Shown here: one piece after another, positions 1-37,940 of the stretch
Layout of the letters: each line of letters begins with the position of its first letter
How positions within the stretch are numbered: the stretch's first letter is position 1
Virus record (IMG/VR): IMGVR_UViG_2859783438_000005
Length of the DNA: 37,940 nt
Source of the DNA: a virus
Taxonomy: Duplodnaviria > Heunggongvirae > Uroviricota > Caudoviricetes
Reading direction: 5' to 3' (one strand)
The notes under the pieces: generated by a model
What the model was told of the DNA's origin: nothing
What the model saw: only the letters and a program-made list of their open reading frames with translations
Database searches by the model: none
Program-made: the position numbers and the translations under genes

Positions 1-981
1 CTAACGTCCTGCTTTTAACAATAACCAGATAAACACCGGCGCACCCAACGTTGCGGTGACCACGCCAATAGGCAGCTCTGCGGCAGCTAATGCCAGGCGC
101 GCTACAATATCGGCCAGCAGCACTGCGCTCGCCCCTGCCAGCGCGCAGCCGGGAAGTAATACGCGATGATCGGTTAAACCACACAACCGAAGAATATGTG
201 GGATCACCAGACCAATAAAGCCGATAGCACCCGCCAGCGCCACACTGACGCCAACCATCCAGCCGGTCGCTGCCACCAGCACATTGCGCCAGAACCACAG
301 GGGTAAACCCAGTTGCCGCGCCGAGATCTCGCCAAGTGCTAACATATTCATCGGCCTGGACTGACAACAGATCCACAACAACACGGGGATCAATGCCAGC
401 ATCAGCCAGCTTTGCCGCCAGTCTACGCCGCCAAAACCGCCCATCATCCAGTACATCAGCTGACGTAAATCAACAGAGGTGGAAAAGTAGATAGCCCACG
501 TCATTAGTGCGCTACAGATAATCCCTAATGCAACGCCAGCCAGCAATAACCGACTGGTCGAAAGATGACGACGGGCGAAACGTAAGAGTATTAAAGTGAT
601 GATAAGCGCGCCAGCAATCGCACACAGCCCTAGCGCCCAGTTGGGGAGTTGCCCTTGCCCAAGCAATACCGCGGCGATAAGCCCCACGCCTGCGCCGTTA
701 GAGACGCCAAGTAGTCCAGGTTCTGCCAGAGGATTTTCAAACAACGCCTGCATTACAGCGCCGGATATAGCCAGCGCCGCACCAACCAGCAATACAGCCA
801 GCGTACGTGGCAGGCGAATTTGCCAGACGAACAGTTCGCCACGAGGAGTAAACCAGTCACCTGGCGAAATCCATTGTTCACCGGCGCAAAGGCTTAAGAG
901 AAGCGCCAGCAGCATCAAAACTGACAGGCATAATAACCAGCGAATATTTTGTCGCTGTTGTTGGCGGGCAAGTGTCAGCAT
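1..981 (-). CDS. btuC: vitamin B12 ABC transporter permease BtuC
   Basis: 326-aa ORF from the track; translation ([24 protein letters not shown]...) is a polytopic membrane protein I recognise as essentially identical to enterobacterial BtuC. Confidence 0.93.
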
Positions 982-1038
982 GGTATCCGTTCTGCTGAAG
1001 TGTCATGGCGTTGATTTTACGGTGACTCTTCGACAGTG

Positions 1039-1064
1039 AAAAGAAAAAAGGCCGCAGAGCGGCC
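1039..1064 (-). terminator. putative rho-independent terminator between prophage cargo and btuC
   Basis: GC hairpin ggccg-cagag-cggcc preceded on the plus strand by an A-run (a U-run after the hairpin on the minus-strand transcript). Confidence 0.45.
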
Positions 1065-1173
1065 ATAAACACAAACAAAAATCAATAAGTTAGGTAATTA
1101 TCAAAGACTTACAGACACACAAAAACACAGCCAACCACAACAAATAACAGAGATGTGGTCAATTTGTGGATCA

Positions 1174-1728
1174 TCAGCCAACAAATTTAGCAACAAATAC
1201 AGCAACCGCCGCTGTGAAAATGGTTGTGCACACTGGCACAATAATGCCACTCCAACGCCACTTCGTATTATCATCAACCTTGTCAAACCGCCGATTCATC
1301 TCATCCATAATCTTGTCAAAGCGTTTATCCATCGCTTCGGTAAGCTCACCCTTCAGGCTGTTAATGTCTGATTTGAGCTGCTCTTTCAGGTTAGCTGTAT
1401 CAGATTTAAGCTCACCTTTCAGATTCGCAATATCGCATTCAAGATCACCTTTCAGATGTGCTATGTCTGCTTTGAGTTCACCTTTCACCTCACCAACATC
1501 GGCTTTAGTTGAGAGGTTTGTAGTGCGTTCAGCAAGCGTCGCAAGGTCGTTTCTTGTTAGCGATAAATCACCTTCGAGCCGCTCAATTCGCCTTTCAAGT
1601 TTATCTGACATTCCGCCTCCACTACTGCCGCCATCGCCACCATGATAAAGCACATCACGCTCAGAATGCGACACACTACCTGCTGAATTACCGAAAAGAT
1701 TTCTTGCTACATTACCCATTATCACCAT
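1174..1728 (-). CDS. coiled-coil, C-terminally membrane-anchored protein with 11-residue repeats (function unknown)
   Basis: 184-aa ORF; Gly/Ser-rich N-terminus, four to five 11-aa repeats (KGELKADIAHL / KGDLECDIANL / KGELKSDTANL / KEQLKSDINSL), single hydrophobic C-terminal segment (IIVPVCTTIFTAAVAVFVAKFV). Confidence 0.6.
   Translation of the reverse strand: MVIMGNVARNLFGNSAGSVSHSERDVLYHGGDGGSSGGGMSDKLERRIERLEGDLSLTRNDLATLAERTTNLSTKADVGEVKGELKADIAHLKGDLECDIANLKGELKSDTANLKEQLKSDINSLKGELTEAMDKRFDKIMDEMNRRFDKVDDNTKWRWSGIIVPVCTTIFTAAVAVFVAKFVG
1343..1487. repeat. 33-bp imperfect tandem repeats (coding, 11-codon units)
   Basis: visible periodic repetition of ...agctcacctttcagat... units in the DNA matching the 11-aa protein repeats; approximate limits. 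Confidence 0.5.
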
Positions 1729-1903
1729 CCTGCGCTTTGTCTTTCTCCAACCACTTCAGCACCGCAGACGTACGATAAAGGCTCAGGTAACCACAATTCA
1801 GGCAATGCAGCGTGTAATAAGTTTTGCGCATATCAGGTATGCTCTTAACATCACCCAAAAAAGCATAAGATACATAATGCTTTATGTTCTCTTTAATTAA
1901 CTC

Positions 1904-2157
1904 TGAAGTGGCACACTGAATTTGGCCACCTGAACAGAGGTGATATGCTCACCTCAGAACAACACAGGTGCTCCAATGAAAAAAAGAAATTTTAGCGCAG
2001 AGTTTAAACGCGAATCCGCTCAACTGGTTGACTATATCGTTGGATATTACAGCGCACTAAGACCGCACGAATATAACGGTGGGTTACCCCCAAACGAATC
2101 GGAAAATCGATACTGGAAAAACTCTAACTCGGTGGCCAGTTTTTGTTGACCACTTCA
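1904..2157 (+). mobile_element. miniature internally deleted IS911-like element (IS3 family) with 3-bp target duplication
   Basis: imperfect terminal inverted repeats tgaagtggcacactgaatttggccacc (left) and ggtggccagtttttgttgaccacttca (right, reverse complement tgaagtggtcaacaaaaactggccacc); flanked by CTC direct repeats at 1901-1903 and 2158-2160; internal ORF begins [18 protein letters not shown] as in IS911 OrfA. Confidence 0.7.
1940..2149 (+). pseudogene. remnant transposase ORF (IS911 OrfA N-terminus fused to an IS3-family OrfB C-terminal tail)
   Basis: 69-aa ORF; OrfA-like start [18 protein letters not shown] joined directly to ...[33 protein letters not shown]; far too short to encode a functional transposase. 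Confidence 0.55.
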
Positions 2158-2469
2158 CTCACTCTGTTCCTCCAGGGGTAGATTGTTAAAATTTTCTGGT
2201 TTCTTATTTTTATCCCAGCAAAGATCCATACTTTCTGGAACAGATAATCGCGACGATCCACATGAAGGGCAGACACTGGAGACCCCCTTCTCAGACAAGA
2301 AACGGAAGAAGATTTCTGGCGTAATCTCCATCAGCCGCTCTTTATGTTTTTTGACACGACTCATCGACTTCTTATTGATTTCATCAGCTTCTTCTTTGCA
2401 TTTATCTTCTATATATTTCGATAGTAAATAGTCATATAACTCTTTTTTTGTAGGTTTTTTTATTTCCAT
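2155..2469 (-). CDS. lysine-rich small protein with CPSCG zinc-ribbon-like motif, C-terminally truncated by the IS911-like insertion
   Basis: 104-aa ORF in AT-rich DNA; GGAGG RBS 9 nt upstream; starts 2 nt after the int stop; stop codon TGA is supplied by the IS terminal sequence. Confidence 0.55.
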   Translation of the reverse strand: MEIKKPTKKELYDYLLSKYIEDKCKEEADEINKKSMSRVKKHKERLMEITPEIFFRFLSEKGVSSVCPSCGSSRLSVPESMDLCWDKNKKPENFNNLPLEEQSE

Positions 2470-2471
2470 AG

Positions 2472-3449
2472 TTACATTCCTCCCAAGGGATTAAACCTCA
2501 CCGCATCCTGCAAGTAATCCGGCGCAAGATGGGCATAAATCATCGTTGTCTGAATCTTTGCGTGCCCCAGAATTTTCTGGAGCGTCAGAATATTGCCGCC
2601 GTTCATCATGAAATGACTGGCGAAGGTGTGGCGCAGCGCATGAACAGCCTGGCCGTCAGGAACATCAGGTGCGACCGTTTTGATGACATCGCGAACCAAT
2701 GAATAATCCAGCGTCGGAAACACCAGTTTCCCGCCCCGTTTTTTGATCTTTTCAAACAGGCTTTCAGAAATAGGAACGGTACGGTTTTTGCTGTTCTTCG
2801 TTTTTGAAAAAGTGATTCGACAATGAAGAACACGGCGCTGCTCCAGTGCCGCTACCTCGCCCCATCGCGCCCCGGTCGACAGAAGGATTTCGACGGCCAG
2901 CCGTTCATCGGGATTTTCAGCCAGTGCATCCAGCAACTGAACACATTCAGACTTACTCAGATATCCCATTTCACGCTCGTTAACCTTCATTCCTTTAAGG
3001 CCTTGAACGGGGTTATCGTTAAGAAAATGGCCGGATGAGATGAGTGCGGTAAACATCGCGCTTAACGCCCCAATCTCTCGATTTATGGTGCTGGGCTGTA
3101 TCCCCTGCTCTATCCTGGACACACGTAGCTCGGTGAGCATCGTTGTATTAAGTTTATGCACGCACGGGTCATCCATTGCCTCACTCAAGCGCAGCAATTT
3201 AAGGCGCGTGTTATGCCCTGACTTCATTAGCTGGCCGTGGTATTTCCACCACAAGTCAATAAGCACTGACAGCGGACGGCGATCAATGGAGTTTCCTTTC
3301 CACTCATTGTTATGCTGTTGCGCCAGCACCCACCGCTCATATAAAACTGCATCCGATTTCGTTTTAAATTTTTTGCGAATGCGTTTGCCTTTACGCCCCT
3401 CAGGACGCATGTCAAGAAGATACCCTCCCGGAATTGATTTTATGCTCAT
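2472..3449 (-). CDS. int: P2-type tyrosine integrase
   Basis: track ORF 2472..3599 trimmed to the Met at MSIKSIPGGYLLDMRPEG; C-terminal catalytic region with HALRHTFASHF...LGHAKIQTTMIYAHL (R-H-R-Y signature); about 325 aa, as for P2 Int. Confidence 0.9.
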   Translation of the reverse strand: MSIKSIPGGYLLDMRPEGRKGKRIRKKFKTKSDAVLYERWVLAQQHNNEWKGNSIDRRPLSVLIDLWWKYHGQLMKSGHNTRLKLLRLSEAMDDPCVHKLNTTMLTELRVSRIEQGIQPSTINREIGALSAMFTALISSGHFLNDNPVQGLKGMKVNEREMGYLSKSECVQLLDALAENPDERLAVEILLSTGARWGEVAALEQRRVLHCRITFSKTKNSKNRTVPISESLFEKIKKRGGKLVFPTLDYSLVRDVIKTVAPDVPDGQAVHALRHTFASHFMMNGGNILTLQKILGHAKIQTTMIYAHLAPDYLQDAVRFNPLGGM

Positions 3450-3498
3450 TCGTGAAGCCCCAGCGTTACAAGACCACCATGCCCCCAGCGTTCCATGA

Positions 3499-3810
3499 TT
3501 AGCCGGGCTGTGTGCCAGTCTTGCGGGATTTTTGAGAAGACGATGTGTTTTCTGGCCCATCAGGGGAGAGAGAAGGACTGATCTGCCCAGCAGCCTCATT
3601 TGTTTCGTTACTCATCAACCACGTAGTGTATTTTTTAAATTCCGGGTGCATTGTGATTTTCAGTAAAACCTCCGTTCCCACACCTCGAATACCAGTCTCG
3701 TATTGCTTAACCGTACCAACCGCAATACCTATTGAATCCGCGAACTTTGCCTGACTAAGCCCCTCAGATTCTCGAATTGCTTTTAGCTTCTTTGATATCT
3801 CTATTGACAT
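3499..3810 (-). CDS. C: immunity repressor (P2 C-like helix-turn-helix repressor)
   Basis: track ORF 3499..3912 trimmed to Met MSIEISKKLKAIRESEGLSQAKFADSIGIAVGTVKQYETG (HTH, Cro/C1-type); upstream of int, divergent from the early operon. Confidence 0.8.
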   Translation of the reverse strand: MSIEISKKLKAIRESEGLSQAKFADSIGIAVGTVKQYETGIRGVGTEVLLKITMHPEFKKYTTWLMSNETNEAAGQISPSLSPDGPENTSSSQKSRKTGTQPG

Positions 3811-3905
3811 GGTGTGCACCTGAATACTATATTGGTTATCAGTTGAGTGCCACTTGACGCTACAAAGAGCCACAAATAGCACCAGATTGAATAGGTTATC
3901 ACACC
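3811..3905. promoter_or_regulatory. divergent early control region (Pc/Pe-like) with direct-repeat operator candidates
   Basis: 95-bp gap between divergent repressor and early-operon starts; two copies of GGTTATCA in direct orientation (attggttatcag / ataggttatcac); promoter hexamers not confidently assigned. Confidence 0.4.
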
Positions 3906-4184
3906 ATGGCAAAAGTCCTTAACACATACGAACAAGCGGATTTTGAGCGTTTGGCGGCGTTCTACCCATACCGTAATGAACATGGGCTACCGGTACTTGA
4001 AGAAAGCCTAGAGGATTATGCGAAACGCACAAATCAAAGCATTCTCGCTGTAAGAAGGCAGGCTGATAGATCGGTAATTCCCGTTACTCAAGAAGGAAGA
4101 AACACAAAACGCAAAGTAAATCTCTTCGCAATTTTCCTGAAAACCATCAGAAACGCAGAGAAATACGTGCAGATGACAAAATAA
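3906..4184 (+). CDS. first early-operon gene, Cox/Apl-position small regulator (putative)
   Basis: 92-aa ORF directly divergent from the repressor; assignment by position only, sequence not recognised. Confidence 0.5.
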   Translation: MAKVLNTYEQADFERLAAFYPYRNEHGLPVLEESLEDYAKRTNQSILAVRRQADRSVIPVTQEGRNTKRKVNLFAIFLKTIRNAEKYVQMTK

Positions 4185-4198
4185 CGAGGTGTCATTTT

Positions 4199-4537
4199 AT
4201 GCTGAAGCAACGCCGTAATTTTTGTACCGGAACAGAACGCCACGCTAACCGTTTCACTACCAGTGCATCACGCAGCAACATCCGCTACAGCCTGAGTGAT
4301 ACACACGCAACGCCGGATGGCTACCCAGTAAAACAAATCGGCGAGCACGCCTGGCTGATTGAGAAAGCTGGAATCGTGATCCACAAATGCCCACGCAATC
4401 CGTTTACCGGAAACCGCATTTTTGCACTGAGCTGTGGCGACAATCAGTTCGGGCAGGATTTCACATTATACGAAGCACTTCGCACGGTTGATCGTCTGCT
4501 TCGCGGGCAAAGTTTTATTAAACAGGCTGATTTATAA
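4199..4537 (+). CDS. hypothetical early protein
   Basis: 112-aa ORF with GAGGTG RBS about 10 nt upstream. Confidence 0.5.
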   Translation: MLKQRRNFCTGTERHANRFTTSASRSNIRYSLSDTHATPDGYPVKQIGEHAWLIEKAGIVIHKCPRNPFTGNRIFALSCGDNQFGQDFTLYEALRTVDRLLRGQSFIKQADL

Positions 4538-4547
4538 CAGGTGCTTT

Positions 4548-4835
4548 ATGACCAAAGACAATGCACAAGGTGTATTTATCCGTTTTATTGATTTTCGCGG
4601 TGAACTGTTATTACGTGCATCCGCTATTGACGGAGTGACTCCGGCGGGTAAAAACGGAGCCGACGAAGCCACTTACGTTTATCTGAACGGCACGCGACTG
4701 CTTGTGGAACTTCCGTACCAGACCGTACGAGAAATCATCAGCGAAGATGAAAAGGCACGCCAGGTTAATGGCGATGAACCCTATATCGAAATTATTTGTA
4801 TGGATTCAGAAGCTGAAATACAGAAAGCAGATTAA
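4548..4835 (+). CDS. hypothetical early protein
   Basis: track ORF 4434..4835 trimmed to Met MTKDNAQGVF which follows the previous stop by about 10 nt. Confidence 0.5.
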   Translation: MTKDNAQGVFIRFIDFRGELLLRASAIDGVTPAGKNGADEATYVYLNGTRLLVELPYQTVREIISEDEKARQVNGDEPYIEIICMDSEAEIQKAD

Positions 4836-4843
4836 AGGGCGTT

Positions 4844-5089
4844 GTGATGGGCAAAGAATATAAAACTCTCATTAACAAAGCACTTGAGCGTTTTTATTTT
4901 CGCTTAAGTGCATCAGGCGCTCATGCTGAACGTGCGGCCCGTGACTCATTGACCAGAGCAATCCGAAGTCTGTATGACGTGGCTTTTTACGCTGATGATC
5001 TGGATGCACTTAACGAACTTTCCGAGCTGATCTGTGCCGCAGAATGCGGGGAACATATTGAACCGTATAAGCTGGGAAATATCGCATGA
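4844..5089 (+). CDS. hypothetical early protein
   Basis: 81-aa ORF (GTG at 4844 or ATG at 4847); same strand and tight spacing with neighbours. Confidence 0.45.
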   Translation: MMGKEYKTLINKALERFYFRLSASGAHAERAARDSLTRAIRSLYDVAFYADDLDALNELSELICAAECGEHIEPYKLGNIA

Positions 5090-5199
5090 GTATATTTATT
5101 TCATGGCTTGTTCTGATTATTTCGGTGGTCTGCGCCATTGGGATTATGCGAATTATTAATTCAGTAAAAAAGATTGAACGCTTTTTCACTGAAGAATAA
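5086..5199 (+). CDS. putative 37-aa single-TM membrane peptide
   Basis: ATGA start/stop overlap with the previous ORF; translation MSIFISWLVLIISVVCAIGIMRIINSVKKIERFFTEE; not in the ORF track (below its length cut-off). Confidence 0.3.
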   Translation: MSIFISWLVLIISVVCAIGIMRIINSVKKIERFFTEE

Positions 5200-5285
5200 C
5201 CGCGCAAATAAGACCCTAGGTTAAATAAGAAAATGTGAAAACAATCCGCATTCGCGGAGGTATTCGCACACGCCAAGGAGGCGTA

Positions 5286-5525
5286 ATGGCAATTAAGCAT
5301 TTTCCTGTCGTTCGTTTCACCTCCAGAGGACGTGAATACGAAGTTGACGAACGCCTGATTACCACAATCGACAAACACCGTTCAGAAAAGGATGCACATC
5401 ATATCTATCTCACTGACGGCACTTACTTCTGCGCCACCAACGTGGTGCAGGTGAATCTTATCAGACAGGTACAGGATCACGCAGATGACCATTCTGGACT
5501 ACATCGCTGCCAATCCGGGTTGTAG
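5286..5525 (+). CDS. hypothetical early protein
   Basis: track ORF 5235..5525 trimmed to Met MAIKHFPVVRF preceded by a GGAGG RBS. Confidence 0.45.
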   Translation: MAIKHFPVVRFTSRGREYEVDERLITTIDKHRSEKDAHHIYLTDGTYFCATNVVQVNLIRQVQDHADDHSGLHRCQSGL

Positions 5526-5730
5526 CAGTGGAGAAATCGCCGCAGCACTGAATACACCAACCACAACCATTAATGCGGAGCTACGCCGTCTCTGGCGCAG
5601 CGGTTTAGTCACAAGAAAAGAGCGCAAAACAGGCGGTCGCTTTTCTTATCAGGTAAACCTGATGCCGTTTGGGTGTAGCAACCCACTAACCCAGATGTTC
5701 AACCAGCTACTGAGGGAAATCAGAGCATGA
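5485..5730 (+). CDS. small winged-helix-like DNA-binding protein (putative)
   Basis: 81-aa ORF MTILDYIAANPGCSSGEIAAALNTPTTTINAELRRLWRSGLVTRKERK (HTH-like pattern); overlaps the previous ORF by about 40 nt so the start is uncertain. Confidence 0.4.
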   Translation: MTILDYIAANPGCSSGEIAAALNTPTTTINAELRRLWRSGLVTRKERKTGGRFSYQVNLMPFGCSNPLTQMFNQLLREIRA

Positions 5731-5871
5731 GCACCTCCAACTGCCGGAAACCACGTCGGGCTTCAGCAGCTCATCCGGCAGCAAAACAAACTCCATTAAT
5801 TCCTGTTCCGGGCCTTTCCTGCACCTTGCGGCGGGAGGCCTTCGCACATCTGTAACAAGAGGATTGCCGCA

Positions 5872-6237
5872 ATGATTCTCGCCAACGACTTTCTTGAATA
5901 CCTGCTCAACACAGAGCGTGATCTTGCCGCTCGCGTGCGTGATCGTTATGACATGTACCTGAAATCCCTGCCTGTACCGCAGCTCGCTGACGGAAAGATT
6001 GTTATTGATGGTCGCTACATGATTGACAGCCACGAGGGAAATTACAGGCTTTACCGCATTGAAGGTGGCACCCCGTCCGTTATTGGCATTTACCAGCGCC
6101 CATCCTCTGCAATCGTCGATGTGATTGCCGACAGCATCCGCATCACACATCGCCATGCCGACACAGAAGACACCGTGCTGGAAATTCAGCGGCTGGCTAC
6201 AGTCTGCCGCGACACCCTGAATGGCATGACGAAGTAA
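5872..6237 (+). CDS. hypothetical early protein
   Basis: 121-aa ORF with AGAGG RBS; ends 6 nt before gene A. Confidence 0.5.
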   Translation: MILANDFLEYLLNTERDLAARVRDRYDMYLKSLPVPQLADGKIVIDGRYMIDSHEGNYRLYRIEGGTPSVIGIYQRPSSAIVDVIADSIRITHRHADTEDTVLEIQRLATVCRDTLNGMTK

Positions 6238-6243
6238 ATCACT

Positions 6244-8208
6244 ATGACGGCAGAGTACATCAGGGACTGGCAACAACCGCGCCACGCAGTGGGGCGTGAA
6301 GGAACGGGGATCCCCGCTCCTGAATCCGCGCTTTCCTCCTGGCTGGATGCCCACCGGGCAGAGAACGAGCGCCGCCAGGAAATGGCTGATGCGGCGTTCT
6401 CCGCCACGCCACTGGGCAACCTGATTAATAAAAGCCTGGACGCACAGGAAAAACAGGACAAAACCATCACACTGGCAGGAGACGCCAGAAAACAGGCACG
6501 CGGCGCGGTGGATGAAGCCATGGCCTCGCTGCGCCTGCTGCCGTCCTATCTGCGCGATCCGCTTATTCGCCACCTCTCCTTCCTGCGCAAAAAACAGGAA
6601 GCCGATCGCCGGAAAGGCAAAAAGAGCTGGCAGGCGGAACGCTATGCACGCGGAACCCTGCGCAAAATATTCGAACGTCTGGATCGCACTGACGGACACT
6701 GGCTGACACCGGGTTATCGCTCCCTTGCCGGACGTGAACGCCTGGACGATTTGCTTTACCTGCCGCAACTCAACAAACACCAGATACAGACGCTGGCCAC
6801 CATGACGGCGGCGATGTTCAGCAGCACCTTCGAAAAACTCTGCGATGGTTTTGGCGCGACTGATGGCGAGCTGACCATGGATGTAACGCTGAAGGCGTAT
6901 CAGATGCTGGCCCGCATGGCGTTACACTTACACGCCATGCCTCCGCATTATGACGCACTGACAACAGACAAAGACCGGAGGCACGAACCGGACACAGAAC
7001 TGCTGCCGGGCGCAATCCTTCGCCTGACCTGTGCGGAATGGTGGAAACGCAAACTGTGGCTGTTACGTTGCGAGTGGAGAGAAGAACAACTTCGCGCCGC
7101 CTGTCTGGTTTCCAGAAAAACATCGCCCTATCTGAGCCAGGACGCGTTAAGCGAGTTTCGCGCACAGCGCGAGAAAACACGCGATTTCCTGAAAAGTTTC
7201 ATGCTGGAAAATGAAGACGGGTTCACGATTGATCTCGAGACGGTGTATTACGCGGGAGTAAGTAACCCGGTTCACCGTAAGGCAGAAATGATGGCCACCA
7301 TGAAGGGGCTGGAACTTCTGGCCGAAGCCCGTGGCGACAAAGCGGTGTTTCTGACTGTCACCTGCCCGTCAAAATACCACGCCACAACGGAGAACGGTCA
7401 TCCGAATCCCAAATGGAACGGGGCCACAATGCGCGACTCCAGCGATTACCTGGTTAACACGTTTTTTGCGACGGTCCGCAAAAAACTGAACCGCGACGGC
7501 CTGCGCTGGTATGGCATCCGCACGGCGGAGCCTCACCATGACGGCACCGTGCACTGGCATATGATGGTCTTTGCTCATCCGGAAGAAATCGACACCATTG
7601 TGTCCCACACCCGCGATATTGCCATTCAGGAAGATCGTCACGAGCTGGGCGATGACATAACTCCGCGCTTTAAGGCGGAGTATGTAGACGGCTCAAAAGG
7701 CACGCCAACCAGCTACATCGCCACCTACATCGGGAAAAACCTGGACAGCCGCGCCGTGGATGGCATCGACCCGAAAACGGGCAAGCCACGCGTTGACCAC
7801 GAAACCGGAAAATCAATGGCCGAGAGCGTGGAACGCGCCATCGGCTGGGCGCGCCTTCACCGGGTCCGCCAGTTCCAGTTCTTTGGCATCCCCTCCCGCC
7901 AGGTATGGCGTGAACTGCGCCGCCTTGCCAGCCAGATGGCACGCAACCCGGAAGGCCCGCAACGGCTGAAGGATGACGCAATGGATGCGGTTCTTGCCGC
8001 CGCTGATGCCGGATGTTTTGCCACCTACATAGAGAAACAGGGCGGCGTACTTGTTCCACGCAAAGACTACCTGATTCGCACCGCCTACGACCTCGCCGAT
8101 GAGCTGAACGATTACGGCGAACAGAGCGTACAGATTTACGGGATCTGGTCACCACTCATCGGGGAATCCTCCGTGTGTGCACGCATCCGGATAACTGGAA
8201 GCTGGTAA
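6244..8208 (+). CDS. A: rolling-circle replication initiator endonuclease (P2 gpA family)
   Basis: 654-aa ORF; HUH-type motif region ...AEPHHDGTVHWHMMVFAHPEE... and the position at the end of the early operon match P2/186 A. Confidence 0.85.
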   Translation: MTAEYIRDWQQPRHAVGREGTGIPAPESALSSWLDAHRAENERRQEMADAAFSATPLGNLINKSLDAQEKQDKTITLAGDARKQARGAVDEAMASLRLLPSYLRDPLIRHLSFLRKKQEADRRKGKKSWQAERYARGTLRKIFERLDRTDGHWLTPGYRSLAGRERLDDLLYLPQLNKHQIQTLATMTAAMFSSTFEKLCDGFGATDGELTMDVTLKAYQMLARMALHLHAMPPHYDALTTDKDRRHEPDTELLPGAILRLTCAEWWKRKLWLLRCEWREEQLRAACLVSRKTSPYLSQDALSEFRAQREKTRDFLKSFMLENEDGFTIDLETVYYAGVSNPVHRKAEMMATMKGLELLAEARGDKAVFLTVTCPSKYHATTENGHPNPKWNGATMRDSSDYLVNTFFATVRKKLNRDGLRWYGIRTAEPHHDGTVHWHMMVFAHPEEIDTIVSHTRDIAIQEDRHELGDDITPRFKAEYVDGSKGTPTSYIATYIGKNLDSRAVDGIDPKTGKPRVDHETGKSMAESVERAIGWARLHRVRQFQFFGIPSRQVWRELRRLASQMARNPEGPQRLKDDAMDAVLAAADAGCFATYIEKQGGVLVPRKDYLIRTAYDLADELNDYGEQSVQIYGIWSPLIGESSVCARIRITGSW

Positions 8209-16821: not shown

Positions 16822-16837
16822 GTAACGGAGAGAAAAA

Positions 16838-17638
16838 ATGATTACTCCTGCACAGCAACACTGGCAGAACGTGATGGCACAGCGCGCAGGCCGGGCGAAT
16901 GAAGGTGTGGACCACGCCGCGCGTACCGCGCATGAAGAGGTGCTGTATCGTCTGCGTCTGGCACAGGCCCGGCTTAAGGGCGTACAGGCCAGAAGCGCGA
17001 AAGCCGACATCAAAAAAGCGTTGTTGCCGGACTTTTCCGGCTGGATTGAGGGAACGCTGGAGGCTGACGGCGGGCAACAGGACGAAGTGATTGCCACGCT
17101 GATGGTGTGGGCGATTGACTGCGGCGATCTTCCGCTTGCGCTGCGTATTGGTGCGTATGCGGTCCGTCACAACCTCATCATGCCGGATAACTTTGGCCGT
17201 ACTGCTGCCACAGTGCTGACCGAAGAAATCTGCAATCCGGTACTGACGCAGGCCGGGACGGATGCCGACGCGGATTTGTCCGTCTTTATCGAACCACTGG
17301 ACACACTTTGGGAAATTGTCGCCAACCAGGATATGCCGGACGAAGTGCGCGCCAAATTATGCAAGGCGTGCGCCTTTGCCCGCCGTGGCCTGAGCGATGC
17401 GGACAGCATGGCCTCATCACTGAAGCTGCTGCGCGAAGCGATGCATCTGAACCAGAACGCAGGTGTGAAACGCGAGATTGCAACCCTTTCCCGCGCCCTG
17501 AAAAAAGCCGATTCCGCAGCCGCACCAGAAGACGCCAGCGCACAGCAGGCGCAGGACGAAAGCAGCGAAAGTAAAAAGACAACGCGGAAGCCTGCAACAC
17601 GAAAAACCACCGCGACGCAGAAGGCGAAGCGCGGTTAA
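16838..17638 (+). CDS. M: terminase small (endonuclease) subunit (P2 gpM family)
   Basis: 266-aa ORF at the M position; assigned by synteny and general resemblance. Confidence 0.8.
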   Translation: MITPAQQHWQNVMAQRAGRANEGVDHAARTAHEEVLYRLRLAQARLKGVQARSAKADIKKALLPDFSGWIEGTLEADGGQQDEVIATLMVWAIDCGDLPLALRIGAYAVRHNLIMPDNFGRTAATVLTEEICNPVLTQAGTDADADLSVFIEPLDTLWEIVANQDMPDEVRAKLCKACAFARRGLSDADSMASSLKLLREAMHLNQNAGVKREIATLSRALKKADSAAAPEDASAQQAQDESSESKKTTRKPATRKTTATQKAKRG

Positions 17639-17739
17639 CGACTGACCCCGTCAGCGGGCGGCGTGCGCGGTGTTCCGGTTTGGCTCCGTGACCGTTTACA
17701 CCGCGCACCCACCGCCCGATTTTTTCAGGAGTGAACCCC

Positions 17740-18234
17740 ATGAGTATGGTTGCCAGAACTGAACCCGGACCCGCAGAGGACGACATCACCGACACCGAAG
17801 ATGGCGATACCCGTATTTCAGCGGGTGCATTCTGGCCGGATATTGTGCTGCGCGAGCTGCGTCTGGCGGTACGACTGCCGGGCCGCGTGACCACCTCCCG
17901 CCTGCTGCATACCGCCACCGGGGCCGTGGCACACGTTACCCGCGAGCTGGAAGCATGGCAGCAGGAACAGCAGGCGGCTGGCCATCAGACGCTGGCCGAT
18001 GTTCCGGCACCTGTAATTAACGGAGAAAGCGTCAATCTCTGGCACTGGCGCAATGCTGTTTATACCGCCACACGCGCCCTGATTCTGGAGCGTTACCGCG
18101 ATGCGGACACAACGGACAAGGGCGACCGCCGGGCGGACGCACTGGATATACAGACATCGGATTTGTGGCGCGATGTGAGCTGGGCCATCTCTGACATTCT
18201 GTGCCGCCCGCGAATCTTTGCGGAGTTGTGCTGA
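17740..18234 (+). CDS. L: head completion/stabilisation protein (P2 gpL family)
   Basis: ORF at the L position; ATG at 17740 has a CAGGAG RBS 8 nt upstream (the track starts at GTG 17731). Confidence 0.8.
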   Translation: MSMVARTEPGPAEDDITDTEDGDTRISAGAFWPDIVLRELRLAVRLPGRVTTSRLLHTATGAVAHVTRELEAWQQEQQAAGHQTLADVPAPVINGESVNLWHWRNAVYTATRALILERYRDADTTDKGDRRADALDIQTSDLWRDVSWAISDILCRPRIFAELC

Positions 18235-18431
18235 TGAAAGTGAAGACACTGGAAGGCGACACCGTGGATTCGCTCTGTTTCCGGTACTACGGCACGACGC
18301 AGGGCGTCACCGAAAAGGTGCTGGATGCCAACCCCGGACTCTGCCGACAGGTATTTCTGGAAGCCGGACAGGAGGTGGAAATGCCGGAGCCGGAGAAGAA
18401 AAAACAACGAGAGATGATACAGCTATGGTAA
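18234..18431 (+). CDS. X: tail protein X (P2 gpX family)
   Basis: track ORF 18201..18431 trimmed to MKVKTLEGDTVDSLCFRYYGTTQGVTEKVLDANPGL, which resembles P2 X (MKTFALQGDTLDAICVRYYGRTEGVVETVLAANPGL); ATGA overlap with L. Confidence 0.8.
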   Translation: MKVKTLEGDTVDSLCFRYYGTTQGVTEKVLDANPGLCRQVFLEAGQEVEMPEPEKKKQREMIQLW

Positions 18432-18727
18432 CAGGTTTTTTTCAGCGGGTGAGTGACTGGATCACCTTCTGGGCATCAGTCACAGCCACCACAATAGGCG
18501 TGATGACCATCAGTGAAAAAATCGCCCTTGCCGGGTTGTTACTCGGTTCTCTGTCTGCATTACATGCCTGGCGACATCGCCGCCTGATGGAAACCGCCAT
18601 GCAGCGTCGCAATGAACTCATCGCCAGTATCCTGGCGCAGTCAGACGCACGGCCACTTCACGACAGTGAGCGTCAGGCTCTGAACATTCTGCGGGATAAC
18701 GATACACATGATAAAGCTGCCCGTTAA
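18425..18727 (+). CDS. Y: holin (P2 gpY position)
   Basis: track ORF 18218..18727 trimmed to Met MVTGFFQRVSDWITFWASV; two hydrophobic segments and a charged C-terminus; immediately before the endolysin. Confidence 0.65.
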   Translation: MVTGFFQRVSDWITFWASVTATTIGVMTISEKIALAGLLLGSLSALHAWRHRRLMETAMQRRNELIASILAQSDARPLHDSERQALNILRDNDTHDKAAR

Positions 18728-19256
18728 ACGTTACGCCGTAGCCGCCATTGTGGCGCTGGGGTTCTCCATTGCCCCTCACAAACTCCGGACCAGCCCGGAA
18801 GCGCAAATCCGCATTGCCACATGGGAGGACTGTCGCGCAACGCCTTACCGGGATATTGCCGGGGTAATGACCGTGGGGTGCGGCTCGACCGGGCATGTGG
18901 AAAATCGTCTGTACACCGAAACGGAAGTCGCCGGGCGCTGGGTTAATGATATGCAACATGCAGAAAACTGCATAAATCAGAACTTCAGCGGCAACGCCAT
19001 GCCACAGTCCGCGTTTGAGGCAATGACAGATGCCGCCTTTAATCTTGGATGCAGAAATCTTATGTGGTTCAGGGATAAGAACCGTAACTACCACCGCACC
19101 ACTATCTGGAAACATGCACAGGCGCACAACTGGCCTGACATGTGCAACAGACTGACTGACTTCGTGAACAGCGGCGGCGAACGCTCACAGGGACTGGTTA
19201 ACCGTCGTACTGATTTTCGTGCATGGTGCTTACGTGACACCGGAGGCCAGTCATGA
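18708..19256 (+). CDS. K: endolysin, phage lysozyme family, with SAR-like hydrophobic N-terminus
   Basis: 182-aa ORF; lysozyme catalytic region layout (ATWEDCRATPYRD...TVGCGSTGHV); N-terminal Ala/Gly-rich hydrophobic stretch RYAVAAIVALGFSIAP. Confidence 0.8.
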   Translation: MIKLPVKRYAVAAIVALGFSIAPHKLRTSPEAQIRIATWEDCRATPYRDIAGVMTVGCGSTGHVENRLYTETEVAGRWVNDMQHAENCINQNFSGNAMPQSAFEAMTDAAFNLGCRNLMWFRDKNRNYHRTTIWKHAQAHNWPDMCNRLTDFVNSGGERSQGLVNRRTDFRAWCLRDTGGQS

Positions 19257-19726
19257 AAGTGCGTTACATCCTGATGATGGCACTGACCGTCCTCACGCTG
19301 CTGACCATAACACTCTGGCAGACATTCAGACTGGGGCAGGAAGACGGACACAACCGTTATACACAGGCGCAACTGGACGATTACAGCCGGACCCTGAAAG
19401 AGGCCGGCACCATCATCAGCACCGCATCCGGTGTACTGCGTGACGTCATGACAGCGCGCCAGAACCGACAACAGGAAGGGGAAATCCGACGTGAACAGCT
19501 ACGCAACGATATCACGACAGATGCATGTGCCCGCGCTGTTCCTGACGCTCGCTTTACTGAGCGGTTGCACCAGCACGCAGAACGCGTCCGCGCCGCCGCC
19601 GTCGTTCCGTTTCATCCCGGAAGGGCTGACCGCCCCCGTACTTCCCCCGCCGTTTCCGGTGACGCCATCATGGGGAAACATCGGGATATGGAGCGACAGC
19701 CTCATGGACGCACTGGAAACCTGTAA
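19253..19726 (+). CDS. lysB: i-spanin (Rz/LysB-like)
   Basis: 157-aa ORF with N-terminal TM segment (ILMMALTVLTLLTITLW), GGAGG RBS, periplasmic charged/coiled region. Confidence 0.65.
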   Translation: MKVRYILMMALTVLTLLTITLWQTFRLGQEDGHNRYTQAQLDDYSRTLKEAGTIISTASGVLRDVMTARQNRQQEGEIRREQLRNDITTDACARAVPDARFTERLHQHAERVRAAAVVPFHPGRADRPRTSPAVSGDAIMGKHRDMERQPHGRTGNL

Positions 19727-19811
19727 CGCCGATAAGCGGGCCATTGAATTACTGGAACAGCGCAGGCTGCAACGACTGAACAACGAGGACAACAACCATG
19801 CTGAAAACTGA
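19491..19811 (+). CDS. lysC: o-spanin lipoprotein (Rz1/LysC-like), overlapping the i-spanin in the +1 frame
   Basis: signal peptide with lipobox (ALFLTLALLSGCTS), Pro-rich mature region; GTG start at 19491 has a good RBS, alternative ATG at 19521. Confidence 0.6.
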   Translation: MNSYATISRQMHVPALFLTLALLSGCTSTQNASAPPPSFRFIPEGLTAPVLPPPFPVTPSWGNIGIWSDSLMDALETCNADKRAIELLEQRRLQRLNNEDNNHAEN

Positions 19812-20265
19812 TTCCCTGCGTGAAGCCATGACCCGTTCATGCCGGTGGTGTCATGCCAACCCGGAAAAATTCACCATTTTCGTGGAGAGCGGCAACATTG
19901 AAACGACCGGAGAAACCCCATCGTTTGTTTACCGCTATCAGATAGTGATGTTTGTCATGGATTACGCCGGAGAGCTGGACGACCTCACGCTGCCGCTGCT
20001 GGCGTGGTTATCCGAAAATCAGCCACAGTTGTTGCTCAATCCGGAGCGTAATCAGGACATCAAATTTTCCGCCGTTATCAATGACGATGACAGCGCCGAT
20101 CTCCTGTTTACGCTCCCCCTGCGGGAACGCGTTCGCATCACGCGCAGCAGTCAGGGCACACCGCAGGCAGAACACCTGCCGGAGCCAAAACCCCGCCTGC
20201 CCTCTTCCGAAGGCGACTGGTCGCATGTATTCCAGGATGTGACGTGGGGGGAAAGCGATGGATAA
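19798..20265 (+). CDS. R: tail completion protein R (P2 gpR family)
   Basis: 155-aa ORF at the R position with GAGGA RBS. Confidence 0.75.
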   Translation: MLKTDSLREAMTRSCRWCHANPEKFTIFVESGNIETTGETPSFVYRYQIVMFVMDYAGELDDLTLPLLAWLSENQPQLLLNPERNQDIKFSAVINDDDSADLLFTLPLRERVRITRSSQGTPQAEHLPEPKPRLPSSEGDWSHVFQDVTWGESDG

Positions 20266-20893
20266 GGCATTCACCCGCGTGGATGAAACCTTTGAGGCTA
20301 TCCGCGACAGCCTGAATCAGCAGGCCATTAATAACATCGCCAGAAAGCTGGCACAGGATTTACGCCGCGCCCAGCAGGCGCGTATCCGGTCACAGAAAGC
20401 GCCGGACGGGACCGCATGGACACCACGCAGACGCCGCGTAACCCGGATACAGGAGCGCATTCGCTTTATCTGGAATAACGAAGCACGCACGCTGAAAAAC
20501 TGGCATCACGACACGGGGAAATACGGGCGAACCATCACCGGGTGGGATGAGGATAAAAACAATATCCGCACGTTTTACCGGGATGACATCGACCGTTTTC
20601 TGGAAATACGCACCCGGCGCATCAACCAGGACAGCACCAGGCGCGTCTCCATGTTCGTAAAACTGCGCACCGCCCGCTACCTGAAAGCCCGTGCAGATGC
20701 TTCCGGTGTGACGGTGGGTTACAGCGGCGTGGCCGCACGTATTGCACGCGTTCATCAGTTCGGTGAGCGCGATCAGGTTGCGCCGGGCATTTTCACCGAT
20801 TACCCGGTACGTGAGCTGCTGGGTATCAGCCAGGCAGATGAGCGCCTGATTTATAACACGGTGCTGGGCCGGATTGCGGAGGCTGTACGATGA
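20258..20893 (+). CDS. S: tail completion / virion morphogenesis protein (P2 gpS position), longer than P2 S
   Basis: 211-aa ORF; C-terminal region has the virion-morphogenesis-like ...ARVHQFGERD... block; position between R and V. Confidence 0.65.
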   Translation: MDKAFTRVDETFEAIRDSLNQQAINNIARKLAQDLRRAQQARIRSQKAPDGTAWTPRRRRVTRIQERIRFIWNNEARTLKNWHHDTGKYGRTITGWDEDKNNIRTFYRDDIDRFLEIRTRRINQDSTRRVSMFVKLRTARYLKARADASGVTVGYSGVAARIARVHQFGERDQVAPGIFTDYPVRELLGISQADERLIYNTVLGRIAEAVR

Positions 20894-21471
20894 GCGCAGA
20901 ACTCATGCGACTGCTGAGCAATATCATCCGCACCGGGATCATCTCTGAAGTTGATGAGGAATCCTGGTGCGTGCGCGTTCGCAGCGGCGAACTGGAAACA
21001 GGCTGGCTGCGCTGGAACACCACGCGCGCGGGAGACTTCAACGTGTGGTTTCCGCCATCACCAGGCGAACAGGTGGCAATTGCCTGCATCGGCGGCAACC
21101 CGGAAACCGCCATGATAATCGGCAGCCTGTGGAGTGATGCCATTCCGGCACCCGGCAAAAGCCTGAAAGAAATCGTGGTCAGCGCGCCGGACGGCGCGGT
21201 GTTCCGCTACGACGCGGACGCAGGCGCACTGAGCGCAAGCGGCATGAAAACGGCCACTTTGCAGGCATCCATCAGCGTGACACTGAACACGCCTGTCGTG
21301 GAATGCACAGACCTTCTGAGAACAGCGACGCTTGACGTCACAAAAGGGGGAACGATGAGCGGCAATATCACGCACAGCGGCGGCGATTTCACCTCAAACG
21401 GCATCACAGTGCATACGCATAAGCACGGTGGCGTTAAAGGTGGCAGCGATTCGACAGGAGGCCCGCAGTGA
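20890..21471 (+). CDS. V: baseplate spike protein (P2 gpV family)
   Basis: 193-aa ORF at the V position, Gly/Ser-rich C-terminus. Confidence 0.85.
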   Translation: MSAELMRLLSNIIRTGIISEVDEESWCVRVRSGELETGWLRWNTTRAGDFNVWFPPSPGEQVAIACIGGNPETAMIIGSLWSDAIPAPGKSLKEIVVSAPDGAVFRYDADAGALSASGMKTATLQASISVTLNTPVVECTDLLRTATLDVTKGGTMSGNITHSGGDFTSNGITVHTHKHGGVKGGSDSTGGPQ

Positions 21472-21818
21472 CAACCCGCTACACAGGAATGAACCCGGAC
21501 GGGACGGGAAACCTGAACGATATGGCGCACCTGAAACAGTCAGTCAGGGACATCCTGACCACCCCGCTGGCAAGCCGGGTTATGCGACGGGAATATGGCA
21601 GCCTTGTGCCTGATTTGATTGACGAACCCATGAATAACACCACGCGTCTGCAATGCATGAGTGCTACCGTGATTGCACTGACACGATGGGAACCACGCAT
21701 TGCCCTGAACGCCATCGACGTTGTCTGGAAGGCAGGAGGCCACGCCGGGGTGACGCTGTCGGGCACTGTCATGCAGACCATGCAGAATGTTGAATTAACC
21801 ATCACGCTGAGGGAGTAA
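21468..21818 (+). CDS. W: baseplate protein W (gp25-like)
   Basis: 116-aa ORF starting at GTG with AGGAGG RBS. Confidence 0.85.
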   Translation: MTTRYTGMNPDGTGNLNDMAHLKQSVRDILTTPLASRVMRREYGSLVPDLIDEPMNNTTRLQCMSATVIALTRWEPRIALNAIDVVWKAGGHAGVTLSGTVMQTMQNVELTITLRE

Positions 21819-21821
21819 ATC

Positions 21822-22718
21822 ATGCCTGCCGTTGACCTTTCCCAGTTACCGGAACCCGCCATCATCGCGGAGCCTGACTTTGAGGCAATTCTGGCTGACA
21901 CAAAGGCCATGATGATTGCAGCTTATCCCGCCGAACAGCGTGAAGTCGTCTCCGCCGCACTGGAACTGGAATCGGAACCCCTGAACGTTATCGCTCAAAC
22001 CATGTCGTTTCGTGAAATGCTGTTACGCCAGCGGGTCAATGAGGCCGCACGCGCCTGCATGTTGAGCCACAGCGCCGGAACAGACCTGGACAACCTCGCG
22101 GGCAATATGAACACAAAGCGCCTGGTTATCACTCCGGCAACGGATACCACCGACGTGGTGATGGAGAACGACACCTCGCTGAGACTGCGGGCGCAGCGGG
22201 CGTATGACGGCCTGAGTGTTGCAGGCCCGTCAGGCGCATACGAGTATTTTGCCCGCAGCGCCAGCGGTCTGGTGCGCGATGCGCGGGCCATCAGTCCGTC
22301 TCCGGCAAATGTGACGGTTTCCATCCTGTCCACTGAGGGCGACGGCACAGCAACGGAGGCGTTGCTTAATACCGTTCGCGCCGTTCTGAATGCAGAGGAT
22401 ACCCGCCCGGTGGCCGACCGCCTGACCGTACAGAGTGCCAGAATCGTGACATGGCGGCTGAATGCAAAACTGTACTTTTACCCCGGTCCGGAATCCGAAC
22501 CTATTCTGGCTGCGGCTGAATCGTCGTTCAGGAAGTGGCTGGCTGAGCAGGGGCTTATCGGTCAGGACGTGGCGTTGTCCGCCATTGCTGCCGCACTGCA
22601 TGTGCACGGTGTGCAACGCGTGGAGATAATCGAACCCACACAGAATATGGCCATCAGCGACATACAGGCGGCGCGCTGTGAGTCATTCACCATCAGCGAA
22701 GGTGGGCGTAATGAGTAA
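21822..22718 (+). CDS. J: baseplate protein J
   Basis: 298-aa ORF at the J position. Confidence 0.85.
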   Translation: MPAVDLSQLPEPAIIAEPDFEAILADTKAMMIAAYPAEQREVVSAALELESEPLNVIAQTMSFREMLLRQRVNEAARACMLSHSAGTDLDNLAGNMNTKRLVITPATDTTDVVMENDTSLRLRAQRAYDGLSVAGPSGAYEYFARSASGLVRDARAISPSPANVTVSILSTEGDGTATEALLNTVRAVLNAEDTRPVADRLTVQSARIVTWRLNAKLYFYPGPESEPILAAAESSFRKWLAEQGLIGQDVALSAIAAALHVHGVQRVEIIEPTQNMAISDIQAARCESFTISEGGRNE

Positions 22719-23241
22719 TTCACTGTTACCACCATCAGCCAGCAATTTCATGCGTTGTGCCGAAGCCGTCGGAACACGCATTACAGACATTCCGGCAGAC
22801 CTCAACACGCTGTGGTCGCCGGACACCTGCCCGGTGCATCTGCTGCCTTATCTCGCCTGGGCGTTTTCCGTTGACCGCTGGGATCGCAACTGGCCGGAAG
22901 AGACAAAGCGACAGGTGATTCGTGATGCATGGCTGATACACCGACACAAAGGAACCATCAGCGCCCTGCGACGGGCCATTGAGCCGCTGGGATACCTCAT
23001 TCGCGTGTCTGAGTGGTGGGAGTTCAACGGCGAACCCGGAACATTCAAGATTGATGTTGGCACGCTGGACAGTGGCGTGACGGAGGAAATGTATCTGGAA
23101 ATGGAGCGGTTGATTGCTGATGCCCGCCCGGTCAGCCGCCACATGACAGGGCTGAATATCATTCAGGAGATTCAGGGAGATATTTTCGCGGCAGCAGCAA
23201 CTTACGACGGTGAAGTCATTACCATTTATCCGGACGATTAA
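22711..23241 (+). CDS. I: tail/baseplate protein I
   Basis: track ORF 22678..23241 trimmed to Met MSNSLLPPSASNF, which overlaps the J stop. Confidence 0.8.
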   Translation: MSNSLLPPSASNFMRCAEAVGTRITDIPADLNTLWSPDTCPVHLLPYLAWAFSVDRWDRNWPEETKRQVIRDAWLIHRHKGTISALRRAIEPLGYLIRVSEWWEFNGEPGTFKIDVGTLDSGVTEEMYLEMERLIADARPVSRHMTGLNIIQEIQGDIFAAAATYDGEVITIYPDD

Positions 23242-23243
23242 GC

Positions 23244-25214
23244 ATGAGAACCACAACACGAAAATTTAAAACCATTATCACCGATACGGGTGCAAAAAAA
23301 TTAGCGCAGGCAACCGCGCCAGATGGGAAACCTGTCCGCCTGACACATATGGCCGTGGGTGACGGCGGCGGTACTTTACCCACGCCAGACAGTAAGCAGA
23401 CCCGTCTTGTGCATGAGGTGTGGCGACATACCGTTAATCGCGTCACCCTGGACGCAACACATCAGAACCACATTATTGCGGAGCTGGTTATTCCTCCTGA
23501 AACGGGCGGATTCTGGATCCGGGAAATTGGTGTGTTTGATGAGCACGGCGATTTGATCGCGGTAGGCAATACTGCCGAAAGTTACAAGCCAACCGTTGCC
23601 GAAGGATCCGGACGTGCACAAACATTTCGCACCATTCTGACCGTATCCAGCACTGCCACTGTGGCGCTTACCGTGGATAACACCATGGTGATGGCCACAG
23701 TGAATTACGTGGATGACAAACTGAAAGAGCATGAACAGTCACGACGTCACCCGGACGCCTCGCTGACCGCAAAAGGCCTTGTCCAGCTCAGCAACGCCAC
23801 CAACAGCACGTCTGAAACGCTGGCAGCGACACCAAAAGCCGTTAAGGCAGTAATGGATGAAACGAACAAGAAAGCCCCATTAAACAGCCCGGCACTGACC
23901 GGAACGCCAACAACACCAACTGCGCGACAGGGAACGAATAATACCCAAATCGCAAGCACGGCTTTCGTTATGGCTGCGATTGCCGCACTTGTAGACTCTT
24001 CGCCTGATGCACTGAACACACTGAACGAGCTGGCGGCGGCGCTGGGCAACGACCCGAATTTTGCGACCACCATGACTAACGCGCTTGCGGGTAAGCAACC
24101 GAAAGATGCCACTCTGACGGCGCTGGCGGGGCTTGCTACTGCGGCAGACAGGTTTCCGTATTTTACGGGGAATGATGTCGCCAGCCTGGCAACCCTGACA
24201 AAAGTCGGGCGGGATATTCTTGCGAAATCGACCGTTGCCGCCGTTATCGAATACCTCGGTTTACAGGAAACGGTAAATCAGGCTTCTGGCGCATTACAGA
24301 AAAACCAGAACGGCGCAGATATTCCGGGGAAAGATACCTTCACCAAAAATATTGGTGCCTGCCGCGCATATAGCTCATGGCTGAATATTGGTGGCGATAG
24401 TCAGGTCTGGACAACCGCGCAATTTATTTCGTGGCTGGAGAGTCAGGGAGCATTTAACCATCCTTACTGGATGTGCAAAGGCTCATGGGCTTATGCAAAT
24501 AATAAGGTCATTACAGATACAGGTTGCGGAAATATTTGTCTTGCAGGTGCTGTGGTGGAAGTTATTGGCACTCGCGGCGCAATGACCATACGCGTTACCA
24601 CGCCGAGCACGTCCAGCGGTGGCGGAATTACTAACGCTCAATTCACTTATATTAATCATGGTGATGCTTACGCTCCTGGCTGGCGACGAGACTACAACAC
24701 GAAAAATCAACAACCTGCATTTGCTTTAGGGCAAACAGGAAGCACTGTCGGAAATGATAAAGCTGTTGGCTGGAACTGGAATAGCGGGGTCTATAACGCA
24801 AACATTGGTGGCGCATCGACATTAATCCTCCACTTCAATATGAATACGGGGAGCTGCCCTGCTGTACAGTTCCGCGTGAATTACAGGAACGGCGGTATTT
24901 TTTATCGTTCAGCGCGTGATGGTTATGGCTTTGAAGCTGACTGGTCAGAGTTTTACACCACAACCCGCAAACCCTCTGCGGGAGATGTTGGTGCATATAC
25001 GCAGGCAGAATGTAACTCAAGGTTTATTACAGGTATTCGCCTTGGTGGTCTGTTATCTGTTCAGACATGGAATGGTCCCGGATGGTCTGACAGGTCAGGT
25101 TATGTTGTTACCGGTTCCGTTAACTCAAACAGAGATGAACTAATTGATACAACTCAGGCAAGGCCAATTCAGTATTGCATTAATGGGACGTGGTATAACG
25201 CGGGGAGTATTTAA
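23244..25214 (+). CDS. H: tail fibre protein H: constant N-terminal part fused to the currently expressed variable C-terminal cassette
   Basis: 656-aa ORF; first ~340 aa closely resemble P2 H (GDGGG, ELVIPPE, EHEQSRRHPDASLTAKGLVQLSNATNSTSETLAATPKAVK...), then diverge after ...YLGLQETVN at the gix-like site. Confidence 0.9.
   Translation: MRTTTRKFKTIITDTGAKKLAQATAPDGKPVRLTHMAVGDGGGTLPTPDSKQTRLVHEVWRHTVNRVTLDATHQNHIIAELVIPPETGGFWIREIGVFDEHGDLIAVGNTAESYKPTVAEGSGRAQTFRTILTVSSTATVALTVDNTMVMATVNYVDDKLKEHEQSRRHPDASLTAKGLVQLSNATNSTSETLAATPKAVKAVMDETNKKAPLNSPALTGTPTTPTARQGTNNTQIASTAFVMAAIAALVDSSPDALNTLNELAAALGNDPNFATTMTNALAGKQPKDATLTALAGLATAADRFPYFTGNDVASLATLTKVGRDILAKSTVAAVIEYLGLQETVNQASGALQKNQNGADIPGKDTFTKNIGACRAYSSWLNIGGDSQVWTTAQFISWLESQGAFNHPYWMCKGSWAYANNKVITDTGCGNICLAGAVVEVIGTRGAMTIRVTTPSTSSGGGITNAQFTYINHGDAYAPGWRRDYNTKNQQPAFALGQTGSTVGNDKAVGWNWNSGVYNANIGGASTLILHFNMNTGSCPAVQFRVNYRNGGIFYRSARDGYGFEADWSEFYTTTRKPSAGDVGAYTQAECNSRFITGIRLGGLLSVQTWNGPGWSDRSGYVVTGSVNSNRDELIDTTQARPIQYCINGTWYNAGSI
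24253..24277. repeat. gix/hix-like recombination site A (left inverted repeat of the invertible fibre segment)
   Basis: acctcggtttacaggaaacggtaaa; the reverse complement recurs at 27310-27334; matches the Mu gix site as I recall it (TTCCTGTAAACCGAGG...). Confidence 0.7.
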
Positions 25215-25216
25215 CG

Positions 25217-25750
25217 ATGATGCACTTAAAAAACATTTCTGCTGGTAATCCTGAAACAAAAGAGCAATACCAGCTAACGAAACAATTTAACATCAAATGG
25301 CTTTATACAGAGGATGGGAAAAACTGGTATGAGGAACAAAAGAACTTTCAGCCTGATACGTTGAAAATGGTCTATGACCACAACGGCGTTATTATTTGTA
25401 TTGAAAAGGATGTTTCAGCAATTAATCCGGAAGGCGCAAGCGTCGTTGAGGTTCCTGATATTACAGCAAATCGCCGGGCTGATATTTCAGGTAAATGGAT
25501 GTTCAAAGATGGCGTAGTGATAAAGCGAACTTATACCGGGGAAGAGCAGAGGCAACAAGCGGAAAATGAAAAGCAAAGCCTGCTACAGCTCGTCAGGGAT
25601 AAAACCCAGCTATGGGACTCACAGCTACGGCTGGGCATTATTTCCGACGAGAATAAACAAAAATTAACCGAGTGGATGCTCTATGCGCAGAAGGTCGAAT
25701 CCACAGACACCTCCAGCCTGCCAGTAACGTTTCCCGAACAACCAGAATGA
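25217..25750 (+). CDS. G: tail fibre assembly protein (gpG/Tfa family), current orientation
   Basis: 177-aa ORF directly after H; paralogous to the minus-strand ORF 25779..26306 (MMHLKNI.AGN...[23 protein letters not shown]). Confidence 0.8.
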   Translation: MMHLKNISAGNPETKEQYQLTKQFNIKWLYTEDGKNWYEEQKNFQPDTLKMVYDHNGVIICIEKDVSAINPEGASVVEVPDITANRRADISGKWMFKDGVVIKRTYTGEEQRQQAENEKQSLLQLVRDKTQLWDSQLRLGIISDENKQKLTEWMLYAQKVESTDTSSLPVTFPEQPE

Positions 25751-25778
25751 AACAAGGCCCGATATCGGGCCTTAATTT

Positions 25779-26306
25779 TTACTCAGGCTTTTGTGGCCAT
25801 TCTGGCTTTGCCGTATCCACACGGCTGACCAGAACACTGTAGCGTTCCCATGCTTCCAGTCGTGTGCGTTCCTCGTCCGTCGCCATATTCAGCCTGACAG
25901 CGCGTTCCAGCGGCTGGATGACTGATTCAGCTTCGGAAAGCAATGCGGCCTTTTGTGATTCGGCCTGTTGTTGCTGTTCGTCAGCCGTATAAATCCGTTT
26001 AACCACAGCTCCGTCCTTAAACATCCACTTACCGGAATCATCAGCACGACGATTAGCTGTAATATCAGGAACCTCAACGACGCTATAACCTTCAGGGTTA
26101 AGCGTGGAGGCATCTTTGGTGATGGCGACAATAATATTATTTGCATCGTAAACAATCTTTATTGTGTCTGGCTGAAAGTTCTTCACTTCCTCATACCAGT
26201 TTTTTCCGTCCTCAGAGTAAAGCCAGATGACTCCGTGCTTCTTTGTTAACTCATACTGCTCCACTGTTTTAGCATTACCTGCTTTTATGTTCTTTAAGTG
26301 CATCAT
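25779..26306 (-). CDS. alternative tail fibre assembly protein (Tfa') of the inverted cassette
   Basis: track ORF 25779..26339 trimmed to Met [11 protein letters not shown]; paralogue of G. Confidence 0.7.
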
Positions 26307-26307
26307 A

Positions 26308-26949
26308 TTAAATACTCGCCACATTATACCAAGTGCCATTTATATACTTTTGCACTGGCCTGTAATGAACGCCTGCAATATTATCGGCAGAGTTTTTTCC
26401 GGTATCCTGTACGTTAATCCCCGTCAGTACATAGCCTGACGGGCACTGAAAATTCCATGTTTGCCAGTTGTTCACTCCATAATATTGCTGTGAACCAAGT
26501 CGAACATCTTTCACATATCTGGAATCAAAATTGCCATAGTTGCCGGGAATAACTTGCGAGCCGCAAAGCCAGTTCCCGTTATTATCCATGTACGCCTGAC
26601 CATCGGTGCCATTGGCTGTCCTTGAGTTATTAATCATGTAGATGCCAAATTGCTTATTTCCCAGACCGCCAATCATAAATTTGCGGTCGGCATGGTCCTG
26701 ACGGAGCAAAGCCTGAGCACCATCAGTGGATACCGCATTACGTCCCAAAATAACATTCTGGTCACGCATATGAATCCACATGCCGGTACTACTGTTAATT
26801 GCAAAACGGTTTGCAAATATATCCCCTGTAACATCAAGACCATGCCCCATGCTTATCCGGCCAGTTCTGAGATTAAGCGTAAAGGGGCGTAGTGGCCCTA
26901 TATTACCATTTTCCCCTTCATTCTCTCGTGTAGGATGATATGCAGGCAT
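26308..26949 (-). CDS. alternative tail fibre C-terminal receptor-binding cassette (H'v), promoterless; upstream part lies in another frame
   Basis: ends ...[16 protein letters not shown]...[16 protein letters not shown] as in the P2 H C-terminus; the 5' continuation to the gix site (26898..27309) is in a different frame. Confidence 0.55.
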
Positions 26950-27309
26950 TCTTCAGAACGACGAAAAATGGCACCAAAAGATGAATTAAATATCCTCAGT
27001 GCATTGACTGTCGATATTTTCACTTCACTGCTGAAAAGGGCTTCAACAAGAACAGACAAAGCATTCCATTTAAGATTCATCAGGTCTTTAGGCCGGGTGC
27101 CAATGATGCGGTGTCTCCATTTGAAATATTCATTGCCGTTGTTGCCTGTTTCAAACCACATGTAGGAATCGGTGTCTGCATCCGAATTATTTTTAAACCC
27201 AATCTTTGCCCAGTCAGTATTTCGAATCCAGGCAAGGATTGAGTCGTTTTCAAAAGTAAGTCCACCGGACAACGTATCGCCATTTTTTTGCACGGCGTTA
27301 CCAGCCTTG

Positions 27310-27334
27310 TTTACCGTTTCCTGTAAACCGAGGT
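27310..27334. repeat. gix/hix-like recombination site B (right inverted repeat), interrupted by IS insertion
   Basis: tttaccgtttcctgtaaaccgaggt; the rest of the predicted site (tagataa) is displaced to about 27850 beyond the IS. Confidence 0.65.
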
Positions 27335-27335
27335 T

Positions 27336-27846
27336 TGAGGTGTACTGGCAATAGCGGACACTACCATTTGTTCTTTTTTTAAGCAGCCATCTGATGATAT
27401 TTTTCCCTGAAGGCTGCCGGGGAGATATTCCCCAGACGAGAGTGACGACGCTGACGATTGTAGAAAATCTCAATGTATTCCCGTATTACTGAGATGGCTT
27501 CATCCCGGTTATTAAAACGATAGTGGCTCAGGCTCTCATTTTTCAGCGTTCCCCAGAAGCTTTCCATCGGAGCGNNNNNNNNNNNNNNNNNNNNNNNNNN
27601 NNNNNNNNNNNNNNNNNNNNNNNNNNNNNNNNNNNNNNNNNNNNNNNNNNNNNNNNNNNNNNNNNNNNNNNNNNAAGAGATAATCGGGAAGCGCCTTCAC
27701 TGATCGAAAGTTGATTTTCAAGAACCGTTCTGACAGCTTCGGCTTTGAACTCTTTAGAGTAACGTTGGGTTTTTCTGCTCATTATTAGCTCCTTCTGATG
27801 CCATTCTATTTCAGGAAGGAGTGTCCGTTAAACTCAGGCTACCTCA
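27336..27846 (-). mobile_element. IS3-family insertion sequence (IS600-like), interior unresolved by an assembly gap
   Basis: terminal inverted repeats tgaggtgtactggcaatagcggacactacc (27336-27365) and ggaaggagtgtccgttaaactcaggctacctca (27814-27846); 3-bp GTT direct repeats at 27333-27335 and 27847-27849; OrfA N-terminus MSRKTQRYSKEFKAEAVRTV and OrfB C-terminus ...FYNRQRRHSRLGNISPAAF on the minus strand. Confidence 0.7.
27575..27674. other. assembly gap (100 N)
   Basis: run of exactly 100 n inside the IS element; the true length of the missing sequence is unknown. Confidence 0.95.
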
Positions 27847-27911
27847 GTTTTAGATAATGGCCGTTTCCGGCCTGCATGGCATGATTTGCGCTTTTGGACG
27901 GGAGATTCAGC

Positions 27912-28499
27912 GTGCTGATTGGCTATGTAAGGGTATCAACAAATGACCAGAATACAGACCTGCAACGAAACGCTCTTGTTTGTGCAGGATGTGAACAAAT
28001 ATTTGAAGATAAATTAAGCGGGACAAAGACAGACCGACCGGGATTAAAACGCGCTTTAAAGCGCCTTCAAAAAGGTGACACGCTGGTTGTCTGGAAACTG
28101 GATCGCCTCGGGCGAAGCATGAAACATCTGATTTCTCTCGTCGGGGAACTACGGGAGCGAGGAATTAATTTTCGCAGTCTGACCGACAGCATAGATACAT
28201 CTTCTCCAATGGGGCGTTTTTTCTTCCACGTGATGGGTGCCCTGGCTGAAATGGAACGTGAATTAATTGTTGAACGTACACTGGCCGGACTGGCGGCAGC
28301 ACGCGCACGGGGGCGCACAGGCGGACGTCGACCGAAGCTGACAAAAGAACAGCATGAGCAAATAGCAAGGCTGATCAAAAACGGGCACGACAGAAAACAA
28401 CTGGCAATAATTTACGGCATTGGTATATCGACGATTTATCGTTACCACCCCGCAGGAGAATCAATCGGAACAATAGAGAAGAGTCAGGAAACAAAATAA
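27912..28499 (+). CDS. serine DNA invertase (Gin/Pin/Hin/Cin family)
   Basis: track ORF 27894..28499; from the GTG at 27912 the protein reads MLIGYVRVSTNDQNTDLQRNALVCAGCEQIFEDKLSG..., nearly identical to Gin/Pin as I recall them (catalytic Ser in VRVSTNDQ). Confidence 0.88.
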   Translation: MLIGYVRVSTNDQNTDLQRNALVCAGCEQIFEDKLSGTKTDRPGLKRALKRLQKGDTLVVWKLDRLGRSMKHLISLVGELRERGINFRSLTDSIDTSSPMGRFFFHVMGALAEMERELIVERTLAGLAAARARGRTGGRRPKLTKEQHEQIARLIKNGHDRKQLAIIYGIGISTIYRYHPAGESIGTIEKSQETK

Positions 28500-28530
28500 C
28501 CGCTAATCTGACCATTAGCGGTTTTTGTGT
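28498..28530 (+). terminator. rho-independent terminator after the invertase gene
   Basis: aaccgctaat-ctgacc-attagcggtt followed by tttgtgt. Confidence 0.5.
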
Positions 28531-28534
28531 TAAA

Positions 28535-29029
28535 TCAGAACAACCCTTTAACTGAACTGGCCGCGCTGTTAAGGGATGATGTTACCTTATCTTTGAAGCC
28601 GGACAGCATATCGCTGAACGATGAGGATTGCAGGCGCTCCCGCAAATCCTCATCACAGCGTTCAAGAGTCAGTGAAAATTCTATCTTTTTCGCCTTACCG
28701 TAGCGATCAAACTCGGAGCGGGTCGTATTCGTTTCGGTCAGGACATACATGCCGTAAATCTGCCCGACGCCATCAATCAGAGGCCAGGGTCGTCCTGTAT
28801 ACGCCTGCGTGGTCAGCAGCGACAGCGACACTTCGCCACCTGTAATTTCAGGATAAAGCACACCAGAAAGAACGATGCGCTCATCACCTGCACCGATATA
28901 CTGCCAGCTTGCCGAACGGTTAACGCGTTCATTTTTCACATGCCGCCAGCTTTTGTTTTGCTGTAACTGCTGATGCGGCAATGTACGCAGCTCAAAAACA
29001 AACATGCCGTAGATCATCATCATGGCCAT
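28535..29029 (-). CDS. U: tail protein U (P2 gpU family)
   Basis: 164-aa ORF; resembles P2 U as I recall it (MMM...FVF...SWRH...); start among several N-terminal Met. Confidence 0.75.
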   Translation of the reverse strand: MAMMMIYGMFVFELRTLPHQQLQQNKSWRHVKNERVNRSASWQYIGAGDERIVLSGVLYPEITGGEVSLSLLTTQAYTGRPWPLIDGVGQIYGMYVLTETNTTRSEFDRYGKAKKIEFSLTLERCDEDLRERLQSSSFSDMLSGFKDKVTSSLNSAASSVKGLF

Positions 29030-29035
29030 GACTCC

Positions 29036-31879
29036 TCAATCTTTATCGTAAAAACTGCCACGCCCGGCACGGGCGCGCCGTTCCATTTCTGCCCTGACCA
29101 TTTCACCGACCAGTTTCGCCAGTTCGCGGGGATTCTGCGTAACAACGTTATGCAGATGAACATGAATTTCACCACCAAATCCGGAGGCAACAGGCTCCCG
29201 GTTACGGGAAGTTACAGGAACTGATGCCACTGGAGAGCGTATGGCCTCCGCCACCGGGCGGGAGCTGGCCGCAACAACAGGGACCAGCGCCGGAGGCAGC
29301 GGAGCCGGGACCACGGGTGTGATATTAATTGCGGGGGCAGGCTTACTGACCTGCGCAATCTTCCGCTCCTGCCACTCCCCACGAACAGCAAGTGCGCGGG
29401 GCAGGTTCTTAAAGACAATATCGCCGGGGCCAATGCGTTTTTTCGTCTCATCAACCAGCTTACCTGTGTTATCAGCAATTTTGCTGAGTCTGCGTAGCGT
29501 CCCGGTATTGCTGTCTGTGAGCGGTTTGTTGTCTTTGGGTTTATCACCTCCGGTGCCATTGCCATTTTCCACAGGCTTCGGCGGATTGATTTTCGCCAGG
29601 TTCCCCTGAAGCAAGGCAACCTTGTCCTGAAGAATGGCCGCACGCTGTGCGTCTTCGATTTTCTTGCGCGCCCTTTCCGCTTCATCCGGAAGGACGCCAA
29701 GTTTTTCAAGTATCCACGCCAGCGTATCCAGTAGCATTTTTGCAGGTGTCAGAACAAGTTGTAACGCACCGCCAAGAACGTTACCGAATATCTCGCCAGC
29801 ACTGGCACATTTATCCAGCGTTTCCTTGCTGGACTCCATCGGTGACAGCAGCGATTTAAACCAGTTAAAGACCTGAATAATCCCATCGCGCACGACATCA
29901 AAAACAGGGCCAAACCGTTCAAAGGTTTCGCGCAACGGGGTCAGCCTTTCCATAATCCCGCTGAACACCCCGGCAAAAAATGCCCTGATGGGATCCCAGT
30001 ATTTCCAGATAAGAACGGCAGCTCCGGCAAGCGCAGCCACGATAAGACTAACCGGACTGAACAGCGCCCCGATAGCGCCACCAAGTAAAGAAACGGAACC
30101 CGTCACCATTCCCCATAATGCAGGCAGAACCCTGACAACATTCATTGATTCGGTCAGGAGAGAAAAACCGAGACGCAACGTAGCCAGCTTCCCGTGAAGC
30201 ACCCCAATAACCAGAGACAACGAACCAACCGTTGCTGTTGTCGCCAGCAGTGCGCCTCCCGCTATCAGTAACTGGCGCGTCAGTGCCGGGTGGGCCTGCG
30301 CCAGCGCCGTCACCTTTGAGACAACCCGCGTGAGCCACTGCGTGACAGAACGCAGCGGACCGTCAACCAGATCACTGATGCGAATACGCAGACCTTCCCA
30401 TGCACTGCCGAGTGATTTCAGGTTGCCATCAAGGTTATTGGCCATAACCTTTGCCGTGCGTTCTGCCTCACCGCGCGCGCCTTCAAGTTCTTTTCTCAGT
30501 TTGGCTAAGAAGCCGTCACCTGCCGCATCAACGAGGCCCATAAATGATGTGAAAGCCTCTTCTCCGGCAATGTCCTTAAAGAACGATACCCGGTCAACCT
30601 CCCCGTATTTGCGGGTGGCTTTATAGAGATCGGCCAGCACATTCTCCATCGGGCGCATTTTGCCTTTGGCGTCAGCAACTGACACCCCCAGCTCTTTCAG
30701 TGCTTCTGCCGCTGCCTTTGGCGGTGATGACAGATTGGCCAGGCTTTTACGCAACGCTGTACCTGCATCACTCCCCCTGATACCCATCTTCGCCAGCACG
30801 CCCGCCATCGCTGCGGCCTGCTCCAGCGATATTCCCAGCTTACCCGCCACCGGACCTGCATATTTCATGGTTTCGCCCAGTGCGCGAAGGTCAGTGTTGG
30901 TACGGGTAAACGCTGCGGTAAGTGTGTCACCGACCCGGTCCATCTGGTCAGCAGAGAGGCCGAACTGCGTCAGGATATTGGAACCAATATCCGCCGTCTC
31001 GCCGAGGTCCATACCGCCAGCCGTTGCCATGCTCAGCACGCCGGGAAGCGCAGCCTGAATGGCCTGCGGTGTGAAACCAGCCATTGCAAGAAATGCCTGT
31101 CCACTGGCGGCATCGCCTGCGGTGAACTGCGTTTCAGAGCCAAGTTTTAACGCCTGCTCACGCAGCGCCTTAAACTGCGGGCTGTTTTTATCGATTCGCG
31201 TCAGTGCCTGAACACGGGACATCTCTTTCCCGAACCCGATAGCGGGCTGCAAAAAACGCCCGGCAGCATAGCCGCCCGCTGCCGCCGCACCTGTTGCCAG
31301 CGCACCACCTGTTTTCAGTTTTCCCGCTGTTTCCTGCGCGCGTGAATACCGCTCACGCGCCTGCGTTACACGCGCAAGCGCCCGCCGTTCGCGTTCAAGC
31401 TGGTTGTTGTATTGTCCGGTGCGTCTGATGGCCTGCTGGATGGTGTTATCGCTGCCTGTCAGGGAAATGCCGTGGCGTTTCAGCTCTCCGCCAAGTTCCC
31501 GCATTTTCTGAATTTCCCGTGTGCGCGATTCATTCAGGCGTTCAAGCCGGGTGCTTAACTGCTGCATCAGCTTTTGTTGTTTTTCGCTGAGCACTGTACC
31601 CGTGCGTTGTAACTGATTAAGGGCGTTAAGCTGGCGTCGTGCTTTCACGATGCCCGCATCCGCTTTACTGACAGCGTCACGGGCGCGCTCAAATGAACGC
31701 GCCTGACGCTCGAGATTTTTGATCGCCCCCTGCGTTCGCTGGATGGAGTCACCAAACTGCCCCATCAGGCGGCGGGCGTTTTCGGCAGGCCGGGTCAGCC
31801 TGTCAACGGCGCTGAAAGCGACCCGGATATCAAGAGTCTTCATTGTCTGCATTCCCGCTGCGAAGTGCCGCCCGCTCAC
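29036..31879 (-). CDS. T: tail tape measure protein (P2 gpT family)
   Basis: 947-aa Ala/Gly-rich ORF with coiled-coil N-terminus and hydrophobic central region, directly downstream of E/E'; start uncertain (GTG 31879, ATG 31852 or 31843). Confidence 0.85.
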   Translation of the reverse strand: MSGRHFAAGMQTMKTLDIRVAFSAVDRLTRPAENARRLMGQFGDSIQRTQGAIKNLERQARSFERARDAVSKADAGIVKARRQLNALNQLQRTGTVLSEKQQKLMQQLSTRLERLNESRTREIQKMRELGGELKRHGISLTGSDNTIQQAIRRTGQYNNQLERERRALARVTQARERYSRAQETAGKLKTGGALATGAAAAGGYAAGRFLQPAIGFGKEMSRVQALTRIDKNSPQFKALREQALKLGSETQFTAGDAASGQAFLAMAGFTPQAIQAALPGVLSMATAGGMDLGETADIGSNILTQFGLSADQMDRVGDTLTAAFTRTNTDLRALGETMKYAGPVAGKLGISLEQAAAMAGVLAKMGIRGSDAGTALRKSLANLSSPPKAAAEALKELGVSVADAKGKMRPMENVLADLYKATRKYGEVDRVSFFKDIAGEEAFTSFMGLVDAAGDGFLAKLRKELEGARGEAERTAKVMANNLDGNLKSLGSAWEGLRIRISDLVDGPLRSVTQWLTRVVSKVTALAQAHPALTRQLLIAGGALLATTATVGSLSLVIGVLHGKLATLRLGFSLLTESMNVVRVLPALWGMVTGSVSLLGGAIGALFSPVSLIVAALAGAAVLIWKYWDPIRAFFAGVFSGIMERLTPLRETFERFGPVFDVVRDGIIQVFNWFKSLLSPMESSKETLDKCASAGEIFGNVLGGALQLVLTPAKMLLDTLAWILEKLGVLPDEAERARKKIEDAQRAAILQDKVALLQGNLAKINPPKPVENGNGTGGDKPKDNKPLTDSNTGTLRRLSKIADNTGKLVDETKKRIGPGDIVFKNLPRALAVRGEWQERKIAQVSKPAPAINITPVVPAPLPPALVPVVAASSRPVAEAIRSPVASVPVTSRNREPVASGFGGEIHVHLHNVVTQNPRELAKLVGEMVRAEMERRARAGRGSFYDKD

Positions 31880-32359
31880 GCCAGCTAACCACTTCGCCGG
31901 GCGTCATCATGAAGATTTCGGCGGGCGACCAGTTAAAAATGGCGGCAATATCCGCCACAAAGTCTTCTATGTGCTCAAAGCACACAACCGTGATCAGGCT
32001 TCCGTCGCCTGTTCGTTCTTCTCGCCAGAGTCCGCACCGCTCAAAAAATTTACGGCAACCACACATAACTGAATAAAGTCACGGGATGCCATTTTTTTGA
32101 TCGTCACTTCATCCAGTCGCGGTGATGTCACGCGTGACAGCAGCGTAAACATGGATTCCGCTTTCAAATTCAGCACATCAGACAGCGACAAATCTCGCAG
32201 AGATCCAGCCTGCTCAATAGCCCCGGTGATCTCCACATACGTGATTTTTTCGCCGCCTCGCTCAATTGGTTGGGTAAGTTTTACGCCACGCTCACTGGTT
32301 TCTTTCACAGTGTCAGCAACGACCGTGTTTTCGGTATCGATGTTTTTCGTCTCTTTCAT
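31830..32359 (-). CDS. tail assembly chaperone E+E' fusion made by programmed -1 ribosomal frameshift
   Basis: slippery site TTTTTTG (plus-strand caaaaaa at 32042-32048); the -1 frame continues as ...FFERCGLWREERTGDGSLITVVCFEHIEDFVADIAAIFNWS... to a stop at 31830, overlapping the T start. Confidence 0.55.
31994..32359 (-). CDS. E: tail assembly chaperone E
   Basis: 121-aa ORF between FII and T; contains a T6G slippery heptamer near its 3' end. Confidence 0.7.
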   Translation of the reverse strand: MKETKNIDTENTVVADTVKETSERGVKLTQPIERGGEKITYVEITGAIEQAGSLRDLSLSDVLNLKAESMFTLLSRVTSPRLDEVTIKKMASRDFIQLCVVAVNFLSGADSGEKNEQATEA

Positions 32360-32413
32360 CAGGAAACTCCTTTCAGTCAGAGGCGACGCACTGCGCCGCC
32401 TGCATATTACTTA

Positions 32414-32926
32414 TCAGCCAAGCCCGAGCGCGGAACGGATGCGATCGGGCACAATGTCCCTGCCGTCCTTCCGGTAAATGAAGTTCAGCAGGTCAATCTC
32501 CCACAACGGGCGATCGTTAACACTCAGCTTGTAGTAGGTGTTTTTAATGGCGTAAGTGTGTGATGTGGCTTCGCCCTGTTTGGCTTCCCCCATATCAATT
32601 TCCGTCACACGTCCGCGCATTTCGACTTCATACAGGTCGCTTTCAGCGTCGGTGTAGTATTCACCCGCAAAACGCAGCAGCGTACCGTCAATCGTGCCGC
32701 CATACTTAAGGAACAGCTCACGAACTGCGCCCCCCATGACAAAGCTCGCATCAAGCGCGGAGTCATCCAGGCCGAGATCAATACTTACCGCTCCCATCAT
32801 GCCACCACCCCGGTAGCTGTCGGTTTTGCGCGTCAGCTTAGGCAGAGTGACGGACGTCACCTTACCCACTTCGTTTTCACCATCCACAAACAGCGTAAAA
32901 AAGCGAAGATGTTTTGGTACAGCCAT
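32414..32926 (-). CDS. FII: tail tube protein (P2 gpFII family)
   Basis: 170-aa ORF immediately downstream of FI. Confidence 0.85.
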   Translation of the reverse strand: MAVPKHLRFFTLFVDGENEVGKVTSVTLPKLTRKTDSYRGGGMMGAVSIDLGLDDSALDASFVMGGAVRELFLKYGGTIDGTLLRFAGEYYTDAESDLYEVEMRGRVTEIDMGEAKQGEATSHTYAIKNTYYKLSVNDRPLWEIDLLNFIYRKDGRDIVPDRIRSALGLG

Positions 32927-34110
32927 CAGGCACCTCCCAGCACCGCAAATGCGGGACCAAAGAATTCATCAGTAAACGACTGGTAAAGCTCCATGTCTTC
33001 CAGCGGGGGAACAGGCGTATATTTGTAGCGAATACGCACGCGCCCCTGACGTAAATTCGTGGTGCCGTTATCCACCACGTCATACCAGCACGACGCCCCA
33101 ATCAGTTTCCCGGCAGTAACCAGTGAATCCAGTTTTGCCCTGATGGCACCGATAACATCCTTCACGTTCGCAGGCGTCAGTGGACTGTCGATGGTTTCAA
33201 ACTGCGCTTCCGCAATTGAATCAGCCAGCACCTGTGCGGTTCGGGTATACACCTCAAAGATGTAGGCGTTCGTTTCCGGTGTGCGGTTGCCCCAGAAGCG
33301 GAACCCGTTGCGACGAATAATGGTCGTGATTTCTTTGTTGTTGAGGCTGTTGGCATCACTGTCTTCGGCCTGCAACGACCAGAACACATGCCTGGACATC
33401 CCCAGCACATTTTTAACCGGAACGTTGGACAGCGATTTGTGCCAGCCCTGCTCATGGTCAATGTACGCACGAAGGCCGCACGCATAGGCAGGCGCGGGGA
33501 ACGTTTCGTTTTTGCCACTTTTCGGGTTGTAGGCGATGAAGTCCGGCCATAAGAGCATCACCTCACGTTCGTTGAATTTCTGGCGGTAGGTAATTGCCTC
33601 AGCCATCGTGTTACAGTCATGACATGAGGCATACACAAACGCGCGCAGTTTACCCGCAATCACGCACAGGGATTTTGTCACCGCCTCCGTGTCCAGCTCC
33701 GGCGCGGCCAGAATACGCGGACGGTATCCGATGCTTTCATCCTGCTCTGCAACAAGCAGCGCATACATCCCCGTATAGCTGCCGTCAGATTCAGAACCAC
33801 CGATAACCAGTTGATCCTGCGTTTTTCCGTCTTCTTCTTTGTGTTCAGCCACGCGAACGACGATCACCTTTGTGCTCACCTGGTCTGCGATGGCCTTAAG
33901 CGCACGATAAAGCGTCCCCGTTGTTCCGCATTTTCCCAGCACGTCATTGACGCGGGGCAGCAGTGTGGGCTTGTTCAGCGGGAACAGCTCCGCGTCCGCA
34001 TCATCCGCCGTTGCCACGATACCGATAACGCTGGAATCAACATCGTTAATCGCTGTTACCAGGTCGGTATTTTCCGTAACACGGGCACCATGAAAACGAG
34101 TTTCACTCAT
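32926..34110 (-). CDS. FI: tail sheath protein (P2 gpFI family)
   Basis: 394-aa ORF; conserved blocks shared with P2 FI (DADAE.FPLNKP, QKLRAF, WPDF, EQGWHK.LSNV, IRR.GFRFWGNRT, YTRTAQV.AD, YTPVPPLE); AAGGGG RBS. Confidence 0.9.
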   Translation of the reverse strand: MSETRFHGARVTENTDLVTAINDVDSSVIGIVATADDADAELFPLNKPTLLPRVNDVLGKCGTTGTLYRALKAIADQVSTKVIVVRVAEHKEEDGKTQDQLVIGGSESDGSYTGMYALLVAEQDESIGYRPRILAAPELDTEAVTKSLCVIAGKLRAFVYASCHDCNTMAEAITYRQKFNEREVMLLWPDFIAYNPKSGKNETFPAPAYACGLRAYIDHEQGWHKSLSNVPVKNVLGMSRHVFWSLQAEDSDANSLNNKEITTIIRRNGFRFWGNRTPETNAYIFEVYTRTAQVLADSIAEAQFETIDSPLTPANVKDVIGAIRAKLDSLVTAGKLIGASCWYDVVDNGTTNLRQGRVRIRYKYTPVPPLEDMELYQSFTDEFFGPAFAVLGGA

Positions 34111-34267
34111 AGCTTCAACCCCTTGTATCCGTTAAATGATTCGGCAACAATCATCACCCACCACGCGCGTAATCTCACCCCTGCGCCATTCTCCCGCCAC
34201 GGCGACAACAAAAAGCAGTAACCCCCTCCGCACGCACATGCGACCATGCCACACAGGGAGGGAGCAG

Positions 34268-35377
34268 ATGACCGACACCACCATGCAATTGCTCAGTCAG
34301 GGCACAGACCCCGTGAAAATGCCGGATTTTGATATTCTCGCGGAGGGTAAAACGCTGTCAGGCGTGGCAGAGCGCCTGATGAGCCTGTCACTGACCGACA
34401 ACCGGGGATTTGAGGCGGACCAGCTCACCATCACGCTGGATGATGCGGATGGTCAGTTGCAGCTACCGCCACGGGGCGCGCGCCTGACGGTTCTCATTGG
34501 CTGGAAGGGAGAACCGCTGACAGAAAAAGGCACTTACATTGTTGATGAAATCGCTCACGAAGGACCGCCGGACAGGCTGACTGTTTCAGCCAGAAGCGCA
34601 GATTTTCGGGCTGAATTTAACGTTAAACGTGAGGTGTCCTGGCATGATGTGACCGTTGAGCGTGTGGTATCCGCCATCGCTCATCGGTATGGTCTGAAAC
34701 CGCAAATCAGCGAAATGCTGATGGATATCGAAATCGACCACGCCGACCAGACCGAAGAAAGCGACATGTCCTTCCTTACGCGCATGGCGGAAATGCTGGG
34801 CGCAATCACCACGGTAAAAAGCGGTAATCTGTTATTCATCATGCCCGGTGGTGGCGTGAACGCACAGGGCCAGCCGTTGCCCTCGTTCGCCATCACACGC
34901 AGCAGCGGCGATCGCCATCAGTTCCGCATTGCTGACCGCGAAGCGTATACGGGGGTACGCGCTTACTGGCTTGATCTTAATTACGGGAAAAAGAAAAAAG
35001 TCAGCGTGAAACGCCGCAAACCGTCAAAACCAAAAAAGGAGAAAAGCAGCAGCCGGGAAGGCGACTATATGGAAGGTGCGGAAGGCAACGTGTTTGTGTT
35101 ACGCAAAACTTATCAGAACGAGCAGGCAGCAAGACGTGCAGCGGCGGCAAAGTGGCAGCAGCTACAACGCGGAGCCGCATCATTCTCCATCACACTGGCG
35201 CATGGACGTGCAGAACTCTACCCCGAAATGCATGGCACGGTAACAGGATTTAAAAGCGAGATTGATAATCAGGACTGGATTATTGCAAAAGCCGAGCACA
35301 CCATTGATAACAGCGGCTTTACCACGCAGCTTGAGCTTGAGGCAAAAATCCCGGAATGGATAGCAGAAACAGAGTGA
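34268..35377 (+). CDS. D: tail protein D (late control gene D family)
   Basis: track ORF 34136..35377 trimmed to Met MTDTTMQLLSQGTDPV preceded by an AGGGAGGGAG RBS; about 369 aa. Confidence 0.85.
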   Translation: MTDTTMQLLSQGTDPVKMPDFDILAEGKTLSGVAERLMSLSLTDNRGFEADQLTITLDDADGQLQLPPRGARLTVLIGWKGEPLTEKGTYIVDEIAHEGPPDRLTVSARSADFRAEFNVKREVSWHDVTVERVVSAIAHRYGLKPQISEMLMDIEIDHADQTEESDMSFLTRMAEMLGAITTVKSGNLLFIMPGGGVNAQGQPLPSFAITRSSGDRHQFRIADREAYTGVRAYWLDLNYGKKKKVSVKRRKPSKPKKEKSSSREGDYMEGAEGNVFVLRKTYQNEQAARRAAAAKWQQLQRGAASFSITLAHGRAELYPEMHGTVTGFKSEIDNQDWIIAKAEHTIDNSGFTTQLELEAKIPEWIAETE

Positions 35378-35539
35378 GCAACTTAAATGTATTAACTCAG
35401 AACGGATCAACACACTCACAACATAGAGTCAATATAGCTGCTCGCTTTGTTCCAGCAAGGATGCCTATTTCTAAGGAAAAACAGAGCAGAAACATATGGT
35501 GTTTTCCTACCTGACATCAGGGGTGGTAAGAATCATGCT

Positions 35540-35567
35540 TTGATAACCAATTGATAACTATTATTAT
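35540..35567 (+). promoter_or_regulatory. candidate sigma-70 promoter for the PIN-like island gene
   Basis: TTGATA - about 16 nt - TATTAT in AT-rich DNA, about 35 nt upstream of the start; GAGG RBS at 35594-35597. Confidence 0.3.
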
Positions 35568-35602
35568 ATTAATCTAACACCATTGACATAGTTGAGGTTT
35601 GA

Positions 35603-37105
35603 ATGAACAAAAAGCTGTATTTATTCCCAGACTCAAACATTTTTCTACAATGCAAGGACTTGACGCAGGTAAATTTTTCCGAGATTACTGCTTGTGATGA
35701 AGTATGTATCATTATTACAAGGCCCATTCAGCAAGAGATTGACCGCCAGAAAGGGCAAGGTAATTCCCGCCTATCCAAAAAAGCAAGGAAGGCTGCTAGC
35801 CTATTTAATCAAGTAGTTGATTCAACTGACATGACTCTTGTTATTCGTGAACGCTCGCCGCGAGTTTTTCTTACCATGGATCTAAGCCTGAAACCATGTG
35901 AACAGTTATCTGAACAATTGGATTATCAGGAGGCCGACGATCGTTTTGTTGGTATTGCGGCAGGGTATTGCGCTGACGATCCAGATTCGGAGGTGGCAAT
36001 CATTACCAATGATAGCGGTCCACGTTTTTCAGCAATAAAACATAATATAATCTGCTATAAAGTGCCTTCTTCATGGTTGCTTCCTGCTGAGCCAGATGAA
36101 AAGGATAAACAAATTAAATTGCTGGAAGCTAAGCTGAAGCAATTCACTCAGTCTATGCCCGATTTCAGCATTAAAGTAGCCGATGACGAGCAATTAAATA
36201 TTGTACTTCCTTATTATACAGCTTTATCTGAATATGAAGTTGATAATTTGCTTTGTCAACTAACGGATGCATTCCCATTGGTTACAAACTTTGACAATGA
36301 ACAAACTACCCCACAATCACTAGAAAAAATCATCAAGTCATTTAGTCAACAGGAGTATTTCCCTGTATCAGCAGATGATATTTCTCTTTATAAAGAAAAA
36401 CATTATCCACTTTGGAAAAAGCAGTGTGAAGAAATACTGAAAAACTGTCATACTCATATTAATCCGAAGGCAATAAATTACCCGCTGTCGTTTTTATTAC
36501 AAAACACAGGTTATACTATCGCTGAACGTGCTGTGGTAACATTTACAGCAAAAGGAGATTTTCGTCTGTGTGGATTTAATTGGGAGATAATGGAAGAGCT
36601 GACTGAAAGCAAAAGGATTGACCTACCTTCAGCCCCTACCGCCCCCAAAGGAAAATGGCGTAGTGTATGTGGCGTAACAGAAAGAATGCCTTACGCTGGG
36701 GGAGCTTTGGAAACACCGCTATCCAGTATAATTTCAAAAGAAATTGGTCCTTTGTTATCTCTTACTCCAACAGAAAGGGATAAAAACGATTTTTATTATA
36801 AAGAAAAGAGAAATGAGCCAGTTCAAGTTGTATCGCTGGAATGCGAAGAGTGGCGTCATCAAGTCAAAGAAGAAATATTCCCGTTGTTCGTATATACAGC
36901 CAACAAACCAAAGAAAGTGAATGGTGCAATTGAGGTGAGAGTTGATGCAAATAACCTTACCAATCCGGTCATTAAAACATTTAAATTAAAAATAACTATA
37001 GAAGAACATAGTGCATTTTCAACCATAACAGAAATGGTGCAGACATACATTCAAGAGCAGAAGAAAAGACAGAAAAGTTCTATTAGCGCACAAATCAAAA
37101 CATGA
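35603..37105 (+). CDS. 500-aa protein with PIN-like N-terminal domain (putative nuclease) and unrecognised C-terminal domain
   Basis: single long ORF in markedly AT-rich DNA; N-terminal ~150 aa show a PIN-like layout of conserved acidic positions (YLFPDSNIFL ... TRPIQQEIDRQ ... DD ... IITNDSGPR). Confidence 0.6.
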   Translation: MNKKLYLFPDSNIFLQCKDLTQVNFSEITACDEVCIIITRPIQQEIDRQKGQGNSRLSKKARKAASLFNQVVDSTDMTLVIRERSPRVFLTMDLSLKPCEQLSEQLDYQEADDRFVGIAAGYCADDPDSEVAIITNDSGPRFSAIKHNIICYKVPSSWLLPAEPDEKDKQIKLLEAKLKQFTQSMPDFSIKVADDEQLNIVLPYYTALSEYEVDNLLCQLTDAFPLVTNFDNEQTTPQSLEKIIKSFSQQEYFPVSADDISLYKEKHYPLWKKQCEEILKNCHTHINPKAINYPLSFLLQNTGYTIAERAVVTFTAKGDFRLCGFNWEIMEELTESKRIDLPSAPTAPKGKWRSVCGVTERMPYAGGALETPLSSIISKEIGPLLSLTPTERDKNDFYYKEKRNEPVQVVSLECEEWRHQVKEEIFPLFVYTANKPKKVNGAIEVRVDANNLTNPVIKTFKLKITIEEHSAFSTITEMVQTYIQEQKKRQKSSISAQIKT

Positions 37106-37348
37106 GGGTGTACTCAAATAATACAATGCTATAGTAAATCTATAAGTGCATAACTATTTCCTGATCTTTTCCCAAAATAGATGACAGGATAAAAAACATT
37201 CCAATCTTTTACAGGCTTTGGATAAATCGTATCAAAGCCTATTTCTTCAAGAGTTAAATCACCGCTTTTCGCTCGAAACGGACTGGCTGTTGGAGTATGA
37301 GCCAGAACAACTTAGAATAGCCCCTGCACTACGTTAAGGGAGGTCGCT

Positions 37349-37609
37349 ATGTTCCGTTGTCCGCTTTGTGGCGCATCTGCCCGTATCCGCACCAGTCGTC
37401 CGGAAAATGATTCAAACACCGTGCGGCAAAAGTATTACCAGTGTAACAATCTGGAATGCGGCGTATGCTTCTCAACACTGGAAGCTTTCCATAAATTCAC
37501 ATCAAAACACGCCTCCGGCGTTCACTCTTCAGAAGATATCCCGTGGCATGATCTGCCAGCTTCACACAGGGGAAACAATCAGATGAGCTTGCCTTTACCT
37601 CAGAATTAA
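37349..37609 (+). CDS. ogr: late gene transcriptional activator, zinc-finger (Ogr/Delta family)
   Basis: 86-aa ORF MFRCPLCGASARIRTSR...YYQCNNLECGVCF, matching the Ogr CPLC...RTSR...QC.N..C zinc-finger pattern; AGGGAGG RBS. Confidence 0.85.
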   Translation: MFRCPLCGASARIRTSRPENDSNTVRQKYYQCNNLECGVCFSTLEAFHKFTSKHASGVHSSEDIPWHDLPASHRGNNQMSLPLPQN

Positions 37610-37799
37610 CAGGCAGAATTGCCGGAGTAACAAAAAAGCGATAGATTACGCGCGGGTGCCTTTCGGCTGATGGTCGGAGGGAATACCCGAAGGCCAGATG
37701 TGGAAAGGCCCCGGAAAACATCTCTGTTTAACCGAGGCCCTAACCGCATTACCTTGACAAGTGAAAGGTTAGCGCCTCTCCGGAAAAGGAGCAAGTGCT

Positions 37800-37940
37800 A
37801 TGTCGCAAAAATCGCTTACGACCATCACGTTCTGCGTGACGGCAATCCTCATCATCTGGATGTTGCACGGTTCGCTGTGTGAAATACGGATGAGCTTCTG
37901 GGGAGCGGAGTTTGCGGCGTTCTTACAGTGTAAGCAGTAA
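37800..37940 (+). CDS. Hok-family type I toxin (small membrane peptide)
   Basis: 46-aa ORF MSQKSLTTITFCVTAILIIWMLHGSLCEIRMSFWGAEFAAFLQCKQ: one TM segment then SLCEIR...AAFL.CK as in HokA-type toxins; GGAG RBS; overlapping mok-like frame 37670..37882 in the track; structured GC-rich leader upstream. Confidence 0.55.
   Translation: MSQKSLTTITFCVTAILIIWMLHGSLCEIRMSFWGAEFAAFLQCKQ

What the first reader, a model, noticed from the sequence alone, without database searches (positions are those of the whole stretch)
1174..2469. Integrase-proximal cargo: zinc-ribbon protein and repeat-rich coiled-coil tail-anchored membrane protein
Directly downstream of int on the same strand, with a GGAGG RBS starting 2 nt after the int stop, lies an AT-rich ORF for a Lys-rich protein with a CPSCG motif, followed by a 184-aa protein of Gly/Ser-rich head, 11-residue coiled-coil repeats and a C-terminal TM anchor. 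A minus-strand terminator (1039-1064) precedes btuC. P2 has no genes between int and att, so these look like morons at the prophage left end; the coiled-coil protein vaguely recalls XhlA-like membrane-acting coiled-coil proteins, but I cannot assign a family. The exact left att boundary (probably between about 1065 and 1174) could not be located.
Basis: partly seen in the sequence, partly recalled or inferred. Interest (0 to 1): 0.5.

Follow-up and report, generated by a model that had tools for sequence, protein, structure and literature searches.

The report
Prophage zinc-ribbon plus membrane-anchor gene pair
Between the integrase and the left end of a P2/186-like E. coli prophage sits a conserved but uncharacterised two-gene cargo module, a small zinc-ribbon protein and a membrane-anchored coiled-coil protein related to DUF1640/Bdr proteins; in this copy a 254-bp insertion-sequence remnant has split the zinc-ribbon gene.

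Summary
Both ORFs are real and are phage cargo. The K-12 empty site matches the window only up to base 1064. The att core is the ihfA terminator, 1040-1064.

The 104-aa "zinc-ribbon protein" is the front part of a 166-aa gene. A 254-bp internally deleted IS3-family element (1904-2157, CTC target duplication) splits it between its two CxxC pairs.

The coiled-coil protein is a DUF1640/CCDC90-like, Bdr-like protein anchored by a C-terminal TM helix. It has a disordered head, a poly-Gly linker, an LSTKAD beta-layer motif and seven 11-residue units. Repeat number varies among homologs.

The two genes form a conserved, translationally coupled pair (phrog_4293 plus a tail-anchored coiled coil). I found the pair at all 19 distinct loci I inspected, always in accessory slots of temperate phages.

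ZnR type travels with head type, while the stalk and TM part is exchanged independently. An invariant internal Met preceded by GGAGG suggests two isoforms.

Function is untested and there is no PADLOC match. My best inference is a lysogen-expressed, membrane-based phage-exclusion or defence module, inactivated in this window.

Interest is moderate: the instance is broken, but the module is undescribed.

The parts
1040..1064 (-). att core (AAAGAAAAAAGGCCGCAGAGCGGCC). It is the intrinsic terminator of host ihfA. At attL it ends the prophage cI-int-cargo transcript before btuC.
   Evidence: The K-12 empty site is identical up to 1064. The same 25 bp recur at attR of the RM8426 prophage next to ihfA. 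The terminator scan finds it.
1065..1173 (-). Phage-specific attL arm and 3' untranslated region (32% GC).
   Evidence: Absent from K-12. The stretch 1100-1174 is shared by 303 of 5426 complete E. coli genomes, including prophages with other cargo in the slot. GC.
1174..1719 (-). Tail-anchored coiled-coil protein, long form (181 aa from Met4; the ORF is open to 1728). Layout: disordered head, poly-Gly linker, helix, LSTKAD beta-layer motif, 7 hendecads, TM.
   Evidence: ORF. In-frame head conserved in all homologs. Its ATG overlaps the ZnR stop. Head dN/dS about 0.45. AF2 secondary structure.
1174..1611 (-). Short form (145 aa) from the invariant internal Met40. GGAGG at 1620-1616 precedes it. 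This is the RefSeq gene call and a possible second isoform.
   Evidence: PGAP calls in relatives. Met is invariant in A2 and in 19 diverse loci, 15 of which have GGAGG 3-16 nt upstream. GGA codons are enriched in the linker.
1285..1515 (-). Seven 11-residue (33-bp) units: LSTKADVGEVK, GELKADIAHLK, GDLECDIANLK, GELKSDTANLK, EQLKSDINSLK, GELTEAMDKRF, DKIMDEMNRRF.
   Evidence: Register printed. TRF finds period 33 at 1383-1487. Homolog lengths differ by multiples of 11 aa. The repeats resemble Bdr repeats and 6h9l repeats.
1180..1254 (-). C-terminal transmembrane anchor (aa 159-183). Only about one residue follows it.
   Evidence: AF2 helix 159-183. Hydrophobic C-termini occur in all full-length partners.
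1712..1903 (-). 3' fragment of the split zinc-ribbon gene (aa 105-166 of the intact protein, with the second CxxC, CLNCG).
   Evidence: Alignment to the intact gene of RM8426. phrog_4293 positions 87-122. Weak Pfam Zn_ribbon_13 hit.
1904..2157 (+). 254-bp internally deleted IS3-family element. It has terminal inverted repeats (TGAAGTGG...CCACTTCA) and joined remnants of orfA and orfB. It is flanked by the CTC target duplication (1901-1903 and 2158-2160).
   Evidence: A 257-bp insertion relative to 23 complete genomes. It matches the two ends of IS3-family transposase genes. The same mini-element occurs at 99% identity on plasmids.
2158..2469 (-). 5' fragment of the split zinc-ribbon gene (aa 1-104, first CxxC CPSCG). 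As read in the window, the ORF is 2155-2469 and ends at a TGA supplied by the IS end.
   Evidence: phrog_4293 positions 4-60. The identical 104-aa product (P0018) is seen on 14 contigs.
2472..3449 (-). Tyrosine integrase. Its last codons contain the GGAGG (2483-2479) that serves the ZnR gene.
   Evidence: Pfam Int_N and Phage_integrase. RefSeq coordinates transferred from L001. Junction sequence.
3499..3810 (-). CI-like HTH repressor, the first gene on the strand that also carries int and the cargo.
   Evidence: Pfam HTH_3 and phrog_147. Annotation of L001.

Best explanation
SHOWN. The region is the left end of a P2/186-like prophage integrated into the ihfA terminator upstream of btuC. After cI and int, on the same strand, it carries a two-gene accessory module.

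(1) The first gene encodes a 166-aa cytoplasmic four-cysteine zinc-ribbon protein (phrog_4293). In this window it is inactivated by a 254-bp IS3-family remnant.

(2) The second gene is translationally coupled to the first. It encodes a tail-anchored protein of the DUF1640/CCDC90/Bdr kind. Its layout is: a roughly 26-aa disordered head ending in His, a poly-Gly linker, an invariant Met, a helix, a beta-layer motif, a stalk of 11-residue repeats of variable number, and a C-terminal TM helix.

The pair is conserved at all 19 distinct loci I inspected. It always lies in accessory slots of temperate phages. ZnR type and head type are inherited together, while the stalk and TM part is exchanged independently at the Gly linker.

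INFERRED. The module is transcribed in the lysogen with cI-int and stops at the att-borne terminator. The stalk probably forms a trimer, holding the N-terminus in the cytoplasm at a set distance from the inner membrane. The zinc-ribbon protein docks on the cognate head. The invariant Met with its GGAGG gives a second, headless isoform.

The most likely role is protection of the lysogen against other phages (superinfection exclusion or abortive infection at the inner membrane). In that model ZnR plus head is the specificity part and stalk plus TM is the membrane-acting part. In this window the module is probably non-functional.

The anatomy is about 0.9 certain. The defence or exclusion role is about 0.4.
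For: Prophage cargo and att core.

IS disruption. The broken allele persists on 14 contigs.

Zinc ribbon:
- C67, C70, C137 and C140 are invariant in 32 sequences.
- The AF2 model has pLDDT 90.
- The family has 220 representatives, all small and unannotated.

DUF1640/Bdr nature:
- Pfam CCDC90-like, E 1.8e-5.
- RefSeq product names.
- The LSTKAD motif against the published beta-layer consensus (PMC4786415).
- PDB profile hits 6h9l and 7o92.
- Bdr similarity, E 2e-13 pairwise.

Pairing and coupling.

Modular inheritance:
- The stalk is 98% identical between loci whose ZnR is 35% and head 23% identical.
- ZnR is 93-98% identical between loci whose bodies are 21-22% identical.
- Mantel test: ZnR-head rho 0.31, p 0.0014; ZnR-body rho 0.11, p 0.17.

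Internal start: Met invariant; GGAGG in 15 of 19 loci; GGA codon enrichment 22/64 against 53/339.

Lysogenic-operon and moron locations:
- cI-int-ZnR-partner in E. coli, Salmonella and Klebsiella.
- Downstream of an S24 CI repressor.
- An arc/ant moron region of Salmonella phage SPN3UB.
- Next to ogr at a prophage end in Providencia.

The int-att slot holds alternative cargo and is a reported minor defence hotspot of P2-like phages (PMC13586616).
Against: - There is no functional data.
- No PADLOC-DB v2 model matches any variant. The coiled-coil hits to ZorA and LmuB are compositional.
- Co-inheritance of ZnR and head could be mere physical linkage, with the GGN-repeat linker acting as a recombination site.
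- GGAGG could be a by-product of Gly-Gly codons.
- The invariant Met occupies a coiled-coil core position, so it could be structural.
- Transcription with cI-int is inferred only from a 2-nt gene spacing and the absence of promoter or terminator matches.
- Trimerisation and topology were not tested.
- Hotspot location is only guilt by association (3% of known P2 systems).
Confidence: 0.45

Rival explanations
1. Lysogenic-conversion scaffold with no anti-phage role. Like mitochondrial MCUR1/CCDC90B or Borrelia Bdr, the trimeric tail-anchored stalk would organise or modulate host inner-membrane complexes, with ZnR as an adaptor. It would change host physiology rather than phage sensitivity.
For: Family resemblance to DUF1640/CCDC90 and Bdr. 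Bdr proteins are inner-membrane proteins carried by cp32 prophages, and their function is unknown (PMC10016077). There is no defence-database match.
Against: ZnR and head types turn over sharply between otherwise nearly identical prophages: int is about 98% identical where ZnR is about 25-35% identical. Bodies are also swapped. This looks more like conflict-driven diversification than a housekeeping scaffold.
Confidence: 0.2
2. Lysis-control accessory. The partner would be an XhlA/holin-like protein that tunes lysis timing, and ZnR would be its regulator.
For: Sub-threshold hits to Pfam XhlA (E 2e-4 to 7e-4) and to PHROG holin and hemolysin families (phrog_689 E 3e-6 for the Cronobacter partner; phrog_1193). 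Dual-start motifs are a hallmark of holin/antiholin pairs (general knowledge).
Against: In none of the loci examined was the pair seen next to annotated lysis genes. In the closely related RM8426 prophage the holin, endolysin and spanin genes are annotated far from the slot; the corresponding window genes were not checked. The pair instead lies on the repressor/integrase strand or in moron regions. All XhlA hits are below the curated cut-off.
Confidence: 0.12
3. Addiction or toxin-antitoxin-like pair. The membrane protein would be a toxin and the zinc-ribbon protein its neutraliser, stabilising the prophage.
For: Two small overlapping genes, one a membrane protein. The same prophage family carries Hok/Gef at its other end.
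Against: An allele with ZnR destroyed but the membrane gene intact persists on at least 14 contigs, and in this window. That is hard to reconcile with an essential antitoxin, unless the IS insertion is polar on the downstream gene. There is no similarity to known TA families.
Confidence: 0.12
4. The genes are host-encoded, or the ORFs are chance ORFs.
For: None found.
Against: The genes are absent from the K-12 empty site and lie inside the att repeats. The ZnR gene occurs in only 23 of 5426 complete E. coli genomes, the DUF1640 gene in about 36, and in the six such loci inspected both lie inside this prophage. Both have conserved homologs under purifying selection.
Confidence: 0.01

Closest known systems
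DUF1640 / CCDC90-like family (Pfam PF07798; human MCUR1 and CCDC90B, yeast Put6/Put7, prokaryotic homologs)
   Same: Head helix, then the beta-layer motif [aliphatic]-A-T-K-[polar]-[DE] (here L-S-T-K-A-D), then a coiled-coil stalk and a single C-terminal TM helix. RefSeq names the orthologs DUF1640 or CCDC90 family. The profile hits the PDB trimer 6h9l, which also has 11-residue ATKEDI repeats.
   Different: The Pfam score is below the curated cut-off (25.1 against 33.5 bits). This protein has an extra disordered head and poly-Gly linker, an obligate zinc-ribbon partner gene and a prophage moron context. No function is known for any prokaryotic member.
Borrelia Bdr family repetitive proteins (KID-repeat inner-membrane proteins of cp32 prophage plasmids and linear plasmids)
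   Same: Tandem 11-residue repeats of nearly the same sequence (VKSDLKSDIMS against LKGELKSDTAN). Repeat number is variable. There is a C-terminal hydrophobic anchor. The genes are carried by prophage-derived replicons. Function is unknown.
   Different: The host phylum differs. No zinc-ribbon gene overlaps or abuts the one Bdr locus inspected. That Bdr protein shows no Gly-rich segment where it aligns to the query linker. Similarity is concentrated in the repeats, so part of it may be compositional.
XhlA (Pfam PF10779), the membrane-associated lysis-cassette protein of Bacillus prophage PBSX
   Same: A small protein with an N-terminal coiled coil that starts with an LE-x-R-V-x-K-LE-like motif and a C-terminal TM. 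The short partners of ZnR give their best Pfam hit here.
   Different: All hits are below threshold. The pair was not seen next to lysis genes in any locus examined. XhlA is not known to me to have a zinc-ribbon partner (recollection, not tested).
Prophage-encoded exclusion or abortive-infection genes in lysogenic operons (lambda rexAB and sieB, P22 sieA), and defence cargo in P2-like hotspots (old, tin, fun)
   Same: Small membrane-associated gene products expressed from the repressor side of a prophage. They occupy variable cargo slots with alternative cassettes in related prophages. The int-att slot is a reported minor hotspot.
   Different: No sequence or fold relationship was found, there is no PADLOC model, and no phenotype is known.

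Membership tests
DUF1640 / CCDC90-like (PF07798) | Pfam HMM score at or above the gathering cut-off (33.5 bits) | tested here: not met
   24.1 bits for the 184-aa form and 25.1 bits for the 145-aa form, E 1.8e-5 to 3.7e-5. Precomputed PF07798 hits are recorded for close homologs, and RefSeq names orthologs DUF1640/CCDC90. Membership is therefore likely but sub-threshold in my own scan.
DUF1640 / CCDC90-like (PF07798) | Beta-layer motif [aliphatic]-A-T-K-[polar]-[DE] at the start of the stalk (PMC4786415) | tested here: met
   L-S-T-K-A-D at aa 72-77 (Ser in place of Ala). T74, K75 and D77 are invariant in A2. AF2 breaks the helix exactly at 72-75. The motif definition was read.
DUF1640 / CCDC90-like (PF07798) | Single C-terminal transmembrane helix after a long coiled coil | tested here: met
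   AF2 helices 76-155 and 159-183. The C-terminus is hydrophobic in all full-length homologs.
DUF1640 / CCDC90-like (PF07798) | Trimeric assembly of the stalk | not testable with these tools
   Only monomer prediction was available. The nearest PDB sequence matches (6h9l, 7o92) are deposited with three chains.
Borrelia Bdr family | Central array of 11-residue repeats with variable copy number | tested here: met
   Seven hendecads. Homologs differ by multiples of 11 aa: 101, 112, 123, 134, 145, 156 and 148, 159, 170, 181, 192. Repeat-to-repeat alignment to a Bdr protein gives E 2e-13.
Borrelia Bdr family | KID/KIE tripeptide core of the repeat, and membership of the Borrelia-specific paralogous family PFam80 | tested here: not met
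   The repeats read K-[AS]-D-I, not KID or KIE, and the organism is E. coli. It is a relative or analogue, not a member.
XhlA (PF10779) | Pfam HMM score at or above the gathering cut-off (34.7 bits) | tested here: not met
   There is no XhlA hit for the window protein at E <= 1. Short partners score 20-22 bits. The window protein hits phrog_1193 'hemolysin' only at E 0.023.
XhlA (PF10779) | Location in a phage lysis cassette with holin and endolysin | tested here: not met
   The pair lies next to int/att, cI, arc/ant or ogr in all contexts examined. In the related RM8426 prophage the lysis genes are annotated elsewhere.
phrog_4293 (zinc-ribbon partner; unknown function) | HMM match to the PHROG profile | tested here: met
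   The window N-fragment scores E 6e-12 (profile 4-60) and the C-fragment E 1.7e-7 (profile 87-122). Variants B and C and the Cronobacter protein score E 1e-25 to 1e-30.
Four-cysteine zinc ribbon | Two CxxC pairs on beta-hairpins, conserved across the family | tested here: met
Known anti-phage defence systems (PADLOC-DB v2.0.0) | Significant match of either protein to a defence-system model | tested here: not met
   Only coiled-coil compositional hits (LmuB, ZorA; E 4e-5 to 1e-3) for the stalk, and nothing for ZnR in any variant. Newer databases were not available.

The most novel reading that the evidence does not exclude
The zinc-ribbon protein plus the tail-anchored hendecad coiled coil is a previously undescribed two-component prophage immunity or exclusion system. 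It would have a plug-and-play architecture: a swappable recognition unit (ZnR plus the cognate disordered head) joined through a poly-Gly hinge to a swappable membrane effector (stalk plus TM). A conserved internal start would produce headless subunits that set the stoichiometry of heads per trimer. Because the effector is homologous to Borrelia Bdr and to DUF1640/MCUR1 proteins, solving it in E. coli would give a first functional handle on those families.
Probability: 0.25. Interest if true: 0.75.

Novelty: new variant of a known kind. Interest (0 to 1): 0.5.

Why it matters
The coiled-coil protein belongs to a widespread family (DUF1640/CCDC90, Bdr-like) whose bacterial members have no known function. 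Bdr proteins have been studied in Borrelia for over 20 years without a role being found.

This work shows that in enterobacterial temperate phages such proteins always come with a dedicated zinc-ribbon partner, in cargo slots typical of lysogen-protective genes. They also show a modular, fast-turnover architecture and a likely dual start. That turns an anonymous "hypothetical protein / DUF1640" pair into a defined system that can be tested in E. coli K-12.

On the practical side:
- It fixes the att site of this prophage family, which is the ihfA terminator.
- It flags an annotation gap. RefSeq often truncates the membrane gene to the internal start, and sometimes omits the ZnR gene altogether, as in TUM1880.
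- It shows that the copy in this window is a pseudogenised module.

Tried and rejected
- PDB sequence and profile searches for ZnR were empty.
- NCBIfam gave only compositional coiled-coil hits.
- PADLOC was negative for all variants.
- tblastn of the type-A ZnR against sequenced phages found no match. Other variants did match temperate Salmonella, Klebsiella and Enterobacter phages.
- The genome-contig scan with the DUF1640 alignment returned only 2 loci, because that collection holds one genome per species.
- The A4 alignment was too divergent for a pattern scan.
- No natural ZnR-partner fusion (Rosetta stone) appears among the 150 best representatives, all of which are 180 aa or shorter.
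- A complex prediction of ZnR with the head peptide could not be run.
- Literature searches for DUF1640, XhlA and P2 hotspots found no description of this pair. The Adlakha 2019 Structure paper and the Roberts 2000 Bdr review are not held.
- I considered an excisionase or RDF role for ZnR because it sits next to int. I rejected it because the pair also occurs far from any integrase.
- The apolipoprotein Pfam hit reflects shared 11-mer periodicity and lies far below its cut-off (26 against 90 bits).
Full report
**Setting.** The window starts inside E. coli btuC (1-981, minus strand). The unoccupied ihfA-btuC locus of K-12 MG1655 aligns with the window only over 1-1064. After GGCCGCAGAGCGGCC the two sequences diverge. 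In strain RM8426 a 35-kb P2/186-like prophage fills the gap between btuC and ihfA. The 25-bp sequence AAAGAAAAAAGGCCGCAGAGCGGCC is present at both of its ends. So the att core is window 1040-1064, which is the intrinsic terminator of ihfA, and phage-specific DNA starts at 1065. Both genes are inside the prophage.

**The zinc-ribbon ORF is a broken gene.** In 23 complete E. coli genomes the stretch 950-2520 aligns at 97-99.8% identity but is 257 bp shorter. Those genomes carry a 166-aa gene between int and the coiled-coil gene (23 of 5426 genomes). The extra DNA in the window is 1904-2157. It has terminal inverted repeats (TGAAGTGG...CCACTTCA) and is flanked by a CTC duplication. It matches the two ends of IS3-family transposase genes, and the same mini-element occurs at 99% identity on plasmids. 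From memory, the orfA remnant [18 protein letters not shown] is IS911-like; I did not test this. Removing the insertion restores the 166-aa frame exactly. The unmentioned 48-aa ORF (1712-1858) holds the C-terminus. The two halves hit the N- and C-terminal parts of the same family, phrog_4293. The first CxxC (CPSCG) and the second (CLNCG) end up on opposite sides of the insertion. The truncated product is on record from 14 contigs, so the broken allele is a circulating lineage and not an assembly artefact.

**The zinc-ribbon family.**
- Word-based searches find 18, then 44, clusters, all from Enterobacterales prophages and none with a Pfam domain.
- A full HMM scan of 1.8 billion representatives finds 220 members at E <= 1e-3, all 49-180 aa.
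- C67, C70, G71, C137, C140, G141 and W154 are invariant in 32 sequences.
- AlphaFold2 gives a confident model (pLDDT 90.3, pTM 0.71). It has a long N-terminal helix, present only in type A, then a short helix, a beta-sheet zinc ribbon and a C-terminal helix.

**The coiled-coil protein.**
- RefSeq names the orthologs "DUF1640 domain-containing" or "CCDC90 family" protein.
- My own Pfam scan gives CCDC90-like at E 1.8e-5, which is below the curated cut-off.
- Independent support comes from the beta-layer motif. It was published for DUF1640 as [aliphatic]-A-T-K-[polar]-[DE] at the start of the stalk (PMC4786415). Here it is L-S-T-K-A-D, with T, K and D invariant, and the AF2 helix breaks exactly there.
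- From that point the sequence reads as seven consecutive 11-residue units, encoded partly by a 33-bp tandem repeat.
- Homologs differ in length by exact multiples of 11 residues, so repeat number is polymorphic.
- A profile of the family weakly hits PDB 6h9l, a three-chain entry with ATKEDIEALRK 11-mers, and 7o92.
- Unexpectedly, tblastn against plasmids retrieves Borrelia Bdr family repetitive proteins. A pairwise alignment shows near-identical repeats, VKSDLKSDIMS against LKGELKSDTAN, at E 2e-13.
- Bdr proteins are inner-membrane proteins of cp32 prophage plasmids with variable KID repeats and no known function (PMC10016077; PMC4370689).
- AF2 predicts residues 1-38 as disordered, helices at 41-71 and 76-155, and a TM helix at 159-183. 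Essentially nothing follows the TM helix, so the protein is tail-anchored.

**Gene start.**
- RefSeq annotators start the gene at Met40 (145 aa). Prodigal-type callers use the upstream start (181 aa).
- The upstream extension is real coding sequence. It is open and in frame in every homolog examined. It begins at a start codon that overlaps or abuts the ZnR stop; in the window this is ATGGGTAA.
- It evolves with dN/dS of about 0.45 between two type-A alleles (only 36 codons, so this is weak on its own).
- In variant C, PGAP itself annotates the long form.
- Met40 is nevertheless invariant in 19 loci whose bodies share as little as about 20% identity. In 15 of the 19 a GGAGG lies 3-16 nt upstream, built from GGA-GGN glycine codons. 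GGA is enriched in the linker, 22/64 against 53/339.
- I infer that both a long and a headless short product are made. This is a hypothesis. The Met sits at a coiled-coil core position, and Gly-Gly codons make GGAGG fairly likely by chance.

**The two genes are one module.** At all 19 distinct loci I inspected, a phrog_4293 gene is immediately followed by a gene for a protein with the same layout. That layout is a short head (often ending in His), a poly-Gly run, Met, an LE-x-R-V-x-K-LE helix, a coiled coil and a C-terminal TM. The loci are:
- E. coli variants A, A', B and C at btuC.
- Klebsiella P2-like prophages at other att sites.
- A Providencia P2-like prophage, where the pair sits next to ogr at the opposite end.
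- A Cronobacter prophage and Salmonella phage SPN3UB (gp24/gp25), where it lies in a moron region near arc/ant inside the tail cluster.
- A lambdoid-like contig, where it follows an S24 CI repressor on the same strand.
- Metagenomic and IMG/VR contigs.

Shorter partners lack hendecads and give sub-threshold XhlA hits.

**Modularity.**
- Prophages with about 98% identical int genes carry ZnR proteins that are only 24-35% identical and have unrelated heads. Their stalk and TM are nevertheless 98% identical. The DNA homology breaks at window 1632, inside the Gly linker.
- Conversely, SPN3UB-type ZnR proteins (93-98% identical) with similar heads (65-82%) are joined to three unrelated bodies (21-22%).
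- Over 17 pairs, ZnR identity correlates with head identity (Mantel rho 0.31, p 0.0014) but not with body identity (rho 0.11, p 0.17).
- This fits a ZnR-head recognition unit coupled to an exchangeable membrane unit. Simple linkage, with recombination in the repetitive GGN linker, would give the same pattern.

**Likely function.**
- Nothing is shown experimentally.
- The pair lies on the cI-int strand, 2 nt after int, with no promoter or terminator match in between. It is followed by the att-borne terminator. Expression in the lysogen is therefore the simplest expectation.
- The int-att slot carries alternative cassettes in related prophages. 303 genomes share the attL arm but only about 36 carry this gene, and O104:H4 has an unrelated 131-aa gene there.
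- A 2026 survey lists int-att as a minor defence hotspot of P2-like phages (PMC13586616).
- Together with the rapid cassette turnover, I rank a lysogen-protective exclusion or abortive-infection role first (about 0.4). A non-defence membrane scaffold comes next (about 0.2), then lysis control (about 0.12) and an addiction module (about 0.12).
- Survival of the ZnR-null allele with an intact membrane gene argues against a simple toxin-antitoxin relationship.
- No PADLOC v2 model matches any variant, and the literature searches found no description.

**Verdict.** The interpretation, prophage-end morons, is right in outline. The specific copy is a pseudogenised instance of a conserved, undescribed two-gene module. 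One component is an annotated DUF1640/Bdr-like protein and the other is an orphan zinc-ribbon family. Interest is moderate (0.5): ordinary as a locus, but a well-defined and testable entry point into a family with no known bacterial function.

Noticed in passing
window 1040-1064; L004 35425-35449: The prophage integrates into the ihfA intrinsic terminator and carries its own copy of it. ihfA therefore keeps a terminator at attR, and the prophage cI-int-cargo operon gains one at attL, which shields btuC from read-through.
   Followed up: yes
window 27894-28499 (+) with 25779-27473 (-): A Hin/Gin-type serine DNA invertase (Pfam Resolvase + HTH_7, E 1.5e-50). It lies next to oppositely oriented tail-fibre and tail-fibre-assembly segments (Caudo_TAP, Gp34_trimer). 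This looks like an invertible host-range segment, which the RM8426 relative does not have in this form; RM8426 carries a serine O-acetyltransferase there.
   Followed up: partly
window 35603-37105 (+): A 500-aa PIN-domain protein (PIN_4, E 4.5e-8) lies downstream of gpD; in the RM8426 relative the same gene sits between gpD and ogr. It is a cargo gene with no PADLOC match and could be another candidate defence or toxin gene.
   Followed up: partly
window 9142-10101 (+) and the adjacent ORFs 8175-9065, 10478-11002, 11446-11826: A ParM actin-like segregation protein (E 2.7e-82), plus a partner gene annotated in the RM8426 relative. They occupy the replication-to-portal slot, the classic P2 old/tin hotspot, together with ORFs that have no Pfam or PADLOC hit.
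   Followed up: partly
L002 4756-5169 (TUM1880); L021 2615-3001 (Salmonella): RefSeq and other gene callers leave the type-B zinc-ribbon gene unannotated in some genomes, and usually truncate the partner to its internal Met. This is a systematic annotation gap for the module.
   Followed up: partly
L007 4572-4967 (E. coli O104:H4): The same int-att slot holds an unrelated 131-aa acidic protein with no Cys pairs, no TM and no PADLOC hit. This cassette appears to be the commonest of the sampled alternatives among the 303 genomes that share the attL arm.
   Followed up: no
L004 35019-35159 (RM8426 prophage right end; beyond the window): A Hok/Gef-family toxin gene lies between ogr and attR, so both prophage ends carry small membrane-protein cargo.
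   Followed up: no
L027 5485-5994 (IMG/VR contig): One allele of the coiled-coil gene has a changed, non-hydrophobic C-terminus of 169 aa. It has probably lost its TM anchor through a frameshift, which would be a second independent way of inactivating the module.
   Followed up: no
Partner heads across loci (output): The residue just before the poly-Gly linker is His in most variants (...LYH|GG, FPKH|GGGG, KTHH|GGG, LPSH|SGG, TWH|GGGG, IIRH|GNGG). This conserved H-Gly(n)-Met junction is unexplained.
   Followed up: no

Follow-up and report, generated by a model that had tools for sequence, protein, structure and literature searches.

A 254-bp IS911 relic splits a conserved accessory gene at the attL end of a P2-like prophage

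Introduction

What has happened to the small gene that adjoins the integrase in the viral sequence IMGVR_UViG_2859783438_000005, and by what route did it happen? The stretch of DNA analysed here, referred to below as the window, is 37,940 nucleotides long, and positions are counted from its first letter. A first-pass annotation of the window, made from the sequence alone, had read positions 1901-2160 as a 254-bp miniature element derived from IS911, flanked by a CTC target duplication and truncating a zinc-ribbon cargo gene. IS911 belongs to the IS3 family, transposes by a copy-out/paste-in route with a circle intermediate, and produces OrfA and OrfAB by a -1 frameshift; its target duplication is 3 bp, or rarely 4 bp. 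Small non-autonomous derivatives of bacterial insertion sequences that retain terminal inverted repeats and target duplications, and that are usually present in many copies, are known as MITEs. We confirm here that the locus holds a real, precisely mapped IS911 relic that splits a conserved prophage gene, an ordinary case of gene decay by a mobile element, and we weigh the routes by which the 254-bp form could have arisen.

Results

Prophage context at the attL end

The window carries a P2-like (P88-like) prophage integrated beside btuC. Homology to prophage-free E. coli chromosomes (e.g., BL21) ends at approximately position 1064, where a GC-rich hairpin with a T-run after it lies upstream of btuC (1050-1064, minus strand) and marks the attL boundary. 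Everything from about 1065 rightward is therefore prophage, and the interrupted gene, hereafter the four-Cys gene, lies between attL and int. Matches in phage collections begin only at 3236, and from there on identity to phage P88 and related phages is 94-96%.

Along the minus strand, the genes are ordered as a P2 C-like HTH repressor (3499-3810), the integrase, the four-Cys gene, and a gene for a DUF1640/CCDC90-like coiled-coil protein (1174-1728) with a C-terminal hydrophobic segment that is probably membrane-spanning. The integrase is of the P2 tyrosine type (2472-3449, minus strand; 325 aa by the RefSeq (PGAP) start) and its stop codon directly adjoins the four-Cys ATG. Upstream of the repressor, a consensus scan picked out a promoter-like site (3853-3826, minus strand). 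From this site and the spacing of the genes, we infer that all four would be co-transcribed in the lysogen. In the prophages of E. coli 2D and 06-00048, which occupy the same chromosomal site, the slot between int and DUF1640 is filled by a divergent member of the four-Cys family (CLSCG...CSYCG), so the three-gene arrangement is conserved among related prophages. The earlier description of the gene as cargo is reasonable: it is inside the prophage borders, where chromosomal homology has ended, it is outside the conserved P2 core, and it varies among related prophages, as accessory (moron/cargo) genes do.

Two annotation details were observed at these loci. The divergent member in E. coli 2D is an unannotated 137-aa ORF (locus L011, 1806-2219, minus strand; the same slot is occupied in L012), and RefSeq leaves the 478-bp gap between int and DUF1640 of this strain empty. 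The start of the DUF1640 gene is itself ambiguous. In the homologous gene of E. coli O26 RM8426, RefSeq (PGAP) places the initiating Met at window position 1611 (145 aa), and forms of 181-184 aa are also recorded. The 181-aa forms on record begin MGNVARNLF, and the longer ORF shares 17 nt with the end of the four-Cys gene. A Gly-rich stretch upstream of position 1611 (..GGDGGSSGGGMSDK) is conserved at the protein level in a divergent allele.

Structure of the inserted element

Alignment to the IS911 of phage Sf6 (AF547987.1) resolves the element into two pieces of the insertion sequence, nt 1-126 and nt 1122-1249, which together make 254 bp (1904-2157) and are identical to Sf6 IS911 at 253 of 254 nt. 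The borders given by the first-pass annotation are exact. The left segment (1904-2029, plus strand) holds the left terminal inverted repeat (IRL), the leader and orfA codons 1-18, and matches Sf6 at 126/126 and the IS911 copy of the chromosome CP044151.1 at 127/127 positions. The right segment (2030-2157, plus strand) holds the last 39 codons of orfB, the stop codon and the right terminal inverted repeat (IRR), and matches Sf6 at 127/128 and both locus L003 and CP044151.1 at 128/128 positions. Counted over both segments, agreement with the CP044151.1 copy is 255/255 aligned positions (127 + 128 nt, with the junction G present in both alignments). When a composite IS911, pieced together from two IS30-split copies in E. 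coli, served as the reference, the deletion map was the same. The Sf6 copy truly spans 280-1528 of L021, giving 1249 bp with a GTT duplication; the mobile_element feature deposited in AF547987.1 (L021 283-1531) is off by 3 nt relative to these TGAAGTGG...CCACTTCA ends.

The two termini are imperfect inverted repeats of the IS911 type, as had been proposed. IRL (1904-1939, plus strand; 36 bp) begins with TG and is identical to IRL in Sf6, L007 and L022, and IRR (2122-2157, minus strand; 36 bp) ends with CA. These 36-nt ends are alike at 24 of 36 positions, and both are identical to the ends of the IS911 copies in Sf6, L003, L007 and CP044151.1. The motif TGAAGTGG-N11-TGGCCACC occurs at just two sites in the 37,940-bp window, 1904-1930 (plus) and 2131-2157 (minus), against 0.01 expected by chance. 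The order of sequence across 1901-2160 is ...TTAATTAA-CTC-TGAAGTGGCACACTGAATTTGGCCACC ... GGTGGCCAGTTTTTGTTGACCACTTCA-CTC-ACTCTG..., with the element running from TGAAGTGGCACACTGAATTTGGCCACC to GGTGGCCAGTTTTTGTTGACCACTTCA between the two CTC copies.

Between the two segments, 995 bp of IS911 (nt 127-1121) are missing. The deletion junction reads CAACTGGTTG/ACTATATCG (the slash marks the join), and the parental sequences at this point are ..CAACTGGTTG/TTGACC.. and ..ATAACGG/ACTATATC.., with a single G in common. The deletion therefore represents an illegitimate, microhomology-poor event. Through the loss of nt 127-1121, the orfA/orfB arrangement with its programmed -1 frameshift is absent, the A6G frameshift site and the entire DDE catalytic region having been deleted. 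The element is consequently an IS911 derivative that is not autonomous and cannot transpose alone, in agreement with the first reading of it as a non-autonomous deletion derivative.

Translation and the Sf6 alignment also bear out the internal ORF that had been noted, which joins the first 18 residues of OrfA in frame to the C-terminal tail of OrfB (1976-2149, plus strand; 57 aa). The OrfB part consists of the final 39 residues (DYIVGYY...SVASFC). The fusion contains no DDE domain and no complete HTH, a Pfam search with its 69-aa GTG-start form gave no match, and the product is presumably inert. Scans for promoters and terminators found no such site within the element, so any polarity on DUF1640 would need to come from the premature stop described below. 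Rfam and tRNA scans of the window returned nothing.

Empty site and reconstruction of the interrupted gene

An uninterrupted version of the locus exists in E. coli O26 RM8426, where the prophage sits at the same btuC site and the flanks are 99.79% and 99.85% identical to those of the window. The empty site in this genome, TTAATTAACTCACTCTG, contains one CTC and no element. The CTC copies on the left (1901-1903) and right (2158-2160) of the element are therefore a target-site duplication, as first assigned; the right copy, read on the minus strand, encodes Glu104 of the truncated product. When window 1100-3700 was compared by megablast with 5,426 complete E. coli genomes, 23 proved to carry the locus without the element, RM8426 being the best match, and none carried the element.

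Deleting 1904-2160 from the window restores a 166-aa ORF with its stop at 1712-1714, which is residue for residue identical to WP_000403440.1, the RefSeq protein annotated in RM8426. This bears out the prediction of a pre-insertion gene that encodes approximately 165 aa, stops near 1712 and holds HCLNCGY as its second Cys pair, and the uninterrupted homologue that had been called for as a check exists, as does the match to IS911 at both ends. In the window, the 5' part of the gene (2155-2469, minus strand) encodes 104 aa including only the first CxxC (C67/C70). It ends ...EEQSE followed by TGA, and this TGA is the reverse complement of the terminal TCA of the element, so the stop codon is, as had been claimed, supplied by the right end of the insertion. 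The orphaned 3' part (1712-1903, minus strand), defined by reconstruction and alignment, comprises codons 105-166 and the stop, with HCLNCG and 17 of the 36 residues that are invariant in the family. We also considered whether IS911 had landed beside a sequence resembling its own inverted repeats. The best IRL and IRR matches to the reconstructed target were no better than those to shuffled sequences, and this form of targeting was rejected.

A conserved four-cysteine family

The reconstructed protein (gene of 501 bp, 38.5% GC) matches phrog_4293, a family of unknown function, over residues 39-163 (E=8e-23). A word-indexed search placed relatives in 18 clusters from E. coli, Shigella, Salmonella and Providencia, and a profile search of 1.84 billion representatives returned 91 proteins at E<0.001, most of 105-170 aa and mostly covering profile positions about 40-160. 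An alignment of 16 full-length homologues, drawn from E. coli, Salmonella and Providencia, has 36 invariant columns, among them C67, C70, C137 and C140. An AlphaFold2 model (mean pLDDT 83.6) shows a long N-terminal helix, a mixed region with beta-strands around both Cys pairs, and a C-terminal helix.

The zinc-ribbon label given earlier stands in part. Its basis is the four invariant cysteines together with zinc-ribbon matches in Pfam that fall below threshold: no Pfam family reached its cutoff, the best being Zn_ribbon_13 (17.3 bits versus a cutoff of 23) with other zinc-ribbon matches weaker. A curated domain model above threshold does not back the label, and fold searches yielded no significant structural neighbour. 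Two-CxxC zinc-ribbon-like protein is a fair description, with zinc binding putative. A lone PADLOC match (E=0.005) was weak and was taken as noise. The 104-aa fragment is left with one Cys pair and lacks almost half of the conserved core; because 17 of the 36 invariant residues lie beyond residue 104, the truncated product is probably dead, as judged from conservation.

Origin of the 254-bp form

A near-identical genome provides a parent for the relic. The 4.96-Mb chromosome CP044151.1, for which a literature search returned nothing, is 100% identical to window positions 1-1903 and differs by one mismatch over 2157-4200. Its four-Cys gene is intact, and a full-length 1249-bp IS911 (L022 4224-5472) sits instead in the DUF1640 gene, approximately 400 bp away and in the opposite orientation, with an ATG target duplication. 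The ends of this copy are 100% identical to those of the relic, which indicates that an IS911 of exactly the parental sequence was active in this lineage. The 104-aa truncated product also occurs in two Logan assemblies from independent read sets, SRR5192198 and SRR10744036, the contigs of which are 100% identical to the window up to IRR and break inside it.

The sequence of events that we consider best supported runs as follows. IS911 inserted at codon 104/105 of the four-Cys gene, duplicating CTC as in copy-out/paste-in integration. Most likely a full-length copy arrived, from which illegitimate recombination at the 1-nt microhomology would later have removed 995 bp in place. The remaining 254 bp retain both ends for transposase binding and cleavage, with orfA/orfAB and the DDE domain gone, and the terminal TCA, read as TGA, yields a 104-aa fragment lacking the second CxxC. 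The whole would amount to the decay, neutral or nearly so, of dispensable cargo of a prophage in an E. coli/Shigella lineage where IS911 is active. That IS911 inserted, inactivated the gene and left a relic in a process of ordinary decay is, in our judgement, very probably the correct account. The order of its two steps is held with less assurance: the intact ends and the target duplication are compatible both with insertion followed by deletion and with the arrival of a ready-made element, and insertion of a full-length copy with later deletion in place is the order that we favour to a modest degree over mobilisation of a mini element in trans.

Under the latter alternative, which we regard as possible though on the doubtful side, the 254-bp element would be a true MITE that formed elsewhere, was moved here by OrfAB acting in trans, and belongs to a mobile non-autonomous family. 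Both inverted repeats are wild type and the 3-bp duplication is perfect, as this would require, and a full-length IS911 with identical ends is present in CP044151.1. In the laboratory, OrfAB acting in trans mobilises IS911 derivatives stripped down to their ends, and since both ends here are wild type, a second IS911 could in principle still supply the OrfAB to move the relic. Against this, OrfAB acts preferentially in cis, and the deletion junction has no second copy in any collection searched. The junction 23-mer CAACTGGTTGACTATATCGTTGG had 0 matches in GTDB species representatives, JGI metagenome contigs and IMG/VR viral contigs, and neither the 5,426 complete E. coli genomes nor a set of 72,556 plasmids contained a single-piece match to the full-length element, in searches that covered Shigella genomes poorly and the host genome over 38 kb. 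Neither the 57-aa nor the 69-aa fusion ORF was found by exact look-up among 153 billion gene positions, which is weak evidence as short repeat ORFs are often uncalled.

Other IS911 relics bear on the same choice. A 221-bp relic on the IncF plasmid CP148300.1 (L020 151-371) and an 809-bp relic in E. coli GMF054 (L019 61-869) each have intact IRL and IRR, GAC/GAC duplications and a single copy. That two further small derivatives have perfect target duplications fits a mobile MITE. Their deletion junctions, ..CGCTCAA/TTAAGACC.. and ..CCCTAACT/TACAGCGC.., are nevertheless their own, and every known IS911 relic has a unique junction. Three relics with different junctions at different loci point to independent decay events and not to copies of one element. 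Together with the failure to find a second copy of the junction, this favours deletion in place over an amplifying MITE. The earlier term miniature element accordingly holds for a small IS911 derivative and not for a multi-copy mobile MITE. A search of the literature brought up nothing specific on a miniature or MITE form of IS911.

Several near-full-length matches were inspected and set aside. Matches H1-H6, from plasmids of pig E. coli, contain an abutted IRR-GAG-IRL junction and are not the same derivative; match H7 consists of two adjacent ISEc52 copies, and match H13 is a degenerate remnant without the terminal CACTTCA. The abutted arrangement in NZ_CP062900.1 and five relatives (L002 3118-3137), ..CCACTTCA-GAG-TGAAGTGG.., lies between two truncated copies, which is the geometry of an IS911 circle or tandem-dimer junction kept in a plasmid.

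A further reading is that the 254-bp structure is an artefact, namely the assembly collapse of a full-length IS911. Misassembly is frequent at insertion sequences, and the window alone documents the internal junction, the Logan contigs stopping inside IRR. The points that were joined share one G, so no k-mer overlap could have made the join, and assembler joining of shared k-mers is ruled out as its source. The join is, moreover, precise and in frame, and the analogous 221-bp and 809-bp relics reside in finished replicons. We consider an artefact extremely improbable.

Recurrent disruption of the four-cysteine gene

The four-Cys gene is interrupted in other genomes at other positions. In Shigella sonnei GCA_001248965.1 (L014 1690-1804), an IS911 IRR follows codon 77; in Logan SRR33123132 (L008 3240-3281), an IS911-like IRL variant (TGAAGTGGTTTACTGAATTTGGCCACC) follows approximately codon 85 in the opposite orientation; and in E. 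coli GCA_009869075.1 (L010 3355-3480), an IS2 IRL follows approximately codon 119 and leads into an ORF with the rve (transposase) domain of IS2. Frameshift alleles are represented by P0018 (8 contigs) and WP_251003682.1 (strain RM12367-C1), and P0021 is likewise listed as a frameshift allele. No sequence resembling an IS911 end was found in the target to explain the clustering of insertions. In E. coli GCA_053523575.1, which has a K40N allele (L009 3300-3313; 98.6% identical), the contig ends 1 nt past the same GAG (CTC). This is suggestive of an independent insertion at the same site, or is just an assembly break.

These cases raise the question of whether inactivation is adaptive, i.e., whether the four-Cys gene, or the int-proximal module as a whole, burdens or poisons the lysogen such that IS knock-outs are selected. 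The independent disruptions fall in one 501-bp gene and are of different kinds (IS911, IS911-like, IS2 and frameshifts), and by a rough tally from cluster tables ~19 of ~107 unique sequences of the four-Cys gene are truncated versus ~7 of ~200 for DUF1640, the neighbour that served as a control. Such counts of unique sequences are not counts of independent events, and many of the entries marked partial are contig ends (e.g., L016, which is uninterrupted at CTC). The truncated DUF1640 variants, although fewer, include the CP044151.1 insertion, so that the adjoining gene has also been struck by IS911. Among the 23 complete E. coli genomes with the locus, one frameshifted copy (WP_251003682.1) was seen, and the features at the locus in the others are listed as ordinary hypothetical proteins. 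The hosts, finally, belong to IS-rich lineages in which neutral insertions accumulate. We therefore regard adaptive inactivation as unlikely, and neutral accumulation of insertions in AT-rich, dispensable cargo of IS-rich hosts as the simplest reading.

A more elaborate version would have int, the four-Cys gene and DUF1640 form a module expressing, in the lysogen, a two-gene system (e.g., for superinfection exclusion or abortive infection) costly enough for IS3-family knock-outs to be selected, with the relic perhaps being a still-mobile IS911 MITE. To this combination we give even less credence than to adaptive inactivation as such.

Other features of the window

Elsewhere in the prophage, a 500-aa ORF with an N-terminal PIN_4 domain (35603-37105, plus strand) lies between gpD and ogr and has no PADLOC match. 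It is likely another accessory gene. The best E. coli matches leave 19% of window 25000-37940 uncovered, and we assume that this ORF lies behind much of that share. At the right edge of the window, a 46-aa toxin ORF of the Hok/Gef family (37801-37940, plus strand; PF01848, 29 bits) follows an ogr-like gene that starts at 37350; Rfam detected no Sok-type RNA. Between the replication and portal genes, a variable region (8175-11002, plus strand) includes a ParM-like actin (9142-10101) together with several ORFs (8175-9065, 10478-11002) that matched nothing in Pfam or PADLOC.

A serine DNA invertase (27894-28499) adjoins oppositely oriented ORFs for tail-fibre assembly and a tail-fibre C-terminus (25779-27473), and the stretch 25779-28499 has the appearance of an invertible host-range segment. 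Tail operon FI-U (28535-34110) is encoded on the minus strand. This is probably not a local inversion, given that other E. coli prophages align on one strand over 81% of 25000-37940; related prophages appear to be collinear with the window in the orientation of this operon.

Discussion

The locus adds one more case to a familiar class of events and implies no new mechanism. Its value is in part practical. The 104-aa ORF and a downstream 48-aa ORF represent the halves of a single 166-aa gene, with a fusion remnant of IS911, the 57-aa ORF, lying between them. None of the three therefore merits annotation as a separate gene. The locus is also a clean, documented example of an IS3-family element cut down to its two ends, with the empty site and the parent insertion sequence (in a sister genome) identified and the deletion junction mapped. 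More broadly, it flags a small, conserved and uncharacterised gene pair by the integrase of P2-like prophages that is recurrently disrupted in IS-rich E. coli and Shigella lineages.

Set against known systems, the interrupted gene belongs with phrog_4293 and WP_000403440.1, a family whose gene is intact there and split in the window, and for which there is no Pfam or PADLOC model and no structural neighbour. The element resembles MITEs in its small size, terminal inverted repeats of a known insertion sequence, target duplication and absence of a transposase; it differs in that there is no evidence for more than one copy, and in being a two-piece deletion of a contemporary IS911 rather than a diverged, amplified family. 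With IS911 itself, it shares the 36-nt imperfect inverted repeats ending TG...CA and the 3-bp target duplication, and it differs in lacking nt 127-1121, that is, nearly all of orfA, the A6G site and the DDE region. Its closest counterparts are the 221-bp and 809-bp relics, which combine intact ends, a 3-bp duplication and an internal deletion just as the window element does, each with its own junction and at an unrelated locus.

Follow-up and report, generated by a model that had tools for sequence, protein, structure and literature searches.

Tail-fibre switches of the Gin family have stood in the textbooks from about 1980 on. In phage Mu, as in D108 and SfMu, a constant fibre part (Sc) is followed by Sv-U and U'-Sv' between two crossover sites, and then by the invertase, the invertible DNA being the G segment. 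The PinB invertase and the invertible B segment of Shigella boydii were reportedly described by Tominaga, Ikemizu and Enomoto in 1991 (J Bacteriol 173:4079; GenBank D00660). The sequences of the two PinB sites, bixL and bixR, are given in Table 3 of PMC3241671. Cin, acting on the C segment of P1 and P7, and Pin, acting on the P segment of e14, belong to the same recombinase family, and share with it 12-2-12 sites and an enhancer inside the recombinase gene. In the e14 system PinQ and PinR can act in trans. The e14 segment has also been recruited for anti-T2 defence (PMC12529663). As the literature has it, in an intact copy each 26-bp site would be bound by an invertase dimer, both dimers would synapse on an enhancer that is bound by Fis and lies within the invertase gene, all four strands would be cut at the central TC/GA dinucleotide, and a 180-degree subunit rotation would leave a segment of ~3.07 kb inverted; the resulting swap of fibre tip and chaperone would change the host range.

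The stretch of DNA analysed here, hereafter the window, is 37,940 nucleotides long. Judged by its sequence, the cassette it contains is a Mu/PinB-type invertible tail-fibre segment, carried by a prophage of Shigella sonnei CP029794.1 that is P88-like (P2-family). We are fairly confident in reading it as a Fis/enhancer-dependent serine-invertase switch of the PinB/B-segment type, within the Gin family (Din family), that resides in a Xuanwuvirus prophage and is likely frozen by IS600. The system is ordinary and already known, both from the Shigella PinB/B segment (1991), whose sites are exactly these, and from P88-like phages in the databases that carry the cassette; the present copy has been caught in decay. 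The prophage is collinear with phage 520873 at 94-98% nucleotide identity, which places it in Xuanwuvirus, and has the module order typical of that genus: P2-family structural genes, H, chaperone, cassette, invertase, and then a reversed U-T-E-FII-FI operon. P88, 520873 and a sister prophage in E. coli FDAARGOS_943 share this order, including the reversed operon after the invertase.

The segment DNA is 91-95% identical to the invertible segments of Mu, SfMu, D108 and P7, and the fibre and chaperone modules of P1/P7 and e14 are 87-91% identical to those of the window. The architecture and family assignment proposed in an earlier note on this DNA are therefore correct, and the relationship is closer than was thought, as the sites are those of PinB. 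Unlike Mu, the window has a constant fibre part and a whole virion module of P2 family, and its outer half-sites are 1-2 bases off gix. P1 differs in having cin oriented toward the segment and overlapping cixL, while in both P1/P7 and e14 the core dinucleotide is AA, against GA here. The resemblance to the B segment is greater: a segment of ~3.1-3.2 kb with Mu-like fibre and chaperone genes, a Shigella host, and base-for-base agreement of the left site with bixL and of the reconstructed right site with bixR, although the window copy has a right site split by IS600 and a frameshifted silent tip. An indirect comparison is available through the annotation of the P1 record, which gives 89-93% identity of D00660 to the corresponding regions.

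The note had also called the locus a shufflon, which is a misnomer. An R64-type shufflon likewise swaps the C-termini of an adhesin-like protein by DNA inversion, but consists of several segments with short sfx repeats, and its recombinase, Rci, is of the tyrosine type. This candidate was rejected, as the window holds one segment, two 26-bp sites and a serine invertase.

The inverted repeat on which the proposal was founded proved exact, with the 25 nt at 24253-24277 (ACCTCGGTTTACAGGAAACGGTAAA) being the reverse complement of 27310-27334; for such a pair in 37.9 kb the chance expectation, by arithmetic, is ~6e-7. The identical 25-mer is found at both G-segment borders of Mu. The repeat, I4, extends to 52 nt at 81% identity. 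The functional sites are 26 bp in length (12-2-12), at 24244-24269 and 27318-27343, and a core-motif search of the whole window returned only two matches. The left site, on the plus strand, reads TTATCGAATACC TC GGTTTACAGGAA and equals the published bixL. It lies in the reading frame of H, where it codes for V-I-E-Y-L-G-L-Q-E, with the central TC at 24256-24257, and its outer half also occurs in 66/74 fibre-side sites from viral contigs. The right site, on the minus strand, now reads ACACCTCAAACC TC GGTTTACAGGAA, in which the native sequence comprises the inner half, outer-half positions 2-5 and the central dinucleotide (27330-27331, GA when read on the plus strand), the remainder of the outer half being an IS600 terminus.

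The insertion occupies 27336-27846 on the minus strand, with ends set using independent IS600 copies. It is a member of the IS3 family, and an intact IS600 copy matches both assembled pieces at 100% identity; the true length of the element is 1,264 bp, of which 853 bp are replaced in the assembly by 100 N (27575-27674). A 3-bp target duplication, GTT, stands on both sides (27333-27335 and 27847-27849), and deletion of IS600 together with one GTT restores the sequence of the sister prophage and of SfMu exactly. Restored in this way, the right site reads TTATCTAAAACC TC GGTTTACAGGAA, which is bixR. The insertion point lies in the outer half of this invertase-proximal site, at a distance of 4 bp from the crossover dinucleotide, and outer-half positions 6-13 have been replaced by IS600, which also separates the segment from the invertase; the invertase had been described as lying just beyond the segment, and the intervening element was overlooked, collapsed as it is around the 100-N gap. 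The uninterrupted invertase-proximal sites of P88, 520873 and the FDAARGOS_943 prophage stand in contrast.

The cost to the site can be expressed by position. The consensus TTATC-N-AA-W-ACC is kept in 129/133 natural sites, and the window's right half-site departs from it at T1, T2, T4 and A7. The right outer half-site accordingly scores 7/11 conserved positions, against 11/11 for the left and the reconstructed right, the IS600 end by chance keeping 3/7 of the conserved outer positions that it supplies. A pair of intact inverted 26-bp sites, as is characteristic of the Din family, is present in the reconstructed state and in the sister prophage, and is absent from the window as it stands.

The fibre gene H spans 23244-25214 and encodes 656 aa. 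Its agreement with P2 H runs as far as ...VIEYLGLQETVN and is lost immediately after, as had been stated. The constant part (residues 1-338; 23244-24257, plus strand) carries the Pfam domains Phage_tail_fib and Phage_fiber_2, is near-identical to P2 H residues 244-386, and is 99.9% identical to that of the sister prophage. It ends at the CTC codon of Leu338, the last two bases of which are the crossover dinucleotide. As the left site thus lies in frame inside H, inversion would exchange the last ~320-340 fibre residues and the matching chaperone gene. The expressed variable tip (Sv, residues 339-656; 24258-25214, plus strand) is assigned to the Mu S' or G(-) type by sequence identity, at 98% to the Mu S' C-terminus and 95% to SfMu gp49. 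It is followed at 25217-25750 on the plus strand by its U'-like assembly chaperone (177 aa; Pfam Caudo_TAP, E = 7e-37), in the position of Mu U'.

On the minus strand lie a silent U-like chaperone of 175 aa (25779-26306; Caudo_TAP, E = 2.5e-37) and, at 26308-27329, a silent alternative tip of Mu S or P2 H-like type, as aligned with SfMu, Mu and phage 520873. The two pairs of tip and chaperone genes stand as mirror images between the repeats and beside the invertase, as the note had described them, and the chaperone genes share the mirror-image repeats I1-I3. As in Mu-type cassettes, two opposed C-terminal exons, each with a chaperone, are in frame with the constant part at the crossover. As assembled, the silent tip carries a 1-nt deletion at 26932 (minus strand, CCC to CC); the resulting frameshift leaves two ORFs, 26898-27473 and 26308-26949, so that the flipped H would stop at residue 481 rather than 678. 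This deletion is the sole indel relative to the sister prophage within the segment. An error of the consensus may account for it; each of the four 1-nt indels relative to the sister prophage is a homopolymer deletion on the window side. When the junction ORF was searched for, no second assembly proved to carry it. The intact version of this tip in the sister prophage has 67% identity to Mu S. The frameshift, the IS600 in the right site and the Mu S' identity of the expressed tip had all been missed.

Phage P2 itself offers a comparison at this position. Its H holds a 25/26 relic of the left site (nt 1124-1149), beyond which ~100 residues follow the silent-type tip, but P2 is without an invertase, a second site or an alternative tip. 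The suggestion that the cassette occupies the place P2 uses for Z/fun holds on the G side, where it lies downstream of a G-equivalent gene, as fun(Z) does in P2; it fails on the other, where the reversed U-T-E-FII-FI operon follows, the P2 F operon being co-oriented with H-G.

The sister prophage of FDAARGOS_943 (99.8-99.9% identical; late region 99.7-99.9%) has its segment the other way round, the breakpoints falling inside the sites, and shows neither the IS600 insertion nor the frameshift. There are 8 mismatches in 9,278 bases upstream, and one substitution and one indel inside the segment. Since the sister carries the segment flipped, this type of switch does flip, and the two junction types are both common in E. 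coli genomes (127 and 356 genomes).

The invertase gene (27912-28499, plus strand) begins with GTG and encodes an intact PinB/Gin-type serine DNA invertase of 195 aa. The Gin/Pin-family assignment stands, with the Din-family domains Resolvase (PF00239, E = 1.3e-50) and HTH_7 (PF02796, E = 1.6e-13), 86% identity to Mu Gin, and a catalytic serine at position 9 (MLIGYVRVS). The protein is 100% identical to that of the sister prophage with the flipped segment, and its exact sequence is found on 991 contigs. A presumed recombinational enhancer, putatively Fis-binding, is placed by homology in the 5' part of the gene (27930-28001, plus strand) as the counterpart of the enhancer annotated at nt 19-90 of P1 cin; it is identical to Mu gin at 72/72 positions and to P1 cin at 55/72, and is invariant across five relatives. 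The note had looked to a non-functional invertase as the finding that would count against a working switch, which was misplaced: the invertase is intact, and it is the site that is broken.

A recombinase dimer is required per site, with one subunit per half-site (PMC3575834, PMC3798978), and IS600 would deprive one of the four subunits of the sequence on which its helix-turn-helix domain docks. With that docking sequence lost, inversion would be abolished or strongly reduced. IS600 therefore probably locks the switch, on the evidence of the site sequences, and the prophage appears to be frozen expressing the Mu S'-type (G(-)) tip, a type reported to adsorb to S. sonnei. Consistent with this, S. 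sonnei is a host infected by Mu G(-) (PMC4406740). Given the frameshift of the silent tip, as assembled, even a rare flip would yield a truncated fibre.

A switch still active at a reduced yet biologically meaningful rate, with the hybrid right site acting as a quasi-site, is unlikely, though it has some points in its favour. The invertase and enhancer sequence are intact, and a dimer that docks through the intact inner half might retain some low-frequency activity. Poorly matching quasi-sites were reportedly usable by Cin at low frequency in the work of Iida and Hiestand-Nauer in the 1980s. IS600 begins with a T, which leaves unchanged every position that the Gin catalytic domain reads strictly (2-6 and the core dinucleotide), so the hybrid site keeps the catalytic-core requirements (TTT at positions 6-4, GG at 3-2, GA at the core), and the catalytic domain of Gin has no base preference at positions 7-10 (PMC3616721). 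The native enzyme, however, binds its site through the helix-turn-helix domain, and the four changed positions are those invariant in nearly all natural sites. The authors of the SfMu study suspected that a single core-adjacent base change might lie behind the absence of switching in their own work (PMC4406740), and the product of a flip would be truncated as assembled.

A different outlook, which we consider a long shot, is that the orphaned but perfectly conserved invertase is used in trans on other segments or quasi-sites of S. sonnei, after the model of PinQ of the Qin prophage, which acts on the e14 P segment; or that the frozen S'-type fibre and chaperone are kept because the host gains from them, for instance by receptor masking or through a tailocin-like role. 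If so, what had been a bet-hedging switch of the phage would, through IS600, have become a fixed trait of the host.

That the present copy is an intact, functioning Mu-like host-range switch in a P2-type prophage, as the earlier note read it, is very improbable. Every gene component is present, relatives flip, and inversion in P2-like prophages has been measured in EPEC (PMC4272514). Against this reading nevertheless stand the IS junctions of the window, which contradict it by showing the right site to be split, and the silent tip, frameshifted as assembled; the genus layout moreover differs from P2, and a single segment with a serine invertase does not make a shufflon. It is scarcely credible that the IS600 at this locus is a scaffolding artefact, with two IS600-ending contigs misjoined over the gap and the real locus uninterrupted or rearranged: while the 100 N lie inside IS600, which is highly repeated in such genomes, and the assembly has several homopolymer indels, each contig end carries a unique cassette-to-IS junction, GTT is common to both as a 3-bp duplication typical of IS600 (the independent copy L004 has GCG), removal of one GTT with the element brings back bixR and the sequence downstream to the base, and the flanking gene order is collinear with the sister prophage on both sides.

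The useful outcome of the likely frozen switch is a corrected annotation, in which this copy is entered as a variant locked in nature by IS600 in bixR. The locus is an example of how IS elements drive the decay of prophage functions in Shigella, and places on record a frozen orientation whose S'/G(-) tip fits its S. sonnei host. For inversion assays it could be used as a control, being a natural knockout of one half-site. Further from the cassette, the window prophage and that of FDAARGOS_943 occupy different integration sites, and the former carries a PIN-domain cargo gene that is absent from the latter.

The cassette is bounded by a 25-nt sequence at 24253-24277 whose exact reverse complement lies at 27310-27334, as the earlier note had claimed; arithmetic gives such an exact inverted pair a chance expectation of ~6e-7 in 37.9 kb, and inverted-repeat similarity extends beyond the 25 nt, over 52 nt at 81%. 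The tail-fibre gene H (23244-25214, plus strand; Pfam Phage_tail_fib and Phage_fiber_2) is near-identical to P2 H as far as ...VIEYLGLQETVN and diverges immediately after, in agreement with the proposed P2-like start and divergence at the repeat. Directly after H comes a first chaperone (25217-25750, plus strand), and the minus strand carries a second chaperone (25779-26306), both with Pfam Caudo_TAP, and, in the ORF listing, a second, silent fibre C-terminus (26308-27329). With the 195-aa invertase (27912-28499; Pfam Resolvase and HTH_7), the ORF listing and Pfam assignments reproduce the mirror-image fibre-tip/chaperone arrangement described previously. Read from the sequence, the crossover falls inside codon Leu338 of H, so that either tip joins in frame.

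The functional recombination sites are 26 bp long, in a 12-2-12 arrangement. The left site (24244-24269) reads TTATCGAATACC TC GGTTTACAGGAA, and the right site (27318-27343, minus strand) reads ACACCTCAAACC TC GGTTTACAGGAA in its present state and TTATCTAAAACC TC GGTTTACAGGAA when reconstructed as it stood before an insertion of IS600. The PinB invertase of the Shigella boydii B segment acts on bixL, TTCCTGTAAACC GA GGTATTCGATAA, and bixR, TTCCTGTAAACC GA GGTTTTAGATAA (Table 3, PMC3241671). Since the left site of the window equals bixL exactly and the reconstructed right site equals bixR exactly, the cassette can be assigned to the PinB/B-segment form of the Gin family. The PinB/B segment was published in 1991 by Tominaga et al., so that the window holds a decayed, probably locked instance of a known system. 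At the DNA level the segment shares 91–95% identity with its invertible counterparts in Mu, D108, SfMu and P7, and 87–89% with that of P1. Of the two fibre tips, the expressed one shares 98% identity with the C-terminus of Mu S', which the annotation labels as the G(-) form, and 95% with SfMu gp49; the silent one, taken from the intact copy of the near-identical sister prophage in E. coli FDAARGOS_943, shares 67% with Mu S. For the invertase, identity to Gin is 86%, and Ser9 is retained. Near its 5' end the invertase gene shows homology to the enhancer annotated in P1 cin (nt 19-90); this stretch matches Mu gin at 72/72 positions and does not vary among five relatives.

Inversion of the segment was traced in relatives using two 500-nt diagnostic queries, which paired 250 nt of the constant part of H with the current tip in one case and with the reverse complement of the segment's other end in the other. 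Each junction type occurs widely among complete E. coli genomes, with counts of 127 and 356 at a coverage of at least 80%. The synthetic flipped junction, nonexistent in the window, was found at 100% identity over 500 nt in FDAARGOS_943. Upstream, the prophage of that strain and the window differ at 8 of 9,278 bases (99.9% identity); it lacks IS600 and carries the 3.1-kb segment in inverted form relative to the window, differing there by one substitution and one indel. The two invertases match at 100% identity, and the outer half-sites are also shared, in the same outside positions. The exchange between the two prophages is bounded to 24253-24277, including the central TC at 24256-24257. This gives comparative proof that, in the immediate lineage, recombination at the bix sites inverts the switch. 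In EPEC P2-like prophages, inversion has been directly measured (PMC4272514).

The region 27300-28020 contains a run of 100 N (27575-27674) with IS-like sequence on both sides. These flanks (27336-27574 and 27675-27846) match the two termini of IS600 at 100% identity, the termini having been delimited from independent copies whose own surroundings differ. A complete IS600 is 1,264 bp, and the scaffold-gap N run stands in for 853 bp of it, so the real locus is ~0.75 kb longer than the window. The element interrupts the invertase-proximal site in its outer half, at a distance of 4 bp from the crossover dinucleotide, and is bracketed by a 3-bp duplication, GTT (27333-27335 and 27847-27849). Removal of IS600 and one GTT yields ...CCTGTAAACCGAGGTTTTAGATAATGGCCG..., identical to what SfMu and the sister prophage have in uninterrupted form, and the event reads as a simple insertion. 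The window carries the junction CCTGTAAACCGAGGTTTGAGGTGTACTGGC. Exact searches for the IS junction gave 0 matches in species-representative genomes and 0 in a set of 5,426 complete E. coli genomes, so that within the reach of these collections the insertion is confined to this lineage. IS600 itself is common in these genomes. Consensus scans of the sister prophage and the window found no sigma-70-like invertase promoter, the sole match being IS600's own promoter.

How far the insertion disables the switch can be judged from the Gin-family mechanism. Each site is bound by a dimer of the recombinase, the invertasome forms from both dimers together with the Fis-bound enhancer, cleavage of all four strands takes place at the central dinucleotide, and one subunit pair turns through 180 degrees (PMC3575834, PMC3798978). 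Among 133 natural sites from viral contigs, 129 fit TTATC-N-AA-W-ACC; the commonest outer half was TTATCTAAAACC at invertase-proximal sites (51/59) and TTATCGAATACC at fibre-side sites (66/74). The outer half in the window, ACACCTCAAACC, departs at T1, T2, T4 and A7, scoring 7/11 compared with 11/11 in intact sites. IS600 removes the portion of the site contacted by the helix-turn-helix domain, and it is probable that inversion is strongly impaired or abolished. Some flipping may persist at low frequency, although this is improbable. In its favour, every position at which the Gin catalytic domain is strict (A/T at 6-4, 3-2 and the core) survives in the hybrid site, since the first base of IS600 is T, and at positions 7-10 the catalytic domain is without preference (PMC3616721). 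The reading of this copy as a functioning switch, as in the earlier note, is not supported, given IS600 in the right site and, as assembled, a frameshifted silent tip.

With inversion impaired or lost, the prophage would be frozen with the S'-type tip expressed. Shigella sonnei is one of the hosts reported for Mu G(-) particles, which carry S' (PMC4406740). The exact H protein has one public record, AWV53052.1, from S. sonnei (locus CP029794.1, GCA_002073875.2). The frozen tip is compatible with a scenario in which the phage entered S. sonnei in the S' orientation and acquired IS600 afterwards.

Relative to SfMu and the sister prophage, the silent tip has lost 1 nt at 26932 (CCC to CC, minus strand), which breaks it into two ORFs, and a flipped H would end at residue 481 instead of 678, as assembled. 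Comparison with the sister prophage shows four 1-nt indels, each of them a base missing from a homopolymer of the window. Besides 26932, these are at 8170 (CCC to CC), splitting the P2 A-like replication-endonuclease gene, a single 940-aa ORF in the sister, into ORFs 6244-8208 and 8175-9065; at 11575 (A7 to A6), in a stretch with no listed ORF of at least 150 aa; and at 12101 (C5 to C4), late in the portal gene towards its 3' end, leaving an ORF of 314 aa as against 348 aa. Neutral decay in a Shigella prophage would account for the four deletions, as would consensus errors, and the pseudogene calls hold as assembled. A protein search with the junction ORF returned no full-length identical protein and no independent assembly. 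The IS600 junctions are independent of homopolymer errors, and a scaffolding artefact across the N gap is rejected in view of the GTT duplication and the exact reconstruction of bixR.

While the architecture and family proposed in the earlier note stand, the term shufflon does not: a motif search returned no cores beyond the two already known, and a multi-site system is thereby excluded. The suggested Z/fun position is only loosely true, holding on the G side alone, as P2 fun(Z) lies between G and the co-oriented F operon. Here the order is H, chaperone, mirrored pair, invertase, then U-T-E-FII-FI (minus strand) and D (plus strand), and it recurs in Escherichia phage 520873 (genus Xuanwuvirus, P88-like Peduoviridae) at 94–98% identity. 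The reversed tail operon is thus genus-typical and involves no rearrangement, and a secondary inversion of the tail module is rejected.

In P2 itself, nt 1124-1149 of H (TTATCGAATATCTCGGTTTACAGGAA) match bixL at 25/26 positions and are followed by the silent-type tip for ~100 residues; P2 has no invertase, and the stretch is a relic half-switch. Decay of the invertase-proximal outer half-site seems recurrent among natural relatives. In two comparison sequences, L044 (~3264, plus strand) and L094 (~3100, minus strand), a 10-bp deletion of ATTATCTAAA has eliminated this half-site, and in a third, L019 (~6728, minus strand), a deletion joins early invertase codons straight onto the site.

Beyond the invertase, the tape-measure gene has a 6-nt in-frame insertion at 29554 relative to the sister; the surrounding region is only 97.1% identical, compared with 99.8–99.9% across the invertase's other side, which suggests a recombination boundary near the cassette. 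The host gene btuC forms the left flank of the window, and within 1-4235 the prophage adjoins it with a 375-aa tyrosine integrase at 2472-3599 (minus strand). The near-identical sister late region lies between pdxB and flk and is accompanied by another integrase and another immunity module. The early and late halves are thus mosaic with respect to each other. A 500-aa ORF with an N-terminal PIN_4 domain (35603-37105, plus strand), in a low-GC stretch (0.37–0.44) between the D-like gene and an ogr-like region, had no NCBIfam match and is probably cargo or a defence-type moron, since it is missing from the related FDAARGOS_943 prophage. The early region also carries a ParM-like plasmid-segregation gene (9142-10101, plus strand), annotated in the sister as ParM with a partner stability gene.

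What the first reader, a model, noticed from the sequence alone, without database searches (positions are those of the whole stretch)
27310..27856. IS3-family element inserted into the distal gix site, separating the invertible segment from its invertase, with an assembly gap inside
The IS ends (tgaggtgtactgg... at 27336 and ...ctcaggctacctca at 27846) are flanked by GTT direct repeats. Removing the IS reconstitutes a continuous gix-like site (...cctgtaaaccgaggtt + tagataa...), so the element sits inside the right half-site of recombination site B and between the segment and the invertase gene with its promoter. This probably locks the fibre cassette in its present orientation. The 100-N gap (27575-27674) means the IS interior, and therefore its intactness and true length, is unknown, and local assembly should be treated with caution.
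Basis: seen in the sequence. Interest (0 to 1): 0.5.

Follow-up and report, generated by a model that had tools for sequence, protein, structure and literature searches.

The report
IS600 inside a prophage inversion site
An IS600 insertion sequence really does sit inside one of the two recombination sites of a Shigella prophage's tail-fibre switch (the known B segment-pinB system), but near-identical genomes with the very same insertion carry the segment in both orientations, so the switch does not appear to be locked.

Summary
Window 27336-27846 holds the two ends of IS600 (IS3 family), 100% identical to a reference copy. They are flanked by a 3-bp GTT duplication, and the 100 N replace 853 bp of the element's interior. 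Removing the IS and one GTT gives TTCCTGTAAACC GA GGTTTTAGATAA. This is contiguous in IS-free relatives and letter-for-letter the published bixR of the Shigella boydii B segment-pinB system. The proximal site (24244-24269) is bixL. The window is 100% identical to CP029794.1, N gap included. Seven other chromosome-scale relatives (99.9-100% identical) carry a complete IS600 (1264 bp where measured) at exactly this junction, so a misjoin is unlikely.

The "locked" interpretation is contradicted. Among these IS-bearing genomes the 3.07-kb segment occurs in both orientations. This includes three genomes that share a second IS600 marker and a SNP yet differ in orientation, so inversion occurred after the insertion. 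The likely reason is that IS600 begins with T. The hybrid site therefore keeps the inner 12 bp (AAACCGAGGTTT) that Gin catalysis needs, and only the outer 7 bp of one half-site change. The inversion rate is unknown. This is an ordinary IS insertion in a known system, with one modestly interesting twist.

The parts
23244..25214 (+). Tail-fibre gene in its current state (656 aa). The constant part runs 23244-24256 and the variable part Sv lies inside the segment at 24257-25214.
   Evidence: ORF. Pfam Phage_tail_fib and Phage_fiber_2 on the equivalent 656-aa products in relatives.
24244..24269 (-). Proximal crossover site, equal to bixL. The minus strand reads TTCCTGTAAACC GA GGTATTCGATAA. The central dinucleotide is at 24256-24257.
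   Evidence: Identical to bixL in Table 3 of PMC3241671.
24257..27330 (.). Invertible B segment, 3074 bp between the two central dinucleotides.
   Evidence: Imperfect inverted repeat I4, 24253-24304 / 27283-27334. Found inverted in FDAARGOS_943 and in IS-bearing relatives.
25217..25750 (+). Tail-fibre assembly chaperone (177 aa) cognate to the 656-aa fibre.
   Evidence: Pfam Caudo_TAP on the equivalent gene in relatives.
25779..26306 (-). Alternative tail-fibre assembly chaperone (175 aa), silent in this orientation.
   Evidence: Caudo_TAP in relatives.
26308..27330 (-). Silent alternative fibre C-terminus Sv' (Gp34_trimer type). This assembly has a 1-bp deletion at about 26932.
   Evidence: In-silico inversion gives a 481-aa product as the sequence stands and a 678-aa product once the G is restored.
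27318..27343 (+). Hybrid distal site bixR': an intact inner half-site, the GA core, GGTT of the outer half, then IS600 bases TGAGGTGT. It reads TTCCTGTAAACC GA GGTTTGAGGTGT.
   Evidence: It matches native bixR at 22 of 26 positions, and the inner 12 bp AAACCGAGGTTT are unchanged.
27333..27335 (.). Left copy of the GTT target-site duplication.
27336..27846 (-). IS600 (IS3 family). Present are 239 bp of the orfB-distal end, 100 N standing for 853 bp, and 172 bp of the orfA-proximal end. The transposase reads on the minus strand, away from the invertase.
   Evidence: The complete element is present at the same junction in relatives: measured as 1264 bp in seven loci, with CP044151.1's junctions mapping one base shorter. 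The promoter-like site TTAACG-17-TAGAAT on the minus strand at 27831-27803 lies in the IS end upstream of orfA.
27575..27674 (.). Assembly gap of 100 N inside IS600.
   Evidence: The same gap is present in CP029794.1 (L022).
27847..27857 (+). Right copy of the GTT duplication plus the displaced outer part of bixR (GTTTTAGATAA).
27912..28499 (+). Intact serine DNA invertase (195 aa, GTG start), PinB/Gin-like. The first 200 bp are 197 of 200 identical to Mu gin, the region that holds the Fis-dependent enhancer in Mu.
   Evidence: Pfam Resolvase plus HTH_7. The identical protein is listed in 2066 collection blocks. Comparison with gin. Enhancer location from PMC3378877.

Best explanation
A single IS600 element transposed into the outer half of bixR and duplicated GTT. 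In reality it is almost certainly the full 1264 bp; it is collapsed to two ends plus 100 N in this scaffold. bixR is the invertase-proximal crossover site of the B segment-pinB tail-fibre switch. The switch belongs to a P2-family (Xuanwuvirus/P88-like) prophage integrated between ihfA and btuC in a Shigella chromosome.

The insertion pushes the segment about 1.27 kb away from pinB and its enhancer. It replaces the outer 7 bp of one half-site. It does not abolish inversion.

IS600 begins with T, so the junction still reads ...AAACC GA GGTTT.... The inner half-site, the GA crossover dinucleotide and the inner 12 bp that the Gin-type catalytic domain needs are all intact. Three of the seven outer positions still match by chance.

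A PinB dimer anchored on the good half-site is inferred to still synapse this hybrid site with bixL and flip the segment, at an unknown and possibly reduced rate.

Shown here: the identity of the IS, the duplication, the site identities and the post-insertion inversion. Inferred: that PinB itself acts on the hybrid site, and why it can.
For: IS identity, orientation and length.

Exact 3-bp duplication and repair to a contiguous site.

bixL and bixR identity.

The window is 100% identical to CP029794.1 (L022, L034), N gap included, and is therefore taken as its source. Seven other chromosome-scale relatives are 99.9-100% identical and have an identical junction and duplication. IS600 measures exactly 1264 bp in seven loci; CP044151.1's copy maps one base shorter.

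Both orientations occur among IS-bearing genomes. Fibre of 656 aa: CP029794.1, CP032523.1, CP180280.1, CP044191.1. Fibre of 678 aa: CP026836.1, CP044151.1, VFAD01000001.1, UGZB01000001.1.

CP032523.1, CP044191.1 and CP044151.1 share a second IS600 at the same position with the same CAC duplication, and they share SNP 22260A. They still differ in segment orientation.

Once the segment is flipped back in silico, the sequences match the window with no change at either site. The exchange is therefore precise and falls within the 25 bp that the two sites share around the core.

None of 5426 complete E. coli genomes has IS600 at this site, although 3345 had a match to some part of the 539-bp junction query and 42 align across the repaired IS-free junction. 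This argues against a recurrent hot spot.

The inner 12 bp AAASSWWSSTTT are the part of gix reported as important for Gin catalytic activity (PMC5175349).

Natural Din-family sites include outer halves as degenerate as the hybrid, for example cixL GGTTTAGGATTG and the mix sites CGTTTTTATGTG and CGTTTTAGTCTT (PMC3241671).

The invertase is intact, and the enhancer-bearing 5' region is 197 of 200 identical to Mu gin.
Against: No read-level or experimental data were available. The evidence for inversion is comparative and gives only a lower bound on the rate, so the switch could be slowed by orders of magnitude.

The outermost TT of the half-site is invariant in the six natural bix/gix-type sites collected here and is lost in the hybrid.

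Which invertase performs the reaction was not shown. Shigella and E. coli carry other Pin-type enzymes.

For this particular strain the IS interior is unsequenced.

The window's own assembly may be reference-guided, so its orientation call is weak.
Confidence: 0.8

Rival explanations
1. One reading: the IS destroys bixR, so the cassette is frozen in the orientation it had when the IS arrived.
For: The outer 7 bp of the half-site change from TAGATAA to GAGGTGT. These include the TTATC-type bases that the helix-turn-helix domain would contact, and the TT that is invariant in natural sites. No second intact site exists to the right.
Against: Both orientations occur in genomes with the identical IS junction. 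They occur even within the clade marked by a second shared IS600 and a shared SNP.
Confidence: 0.07
2. Gap-induced misjoin: the two IS600 ends belong to different copies or contigs, and the segment and invertase are not really adjacent through one IS in this genome.
For: The join passes through 100 N in a scaffold that shows other signs of modest quality: five homopolymer deletions and a collapsed IS911-like element.
Against: The flanks carry a matching GTT duplication and rejoin into a perfect bixR. Both IS ends are in the same orientation. Seven gap-free relatives that are 99.9-100% identical show exactly this join through one complete IS600. Draft relatives break their contigs in this same IS (L024-L026).
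Confidence: 0.03
3. bixR is a hot spot for IS600. The element inserted independently into prophages that were already in different orientations, so the switch could still be locked in each.
For: The target ...CGAGGTT resembles the IS600 terminus TGAGGT. From my own knowledge, IS3-family elements such as IS911 can insert next to sequences that resemble their ends.
Against: It requires identical position, orientation and duplication each time. It also requires that the second IS600 and SNP 22260A arose in parallel. No IS600 lies at this site in 5426 E. coli genomes, of which 42 align across the repaired IS-free junction. There are no exact junction matches in the species-representative genomes or the JGI metagenomes.
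Confidence: 0.05
4. Inversion after the insertion is real but is not PinB acting on the hybrid site. It would instead be rare RecA-type recombination within the 25 bp shared by the two sites, or the work of another Pin-type invertase acting in trans.
For: The products cannot distinguish a crossover at the GA core from one elsewhere in the 25 identical bp. One draft relative has a truncated invertase (L024).
Against: From general knowledge, 25 bp is below the usual length for efficient homologous recombination. At least two independent precise flips occurred among genomes that differ by 6 or fewer SNPs in about 18 kb. The local invertase is intact in the window and in all complete relatives.
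Confidence: 0.1

Closest known systems
B segment-pinB inversion system of Shigella boydii (Tominaga et al. 1991, GenBank D00660)
   Same: Both crossover sites are identical letter for letter. Window site A equals bixL and the repaired site B equals bixR. The segment is about 3 kb and carries two fibre C-termini and two chaperones, with an adjacent Gin-like invertase. The prophage also occurs in a genome listed as S. boydii (CP026836.1).
   Different: Here bixR is split by IS600. The published bixR is intact. I could not read the 1991 paper or compare the D00660 PinB sequence directly.
Phage Mu G segment-Gin (gixL/gixR, sis enhancer, Fis)
   Same: Same architecture, with the segment 84-93% identical to Mu at the DNA level over most of its length. 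The catalytic domain is nearly identical, and the first 200 bp of the gene are 197 of 200 identical. bixR differs from gix at one base.
   Different: The host element is a P2-family prophage rather than a transposable phage. The constant part of the fibre is P2 H-like. The C-terminal DNA-binding domain of the invertase has diverged. An IS lies in the distal site.
Degenerate natural sites of the Din family: cix and mix sites of P1 and p15B, and Cin 'quasi-sites'
   Same: These recombination sites have one good half and one poorly matching outer half and are still used, for example cixL and the mix sites in Table 3 of PMC3241671. From my own knowledge, Cin also uses low-homology quasi-sites at low frequency.
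   Different: Here the degenerate half was created abruptly by a transposon terminus. It is neither an evolved site nor a fortuitous chromosomal one.
IS600 (IS3 family) of Shigella and E. coli
   Same: The ends are 100% identical, the duplication is 3 bp, and the relatives have the 1264-bp orfA/orfB organisation.
   Different: Nothing unusual about the element itself. Only its target, inside a serine-invertase crossover site, is notable.
Xuanwuvirus (P88-like Peduoviridae) prophages with a tail-fibre invertase, e.g. Escherichia phage 520873 and P88
   Same: Same gene order: I, H, TAP, TAP', H', invertase, then convergent U-T-E tail genes. DNA identity is 87-94%.
   Different: Those phages have an intact distal site and no IS.

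Membership tests
IS600 / IS3 family insertion sequence | Terminal inverted repeats of IS600 (TGAGG... / ...CCTCA) with sequence identity to a reference copy | tested here: met
   239 bp and 172 bp are 100% identical to the copy on pWR501, which is annotated 'IS3-like element IS600 family transposase'.
IS600 / IS3 family insertion sequence | 3-bp target-site duplication | tested here: met
   GTT at 27333-27335 and 27847-27849. A second IS600 in relatives is flanked by CAC/CAC.
IS600 / IS3 family insertion sequence | Complete orfA (HTH) and orfB (DDE rve) organisation, length 1264 bp | tested here: inconclusive
   In the window only the orfA N-terminus and orfB C-terminus are visible because 853 bp are replaced by N. 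At the same locus seven relatives measure exactly 1264 bp, and CP044151.1's copy maps one base shorter. Their transposase products carry HTH_Tnp_1 and rve domains.
Din-family DNA inversion switch (Gin/Cin/Pin/Hin/PinB type) | Small serine recombinase with an N-terminal catalytic domain and a C-terminal HTH_7 domain, adjacent to the segment | tested here: met
   Pfam Resolvase 1.3e-50 and HTH_7 1.6e-13. Catalytic-domain sequence nearly identical to Gin.
Din-family DNA inversion switch (Gin/Cin/Pin/Hin/PinB type) | Two 26-bp crossover sites in inverted orientation with the same central dinucleotide | tested here: inconclusive
   bixL is intact. The second site keeps the inner half, the GA core and 5 bp of the outer half, and the rest is IS600 sequence. 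It fails as a canonical 26-bp site but retains 22 of 26 positions.
Din-family DNA inversion switch (Gin/Cin/Pin/Hin/PinB type) | The segment actually inverts and swaps alternative fibre C-termini and chaperones | tested here: met
   Both orientations are seen in an IS-free relative and in IS-bearing relatives. Each gives a full-length fibre, 656 or 678 aa. The evidence is comparative, not experimental.
Din-family DNA inversion switch (Gin/Cin/Pin/Hin/PinB type) | Fis-dependent recombinational enhancer inside the 5' part of the invertase gene | not tested
   Inferred only. The first 200 bp are 197 of 200 identical to Mu gin, where three Fis sites lie within the coding region (PMC3378877).
B segment-pinB system specifically | bixL and bixR sequences as published | tested here: met
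   26 of 26 for bixL, and 26 of 26 for bixR after removing the IS and one GTT.
B segment-pinB system specifically | Invertase identical or near-identical to PinB of D00660 | not testable with these tools
P2-family (Xuanwuvirus-like) prophage | P2-type structural and replication gene set and synteny | tested here: met
   GPA, GPD, Phage_P2_GpU, GpE, Tail_P2_I, Baseplate_J, Phage_cap_P2, integrase and Ogr_Delta are present. DNA identity to Xuanwuvirus phage 520873 is 87-94%.

The most novel reading that the evidence does not exclude
The IS600 terminus acts as a surrogate outer half-site. A natural Din-family switch keeps flipping with one of its four half-sites reduced to its inner 5 bp plus chance matches. 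This makes these Shigella genomes a ready-made in vivo experiment on the minimal crossover site, and on what happens when the site is moved 1.3 kb from its enhancer. In addition, the IS-bearing prophage appears in two chromosomal backgrounds: the S. sonnei set and CP026836.1, which is listed as S. boydii and whose pheT flank is about 1.5% divergent. The phage may therefore have remained transmissible with the IS on board.
Probability: 0.55. Interest if true: 0.5.

Novelty: new variant of a known kind. Interest (0 to 1): 0.4.

Why it matters
The IS insertion on its own is routine: Shigella genomes are full of IS600, and the B-pinB switch has been known since 1991. The point of interest is that an insertion which looks like a knock-out of a recombination site evidently is not one.

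This cautions against scoring phase-variable loci as "locked" from sequence alone.

It also gives recombinase researchers a natural hybrid site with which to measure how much of an outer half-site a wild-type Din invertase needs in vivo, and how enhancer distance affects the reaction.

Finally, it is a clear example of how IS-induced gaps in draft Shigella assemblies can be resolved using complete relatives.

Tried and rejected
- **Promoter scans.** Consensus scans of 27200-28000 and of the IS-free relative found no candidate invertase promoter. The only hit is IS600's own promoter on the minus strand. A conserved TGGCATGAT (extended -10-like) lies downstream of the IS and is seen by eye in the alignment. 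It is only a suggestion, so whether the IS affects invertase expression is unresolved.
- **Literature on the gin promoter and on this locus.** Searches for the gin promoter and for an IS600/invertase/tail-fibre locus in S. sonnei returned nothing relevant. One search failed on a term that was too short.
- **Tominaga et al. 1991.** PMC208056 is not held, so bix site sequences were taken from Table 3 of PMC3241671.
- **Record look-up.** NZ_CP032523.1 is not in the E. coli collection, which is consistent with the relatives being filed as Shigella.
- **Exact junction scans.** Scans of the species-representative genomes and the JGI metagenomes gave 0 hits.
- **Left flank of CP026836.1.** Two look-ups aimed at testing phage-mediated transfer did not return that record.
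- **IS copy comparison.** IS600 copy sequences are identical across the genomes but do not discriminate, because other copies share the same variants.
- **Apparent frameshift in the silent Sv'.** I considered it a real pseudogene and rejected that as the preferred reading. It is one of five 1-bp homopolymer deletions unique to this assembly.
- **Other routes to the flipped arrangement.** Inversion by recombination between the two IS600 copies is rejected, because the observed arrangement in CP044151.1 inverts the whole segment including the second IS. Use of the right IS junction as the crossover site is rejected, because the IS never moves with the segment.
- **Failed scripts.** Searches failed because of file layout and gave no result.

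Full report
**1. What is in the sequence**

TGAGGTGTACTGG begins at 27336 and ...CTCAGGCTACCTCA ends at 27846. The only N run in the window is 27575-27674.

The 239 bp to the left of the gap and the 172 bp to its right each match IS600 at 100% identity. They hit hundreds of Escherichia and Shigella plasmid records. On one reference copy (pWR501, L001) they map collinearly to 1501-1739 and 2593-2764, the two ends of a 1264-bp element annotated "IS3-like element IS600 family transposase". The 100 N therefore stand in for 853 bp of IS interior.

The transposase reads on the minus strand, away from the invertase gene. The one promoter-like hit in the region is the IS's own, in the orfA-proximal end.

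GTT flanks both ends.

**2. The target is a crossover site of a known system**

Removing the IS and one GTT gives TTCCTGTAAACC GA GGTTTTAGATAA.

This joined sequence is contiguous in E. coli strain 755 and in phage SfMu. A 1000-bp repaired junction aligns end to end in 42 complete E. coli genomes and in several phages.

The partner site is at 24244-24269. Its minus strand reads TTCCTGTAAACC GA GGTATTCGATAA. It lies inside the tail-fibre gene and heads a 52-nt imperfect inverted repeat with the distal end.

Both 26-mers are letter for letter the bixL and bixR sites listed for PinB, the B segment of Shigella boydii, in Table 3 of PMC3241671. The "gix-like" sites are therefore bix sites, and the system is the B segment-pinB switch. 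From my own knowledge, this was described by Tominaga et al. 1991 as a close relative of Mu G-gin with a different constant region. The paper itself could not be read.

**3. Context**

The window is a P2-family prophage of the Xuanwuvirus/P88 type, lying between btuC and ihfA-pheT.

The local gene order is as follows:
- Baseplate genes J and I.
- The fibre gene (23244-25214, 656 aa), with its constant part ending at the bixL core.
- Chaperone (25217-25750).
- Inverted chaperone (25779-26306).
- Inverted alternative fibre C-terminus (26308-27330).
- IS600.
- The invertase (27912-28499).
- Convergent tail genes.

The invertase is intact, with Resolvase and HTH_7 domains. Its first 200 bp are 197 of 200 identical to Mu gin. 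That is the region where Mu's three Fis sites (the enhancer) lie (PMC3378877). The C-terminal DNA-binding domain differs from Gin.

**4. Is the join through the gap real?**

Yes, as far as comparison can show. The window is 100% identical to CP029794.1, including the N run (L022 and L034), and is therefore taken as its source.

Look-ups with the window's invertase and tape-measure proteins returned the same prophage at the same chromosomal site in seven other chromosome-scale assemblies:
- CP032523.1
- UGZB01000001.1
- CP026836.1
- CP180280.1
- CP044151.1
- CP044191.1
- VFAD01000001.1

These are 99.9-100% identical to the window. Each carries a complete IS600 at exactly ...CCGAGGTT|TGAGG...CCTCA|GTTTTAGATAA. 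The element measures 1264 bp in seven loci; CP044151.1's copy maps one base shorter.

Draft relatives break their contigs inside this IS (L024-L026). That explains the gap.

CP180280 is a lineage 1 S. sonnei (PMC12511311). CP026836.1 is listed as S. boydii (PMC12817139).

**5. Is the cassette locked?**

The comparative data say no.

- An IS-free E. coli prophage (FDAARGOS_943) is 99.8-99.9% identical over the segment and the region to its left, and has the segment inverted. The segment is therefore a working invertible element.
- More importantly, the IS-bearing genomes themselves occur in both states. Four have the 656-aa fibre and four the 678-aa fibre. The individual records are listed under Best explanation.
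- Three of them (CP032523.1, CP044191.1, CP044151.1) share a second IS600 inside the chaperone gene. It lies at the same nucleotide with the same CAC duplication, seen as its reverse complement in CP044151.1. They alone also share SNP 22260 G>A. Two of them are in the 656 state and one is in the 678 state.
- After I flipped the segment back and removed the second IS in silico, all loci differ from the window by at most six substitutions, with none at either crossover site.

Inversion therefore occurred, precisely and at least twice, after IS600 had entered bixR.

The alternative is repeated independent insertion at the same base and in the same orientation. It is unparsimonious and has no support. 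None of 5426 complete E. coli genomes has IS600 at this site. In that search 3345 genomes had a match to some part of the 539-bp junction query, and 42 genomes align across the repaired IS-free junction. The junction is also absent from the species-representative genomes and the JGI metagenomes.

**6. How the hybrid site can work (inference)**

The junction reads TTCCTGTAAACC GA GGTT|TGAGGTGT. The IS begins with T, so the inner run GGTTT survives.

The inner 12 bp AAACCGAGGTTT are unchanged. That is the part of gix reported as important for Gin catalytic-domain activity, AAASSWWSSTTT (PMC5175349). Overall 22 of 26 positions match native bixR.

What is lost is the outer TTATC-type sequence on one half-site, including the TT that is invariant in the six natural bix/gix-type sites I collected.

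Natural Din-family sites already include halves this degenerate. Examples are cixL GGTTTAGGATTG and the mix sites CGTTTTTATGTG and CGTTTTAGTCTT (PMC3241671).

A dimer held by the intact half-site and by dimer contacts could therefore still occupy the hybrid.

The insertion also lengthens the distance from the site core to the invertase start from 67 bp to about 1.33 kb. In the Hin system a short site-enhancer distance limits the reaction to one subunit rotation (PMC3798978). A change in processivity is therefore possible, but it was not tested.

The data give only a lower bound on rate, so the switch may be much slower than wild type. Which invertase acts was not shown.

**7. Quality of this assembly**

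Compared with its relatives, the window has five single-base deletions, all in homopolymer runs:

| Position | Apparent effect |
|---|---|
| 5476 | not examined |
| 8170 | breaks gpA |
| 11575 | not examined |
| 12101 | breaks the portal gene |
| 26932 | breaks the silent fibre C-terminus |

Restoring the G at 26932 and inverting in silico yields the 678-aa fibre seen in relatives. These are most likely consensus errors. A 250-bp element with IS911-like ends at 1904-2153 is either collapsed or a genuine mini-element.

**8. Verdict**

The structural interpretation is supported. The functional interpretation ("locked") is contradicted by relatives that carry the same insertion in both orientations.

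The system and the IS are known. The new element is a transposon-made hybrid crossover site that evidently still recombines. I found no paper describing it. Interest is moderate.

Noticed in passing
window 5476, 8170, 11575, 12101, 26932: Five 1-bp deletions relative to all close relatives, each in a homopolymer run. They split gpA (940 aa in relatives), the portal gene and the silent fibre C-terminus. They are probably consensus errors of this assembly, not real pseudogenes.
   Followed up: partly
window 1904-2153: A 250-bp insert absent from CP032523.1, with IS911-like ends (TGAAGTGGCAC... / ...GACCACTTCA). It is either a collapsed IS911 copy without N padding or a genuine internally deleted mini-element, and it interrupts a small prophage gene next to the integrase.
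   Followed up: partly
window-equivalent 25620-25622; L018, L020 and L021 (second IS600 copy, CAC-flanked): Three relatives (CP032523.1, CP044191.1, CP044151.1) carry a second IS600 inside the 177-aa chaperone gene, with duplication CAC. It truncates the chaperone to 137 aa, so in those strains only the 678-aa fibre keeps an intact cognate chaperone.
   Followed up: yes
L017 (CP026836.1), pheT flank starting about 884 bp beyond the window's right end: The same IS-bearing prophage (one private SNP) sits in a genome listed as S. boydii, whose pheS/pheT flank differs from the S. sonnei set at about 45 positions in 3 kb. The IS-carrying prophage, or a chromosomal block containing it, has therefore moved between lineages recently. 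The left flank could not be retrieved.
   Followed up: partly
window 27879; L018: CP032523.1 has G>A inside a motif CATGGCATGAT that is conserved between Mu, SfMu, phage 520873 and this prophage, upstream of the invertase start. TGGCATGAT looks like an extended -10 element, but no promoter was confirmed.
   Followed up: no
window 27328-27343: The target ...CGAGGTT immediately precedes the IS terminus TGAGGTGT, so GAGGT occurs twice in tandem. The resemblance between the target and the IS end may have guided the insertion, as reported for other IS3-family elements (my own knowledge). No recurrent insertion was found.
   Followed up: partly
window 23249: A substitution unique to this assembly (A; all relatives have T) in codon 2 of the tail-fibre gene.
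   Followed up: no
L024 (AKNC01000049.1) 13345-13593: One draft relative has the invertase gene called as only 82 aa (HTH_7 part only), which suggests a truncated or frameshifted pinB in that strain.
   Followed up: no
window 35603-37105 and 9142-10101: Prophage cargo: a 500-aa PIN_4-domain protein next to ogr and a hok-like gene at the right end, and a ParM/StbA-type partition gene after gpA. Both are shared with related prophages at the ihfA-btuC site.
   Followed up: no
L017 15124-16224; L012 1709-2809: In the 678 state, gene callers predict a 366-aa ORF that starts inside IS600 and runs in frame into the silent 656-type fibre C-terminus. Transcription reading out of the IS could express a fibre fragment and its chaperone.
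   Followed up: no

What the first reader, a model, noticed from the sequence alone, without database searches (positions are those of the whole stretch)
28500..34267. Tail sheath/tube/chaperone/tape-measure/U block is inverted relative to D and to canonical P2 gene order
FI, FII, E/E', T and U (28535-34110) are all on the minus strand, while H, G, the invertase, D and ogr are on the plus strand. In P2 and relatives FI-FII-E-T-U-D form one co-directional operon. The block here is internally intact and correctly ordered, so a 5.6-kb inversion with breakpoints in the short intergenic intervals 28500-28535 and 34111-34267 best explains it. D would then be detached from the late promoter upstream of FI. 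It lies next to a site-specific invertase and an IS, and the region includes an assembly gap, so it could be a real rearrangement or a scaffolding error.
Basis: partly seen in the sequence, partly recalled or inferred. Interest (0 to 1): 0.55.

Follow-up and report, generated by a model that had tools for sequence, protein, structure and literature searches.

The report
Normal gene order of P88-like prophages
The "inverted" tail sheath/tube/tape-measure block is real, but it is the standard, long-fixed gene order of P88-like (Xuanwuvirus) and related P2-family phages that make working virions, so it is neither a recent rearrangement nor an assembly error.

Summary
U, T, E/E', FII and FI (28535-34110) lie on the minus strand, between the invertase (+) and D (+).

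Both junctions lie in uninterrupted sequence. The only gap (27575-27674) sits inside an IS600 copy about 0.9 kb to the left.

The same layout is found in:
- phage P88 and the other Xuanwuvirus records, at 94-99% junction identity;
- 1355 of 5426 complete E. coli genomes;
- 80 of 80 IMG/VR relatives;
- 19 of 19 informative prophage loci from other Enterobacterales genera (22 were retrieved);
- four further ICTV genera (Senquatrovirus, Reginaelenavirus, Novemvirus, Reipivirus) and Serratia phage KSP20.

P88, phiSM and SEN4/5 are reported to make infectious virions. Relatives whose D protein is 53% identical or less (Cartapus, KP12, P2) keep the canonical order. The block therefore reflects one old inversion that now marks a Peduoviridae sublineage.

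No gix-like sites or inverted repeats flank the block, and most members of the lineage lack the invertase.

D is not orphaned from late control. The 157-bp FI|D spacer carries one conserved dyad, T(G/C)T-N12-ACA, placed 34 nt from a -10-like hexamer on each side. This matches the geometry of P2's shared pP/pO activator site. I infer divergent Ogr-dependent promoters for FI-U and for D. Interest is low.

The parts
27894..28499 (+). Gin/Hin-type serine DNA invertase, convergent with U
   Evidence: PHROG_125 DNA invertase, E=1e-96. 97.8% nucleotide identity to the P88 invertase|U junction.
28498..28523 (.). Bidirectional intrinsic-terminator-like hairpin between the invertase stop and the U stop (left junction of the block)
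   Evidence: 10-bp stem with a T-run on both strands; inverted repeat 28490-28507/28514-28531.
28535..29029 (-). gpU tail protein
   Evidence: Pfam Phage_P2_GpU, E=8e-39; PHROG_76.
29036..31843 (-). gpT tape-measure protein (start at 31843 taken from P88 homology; the longest ORF runs to 31879)
   Evidence: PHROG_28. tblastn of P88 T residues 1-936 aligns to 31843-29036 at 96%.
31830..32359 (-). gpE (31994-32359) and its frameshift extension E' (ORF 31830-32066), with a TTTTTTG slippery run at about 32042-32048
   Evidence: PHROG_103; overlapping ORFs; slippery run read from the sequence.
32414..32926 (-). gpFII tail tube
   Evidence: PHROG_55, E=2e-59. PHROG labels this family 'head closure', but the P2 record calls the homologue FII.
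32926..34110 (-). gpFI tail sheath
   Evidence: PHROG_23 tail sheath, E=4e-124.
34111..34267 (.). FI|D divergent control region (right junction of the block)
   Evidence: 157 bp, aligned across 21 loci. It contains the dyad and two -10-like hexamers listed below.
34190..34207 (.). Predicted shared Ogr-type activator dyad TCT-N12-ACA, centred at 34198.5
   Evidence: T(G/C)T-N12-ACA was found by the pattern search in 23 of 24 loci searched; L014 did not match the strict pattern. Highest information content in the spacer. Same dyad type as at window P|O (14790-14807) and homologous to P2 pF/pP-pO sites.
34150..34155 (-). Predicted -10 hexamer of leftward promoter P_FI (GATGAT on the minus strand); predicted start near 34143
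   Evidence: Lies 34 nt from the dyad. The .A...T pattern is present at this offset in 16 of 17 non-redundant loci and is rare at other offsets (at most 5 of 17).
34242..34247 (+). Predicted -10 hexamer of rightward promoter P_D (GACCAT); predicted start near 34254
   Evidence: Lies 34 nt from the dyad. The .A...T pattern is present at this offset in 14 of 17 loci, plus 3 at offset 35. It is preceded by the conserved CGCGCGCG motif also seen at window pP.
34268..35377 (+). gpD baseplate hub/spike protein, with its own strong Shine-Dalgarno sequence (GGGAGGGAG)
   Evidence: Pfam Phage_GPD; PHROG_52, E=1e-166, aligned from residue 43 of the longer ORF; P88 annotation starts at the equivalent ATG.

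Best explanation
The window holds a P88-like (genus Xuanwuvirus, family Peduoviridae) prophage with the gene order that is normal for its lineage: ...H G (+) | U T E'/E FII FI (-) | D ogr (+).

One old inversion of the FI-to-U segment occurred in the ancestor of a sublineage of enterobacterial P2-like phages. That sublineage now includes Xuanwuvirus, Senquatrovirus, Reginaelenavirus, Novemvirus, Reipivirus and Serratia phage KSP20. The inversion split the P2 'F operon' into two transcription units.

How I think it works:
- The 157-bp FI|D spacer acts as a bidirectional late promoter.
- A single Ogr/Delta-type activator dyad (T(G/C)T-N12-ACA, 34190-34207) is centred about 55.5 nt upstream of both predicted start sites: near 34143 leftward for FI-FII-E/E'-T-U, and near 34254 rightward for D.
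- This is the arrangement P2 uses for its divergent pP/pO pair.
- The leftward operon ends at a bidirectional terminator (28498-28523) shared with the convergent invertase gene.

What is shown: the gene order, its conservation across many genomes, contiguity with P88, and the conserved motif geometry. What is inferred: the transcription start sites, dependence on Ogr, and a single origin for the inversion.
For: - Gene identities and strands.
- Junctions are contiguous at 94-99% identity in 11-13 Xuanwuvirus phage records. The P88 annotation has the identical layout.
- One colinear 7.5-kb blastn alignment runs from 27847 to 35385 against P88.
- The FI|D junction is intact in 1355 of 5426 complete E. 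coli genomes.
- 80 of 80 IMG/VR loci show FI(-)|D(+).
- All 19 GTDB species-representative loci with enough flank, from about 14 Enterobacterales genera (D 64-98% identical, T down to about 27%), show the same order. Most have no invertase.
- SEN5, Kp4871-3, phiT5282H, ST16-OXA48phi5.4 and KSP20 have the same order.
- Phages whose D is 53% identical or less (Cartapus, KP12, P2) are canonical.
- Virions are functional: P88 is mitomycin-inducible and forms plaques (PMC5285337); phiSM is spontaneously released and lysogenises K-12 (PMC6456863); SEN4/5 produces myovirus particles (PMC5261728).
- Promoter model: the P2 record annotates one activator site (3057-3087) for both pO and pP, with start sites 3127 and 3016. 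Both are 55.5 nt from the dyad centre.
- The window and 22 other related loci carry one dyad, with -10-like hexamers about 34 nt away on both sides (34 in most, 35 in a few).
- In an offset scan, the .A...T pattern peaks at offset 34 on both sides (14 of 17 and 16 of 17) and is rare elsewhere (at most 5 of 17), although the spacers have a median identity of only 49%.
- The information profile peaks at the dyad halves and the -10 positions.
- The window's own P|O spacer has the same dyad (14790-14807) and the same CGCGCGCG-plus-(-10) arrangement.
- An Ogr/Delta zinc-finger gene is present at 37349-37609.
Against: - No transcript data exist for any member of this lineage, so the start sites and Ogr dependence of P_D and P_FI are predictions.
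- The dyad in the window is TCT-N12-ACA, not the textbook TGT-N12-ACA. The strict pattern has no hit at any late promoter here. However, P2's own mapped sites are also imperfect.
- The loci are phylogenetically related, so the conservation counts are not independent observations.
- A single origin for the inversion is inferred from the gap in D identity (62% or more versus 53% or less) and from the shared spacer architecture. It is not based on a rooted family-wide phylogeny.
- I found no paper that discusses this gene order. Casjens & Grose 2016 could not be read.
Confidence: 0.85

Rival explanations
1. A recent 5.6-kb inversion occurred in this particular genome or prophage and possibly disabled tail production.
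For: The order differs from P2. The prophage does show other damage: an IS600 insertion and single-base deletions in A and Q.
Against: The same order, with near-identical junction sequence, is found in P88 and the other Xuanwuvirus records, in 1355 complete E. coli genomes, in 80 of 80 IMG/VR loci, and in diverged genera with only 62-80% D identity. Phages with this order form plaques (PMC5285337, PMC6456863).
Confidence: 0.01
2. A scaffolding or assembly artefact: a contig was placed in the wrong orientation at the 100-N gap.
For: The window contains a 100-N gap next to a repeated IS element.
Against: The gap (27575-27674) lies inside IS600 (27336-27846). Both block junctions (28.5 kb and 34.2 kb) are on the same uninterrupted stretch to its right, so flipping that stretch would still leave FI and D divergent. 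The sequences flanking the two IS ends rebuild one 26-bp gix site with a 3-bp GTT target duplication, which shows that the join is correct. The stretch is colinear with P88 in a single alignment.
Confidence: 0.01
3. The FI-U block is a programmed invertible segment flipped by the adjacent Gin-like invertase, or was created by invertase action at pseudo-gix sites.
For: The invertase gene directly abuts the block. In the canonical relative Cartapus, the invertase sits directly upstream of FI.
Against: Only two gix sites exist in the window, at 24253-24270 and 27317-27334. Both flank the tail-fibre segment. No matching inverted repeats occur at 28.5 and 34.2 kb. None of more than 100 related loci shows the other orientation. 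Most clade members (Senquatrovirus, Novemvirus, Reipivirus, Reginaelenavirus and most of the GTDB loci) have no invertase near the block. The real substrate, the tail-fibre segment, is indeed flipped relative to P88. An ancient invertase-catalysed origin cannot be strictly excluded.
Confidence: 0.02
4. The gene order is ancestral to the clade, as in the best explanation, but D is expressed differently: from an Ogr-independent sigma-70 promoter. The conserved dyad would then serve only P_FI.
For: The rightward -10 hexamers (GACCAT, GATCCT) are weaker matches than the leftward ones (GATTAT). The consensus scan found no canonical sigma-70 promoter in the spacer at all, so the promoter assignment rests on geometry alone.
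Against: The right-hand spacing to the dyad is as tightly conserved as the left-hand spacing (14 of 17 at offset 34, plus 3 at 35). The CGCGCGCG-plus-(-10) block upstream of D closely resembles the window's own pP promoter. Activator-dependent P2 late promoters characteristically lack good -35 elements. The bidirectional terminator at 28498-28523 and 5.6 kb of antisense sequence make read-through from upstream unlikely.
Confidence: 0.12

Closest known systems
Escherichia phage P88 (NC_026014; Xuanwuvirus P88) and other Xuanwuvirus records (P884B11, 500465-2, 520873, 503458, PhiR44_2, Chuche, Citrobacter phage phiSM)
   Same: Identical gene order and strands from H through ogr. Junctions are 94-99% identical. 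There is one colinear 7.5-kb alignment across invertase-U...FI-D. About 78% identity-weighted coverage of the P88 genome.
   Different: The window copy carries IS600 inside gixR. Its tail-fibre invertible segment is in the opposite orientation. It has a 1.5-kb PIN-domain cargo gene between D and ogr. It has single-base deletions in A and Q.
Bacteriophage P2 F operon (FI FII E E' T U D, promoter pF)
   Same: The same seven gene products in the same internal order (45-50% identity for FI, U and D; 32-42% for FII, E and T). There is an E/E' frameshift site. The activator dyad upstream of FI is homologous in sequence to the P2 pF site (GGTTGTG...CAAC).
   Different: In P2 all seven genes are co-directional, D overlaps U, and one promoter serves them all. 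Here FI-U point leftward, and D points rightward with its own ribosome-binding site and its own predicted promoter.
Bacteriophage P2 divergent late promoters pP/pO with one shared Ogr-binding site
   Same: A single dyad lies midway between two divergent late units. There are 34 nt from the dyad to each -10 hexamer, so the dyad centre is about 55.5 nt from both (predicted) start sites. In P2 the mapped starts are 3016 and 3127 around the site at 3057-3087.
   Different: In P2 this design is found at the P|O (head-gene) junction. Here the same design is also used at FI|D. Start sites and Ogr binding are experimentally established for P2 and only predicted here.
Escherichia phage Cartapus (Elveevirus), the closest canonical-order relative sampled
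   Same: It has the same H-G-G'-H'-invertase tail-fibre switch module upstream of the tail genes, and D is 53% identical.
   Different: FI FII E T U D ogr all follow the invertase on the same strand. U and D overlap, as in P2.
Gin/Cin/Pin/Hin invertible segments (Mu G, P1 C, e14 P)
   Same: The window does contain one. The tail-fibre segment 24253-27334 is bounded by inverted 26-bp gix-type sites next to a Gin-like invertase, and it is flipped relative to P88.
   Different: The FI-U block is not such a segment. It has no flanking crossover sites and no orientation polymorphism.

Membership tests
Peduoviridae (P2-like) prophage | P2-type late gene set and layout (Q P divergent from O N M L..., baseplate V W J I, fibres H G, tail FI FII E T U D) plus an Ogr/Delta zinc-finger activator | tested here: met
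   ORF map; PHROG/Pfam hits for FI, FII, E, T, U, D, G and Ogr_Delta; colinear with P88 over 29.3 of its 35.8 kb.
Genus Xuanwuvirus (P88-like) | At least 70% nucleotide identity over genome length to a genus member (ICTV genus criterion, stated from my own knowledge) | tested here: met
   blastn against P88 aligns 29,283 of 35,814 bases, giving an identity-weighted fraction of 0.78. This is a rough calculation in one direction only, not VIRIDIC.
Genus Xuanwuvirus (P88-like) | Layout invertase(+) | U T E FII FI (-) | D (+) | tested here: met
   P88 annotation. Junction matches in 11-13 Xuanwuvirus records.
Site-specific invertible DNA segment (Gin/Hin type), considered for the FI-U block | Inverted crossover (gix/hix-type) sites at both ends of the segment | tested here: not met
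   The 18-nt gix core, allowing up to 3 mismatches, occurs only at 24253 and 27317. No junction-spanning inverted repeat stands out from the other short, imperfect pairs in the list.
Site-specific invertible DNA segment (Gin/Hin type), considered for the FI-U block | Both orientations are found among close relatives or within populations | tested here: not met
   80 of 80 IMG/VR loci, all 19 informative GTDB loci and all phage records checked have FI(-)|D(+).
P2-type bidirectional Ogr-dependent late promoter (pP/pO design), considered for the FI|D spacer | One dyad of TGT-N12-ACA type located about 55 nt upstream of both divergent start sites | tested here: inconclusive
   The sequence geometry is met and conserved: the dyad at 34190-34207 has a -10-like hexamer 34 nt away on each side, identical to the P2 pP/pO spacing. 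The start sites themselves are not known.
P2-type bidirectional Ogr-dependent late promoter (pP/pO design), considered for the FI|D spacer | Transcription depends on the Ogr/Delta activator binding to the dyad | not testable with these tools
   An ogr homologue is present. Binding and activation need experiments.

The most novel reading that the evidence does not exclude
The inversion was not neutral. By moving D to the far side of the pF activator site, it created a second bidirectional late promoter of the P2 pP/pO type. This uncoupled synthesis of the baseplate hub/spike protein D from sheath, tube and tape-measure synthesis. Such rewiring could explain why the order became fixed across at least five Peduoviridae genera. 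This shared-dyad P_FI/P_D promoter was not described in any paper I could find and read.
Probability: 0.3. Interest if true: 0.35.

Novelty: already known. Interest (0 to 1): 0.15.

Why it matters
The main value is as a correction. The feature should not be flagged as a misassembly, a fresh rearrangement or a sign of a tail-defective prophage. "Canonical P2 order" is not universal within Peduoviridae. The FI-U orientation relative to D cleanly separates a large enterobacterial sublineage, present in about a quarter of complete E. coli genomes, from P2, Cartapus and KP12 among the canonical-order phages I checked directly, so it is a convenient synteny marker. A secondary, modest point is the predicted shared-dyad promoter. 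It gives a directly testable account of how the split F operon stays under Ogr control, and it reuses the design P2 already employs at pP/pO.

Tried and rejected
- The strict TGT-N12-ACA search found only 2 hits in the window, none at a late promoter and fewer than chance. Relaxing it to TST-N12-ASA gave 23 hits, no more than chance overall. The motif is therefore meaningful only through its position and its conservation across loci.
- A search for gix-like sites or inverted repeats at the two junctions found nothing beyond chance-level pairs. One example is the 26-nt, 77% complementary pair 28224/34293, which lies inside coding sequence.
- The sigma-70 consensus scan found no promoter in the FI|D spacer. 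This is expected for activator-dependent late promoters.
- Literature searches for an explicit description of this gene order found none. I checked papers on P88, Xuanwuvirus, SEN4/5 and phiSM, plus a 2026 P2-hotspot paper.
- Casjens & Grose 2016 (Virology 496:255), the likeliest place for such a description, is not held.
- No P_V-like dyad was found upstream of R (19640-19800), so I make no claim about that promoter.
- PADLOC gave no hit for the 500-aa cargo ORF.
- I did not use the large protein searches, structure prediction or RNA tools, because the question was settled by synteny.
Full report
**Observation**

| Gene | Coordinates | Strand |
|---|---|---|
| H | 23244-25214 | + |
| G | 25217-25750 | + |
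| Gin-type invertase | 27894-28499 | + |
| U | 28535-29029 | - |
| T | 29036-31843 | - |
| E, with E' extension | 31994-32359; 31830-32066 | - |
| FII | 32414-32926 | - |
| FI | 32926-34110 | - |
| D | 34268-35377 | + |
| ogr | 37349-37609 | + |

The E/E' overlap holds a TTTTTTG slippery run. In P2 itself, FI-FII-E-E'-T-U-D-ogr are co-directional and are annotated as one operon driven from pF. So the block really is inverted relative to P2, and it is internally intact.

**Not an assembly artefact**

The window has one N run, at 27575-27674. It lies inside an IS600 copy at 27336-27846. This is shown by an IS3-family OrfA HTH domain, by 100% identity to annotated IS600 in thousands of E. coli records, and by the terminal inverted repeats at 27336-27362 and 27820-27846.

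The DNA on the two sides of the IS reads ...TTCCTGTAAACCGAGGTT | IS | GTTTTAGATAA.... Together these form a single 26-bp gix-type site with a 3-bp GTT target duplication. The scaffold join is therefore correct.

Both junctions of the block (28.5 kb and 34.2 kb) lie on the same uninterrupted stretch to the right of the gap. No re-orientation of contigs could make FI and D co-directional.

**Not a recent rearrangement**

- Both junctions are contiguous at 94-99% identity in 11-13 phage records of genus Xuanwuvirus: P88, P884B11, 500465-2, 520873, 503458, PhiR44_2, Chuche and Citrobacter phiSM.
- The RefSeq annotation of P88 shows the identical layout.
- A whole-region blastn against P88 gives one colinear 7.5-kb alignment, window 27847-35385, at 96.5% identity.
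- The only segment reversed relative to P88 is the tail-fibre segment at 24240-27334.
- The FI|D junction is intact in 1355 of 5426 complete E. coli genomes.
- All 80 IMG/VR loci retrieved with the D protein have FI(-)|D(+).

**How far the arrangement extends**

The D protein retrieved 22 loci from GTDB species representatives: Salmonella, Edwardsiella, Kluyvera, Erwinia, Enterobacter, Mixta, Pantoea, Kosakonia, Citrobacter, Izhakiella, Brenneria, Klebsiella, Rouxiella and Trabulsiella. D identity in these loci is 64-98%, and T identity falls to about 27%.

Every one of the 19 loci with enough upstream flank has the order U T E FII FI (-) | D ogr (+). Most have no invertase.

Among deposited phages the same order is seen in:
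- Senquatrovirus SEN5;
- Reginaelenavirus Kp4871-3;
- Novemvirus phiT5282H;
- Reipivirus ST16-OXA48phi5.4;
- the Serratia phage KSP20 fragment.

Phages whose D is 53% identical or less have the canonical order: Elveevirus Cartapus, the P2-like sequence in the KP12 record and P2. The D identity distribution has a gap between 62% and 53% that coincides with the change in orientation.

The Burkholderia P2-like phages tabulated in PMC3091744 are also canonical, and the canonical state is what I recall for phiCTX and HP1 (not checked here). The inverted state is therefore most simply read as one derived event in the ancestor of this enterobacterial sublineage.

**Function**

Three members of the lineage are reported to make working virions:
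- P88 is mitomycin-inducible and forms plaques (PMC5285337).
- phiSM is spontaneously released, forms plaques and lysogenises K-12 strains (PMC6456863).
- SEN4/5 produces myovirus particles with lytic activity (PMC5261728).

**Role of the invertase**

The invertase has its normal substrate. Inverted gix sites at 24253-24270 (inside H) and 27317-27334 bracket the alternative H-C-terminus/G cassettes, and that segment is flipped relative to P88.

No further gix-like site exists anywhere in the window, even allowing three mismatches. No inverted repeat that stands out from the other short, imperfect pairs links the two block junctions. About half of the near-identical relatives, and most of the distant ones, lack the invertase. 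I see no evidence that the invertase or the IS has anything to do with the block.

**How D is expressed**

The evidence points the other way.

The P2 record annotates a single activator-binding site (3057-3087) for both divergent promoters pP and pO. Their mapped start sites are 3016 and 3127. The dyad centre (3071.5) is 55.5 nt from each start.

I aligned the FI|D spacers of 21 loci and anchored them on the one conserved dyad, T(G/C)T-N12-ACA (34190-34207 in the window). Almost every locus shows a -10-like hexamer 34 nt to the left (GATTAT or GATGAT, read toward FI) and another 34 nt to the right (GATCCT, GACCAT or AATCAT, read toward D). L014 did not match the strict dyad pattern.

In an offset scan over 17 non-redundant loci, whose spacers have a median identity of only 49%, the .A...T pattern peaks at offset 34 and is rare elsewhere. 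It occurs there in 16 of 17 loci on the left, and in 14 of 17 on the right with 3 more at offset 35. Information content peaks at the dyad halves and at the -10 positions.

The window's own P|O spacer has the same dyad (14790-14807). It also has the same CGCGCGCG-plus-(-10) block for pP, and the O start agrees with the P88 annotation at 14880.

With this geometry the predicted start sites are about 34143 on the minus strand (FI operon) and about 34254 on the plus strand (D). D's ATG at 34268 is preceded by GGGAGGGAG. The leftward operon ends at a 10-bp-stem hairpin with T-runs on both strands (28498-28523), which it shares with the convergent invertase gene.

My inference is that the FI|D spacer is a second bidirectional, Ogr-dependent late promoter built like P2 pP/pO. 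The start sites and the dependence on the activator remain untested.

**Comparison with what is known, and novelty**

The window is a further copy of a Xuanwuvirus (P88-like) prophage, with roughly 78% identity-weighted coverage of P88. Its gene order has been visible in public records for years, including KSP20, P88 and SEN4/5.

I found no paper that comments on the order. The most likely source, Casjens & Grose 2016, could not be read. The shared-dyad promoter model is a small new inference on top of a well-known design.

**Verdict**

Interest is low.

Noticed in passing
window 27336-27846 (gap 27575-27674 inside it); gixR halves at 27317-27335 and 27847-27857: An IS600 copy, collapsed around the 100-N gap, is inserted inside the right half-site of the tail-fibre switch's gixR. 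It has a 3-bp GTT target duplication, 4-6 bp from the crossover dinucleotide. This probably locks the tail-fibre inversion switch in its present orientation.
   Followed up: partly
window 24240-27334: The gix-bounded tail-fibre segment (variable H C-terminus plus G, and the alternative pair on the minus strand) is in the opposite orientation to that in the P88 record, at 90.9% identity in reverse. This segment, not the FI-U block, is the real substrate of the invertase.
   Followed up: partly
window about 8170 (gene A, 6244-9065) and about 12102 (gene Q, 11929-12974): Relative to P88, both the replication endonuclease A and the portal Q are split by single-base deletions in C runs (CCC to CC, and CCCCC to CCCC). 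These are either homopolymer sequencing errors in a draft assembly or real inactivating mutations in a decaying prophage.
   Followed up: partly
window 35603-37105 (+), with a sigma-70-like promoter at 35540-35567: A 500-aa ORF of low G+C (about 37-44%) is inserted between D and ogr. It has an N-terminal PIN_4 domain (E=4.5e-8) and no PHROG or PADLOC hit. P88 has no such gene here. It looks like a moron or possible defence cargo gene at a D|ogr insertion point. The Salmonella-like locus L003 also has an insert of about 1.5 kb there.
   Followed up: partly
L103 (IMGVR_UViG_2654587728_000014), 1-5612: This is the one IMG/VR relative with a disturbed left end. T is truncated after residue 455. 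It is followed by an invertase copy (+, 82% identical), and further left by a second invertase copy (-) and U on the plus strand. This looks like a local rearrangement or chimera involving invertase genes. FI|D is still normal.
   Followed up: no
L003 (Vagococcus sp. WN89Y) and L020 (Planococcaceae MAG UBA3378): These contigs are labelled as Firmicutes but carry a D gene 98% identical to this E. coli-type prophage, and L003 also carries the whole tail block. Contamination or mis-binning of those assemblies is the likely explanation.
   Followed up: no
L001 (P88, NC_026014) 34476-34733: tblastn finds an intact ogr homologue (99% identical) just downstream of D in P88, where the RefSeq record annotates no CDS. 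In SEN5 the ogr region is annotated as a short minus-strand 'hypothetical protein' (locus 10253-10372), although the homology is on the plus strand (10141-10374).
   Followed up: no
window 19640-19800: No Ogr-type dyad was seen upstream of R, and S/V overlap. The head, lysis, baseplate and fibre genes (O through G, about 11 kb) may therefore form one long late operon here, unlike P2, which has a separate pV promoter.
   Followed up: no

What the first reader, a model, noticed from the sequence alone, without database searches (positions are those of the whole stretch)
35378..37348. AT-rich single-gene island between tail gene D and ogr encoding a 500-aa PIN-like protein
In canonical P2 the D gene is followed almost directly by ogr. 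Here about 2 kb of visibly AT-rich DNA sits between them and carries one long ORF (35603-37105) with its own candidate promoter (TTGATA-N16-TATTAT) and RBS. The N-terminal ~150 aa have the order of conserved acidic positions expected for a PIN-fold nuclease (DSN near residue 10, QQEID near 43, a DD pair, and IITND near 135); the remaining ~350 aa match nothing I recognise. A self-contained, horizontally acquired nuclease-like gene at a prophage cargo site is the profile of a single-gene anti-phage, abortive-infection or toxin effector, and I cannot map it to a named system. A hairpin (aggctttg...caaagcct) follows the gene before ogr.
Basis: partly seen in the sequence, partly recalled or inferred. 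Interest (0 to 1): 0.75.

Follow-up and report, generated by a model that had tools for sequence, protein, structure and literature searches.

The report
Candidate single-gene PIN antiphage defence
A single foreign gene in a cargo slot of a P2-like E. coli prophage encodes an RNA-cutting (PIN) enzyme fused to an uncharacterised sensor-like module; because its relatives sit inside restriction-modification operons and next to known defence genes in many phyla, it is a strong but untested candidate for a new anti-phage defence family.

Summary
A 1,929-bp island of 38% GC (the rest of the window is 53%) sits between tail gene D and ogr and carries one 500-aa ORF (35603-37105). Residues 1-155 are a genuine PIN_4 (SMG6-type) nuclease domain with an invariant D10/E45/D112/D137 tetrad. 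Residues 160-500 form a conserved module of a helix, a small alpha/beta domain, an Ig-like beta-sandwich and a C-terminal helix, with no known family or enzymatic fold. In nearly all of the 150 best of 1,641 cluster representatives this module starts near residue 160, and nine of ten sampled carry PIN_4. The gene moves alone. In P2-like elements it occupies three different cargo sites. It also occurs in an ICE and beside Gabija-like genes. In 13 of 49 distant loci from at least five phyla it lies in type I R-M operons, typically between hsdS and hsdR, the slot of the anticodon nuclease PrrC. The D-ogr junction is a cargo slot: about 63% of related prophages are empty there, and the rest carry one of at least ten different contents. 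The family matches no PADLOC, NCBIfam or PHROG model and is not DS-3 or HEC-03. Best reading: an auto-inhibited abortive-infection RNase. Defence activity, substrate and trigger are inferred, not shown.

The parts
35379..37314 (+). Inserted cargo island including both copies of the flanking 7-bp direct repeat CAACTTA (35379-35385 and 37308-37314); the net insert relative to an empty site is 1,929 bp
   Evidence: Comparison with the empty D-ogr site of UTI89; GC 0.379 against 0.526
35386..35410 (+). Left cassette-end sequence (AATGTATTAACTCAGAAC...) shared by unrelated cargoes at this site and absent from empty sites
   Evidence: Alignment A6 of nine occupied loci plus the empty site
35461..37285 (+). 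Mobile unit as defined by DNA homology to the Rahnella copy, which sits at a different P2 cargo site (S-V): the gene plus 142 bp upstream and 180 bp downstream
   Evidence: blastn, 78% identity over 1,842 bp; alignments A9 and A10
35540..35567 (+). Candidate sigma-70 promoter TTGATA-N16-TATTAT (10/12); plausible but unproven
   Evidence: site count not above shuffles; partial conservation in Rahnella
35594..35597 (+). Ribosome-binding site GAGG, 5 nt upstream of the ATG; GTTGAGGTTT is identical in the Rahnella copy
35603..37105 (+). CDS of the 500-aa PIN_4 plus C-terminal-module protein (identical to the RefSeq CDS annotated WP_001035742.1, 'PIN domain-containing protein')
35603..36067 (+). 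PIN_4 (SMG6-type) nuclease domain, aa 1-155; invariant D10, E45, D47, D112, D137
   Evidence: Pfam; alignments A1 and A3; AF2 model; Foldseek hits to SMG6, Dis3, Nmd4 and AF0591 PIN domains; SMG6 alignment
36098..36466 (+). Linker helix (aa 166-183) and small alpha/beta subdomain with a long helix (aa 185-288) carrying conserved Y263, Y268, W271, C275, H283
   Evidence: AF2 models; conservation
36470..37012 (+). Ig-like beta-sandwich domain (aa 290-470, with a disordered loop at 358-388) carrying the motifs NxG, LPxPPxAPxGxW, RDPNxFYYK, ECEQWRH and HAxNL
37016..37099 (+). C-terminal amphipathic helix (aa 472-499)
   Evidence: AF2
37213..37240 (+). Hairpin AGGCTTTG-N12-CAAAGCCT followed by ATTTCTTC; likely a weak intrinsic terminator that travels with the gene
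   Evidence: Fold; conservation and a compensatory stem change in Rahnella and L083
37267..37308 (+). Right cassette-end element (TTTCGCTCGAAACGGACTGGCTGTTGGAGTATGAGCCAGAAC) shared by all nine cargo types at the D-ogr site
   Evidence: Alignment A7; nhmmer profile hits
34136..35377 (+). Upstream core gene D (longest ORF from 34136; RefSeq records start it at positions corresponding to 34268 or 34577)
37349..37609 (+). Downstream core gene ogr (late-gene activator)

Best explanation
The island is a self-contained, horizontally mobile single-gene anti-phage (abortive-infection type) module carried as cargo by a P2-like prophage. The protein is a Mg2+/Mn2+-dependent PIN_4 (SMG6-like) endoribonuclease whose N-terminal catalytic domain is permanently fused to a conserved ~340-aa regulatory or sensor module (linker helix, alpha/beta subdomain, Ig-like beta-sandwich, C-terminal helix). 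In the lysogen it would be made from its own promoter and held inactive by the C-terminal module. An infection cue would release the nuclease, which would cut RNA (tRNA, rRNA or mRNA) and stop translation, blocking the incoming phage. That cue would most likely be a phage protein or nucleic acid bound by the beta-sandwich module, or in the R-M-embedded relatives the inhibition of the partner type I restriction enzyme. Shown computationally: the fold, the intact active site, the fixed architecture, the solo mobility, the cargo-slot location, and the association with R-M operons and defence genes. Inferred: defence activity, RNA as substrate, auto-inhibition and the trigger.
For: The PIN_4 match is above the Pfam cutoff. 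D10, E45, D112 and D137 are invariant or nearly so and align with the PDTN, NELD, NDD and TDD motifs of SMG6, which hold its catalytic D1251/E1282/D1353/D1392; SMG6 cleaves ssRNA and not ssDNA (PMC5499597). The AF2 model has pLDDT 85, and its N-terminus matches the SMG6, Dis3, Nmd4 and AF0591 PIN domains. The C-terminal module alone retrieves 1,641 cluster representatives, and in nearly all of the best 150 it starts near residue 160; 9 of 10 sampled carry PIN_4. There is no conserved neighbour in enterobacterial loci: the gene lies at S-V (Rahnella), at A-Q (Enterobacter, L083) and at D-ogr (E. coli) in P2-like elements, in an ICE, and beside a Gabija-like gene pair. 13 of 49 distant loci are in type I R-M operons, 9 of them as hsdM-hsdS-PIN-hsdR on one strand, from at least 5 phyla, and these copies keep the catalytic and Cys/His residues. 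That is the slot of prrC in ecoprrI (PMC12707154). Neighbours elsewhere include HEC-04, GajA, Old, AbiEi/Eii and PDC-S04. The D-ogr site is a variable cargo slot: 33 of 52 sampled are empty and 19 carry one of ten different contents. GC is low in every host. The upstream region, RBS and terminator hairpin move with the gene.
Against: There are no experimental data. No PADLOC-DB v2, NCBIfam or PHROG family matches. The accession was not found in the DefensePredictor supplements held, some of which are truncated. There is no tblastn hit among 50,697 deposited phage genomes. The beta-sandwich matches are generic and say nothing about a ligand. Most of the 49 loci (36) are not in R-M operons, and only some of those have recognisable defence neighbours. 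The promoter call is not statistically distinguishable from background. PIN domains also act in housekeeping RNA processing and in TA modules. No effector swapping on the C-terminal module was seen, so its 'sensor' status is by analogy only.
Confidence: 0.6

Rival explanations
1. Type I R-M guardian (a PrrC analogue). The family's primary role would be to monitor a type I restriction enzyme and fire when a phage anti-restriction protein disables it. The stand-alone prophage copy would then guard the host's resident type I system or sense the anti-restriction protein directly, as PARIS does.
For: The gene sits between hsdS and hsdR on the same strand in 9 loci, and in hsd contexts in 13 of 49, from at least 5 phyla. 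PrrC occupies the same slot and is an RNase released by inhibition of EcoprrI. The embedded copies have the same architecture and invariant residues.
Against: 36 of 49 loci, and all enterobacterial copies examined, have no adjacent hsd genes. Genes embedded in R-M operons are often independent defences (for example BrxU; the guilt-by-embedding logic of Payne 2024). There is no sequence similarity to PrrC domains.
Confidence: 0.15
2. A fused toxin-antitoxin or addiction module. The PIN toxin and a cis-acting C-terminal antitoxin-like domain would stabilise the mobile elements that carry it, with no dedicated anti-phage role.
For: PIN domains are the commonest TA toxins (PMC5499597). The gene rides on prophages and an ICE, and a hok/sok addiction module lies 550 bp downstream.
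Against: There is no separate labile antitoxin gene and no upstream small ORF or conserved neighbour. A covalently fused antitoxin cannot give post-segregational killing by differential stability. The R-M-embedded and defence-island contexts are typical of immunity genes.
Confidence: 0.1
3. A phage-serving nuclease. It would be an RNase (or DNase) used by the P2-like phage itself, for example for host RNA shut-off, transcript processing or nucleotide scavenging, and would be co-transcribed with late gene D.
For: It is on the same strand as D and ogr, and no terminator was detected between D and the gene. Some phages encode PIN_4-PhoH proteins (PMC5499597).
Against: It is present in only 59 of ~1,200 E. 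coli genomes carrying this prophage lineage, and most related prophages have an empty site, so it is dispensable. Relatives occur in non-phage contexts (ICE, chromosomal R-M operons). There is no homologue in 50,697 phage records or in BFVD beyond the bare PIN fold.
Confidence: 0.07
4. A DNA-targeting PIN-like nuclease. It would act on phage DNA (flap- or structure-specific, or restriction-like) rather than RNA, giving direct rather than abortive immunity.
Confidence: 0.06

Closest known systems
SMG6 / PIN_4 (PF13638) endoribonucleases
   Same: The Pfam family is the same. The fold matches (Foldseek 2hww_B, E 8.8e-5, TM 0.61 on the target). The four catalytic acidic residues align.
   Different: SMG6 is a eukaryotic NMD factor with 14-3-3-like and EBM regions. 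The C-terminal 340-aa module here is unrelated to it, and the bacterial PIN_4 partners described so far are PhoH ATPases or TA antitoxins, neither of which is present.
PrrC anticodon nuclease of the ecoprrI locus
   Same: It works like this in outline: a latent RNase encoded as a single gene, and distant members of the present family occupy the same hsdS-X-hsdR slot.
   Different: PrrC is an ABC-ATPase-like N-domain plus an anticodon-nuclease domain, with no PIN fold and no sequence relationship. The window copy is not next to any hsd genes.
DS-3 (DefensePredictor, WP_022645725.1)
   Same: A validated single-protein E. coli defence whose PIN catalytic residues are required, with no cognate antitoxin.
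   Different: DS-3 is 340 aa with a VapC-like PIN split between the N- and C-termini. It shows no detectable similarity (BLASTP E 4.6; hhalign probability 0.2%).
HEC-03 (ABC ATPase + PIN) and DS-5 (DUF5830/AcrIF4-like protein + PIN)
   Same: PIN nuclease effectors in experimentally supported defence systems.
   Different: Both are two-gene systems. No PADLOC HEC-03B model hit, although HEC models are in the library. There is no partner gene in the window.
VapC toxins of VapBC type II TA modules
   Same: PIN fold with an acidic tetrad, and an RNA-cleaving toxin logic.
   Different: VapC proteins are ~130-150 aa with an adjacent VapB antitoxin gene. Here the protein is a 500-aa fusion with no antitoxin gene or conserved neighbour.
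P2 cargo genes old, tin and Z/fun, and the P2/P4 defence hotspots (Rousset 2022; NAR 2026 gkag898)
   Same: AT-rich, dispensable, single- or few-gene cargo between conserved P2 core genes. The same family is found in the classical A-Q hotspot in other P2-like elements and moves between hotspots as described for P2 defences.
   Different: The D-ogr slot is not one of the two classical hotspots. It may correspond to the minor 'tail protein to CI regulator' hotspot noted by iLund4u. The protein is unrelated to Old, Tin or Fun.

Membership tests
PIN_4 (PF13638) / PIN domain-like superfamily | Profile match above the curated gathering threshold | tested here: met
   E 4.5e-8, 33.9 bits against a cutoff of 21.9, residues 10-151; 8 of 10 sampled family members also pass the cutoff, and one more scores just below it
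PIN_4 (PF13638) / PIN domain-like superfamily | Four conserved acidic residues forming the metal-binding active site | tested here: met
   D10, E45, D112 and D137 are invariant in A3 and align with the SMG6 motifs PDTN, NELD, NDD and TDD (residue roles from PMC5499597)
PIN_4 (PF13638) / PIN domain-like superfamily | Three-layer alpha/beta/alpha fold with a parallel beta-sheet | tested here: met
   AF2 residues 1-155 with pLDDT ~90 and alternating strand/helix; Foldseek hits 2hww_B, 1o4w, 8rdd and the Dis3 PIN
PIN_4 (PF13638) / PIN domain-like superfamily | Metal-dependent nuclease activity | not testable with these tools
   Requires biochemistry
VapBC type II toxin-antitoxin | Adjacent, co-transcribed small antitoxin gene | tested here: not met
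   No such ORF in 35378-35602 or 37106-37348; no conserved neighbour across loci apart from hsd genes
VapBC type II toxin-antitoxin | Single-domain toxin of ~130-150 aa | tested here: not met
   500 aa, with the fixed C-terminal module starting near residue 160 in nearly all of the 150 best representatives listed
PrrC-type R-M-embedded nuclease | Gene embedded in a type I R-M operon | tested here: not met
   Window neighbours are D and ogr. The feature is met only by 13 of 49 distant homologues
PrrC-type R-M-embedded nuclease | ABC-ATPase-like N-domain plus anticodon-nuclease C-domain | tested here: not met
   PIN_4 is the only Pfam hit
HEC-03 (ABC ATPase + PIN) | Match to the HEC-03B profile and an adjacent ABC ATPase gene | tested here: not met
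   No PADLOC hit at E<=1, although HEC models are in the library; no ATPase gene in the island
DS-3 (DefensePredictor) | Homology to WP_022645725.1 and a split PIN domain | tested here: not met
   BLASTP E 4.6 and hhalign probability 0.2%; the PIN is contiguous at residues 10-151
PhoH2 (PIN_4 + PhoH ATPase) | C-terminal PhoH P-loop ATPase | tested here: not met
   No PhoH hit; the C-terminus is a beta-sandwich
P2-like prophage cargo/defence hotspot gene | Lies between conserved core genes at a site whose content varies among related prophages | tested here: met
   1,205 E. coli records match the D and/or ogr flanks. In a systematic sample of 52 in which both flanks were joined, 33 are empty and 19 carry one of ten different contents (loci)
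P2-like prophage cargo/defence hotspot gene | Compositionally foreign and independently mobile | tested here: met
   GC 0.38 against 0.53; the same gene lies at the S-V and A-Q sites of other P2-like elements and in an ICE
P2-like prophage cargo/defence hotspot gene | Confers protection against phages | not testable with these tools
   Needs cloning and phage challenge

The most novel reading that the evidence does not exclude
The family is a widespread PIN-based functional analogue of PrrC: a latent RNase that guards type I restriction enzymes (or directly senses anti-restriction proteins) through its novel beta-sandwich module. The prophage copy would be a portable version that arms any host. 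In addition, the D-ogr slot may be serviced by a dedicated cassette-exchange mechanism, marked by the conserved inverted-repeat-like ends and the 9-bp direct repeat shared by unrelated cargo genes.
Probability: 0.15. Interest if true: 0.8.

Novelty: new variant of a known kind. Interest (0 to 1): 0.58.

Why it matters
If it is confirmed, this would add a large family (at least 1,600 clusters at 50% identity, spread across many phyla) to the catalogue of single-gene immune systems. It would give a tractable E. coli representative with a clean architecture of one catalytic domain plus one sensor-like module, suitable for studying how a PIN RNase is kept latent and then triggered. The recurring position of its relatives between hsdS and hsdR makes the 'restriction guardian' idea, so far exemplified by PrrC and PARIS, directly testable in a new protein family. 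It also documents the D-ogr junction of P88/Xuanwuvirus-type P2-like prophages as a productive single-gene cargo slot. That slot is a ready list of further candidates (PIN_12, DUF3800, DUF2971, a SEC-C/YecA protein and four hypothetical proteins).

Tried and rejected
- PADLOC, NCBIfam and PHROGs scans of the protein found nothing significant.
- A PDB sequence-profile search with the full-length alignment found nothing. With the PIN domain alone it found only a weak SMG6 match, E 0.13.
- tblastn against 50,697 phage records gave no match. Foldseek against viral structures gave only bare PIN hits.
- I looked for effector swapping on the C-terminal module with an exhaustive HMM search. None was seen among the best 150 hits. 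The one outlier, P0065, looks like a chimeric metagenomic gene call.
- Identity with DS-3 is rejected. Identity with HEC-03 is rejected.
- Relatedness between the PIN_12 cargo at the same slot and the DS-5 PIN was not established (BLASTP E 1.9). The PIN_12 cargo is also unrelated to the window protein.
- Brenes & Laub 2025, cited as having validated a PIN defence, is not in the library, so prior validation there cannot be excluded.
- The per-locus terminal inverted repeats of the cassettes are individually not significant; only the consensus is.
- The right-end element was not found elsewhere in the window or at other loci, apart from a weak Rahnella match.
- Rfam found no RNA family inside the island.
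Full report
**1. The observation**

The window carries a P2-like prophage. Gene D (Phage_GPD) ends at 35377 and ogr (Ogr_Delta) starts at 37349. Between them lies one long ORF, 35603-37105 on the + strand, of 500 aa.

GC drops from about 0.55 in the tail genes to 0.32-0.45 across the interval. The island is 0.379 GC against 0.526 for the rest of the window.

GAGG lies 5 nt before the ATG.

The proposed promoter TTGATA-N16-TATTAT is at 35540-35567. However, the region holds no more promoter-like sites than its shuffles (6 against 6.4), so the promoter stays a candidate.

The hairpin is at 37213-37240, with dG -10.7 kcal/mol and z = -2.1.

**2. Where the sequence comes from**

The island is 99.9% identical in the 15 records listed, and at least 99% identical in all 59 of the 5,426 complete E. 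coli genomes that carry it. Among the listed hits are many O111 strains, for example O111:H- 11128. There the CDS is annotated WP_001035742.1, 'PIN domain-containing protein', and the prophage lies next to ihfA-pheT.

**3. The protein**

*N-terminal domain.* Pfam PIN_4 matches residues 10-151 above its curated cutoff. PADLOC-DB, NCBIfam and PHROGs give nothing significant.

A first search found 52 full-length homologues of 469-521 aa, down to 28% identity. In the alignment D10, E45, D47, D112 and D137 are invariant or nearly so.

An AlphaFold2 model built on 41 sequences has mean pLDDT 85. Its N-terminal 155 residues match the PIN domains of SMG6 (2hww), Dis3/Rrp44, Nmd4 and AF0591.

A profile alignment to SMG6 is weak by sequence (E 0.13). 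It places D10, E45, D112 and D137 opposite the SMG6 motifs PDTN, NELD, NDD and TDD. These hold the catalytic D1251, E1282, D1353 and D1392 of an enzyme that cuts single-stranded RNA but not DNA (PMC5499597).

*C-terminal module.* Residues 160-500 fold as:
- a linker helix;
- a small alpha/beta subdomain with a long helix;
- an Ig-like beta-sandwich with a disordered loop;
- a C-terminal helix.

The module carries strongly conserved motifs: NxG, LPxPPxAPxGxW, RDPNxFYYK, ECEQWRH and HAxNL. It also has an invariant Cys/His quartet (C275, H283, C414, H419) that could be a metal site. I could not test that idea.

**4. Family and architecture**

An exhaustive HMM search with the C-terminal module alone found 1,641 cluster representatives at E<=1e-3, and 746 at E<=1e-30. 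In nearly all of the best 150 the module begins near residue 160 of a protein of about 500 aa. Nine of ten sampled members carry PIN_4. The one exception looks like a chimeric gene call.

So the fusion is ancient and fixed. I saw no swapping of the effector.

**5. Genomic context of relatives**

- The closest relative (Rahnella, 73% identity) sits in a P2-like prophage between genes S and V.
- An Enterobacter relative (52%) and an IMG/VR P2-like contig (68%) carry it in the classical A-Q 'old/tin' hotspot.
- A Pectobacterium copy is in an ICE, between the regulatory genes and the type IV secretion genes.
- One metagenomic copy lies beside a Gabija-like ATPase-helicase pair, flanked by integrases.
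- DNA homology between the E. coli and Rahnella copies spans 35461-37285. It includes 142 bp upstream (identical RBS context) and 180 bp downstream, with the hairpin.
- One stem pair of that hairpin varies T-A / T.G / C-G across three loci, which supports a real structure.
- The gene is AT-rich relative to every host examined.

In a scan of one genome per species, 56 loci from Proteobacteria, Dehalococcoidia, Acidobacteriota, Gemmatimonadota, Latescibacterota, Planctomycetota, Verrucomicrobiota and Bacteroidota encode relatives.

I clustered the neighbouring ORFs of 49 full-length loci, and three recurrent families emerged. Pfam identifies them as HsdM, HsdS and HsdR:
- 13 of 49 loci are in hsd contexts;
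- 9 have the complete same-strand order hsdM-hsdS-PIN-hsdR;
- at least five phyla are represented.

These embedded copies keep the catalytic residues and the Cys/His quartet.

This is the slot occupied by prrC in the ecoprrI locus. PrrC is a latent anticodon nuclease released when T4 Stp inhibits the restriction enzyme (PMC12707154).

A pooled PADLOC scan of 125 neighbour ORFs from the non-R-M loci found HEC-04, GajA, Old, AbiEi/AbiEii and PDC-S04.

**6. The D-ogr junction is a cargo slot**

1,205 E. coli records match the D and/or ogr flanks. I took a systematic sample of 52 places in which both flanks were joined:
- 33 are empty, with 42 bp between D and ogr;
- 3 hold this island;
- 16 hold other content.

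The other content is a SEC-C/YecA protein, DUF2971, DUF3800, an unrelated PIN_12 protein, four different hypothetical proteins, or an IS1.

Each of the nine cargo loci I inspected carries a single annotated gene, in either orientation.

**7. Comparison with known systems**

- The family is not HEC-03: the PADLOC library contains HEC models, and none hits.
- It is not DS-3, a 340-aa split VapC-like PIN (BLASTP E 4.6; hhalign probability 0.2%).
- It is not DS-5, which is a two-gene system.
- It is not a VapBC module: there is no antitoxin gene, and the protein is 500 aa.
- It is not PhoH2: there is no PhoH domain.

I found no paper naming this family. That is a residual risk to the novelty claim.

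**8. Interpretation**

The best-supported reading is a single-gene, abortive-infection-type defence. A latent SMG6-like RNase would be controlled in cis by a new sensor-like module.

The fold, active site, architecture, mobility and context are shown computationally. Defence, substrate, auto-inhibition and trigger are inferred.

The most interesting variant of this reading is a PrrC-like guardian of type I restriction. The rivals are an addiction module, a phage-serving nuclease and a DNA-targeting nuclease. Each is less consistent with the gene's dispensability at this site, its non-phage contexts and its closest structural relatives.

**9. Verdict**

The finding is a credible, well-delimited candidate for a new defence family of a known general kind. 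It is worth a bench test but is not yet a demonstrated function.

Noticed in passing
window 35379-35410 and 37267-37314; loci L009, L011-L017: Nine unrelated single-gene cargoes at the D-ogr slot share conserved end sequences that the empty site lacks (left CAACTTAGATGTATTAACTCAGAC..., right ...CTCAAAGCGGACTGTCAGTTGGAGTCTGAGCTAGTACAACTTAGAAT). The consensus ends form a 32-nt imperfect inverted repeat (24/32; 2 of 2,000 shuffles reach the score) flanked by a 9-bp direct repeat CAACTTAGA (19 of 2,000 shuffles); a single copy is present in empty sites. This could be a transposon- or cassette-like exchange signal, or the remains of an ancestral spacer with deletion between the repeats. The per-locus inverted repeats are individually weak.
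   Followed up: partly
L009:1151-2221 (E. coli ECL27829, WP_074516378.1): A second, unrelated PIN protein (356 aa, Pfam PIN_12, E 1.3e-20) occupies exactly the same D-ogr slot in other E. coli prophages. It has no similarity to the window protein. Its relationship to the DS-5 PIN was not established.
   Followed up: partly
window 37654-37940: A hok/sok-type module lies immediately after ogr: a Hok/Gef ORF at 37800-37940 and an Rfam sok match at 37654-37813 (48.4 bits, E 4e-9, below the gathering score of 59). It accompanies ogr in all the related prophages inspected.
   Followed up: partly
window 25779-34110: A serine invertase gene (27894-28499; Resolvase + HTH_7) sits beside minus-strand tail-fibre and tail-fibre-assembly genes (25779-27473). 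The whole GpU-T-E-FII-FI block (28535-34110) is on the opposite strand to D, so it is inverted relative to the canonical P2 order, and FI and D are transcribed divergently. The iLund4u preprint mentions invertase-associated inversions in P2-like phages.
   Followed up: partly
window 8175-11002: The classical A-Q hotspot of this prophage holds a ParM/StbA-type segregation gene (9142-10101) and two ORFs with no Pfam or PADLOC match (8175-9065, 296 aa; 10478-11002, 174 aa). A ParM/StbA gene also lies next to the PIN homologue in the Enterobacter prophage L003.
   Followed up: partly
protein residues C275, H283, C414, H419 (window 36425-36427, 36449-36451, 36842-36844, 36857-36859): An invariant Cys-x7-His ... 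Cys-x4-His quartet in the C-terminal module is conserved even in the R-M-embedded relatives at 29-33% identity. It may be a zinc or other metal site.
   Followed up: no
L020:4533-5999, L021:4428-5996, L024:4329-5969: In several R-M-embedded loci the ORF just upstream of the PIN gene combines a Pol-beta-type nucleotidyltransferase (MNT-like) N-terminus with HsdS target-recognition domains, and small ORFs lie between hsdM and hsdS. Further embedded modules, possibly HEPN/MNT-like, seem to share these operons.
   Followed up: no
L003:5825-7351 (Enterobacter asburiae P2-like prophage): The A-Q hotspot that holds the PIN homologue also holds a divergently oriented 509-aa ATPase that matches PADLOC HEC-04 (E 3.8e-44), so two candidate defences share one hotspot.
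   Followed up: partly
P0065 (745 aa metagenomic protein): This is the only top hit in which the C-terminal module is not preceded by a PIN domain. Its N-terminus is a multi-pass membrane protein (weak Wzy_C match) and its tail is low-complexity, so it is probably an assembly or gene-call chimera rather than a real domain swap.
   Followed up: partly
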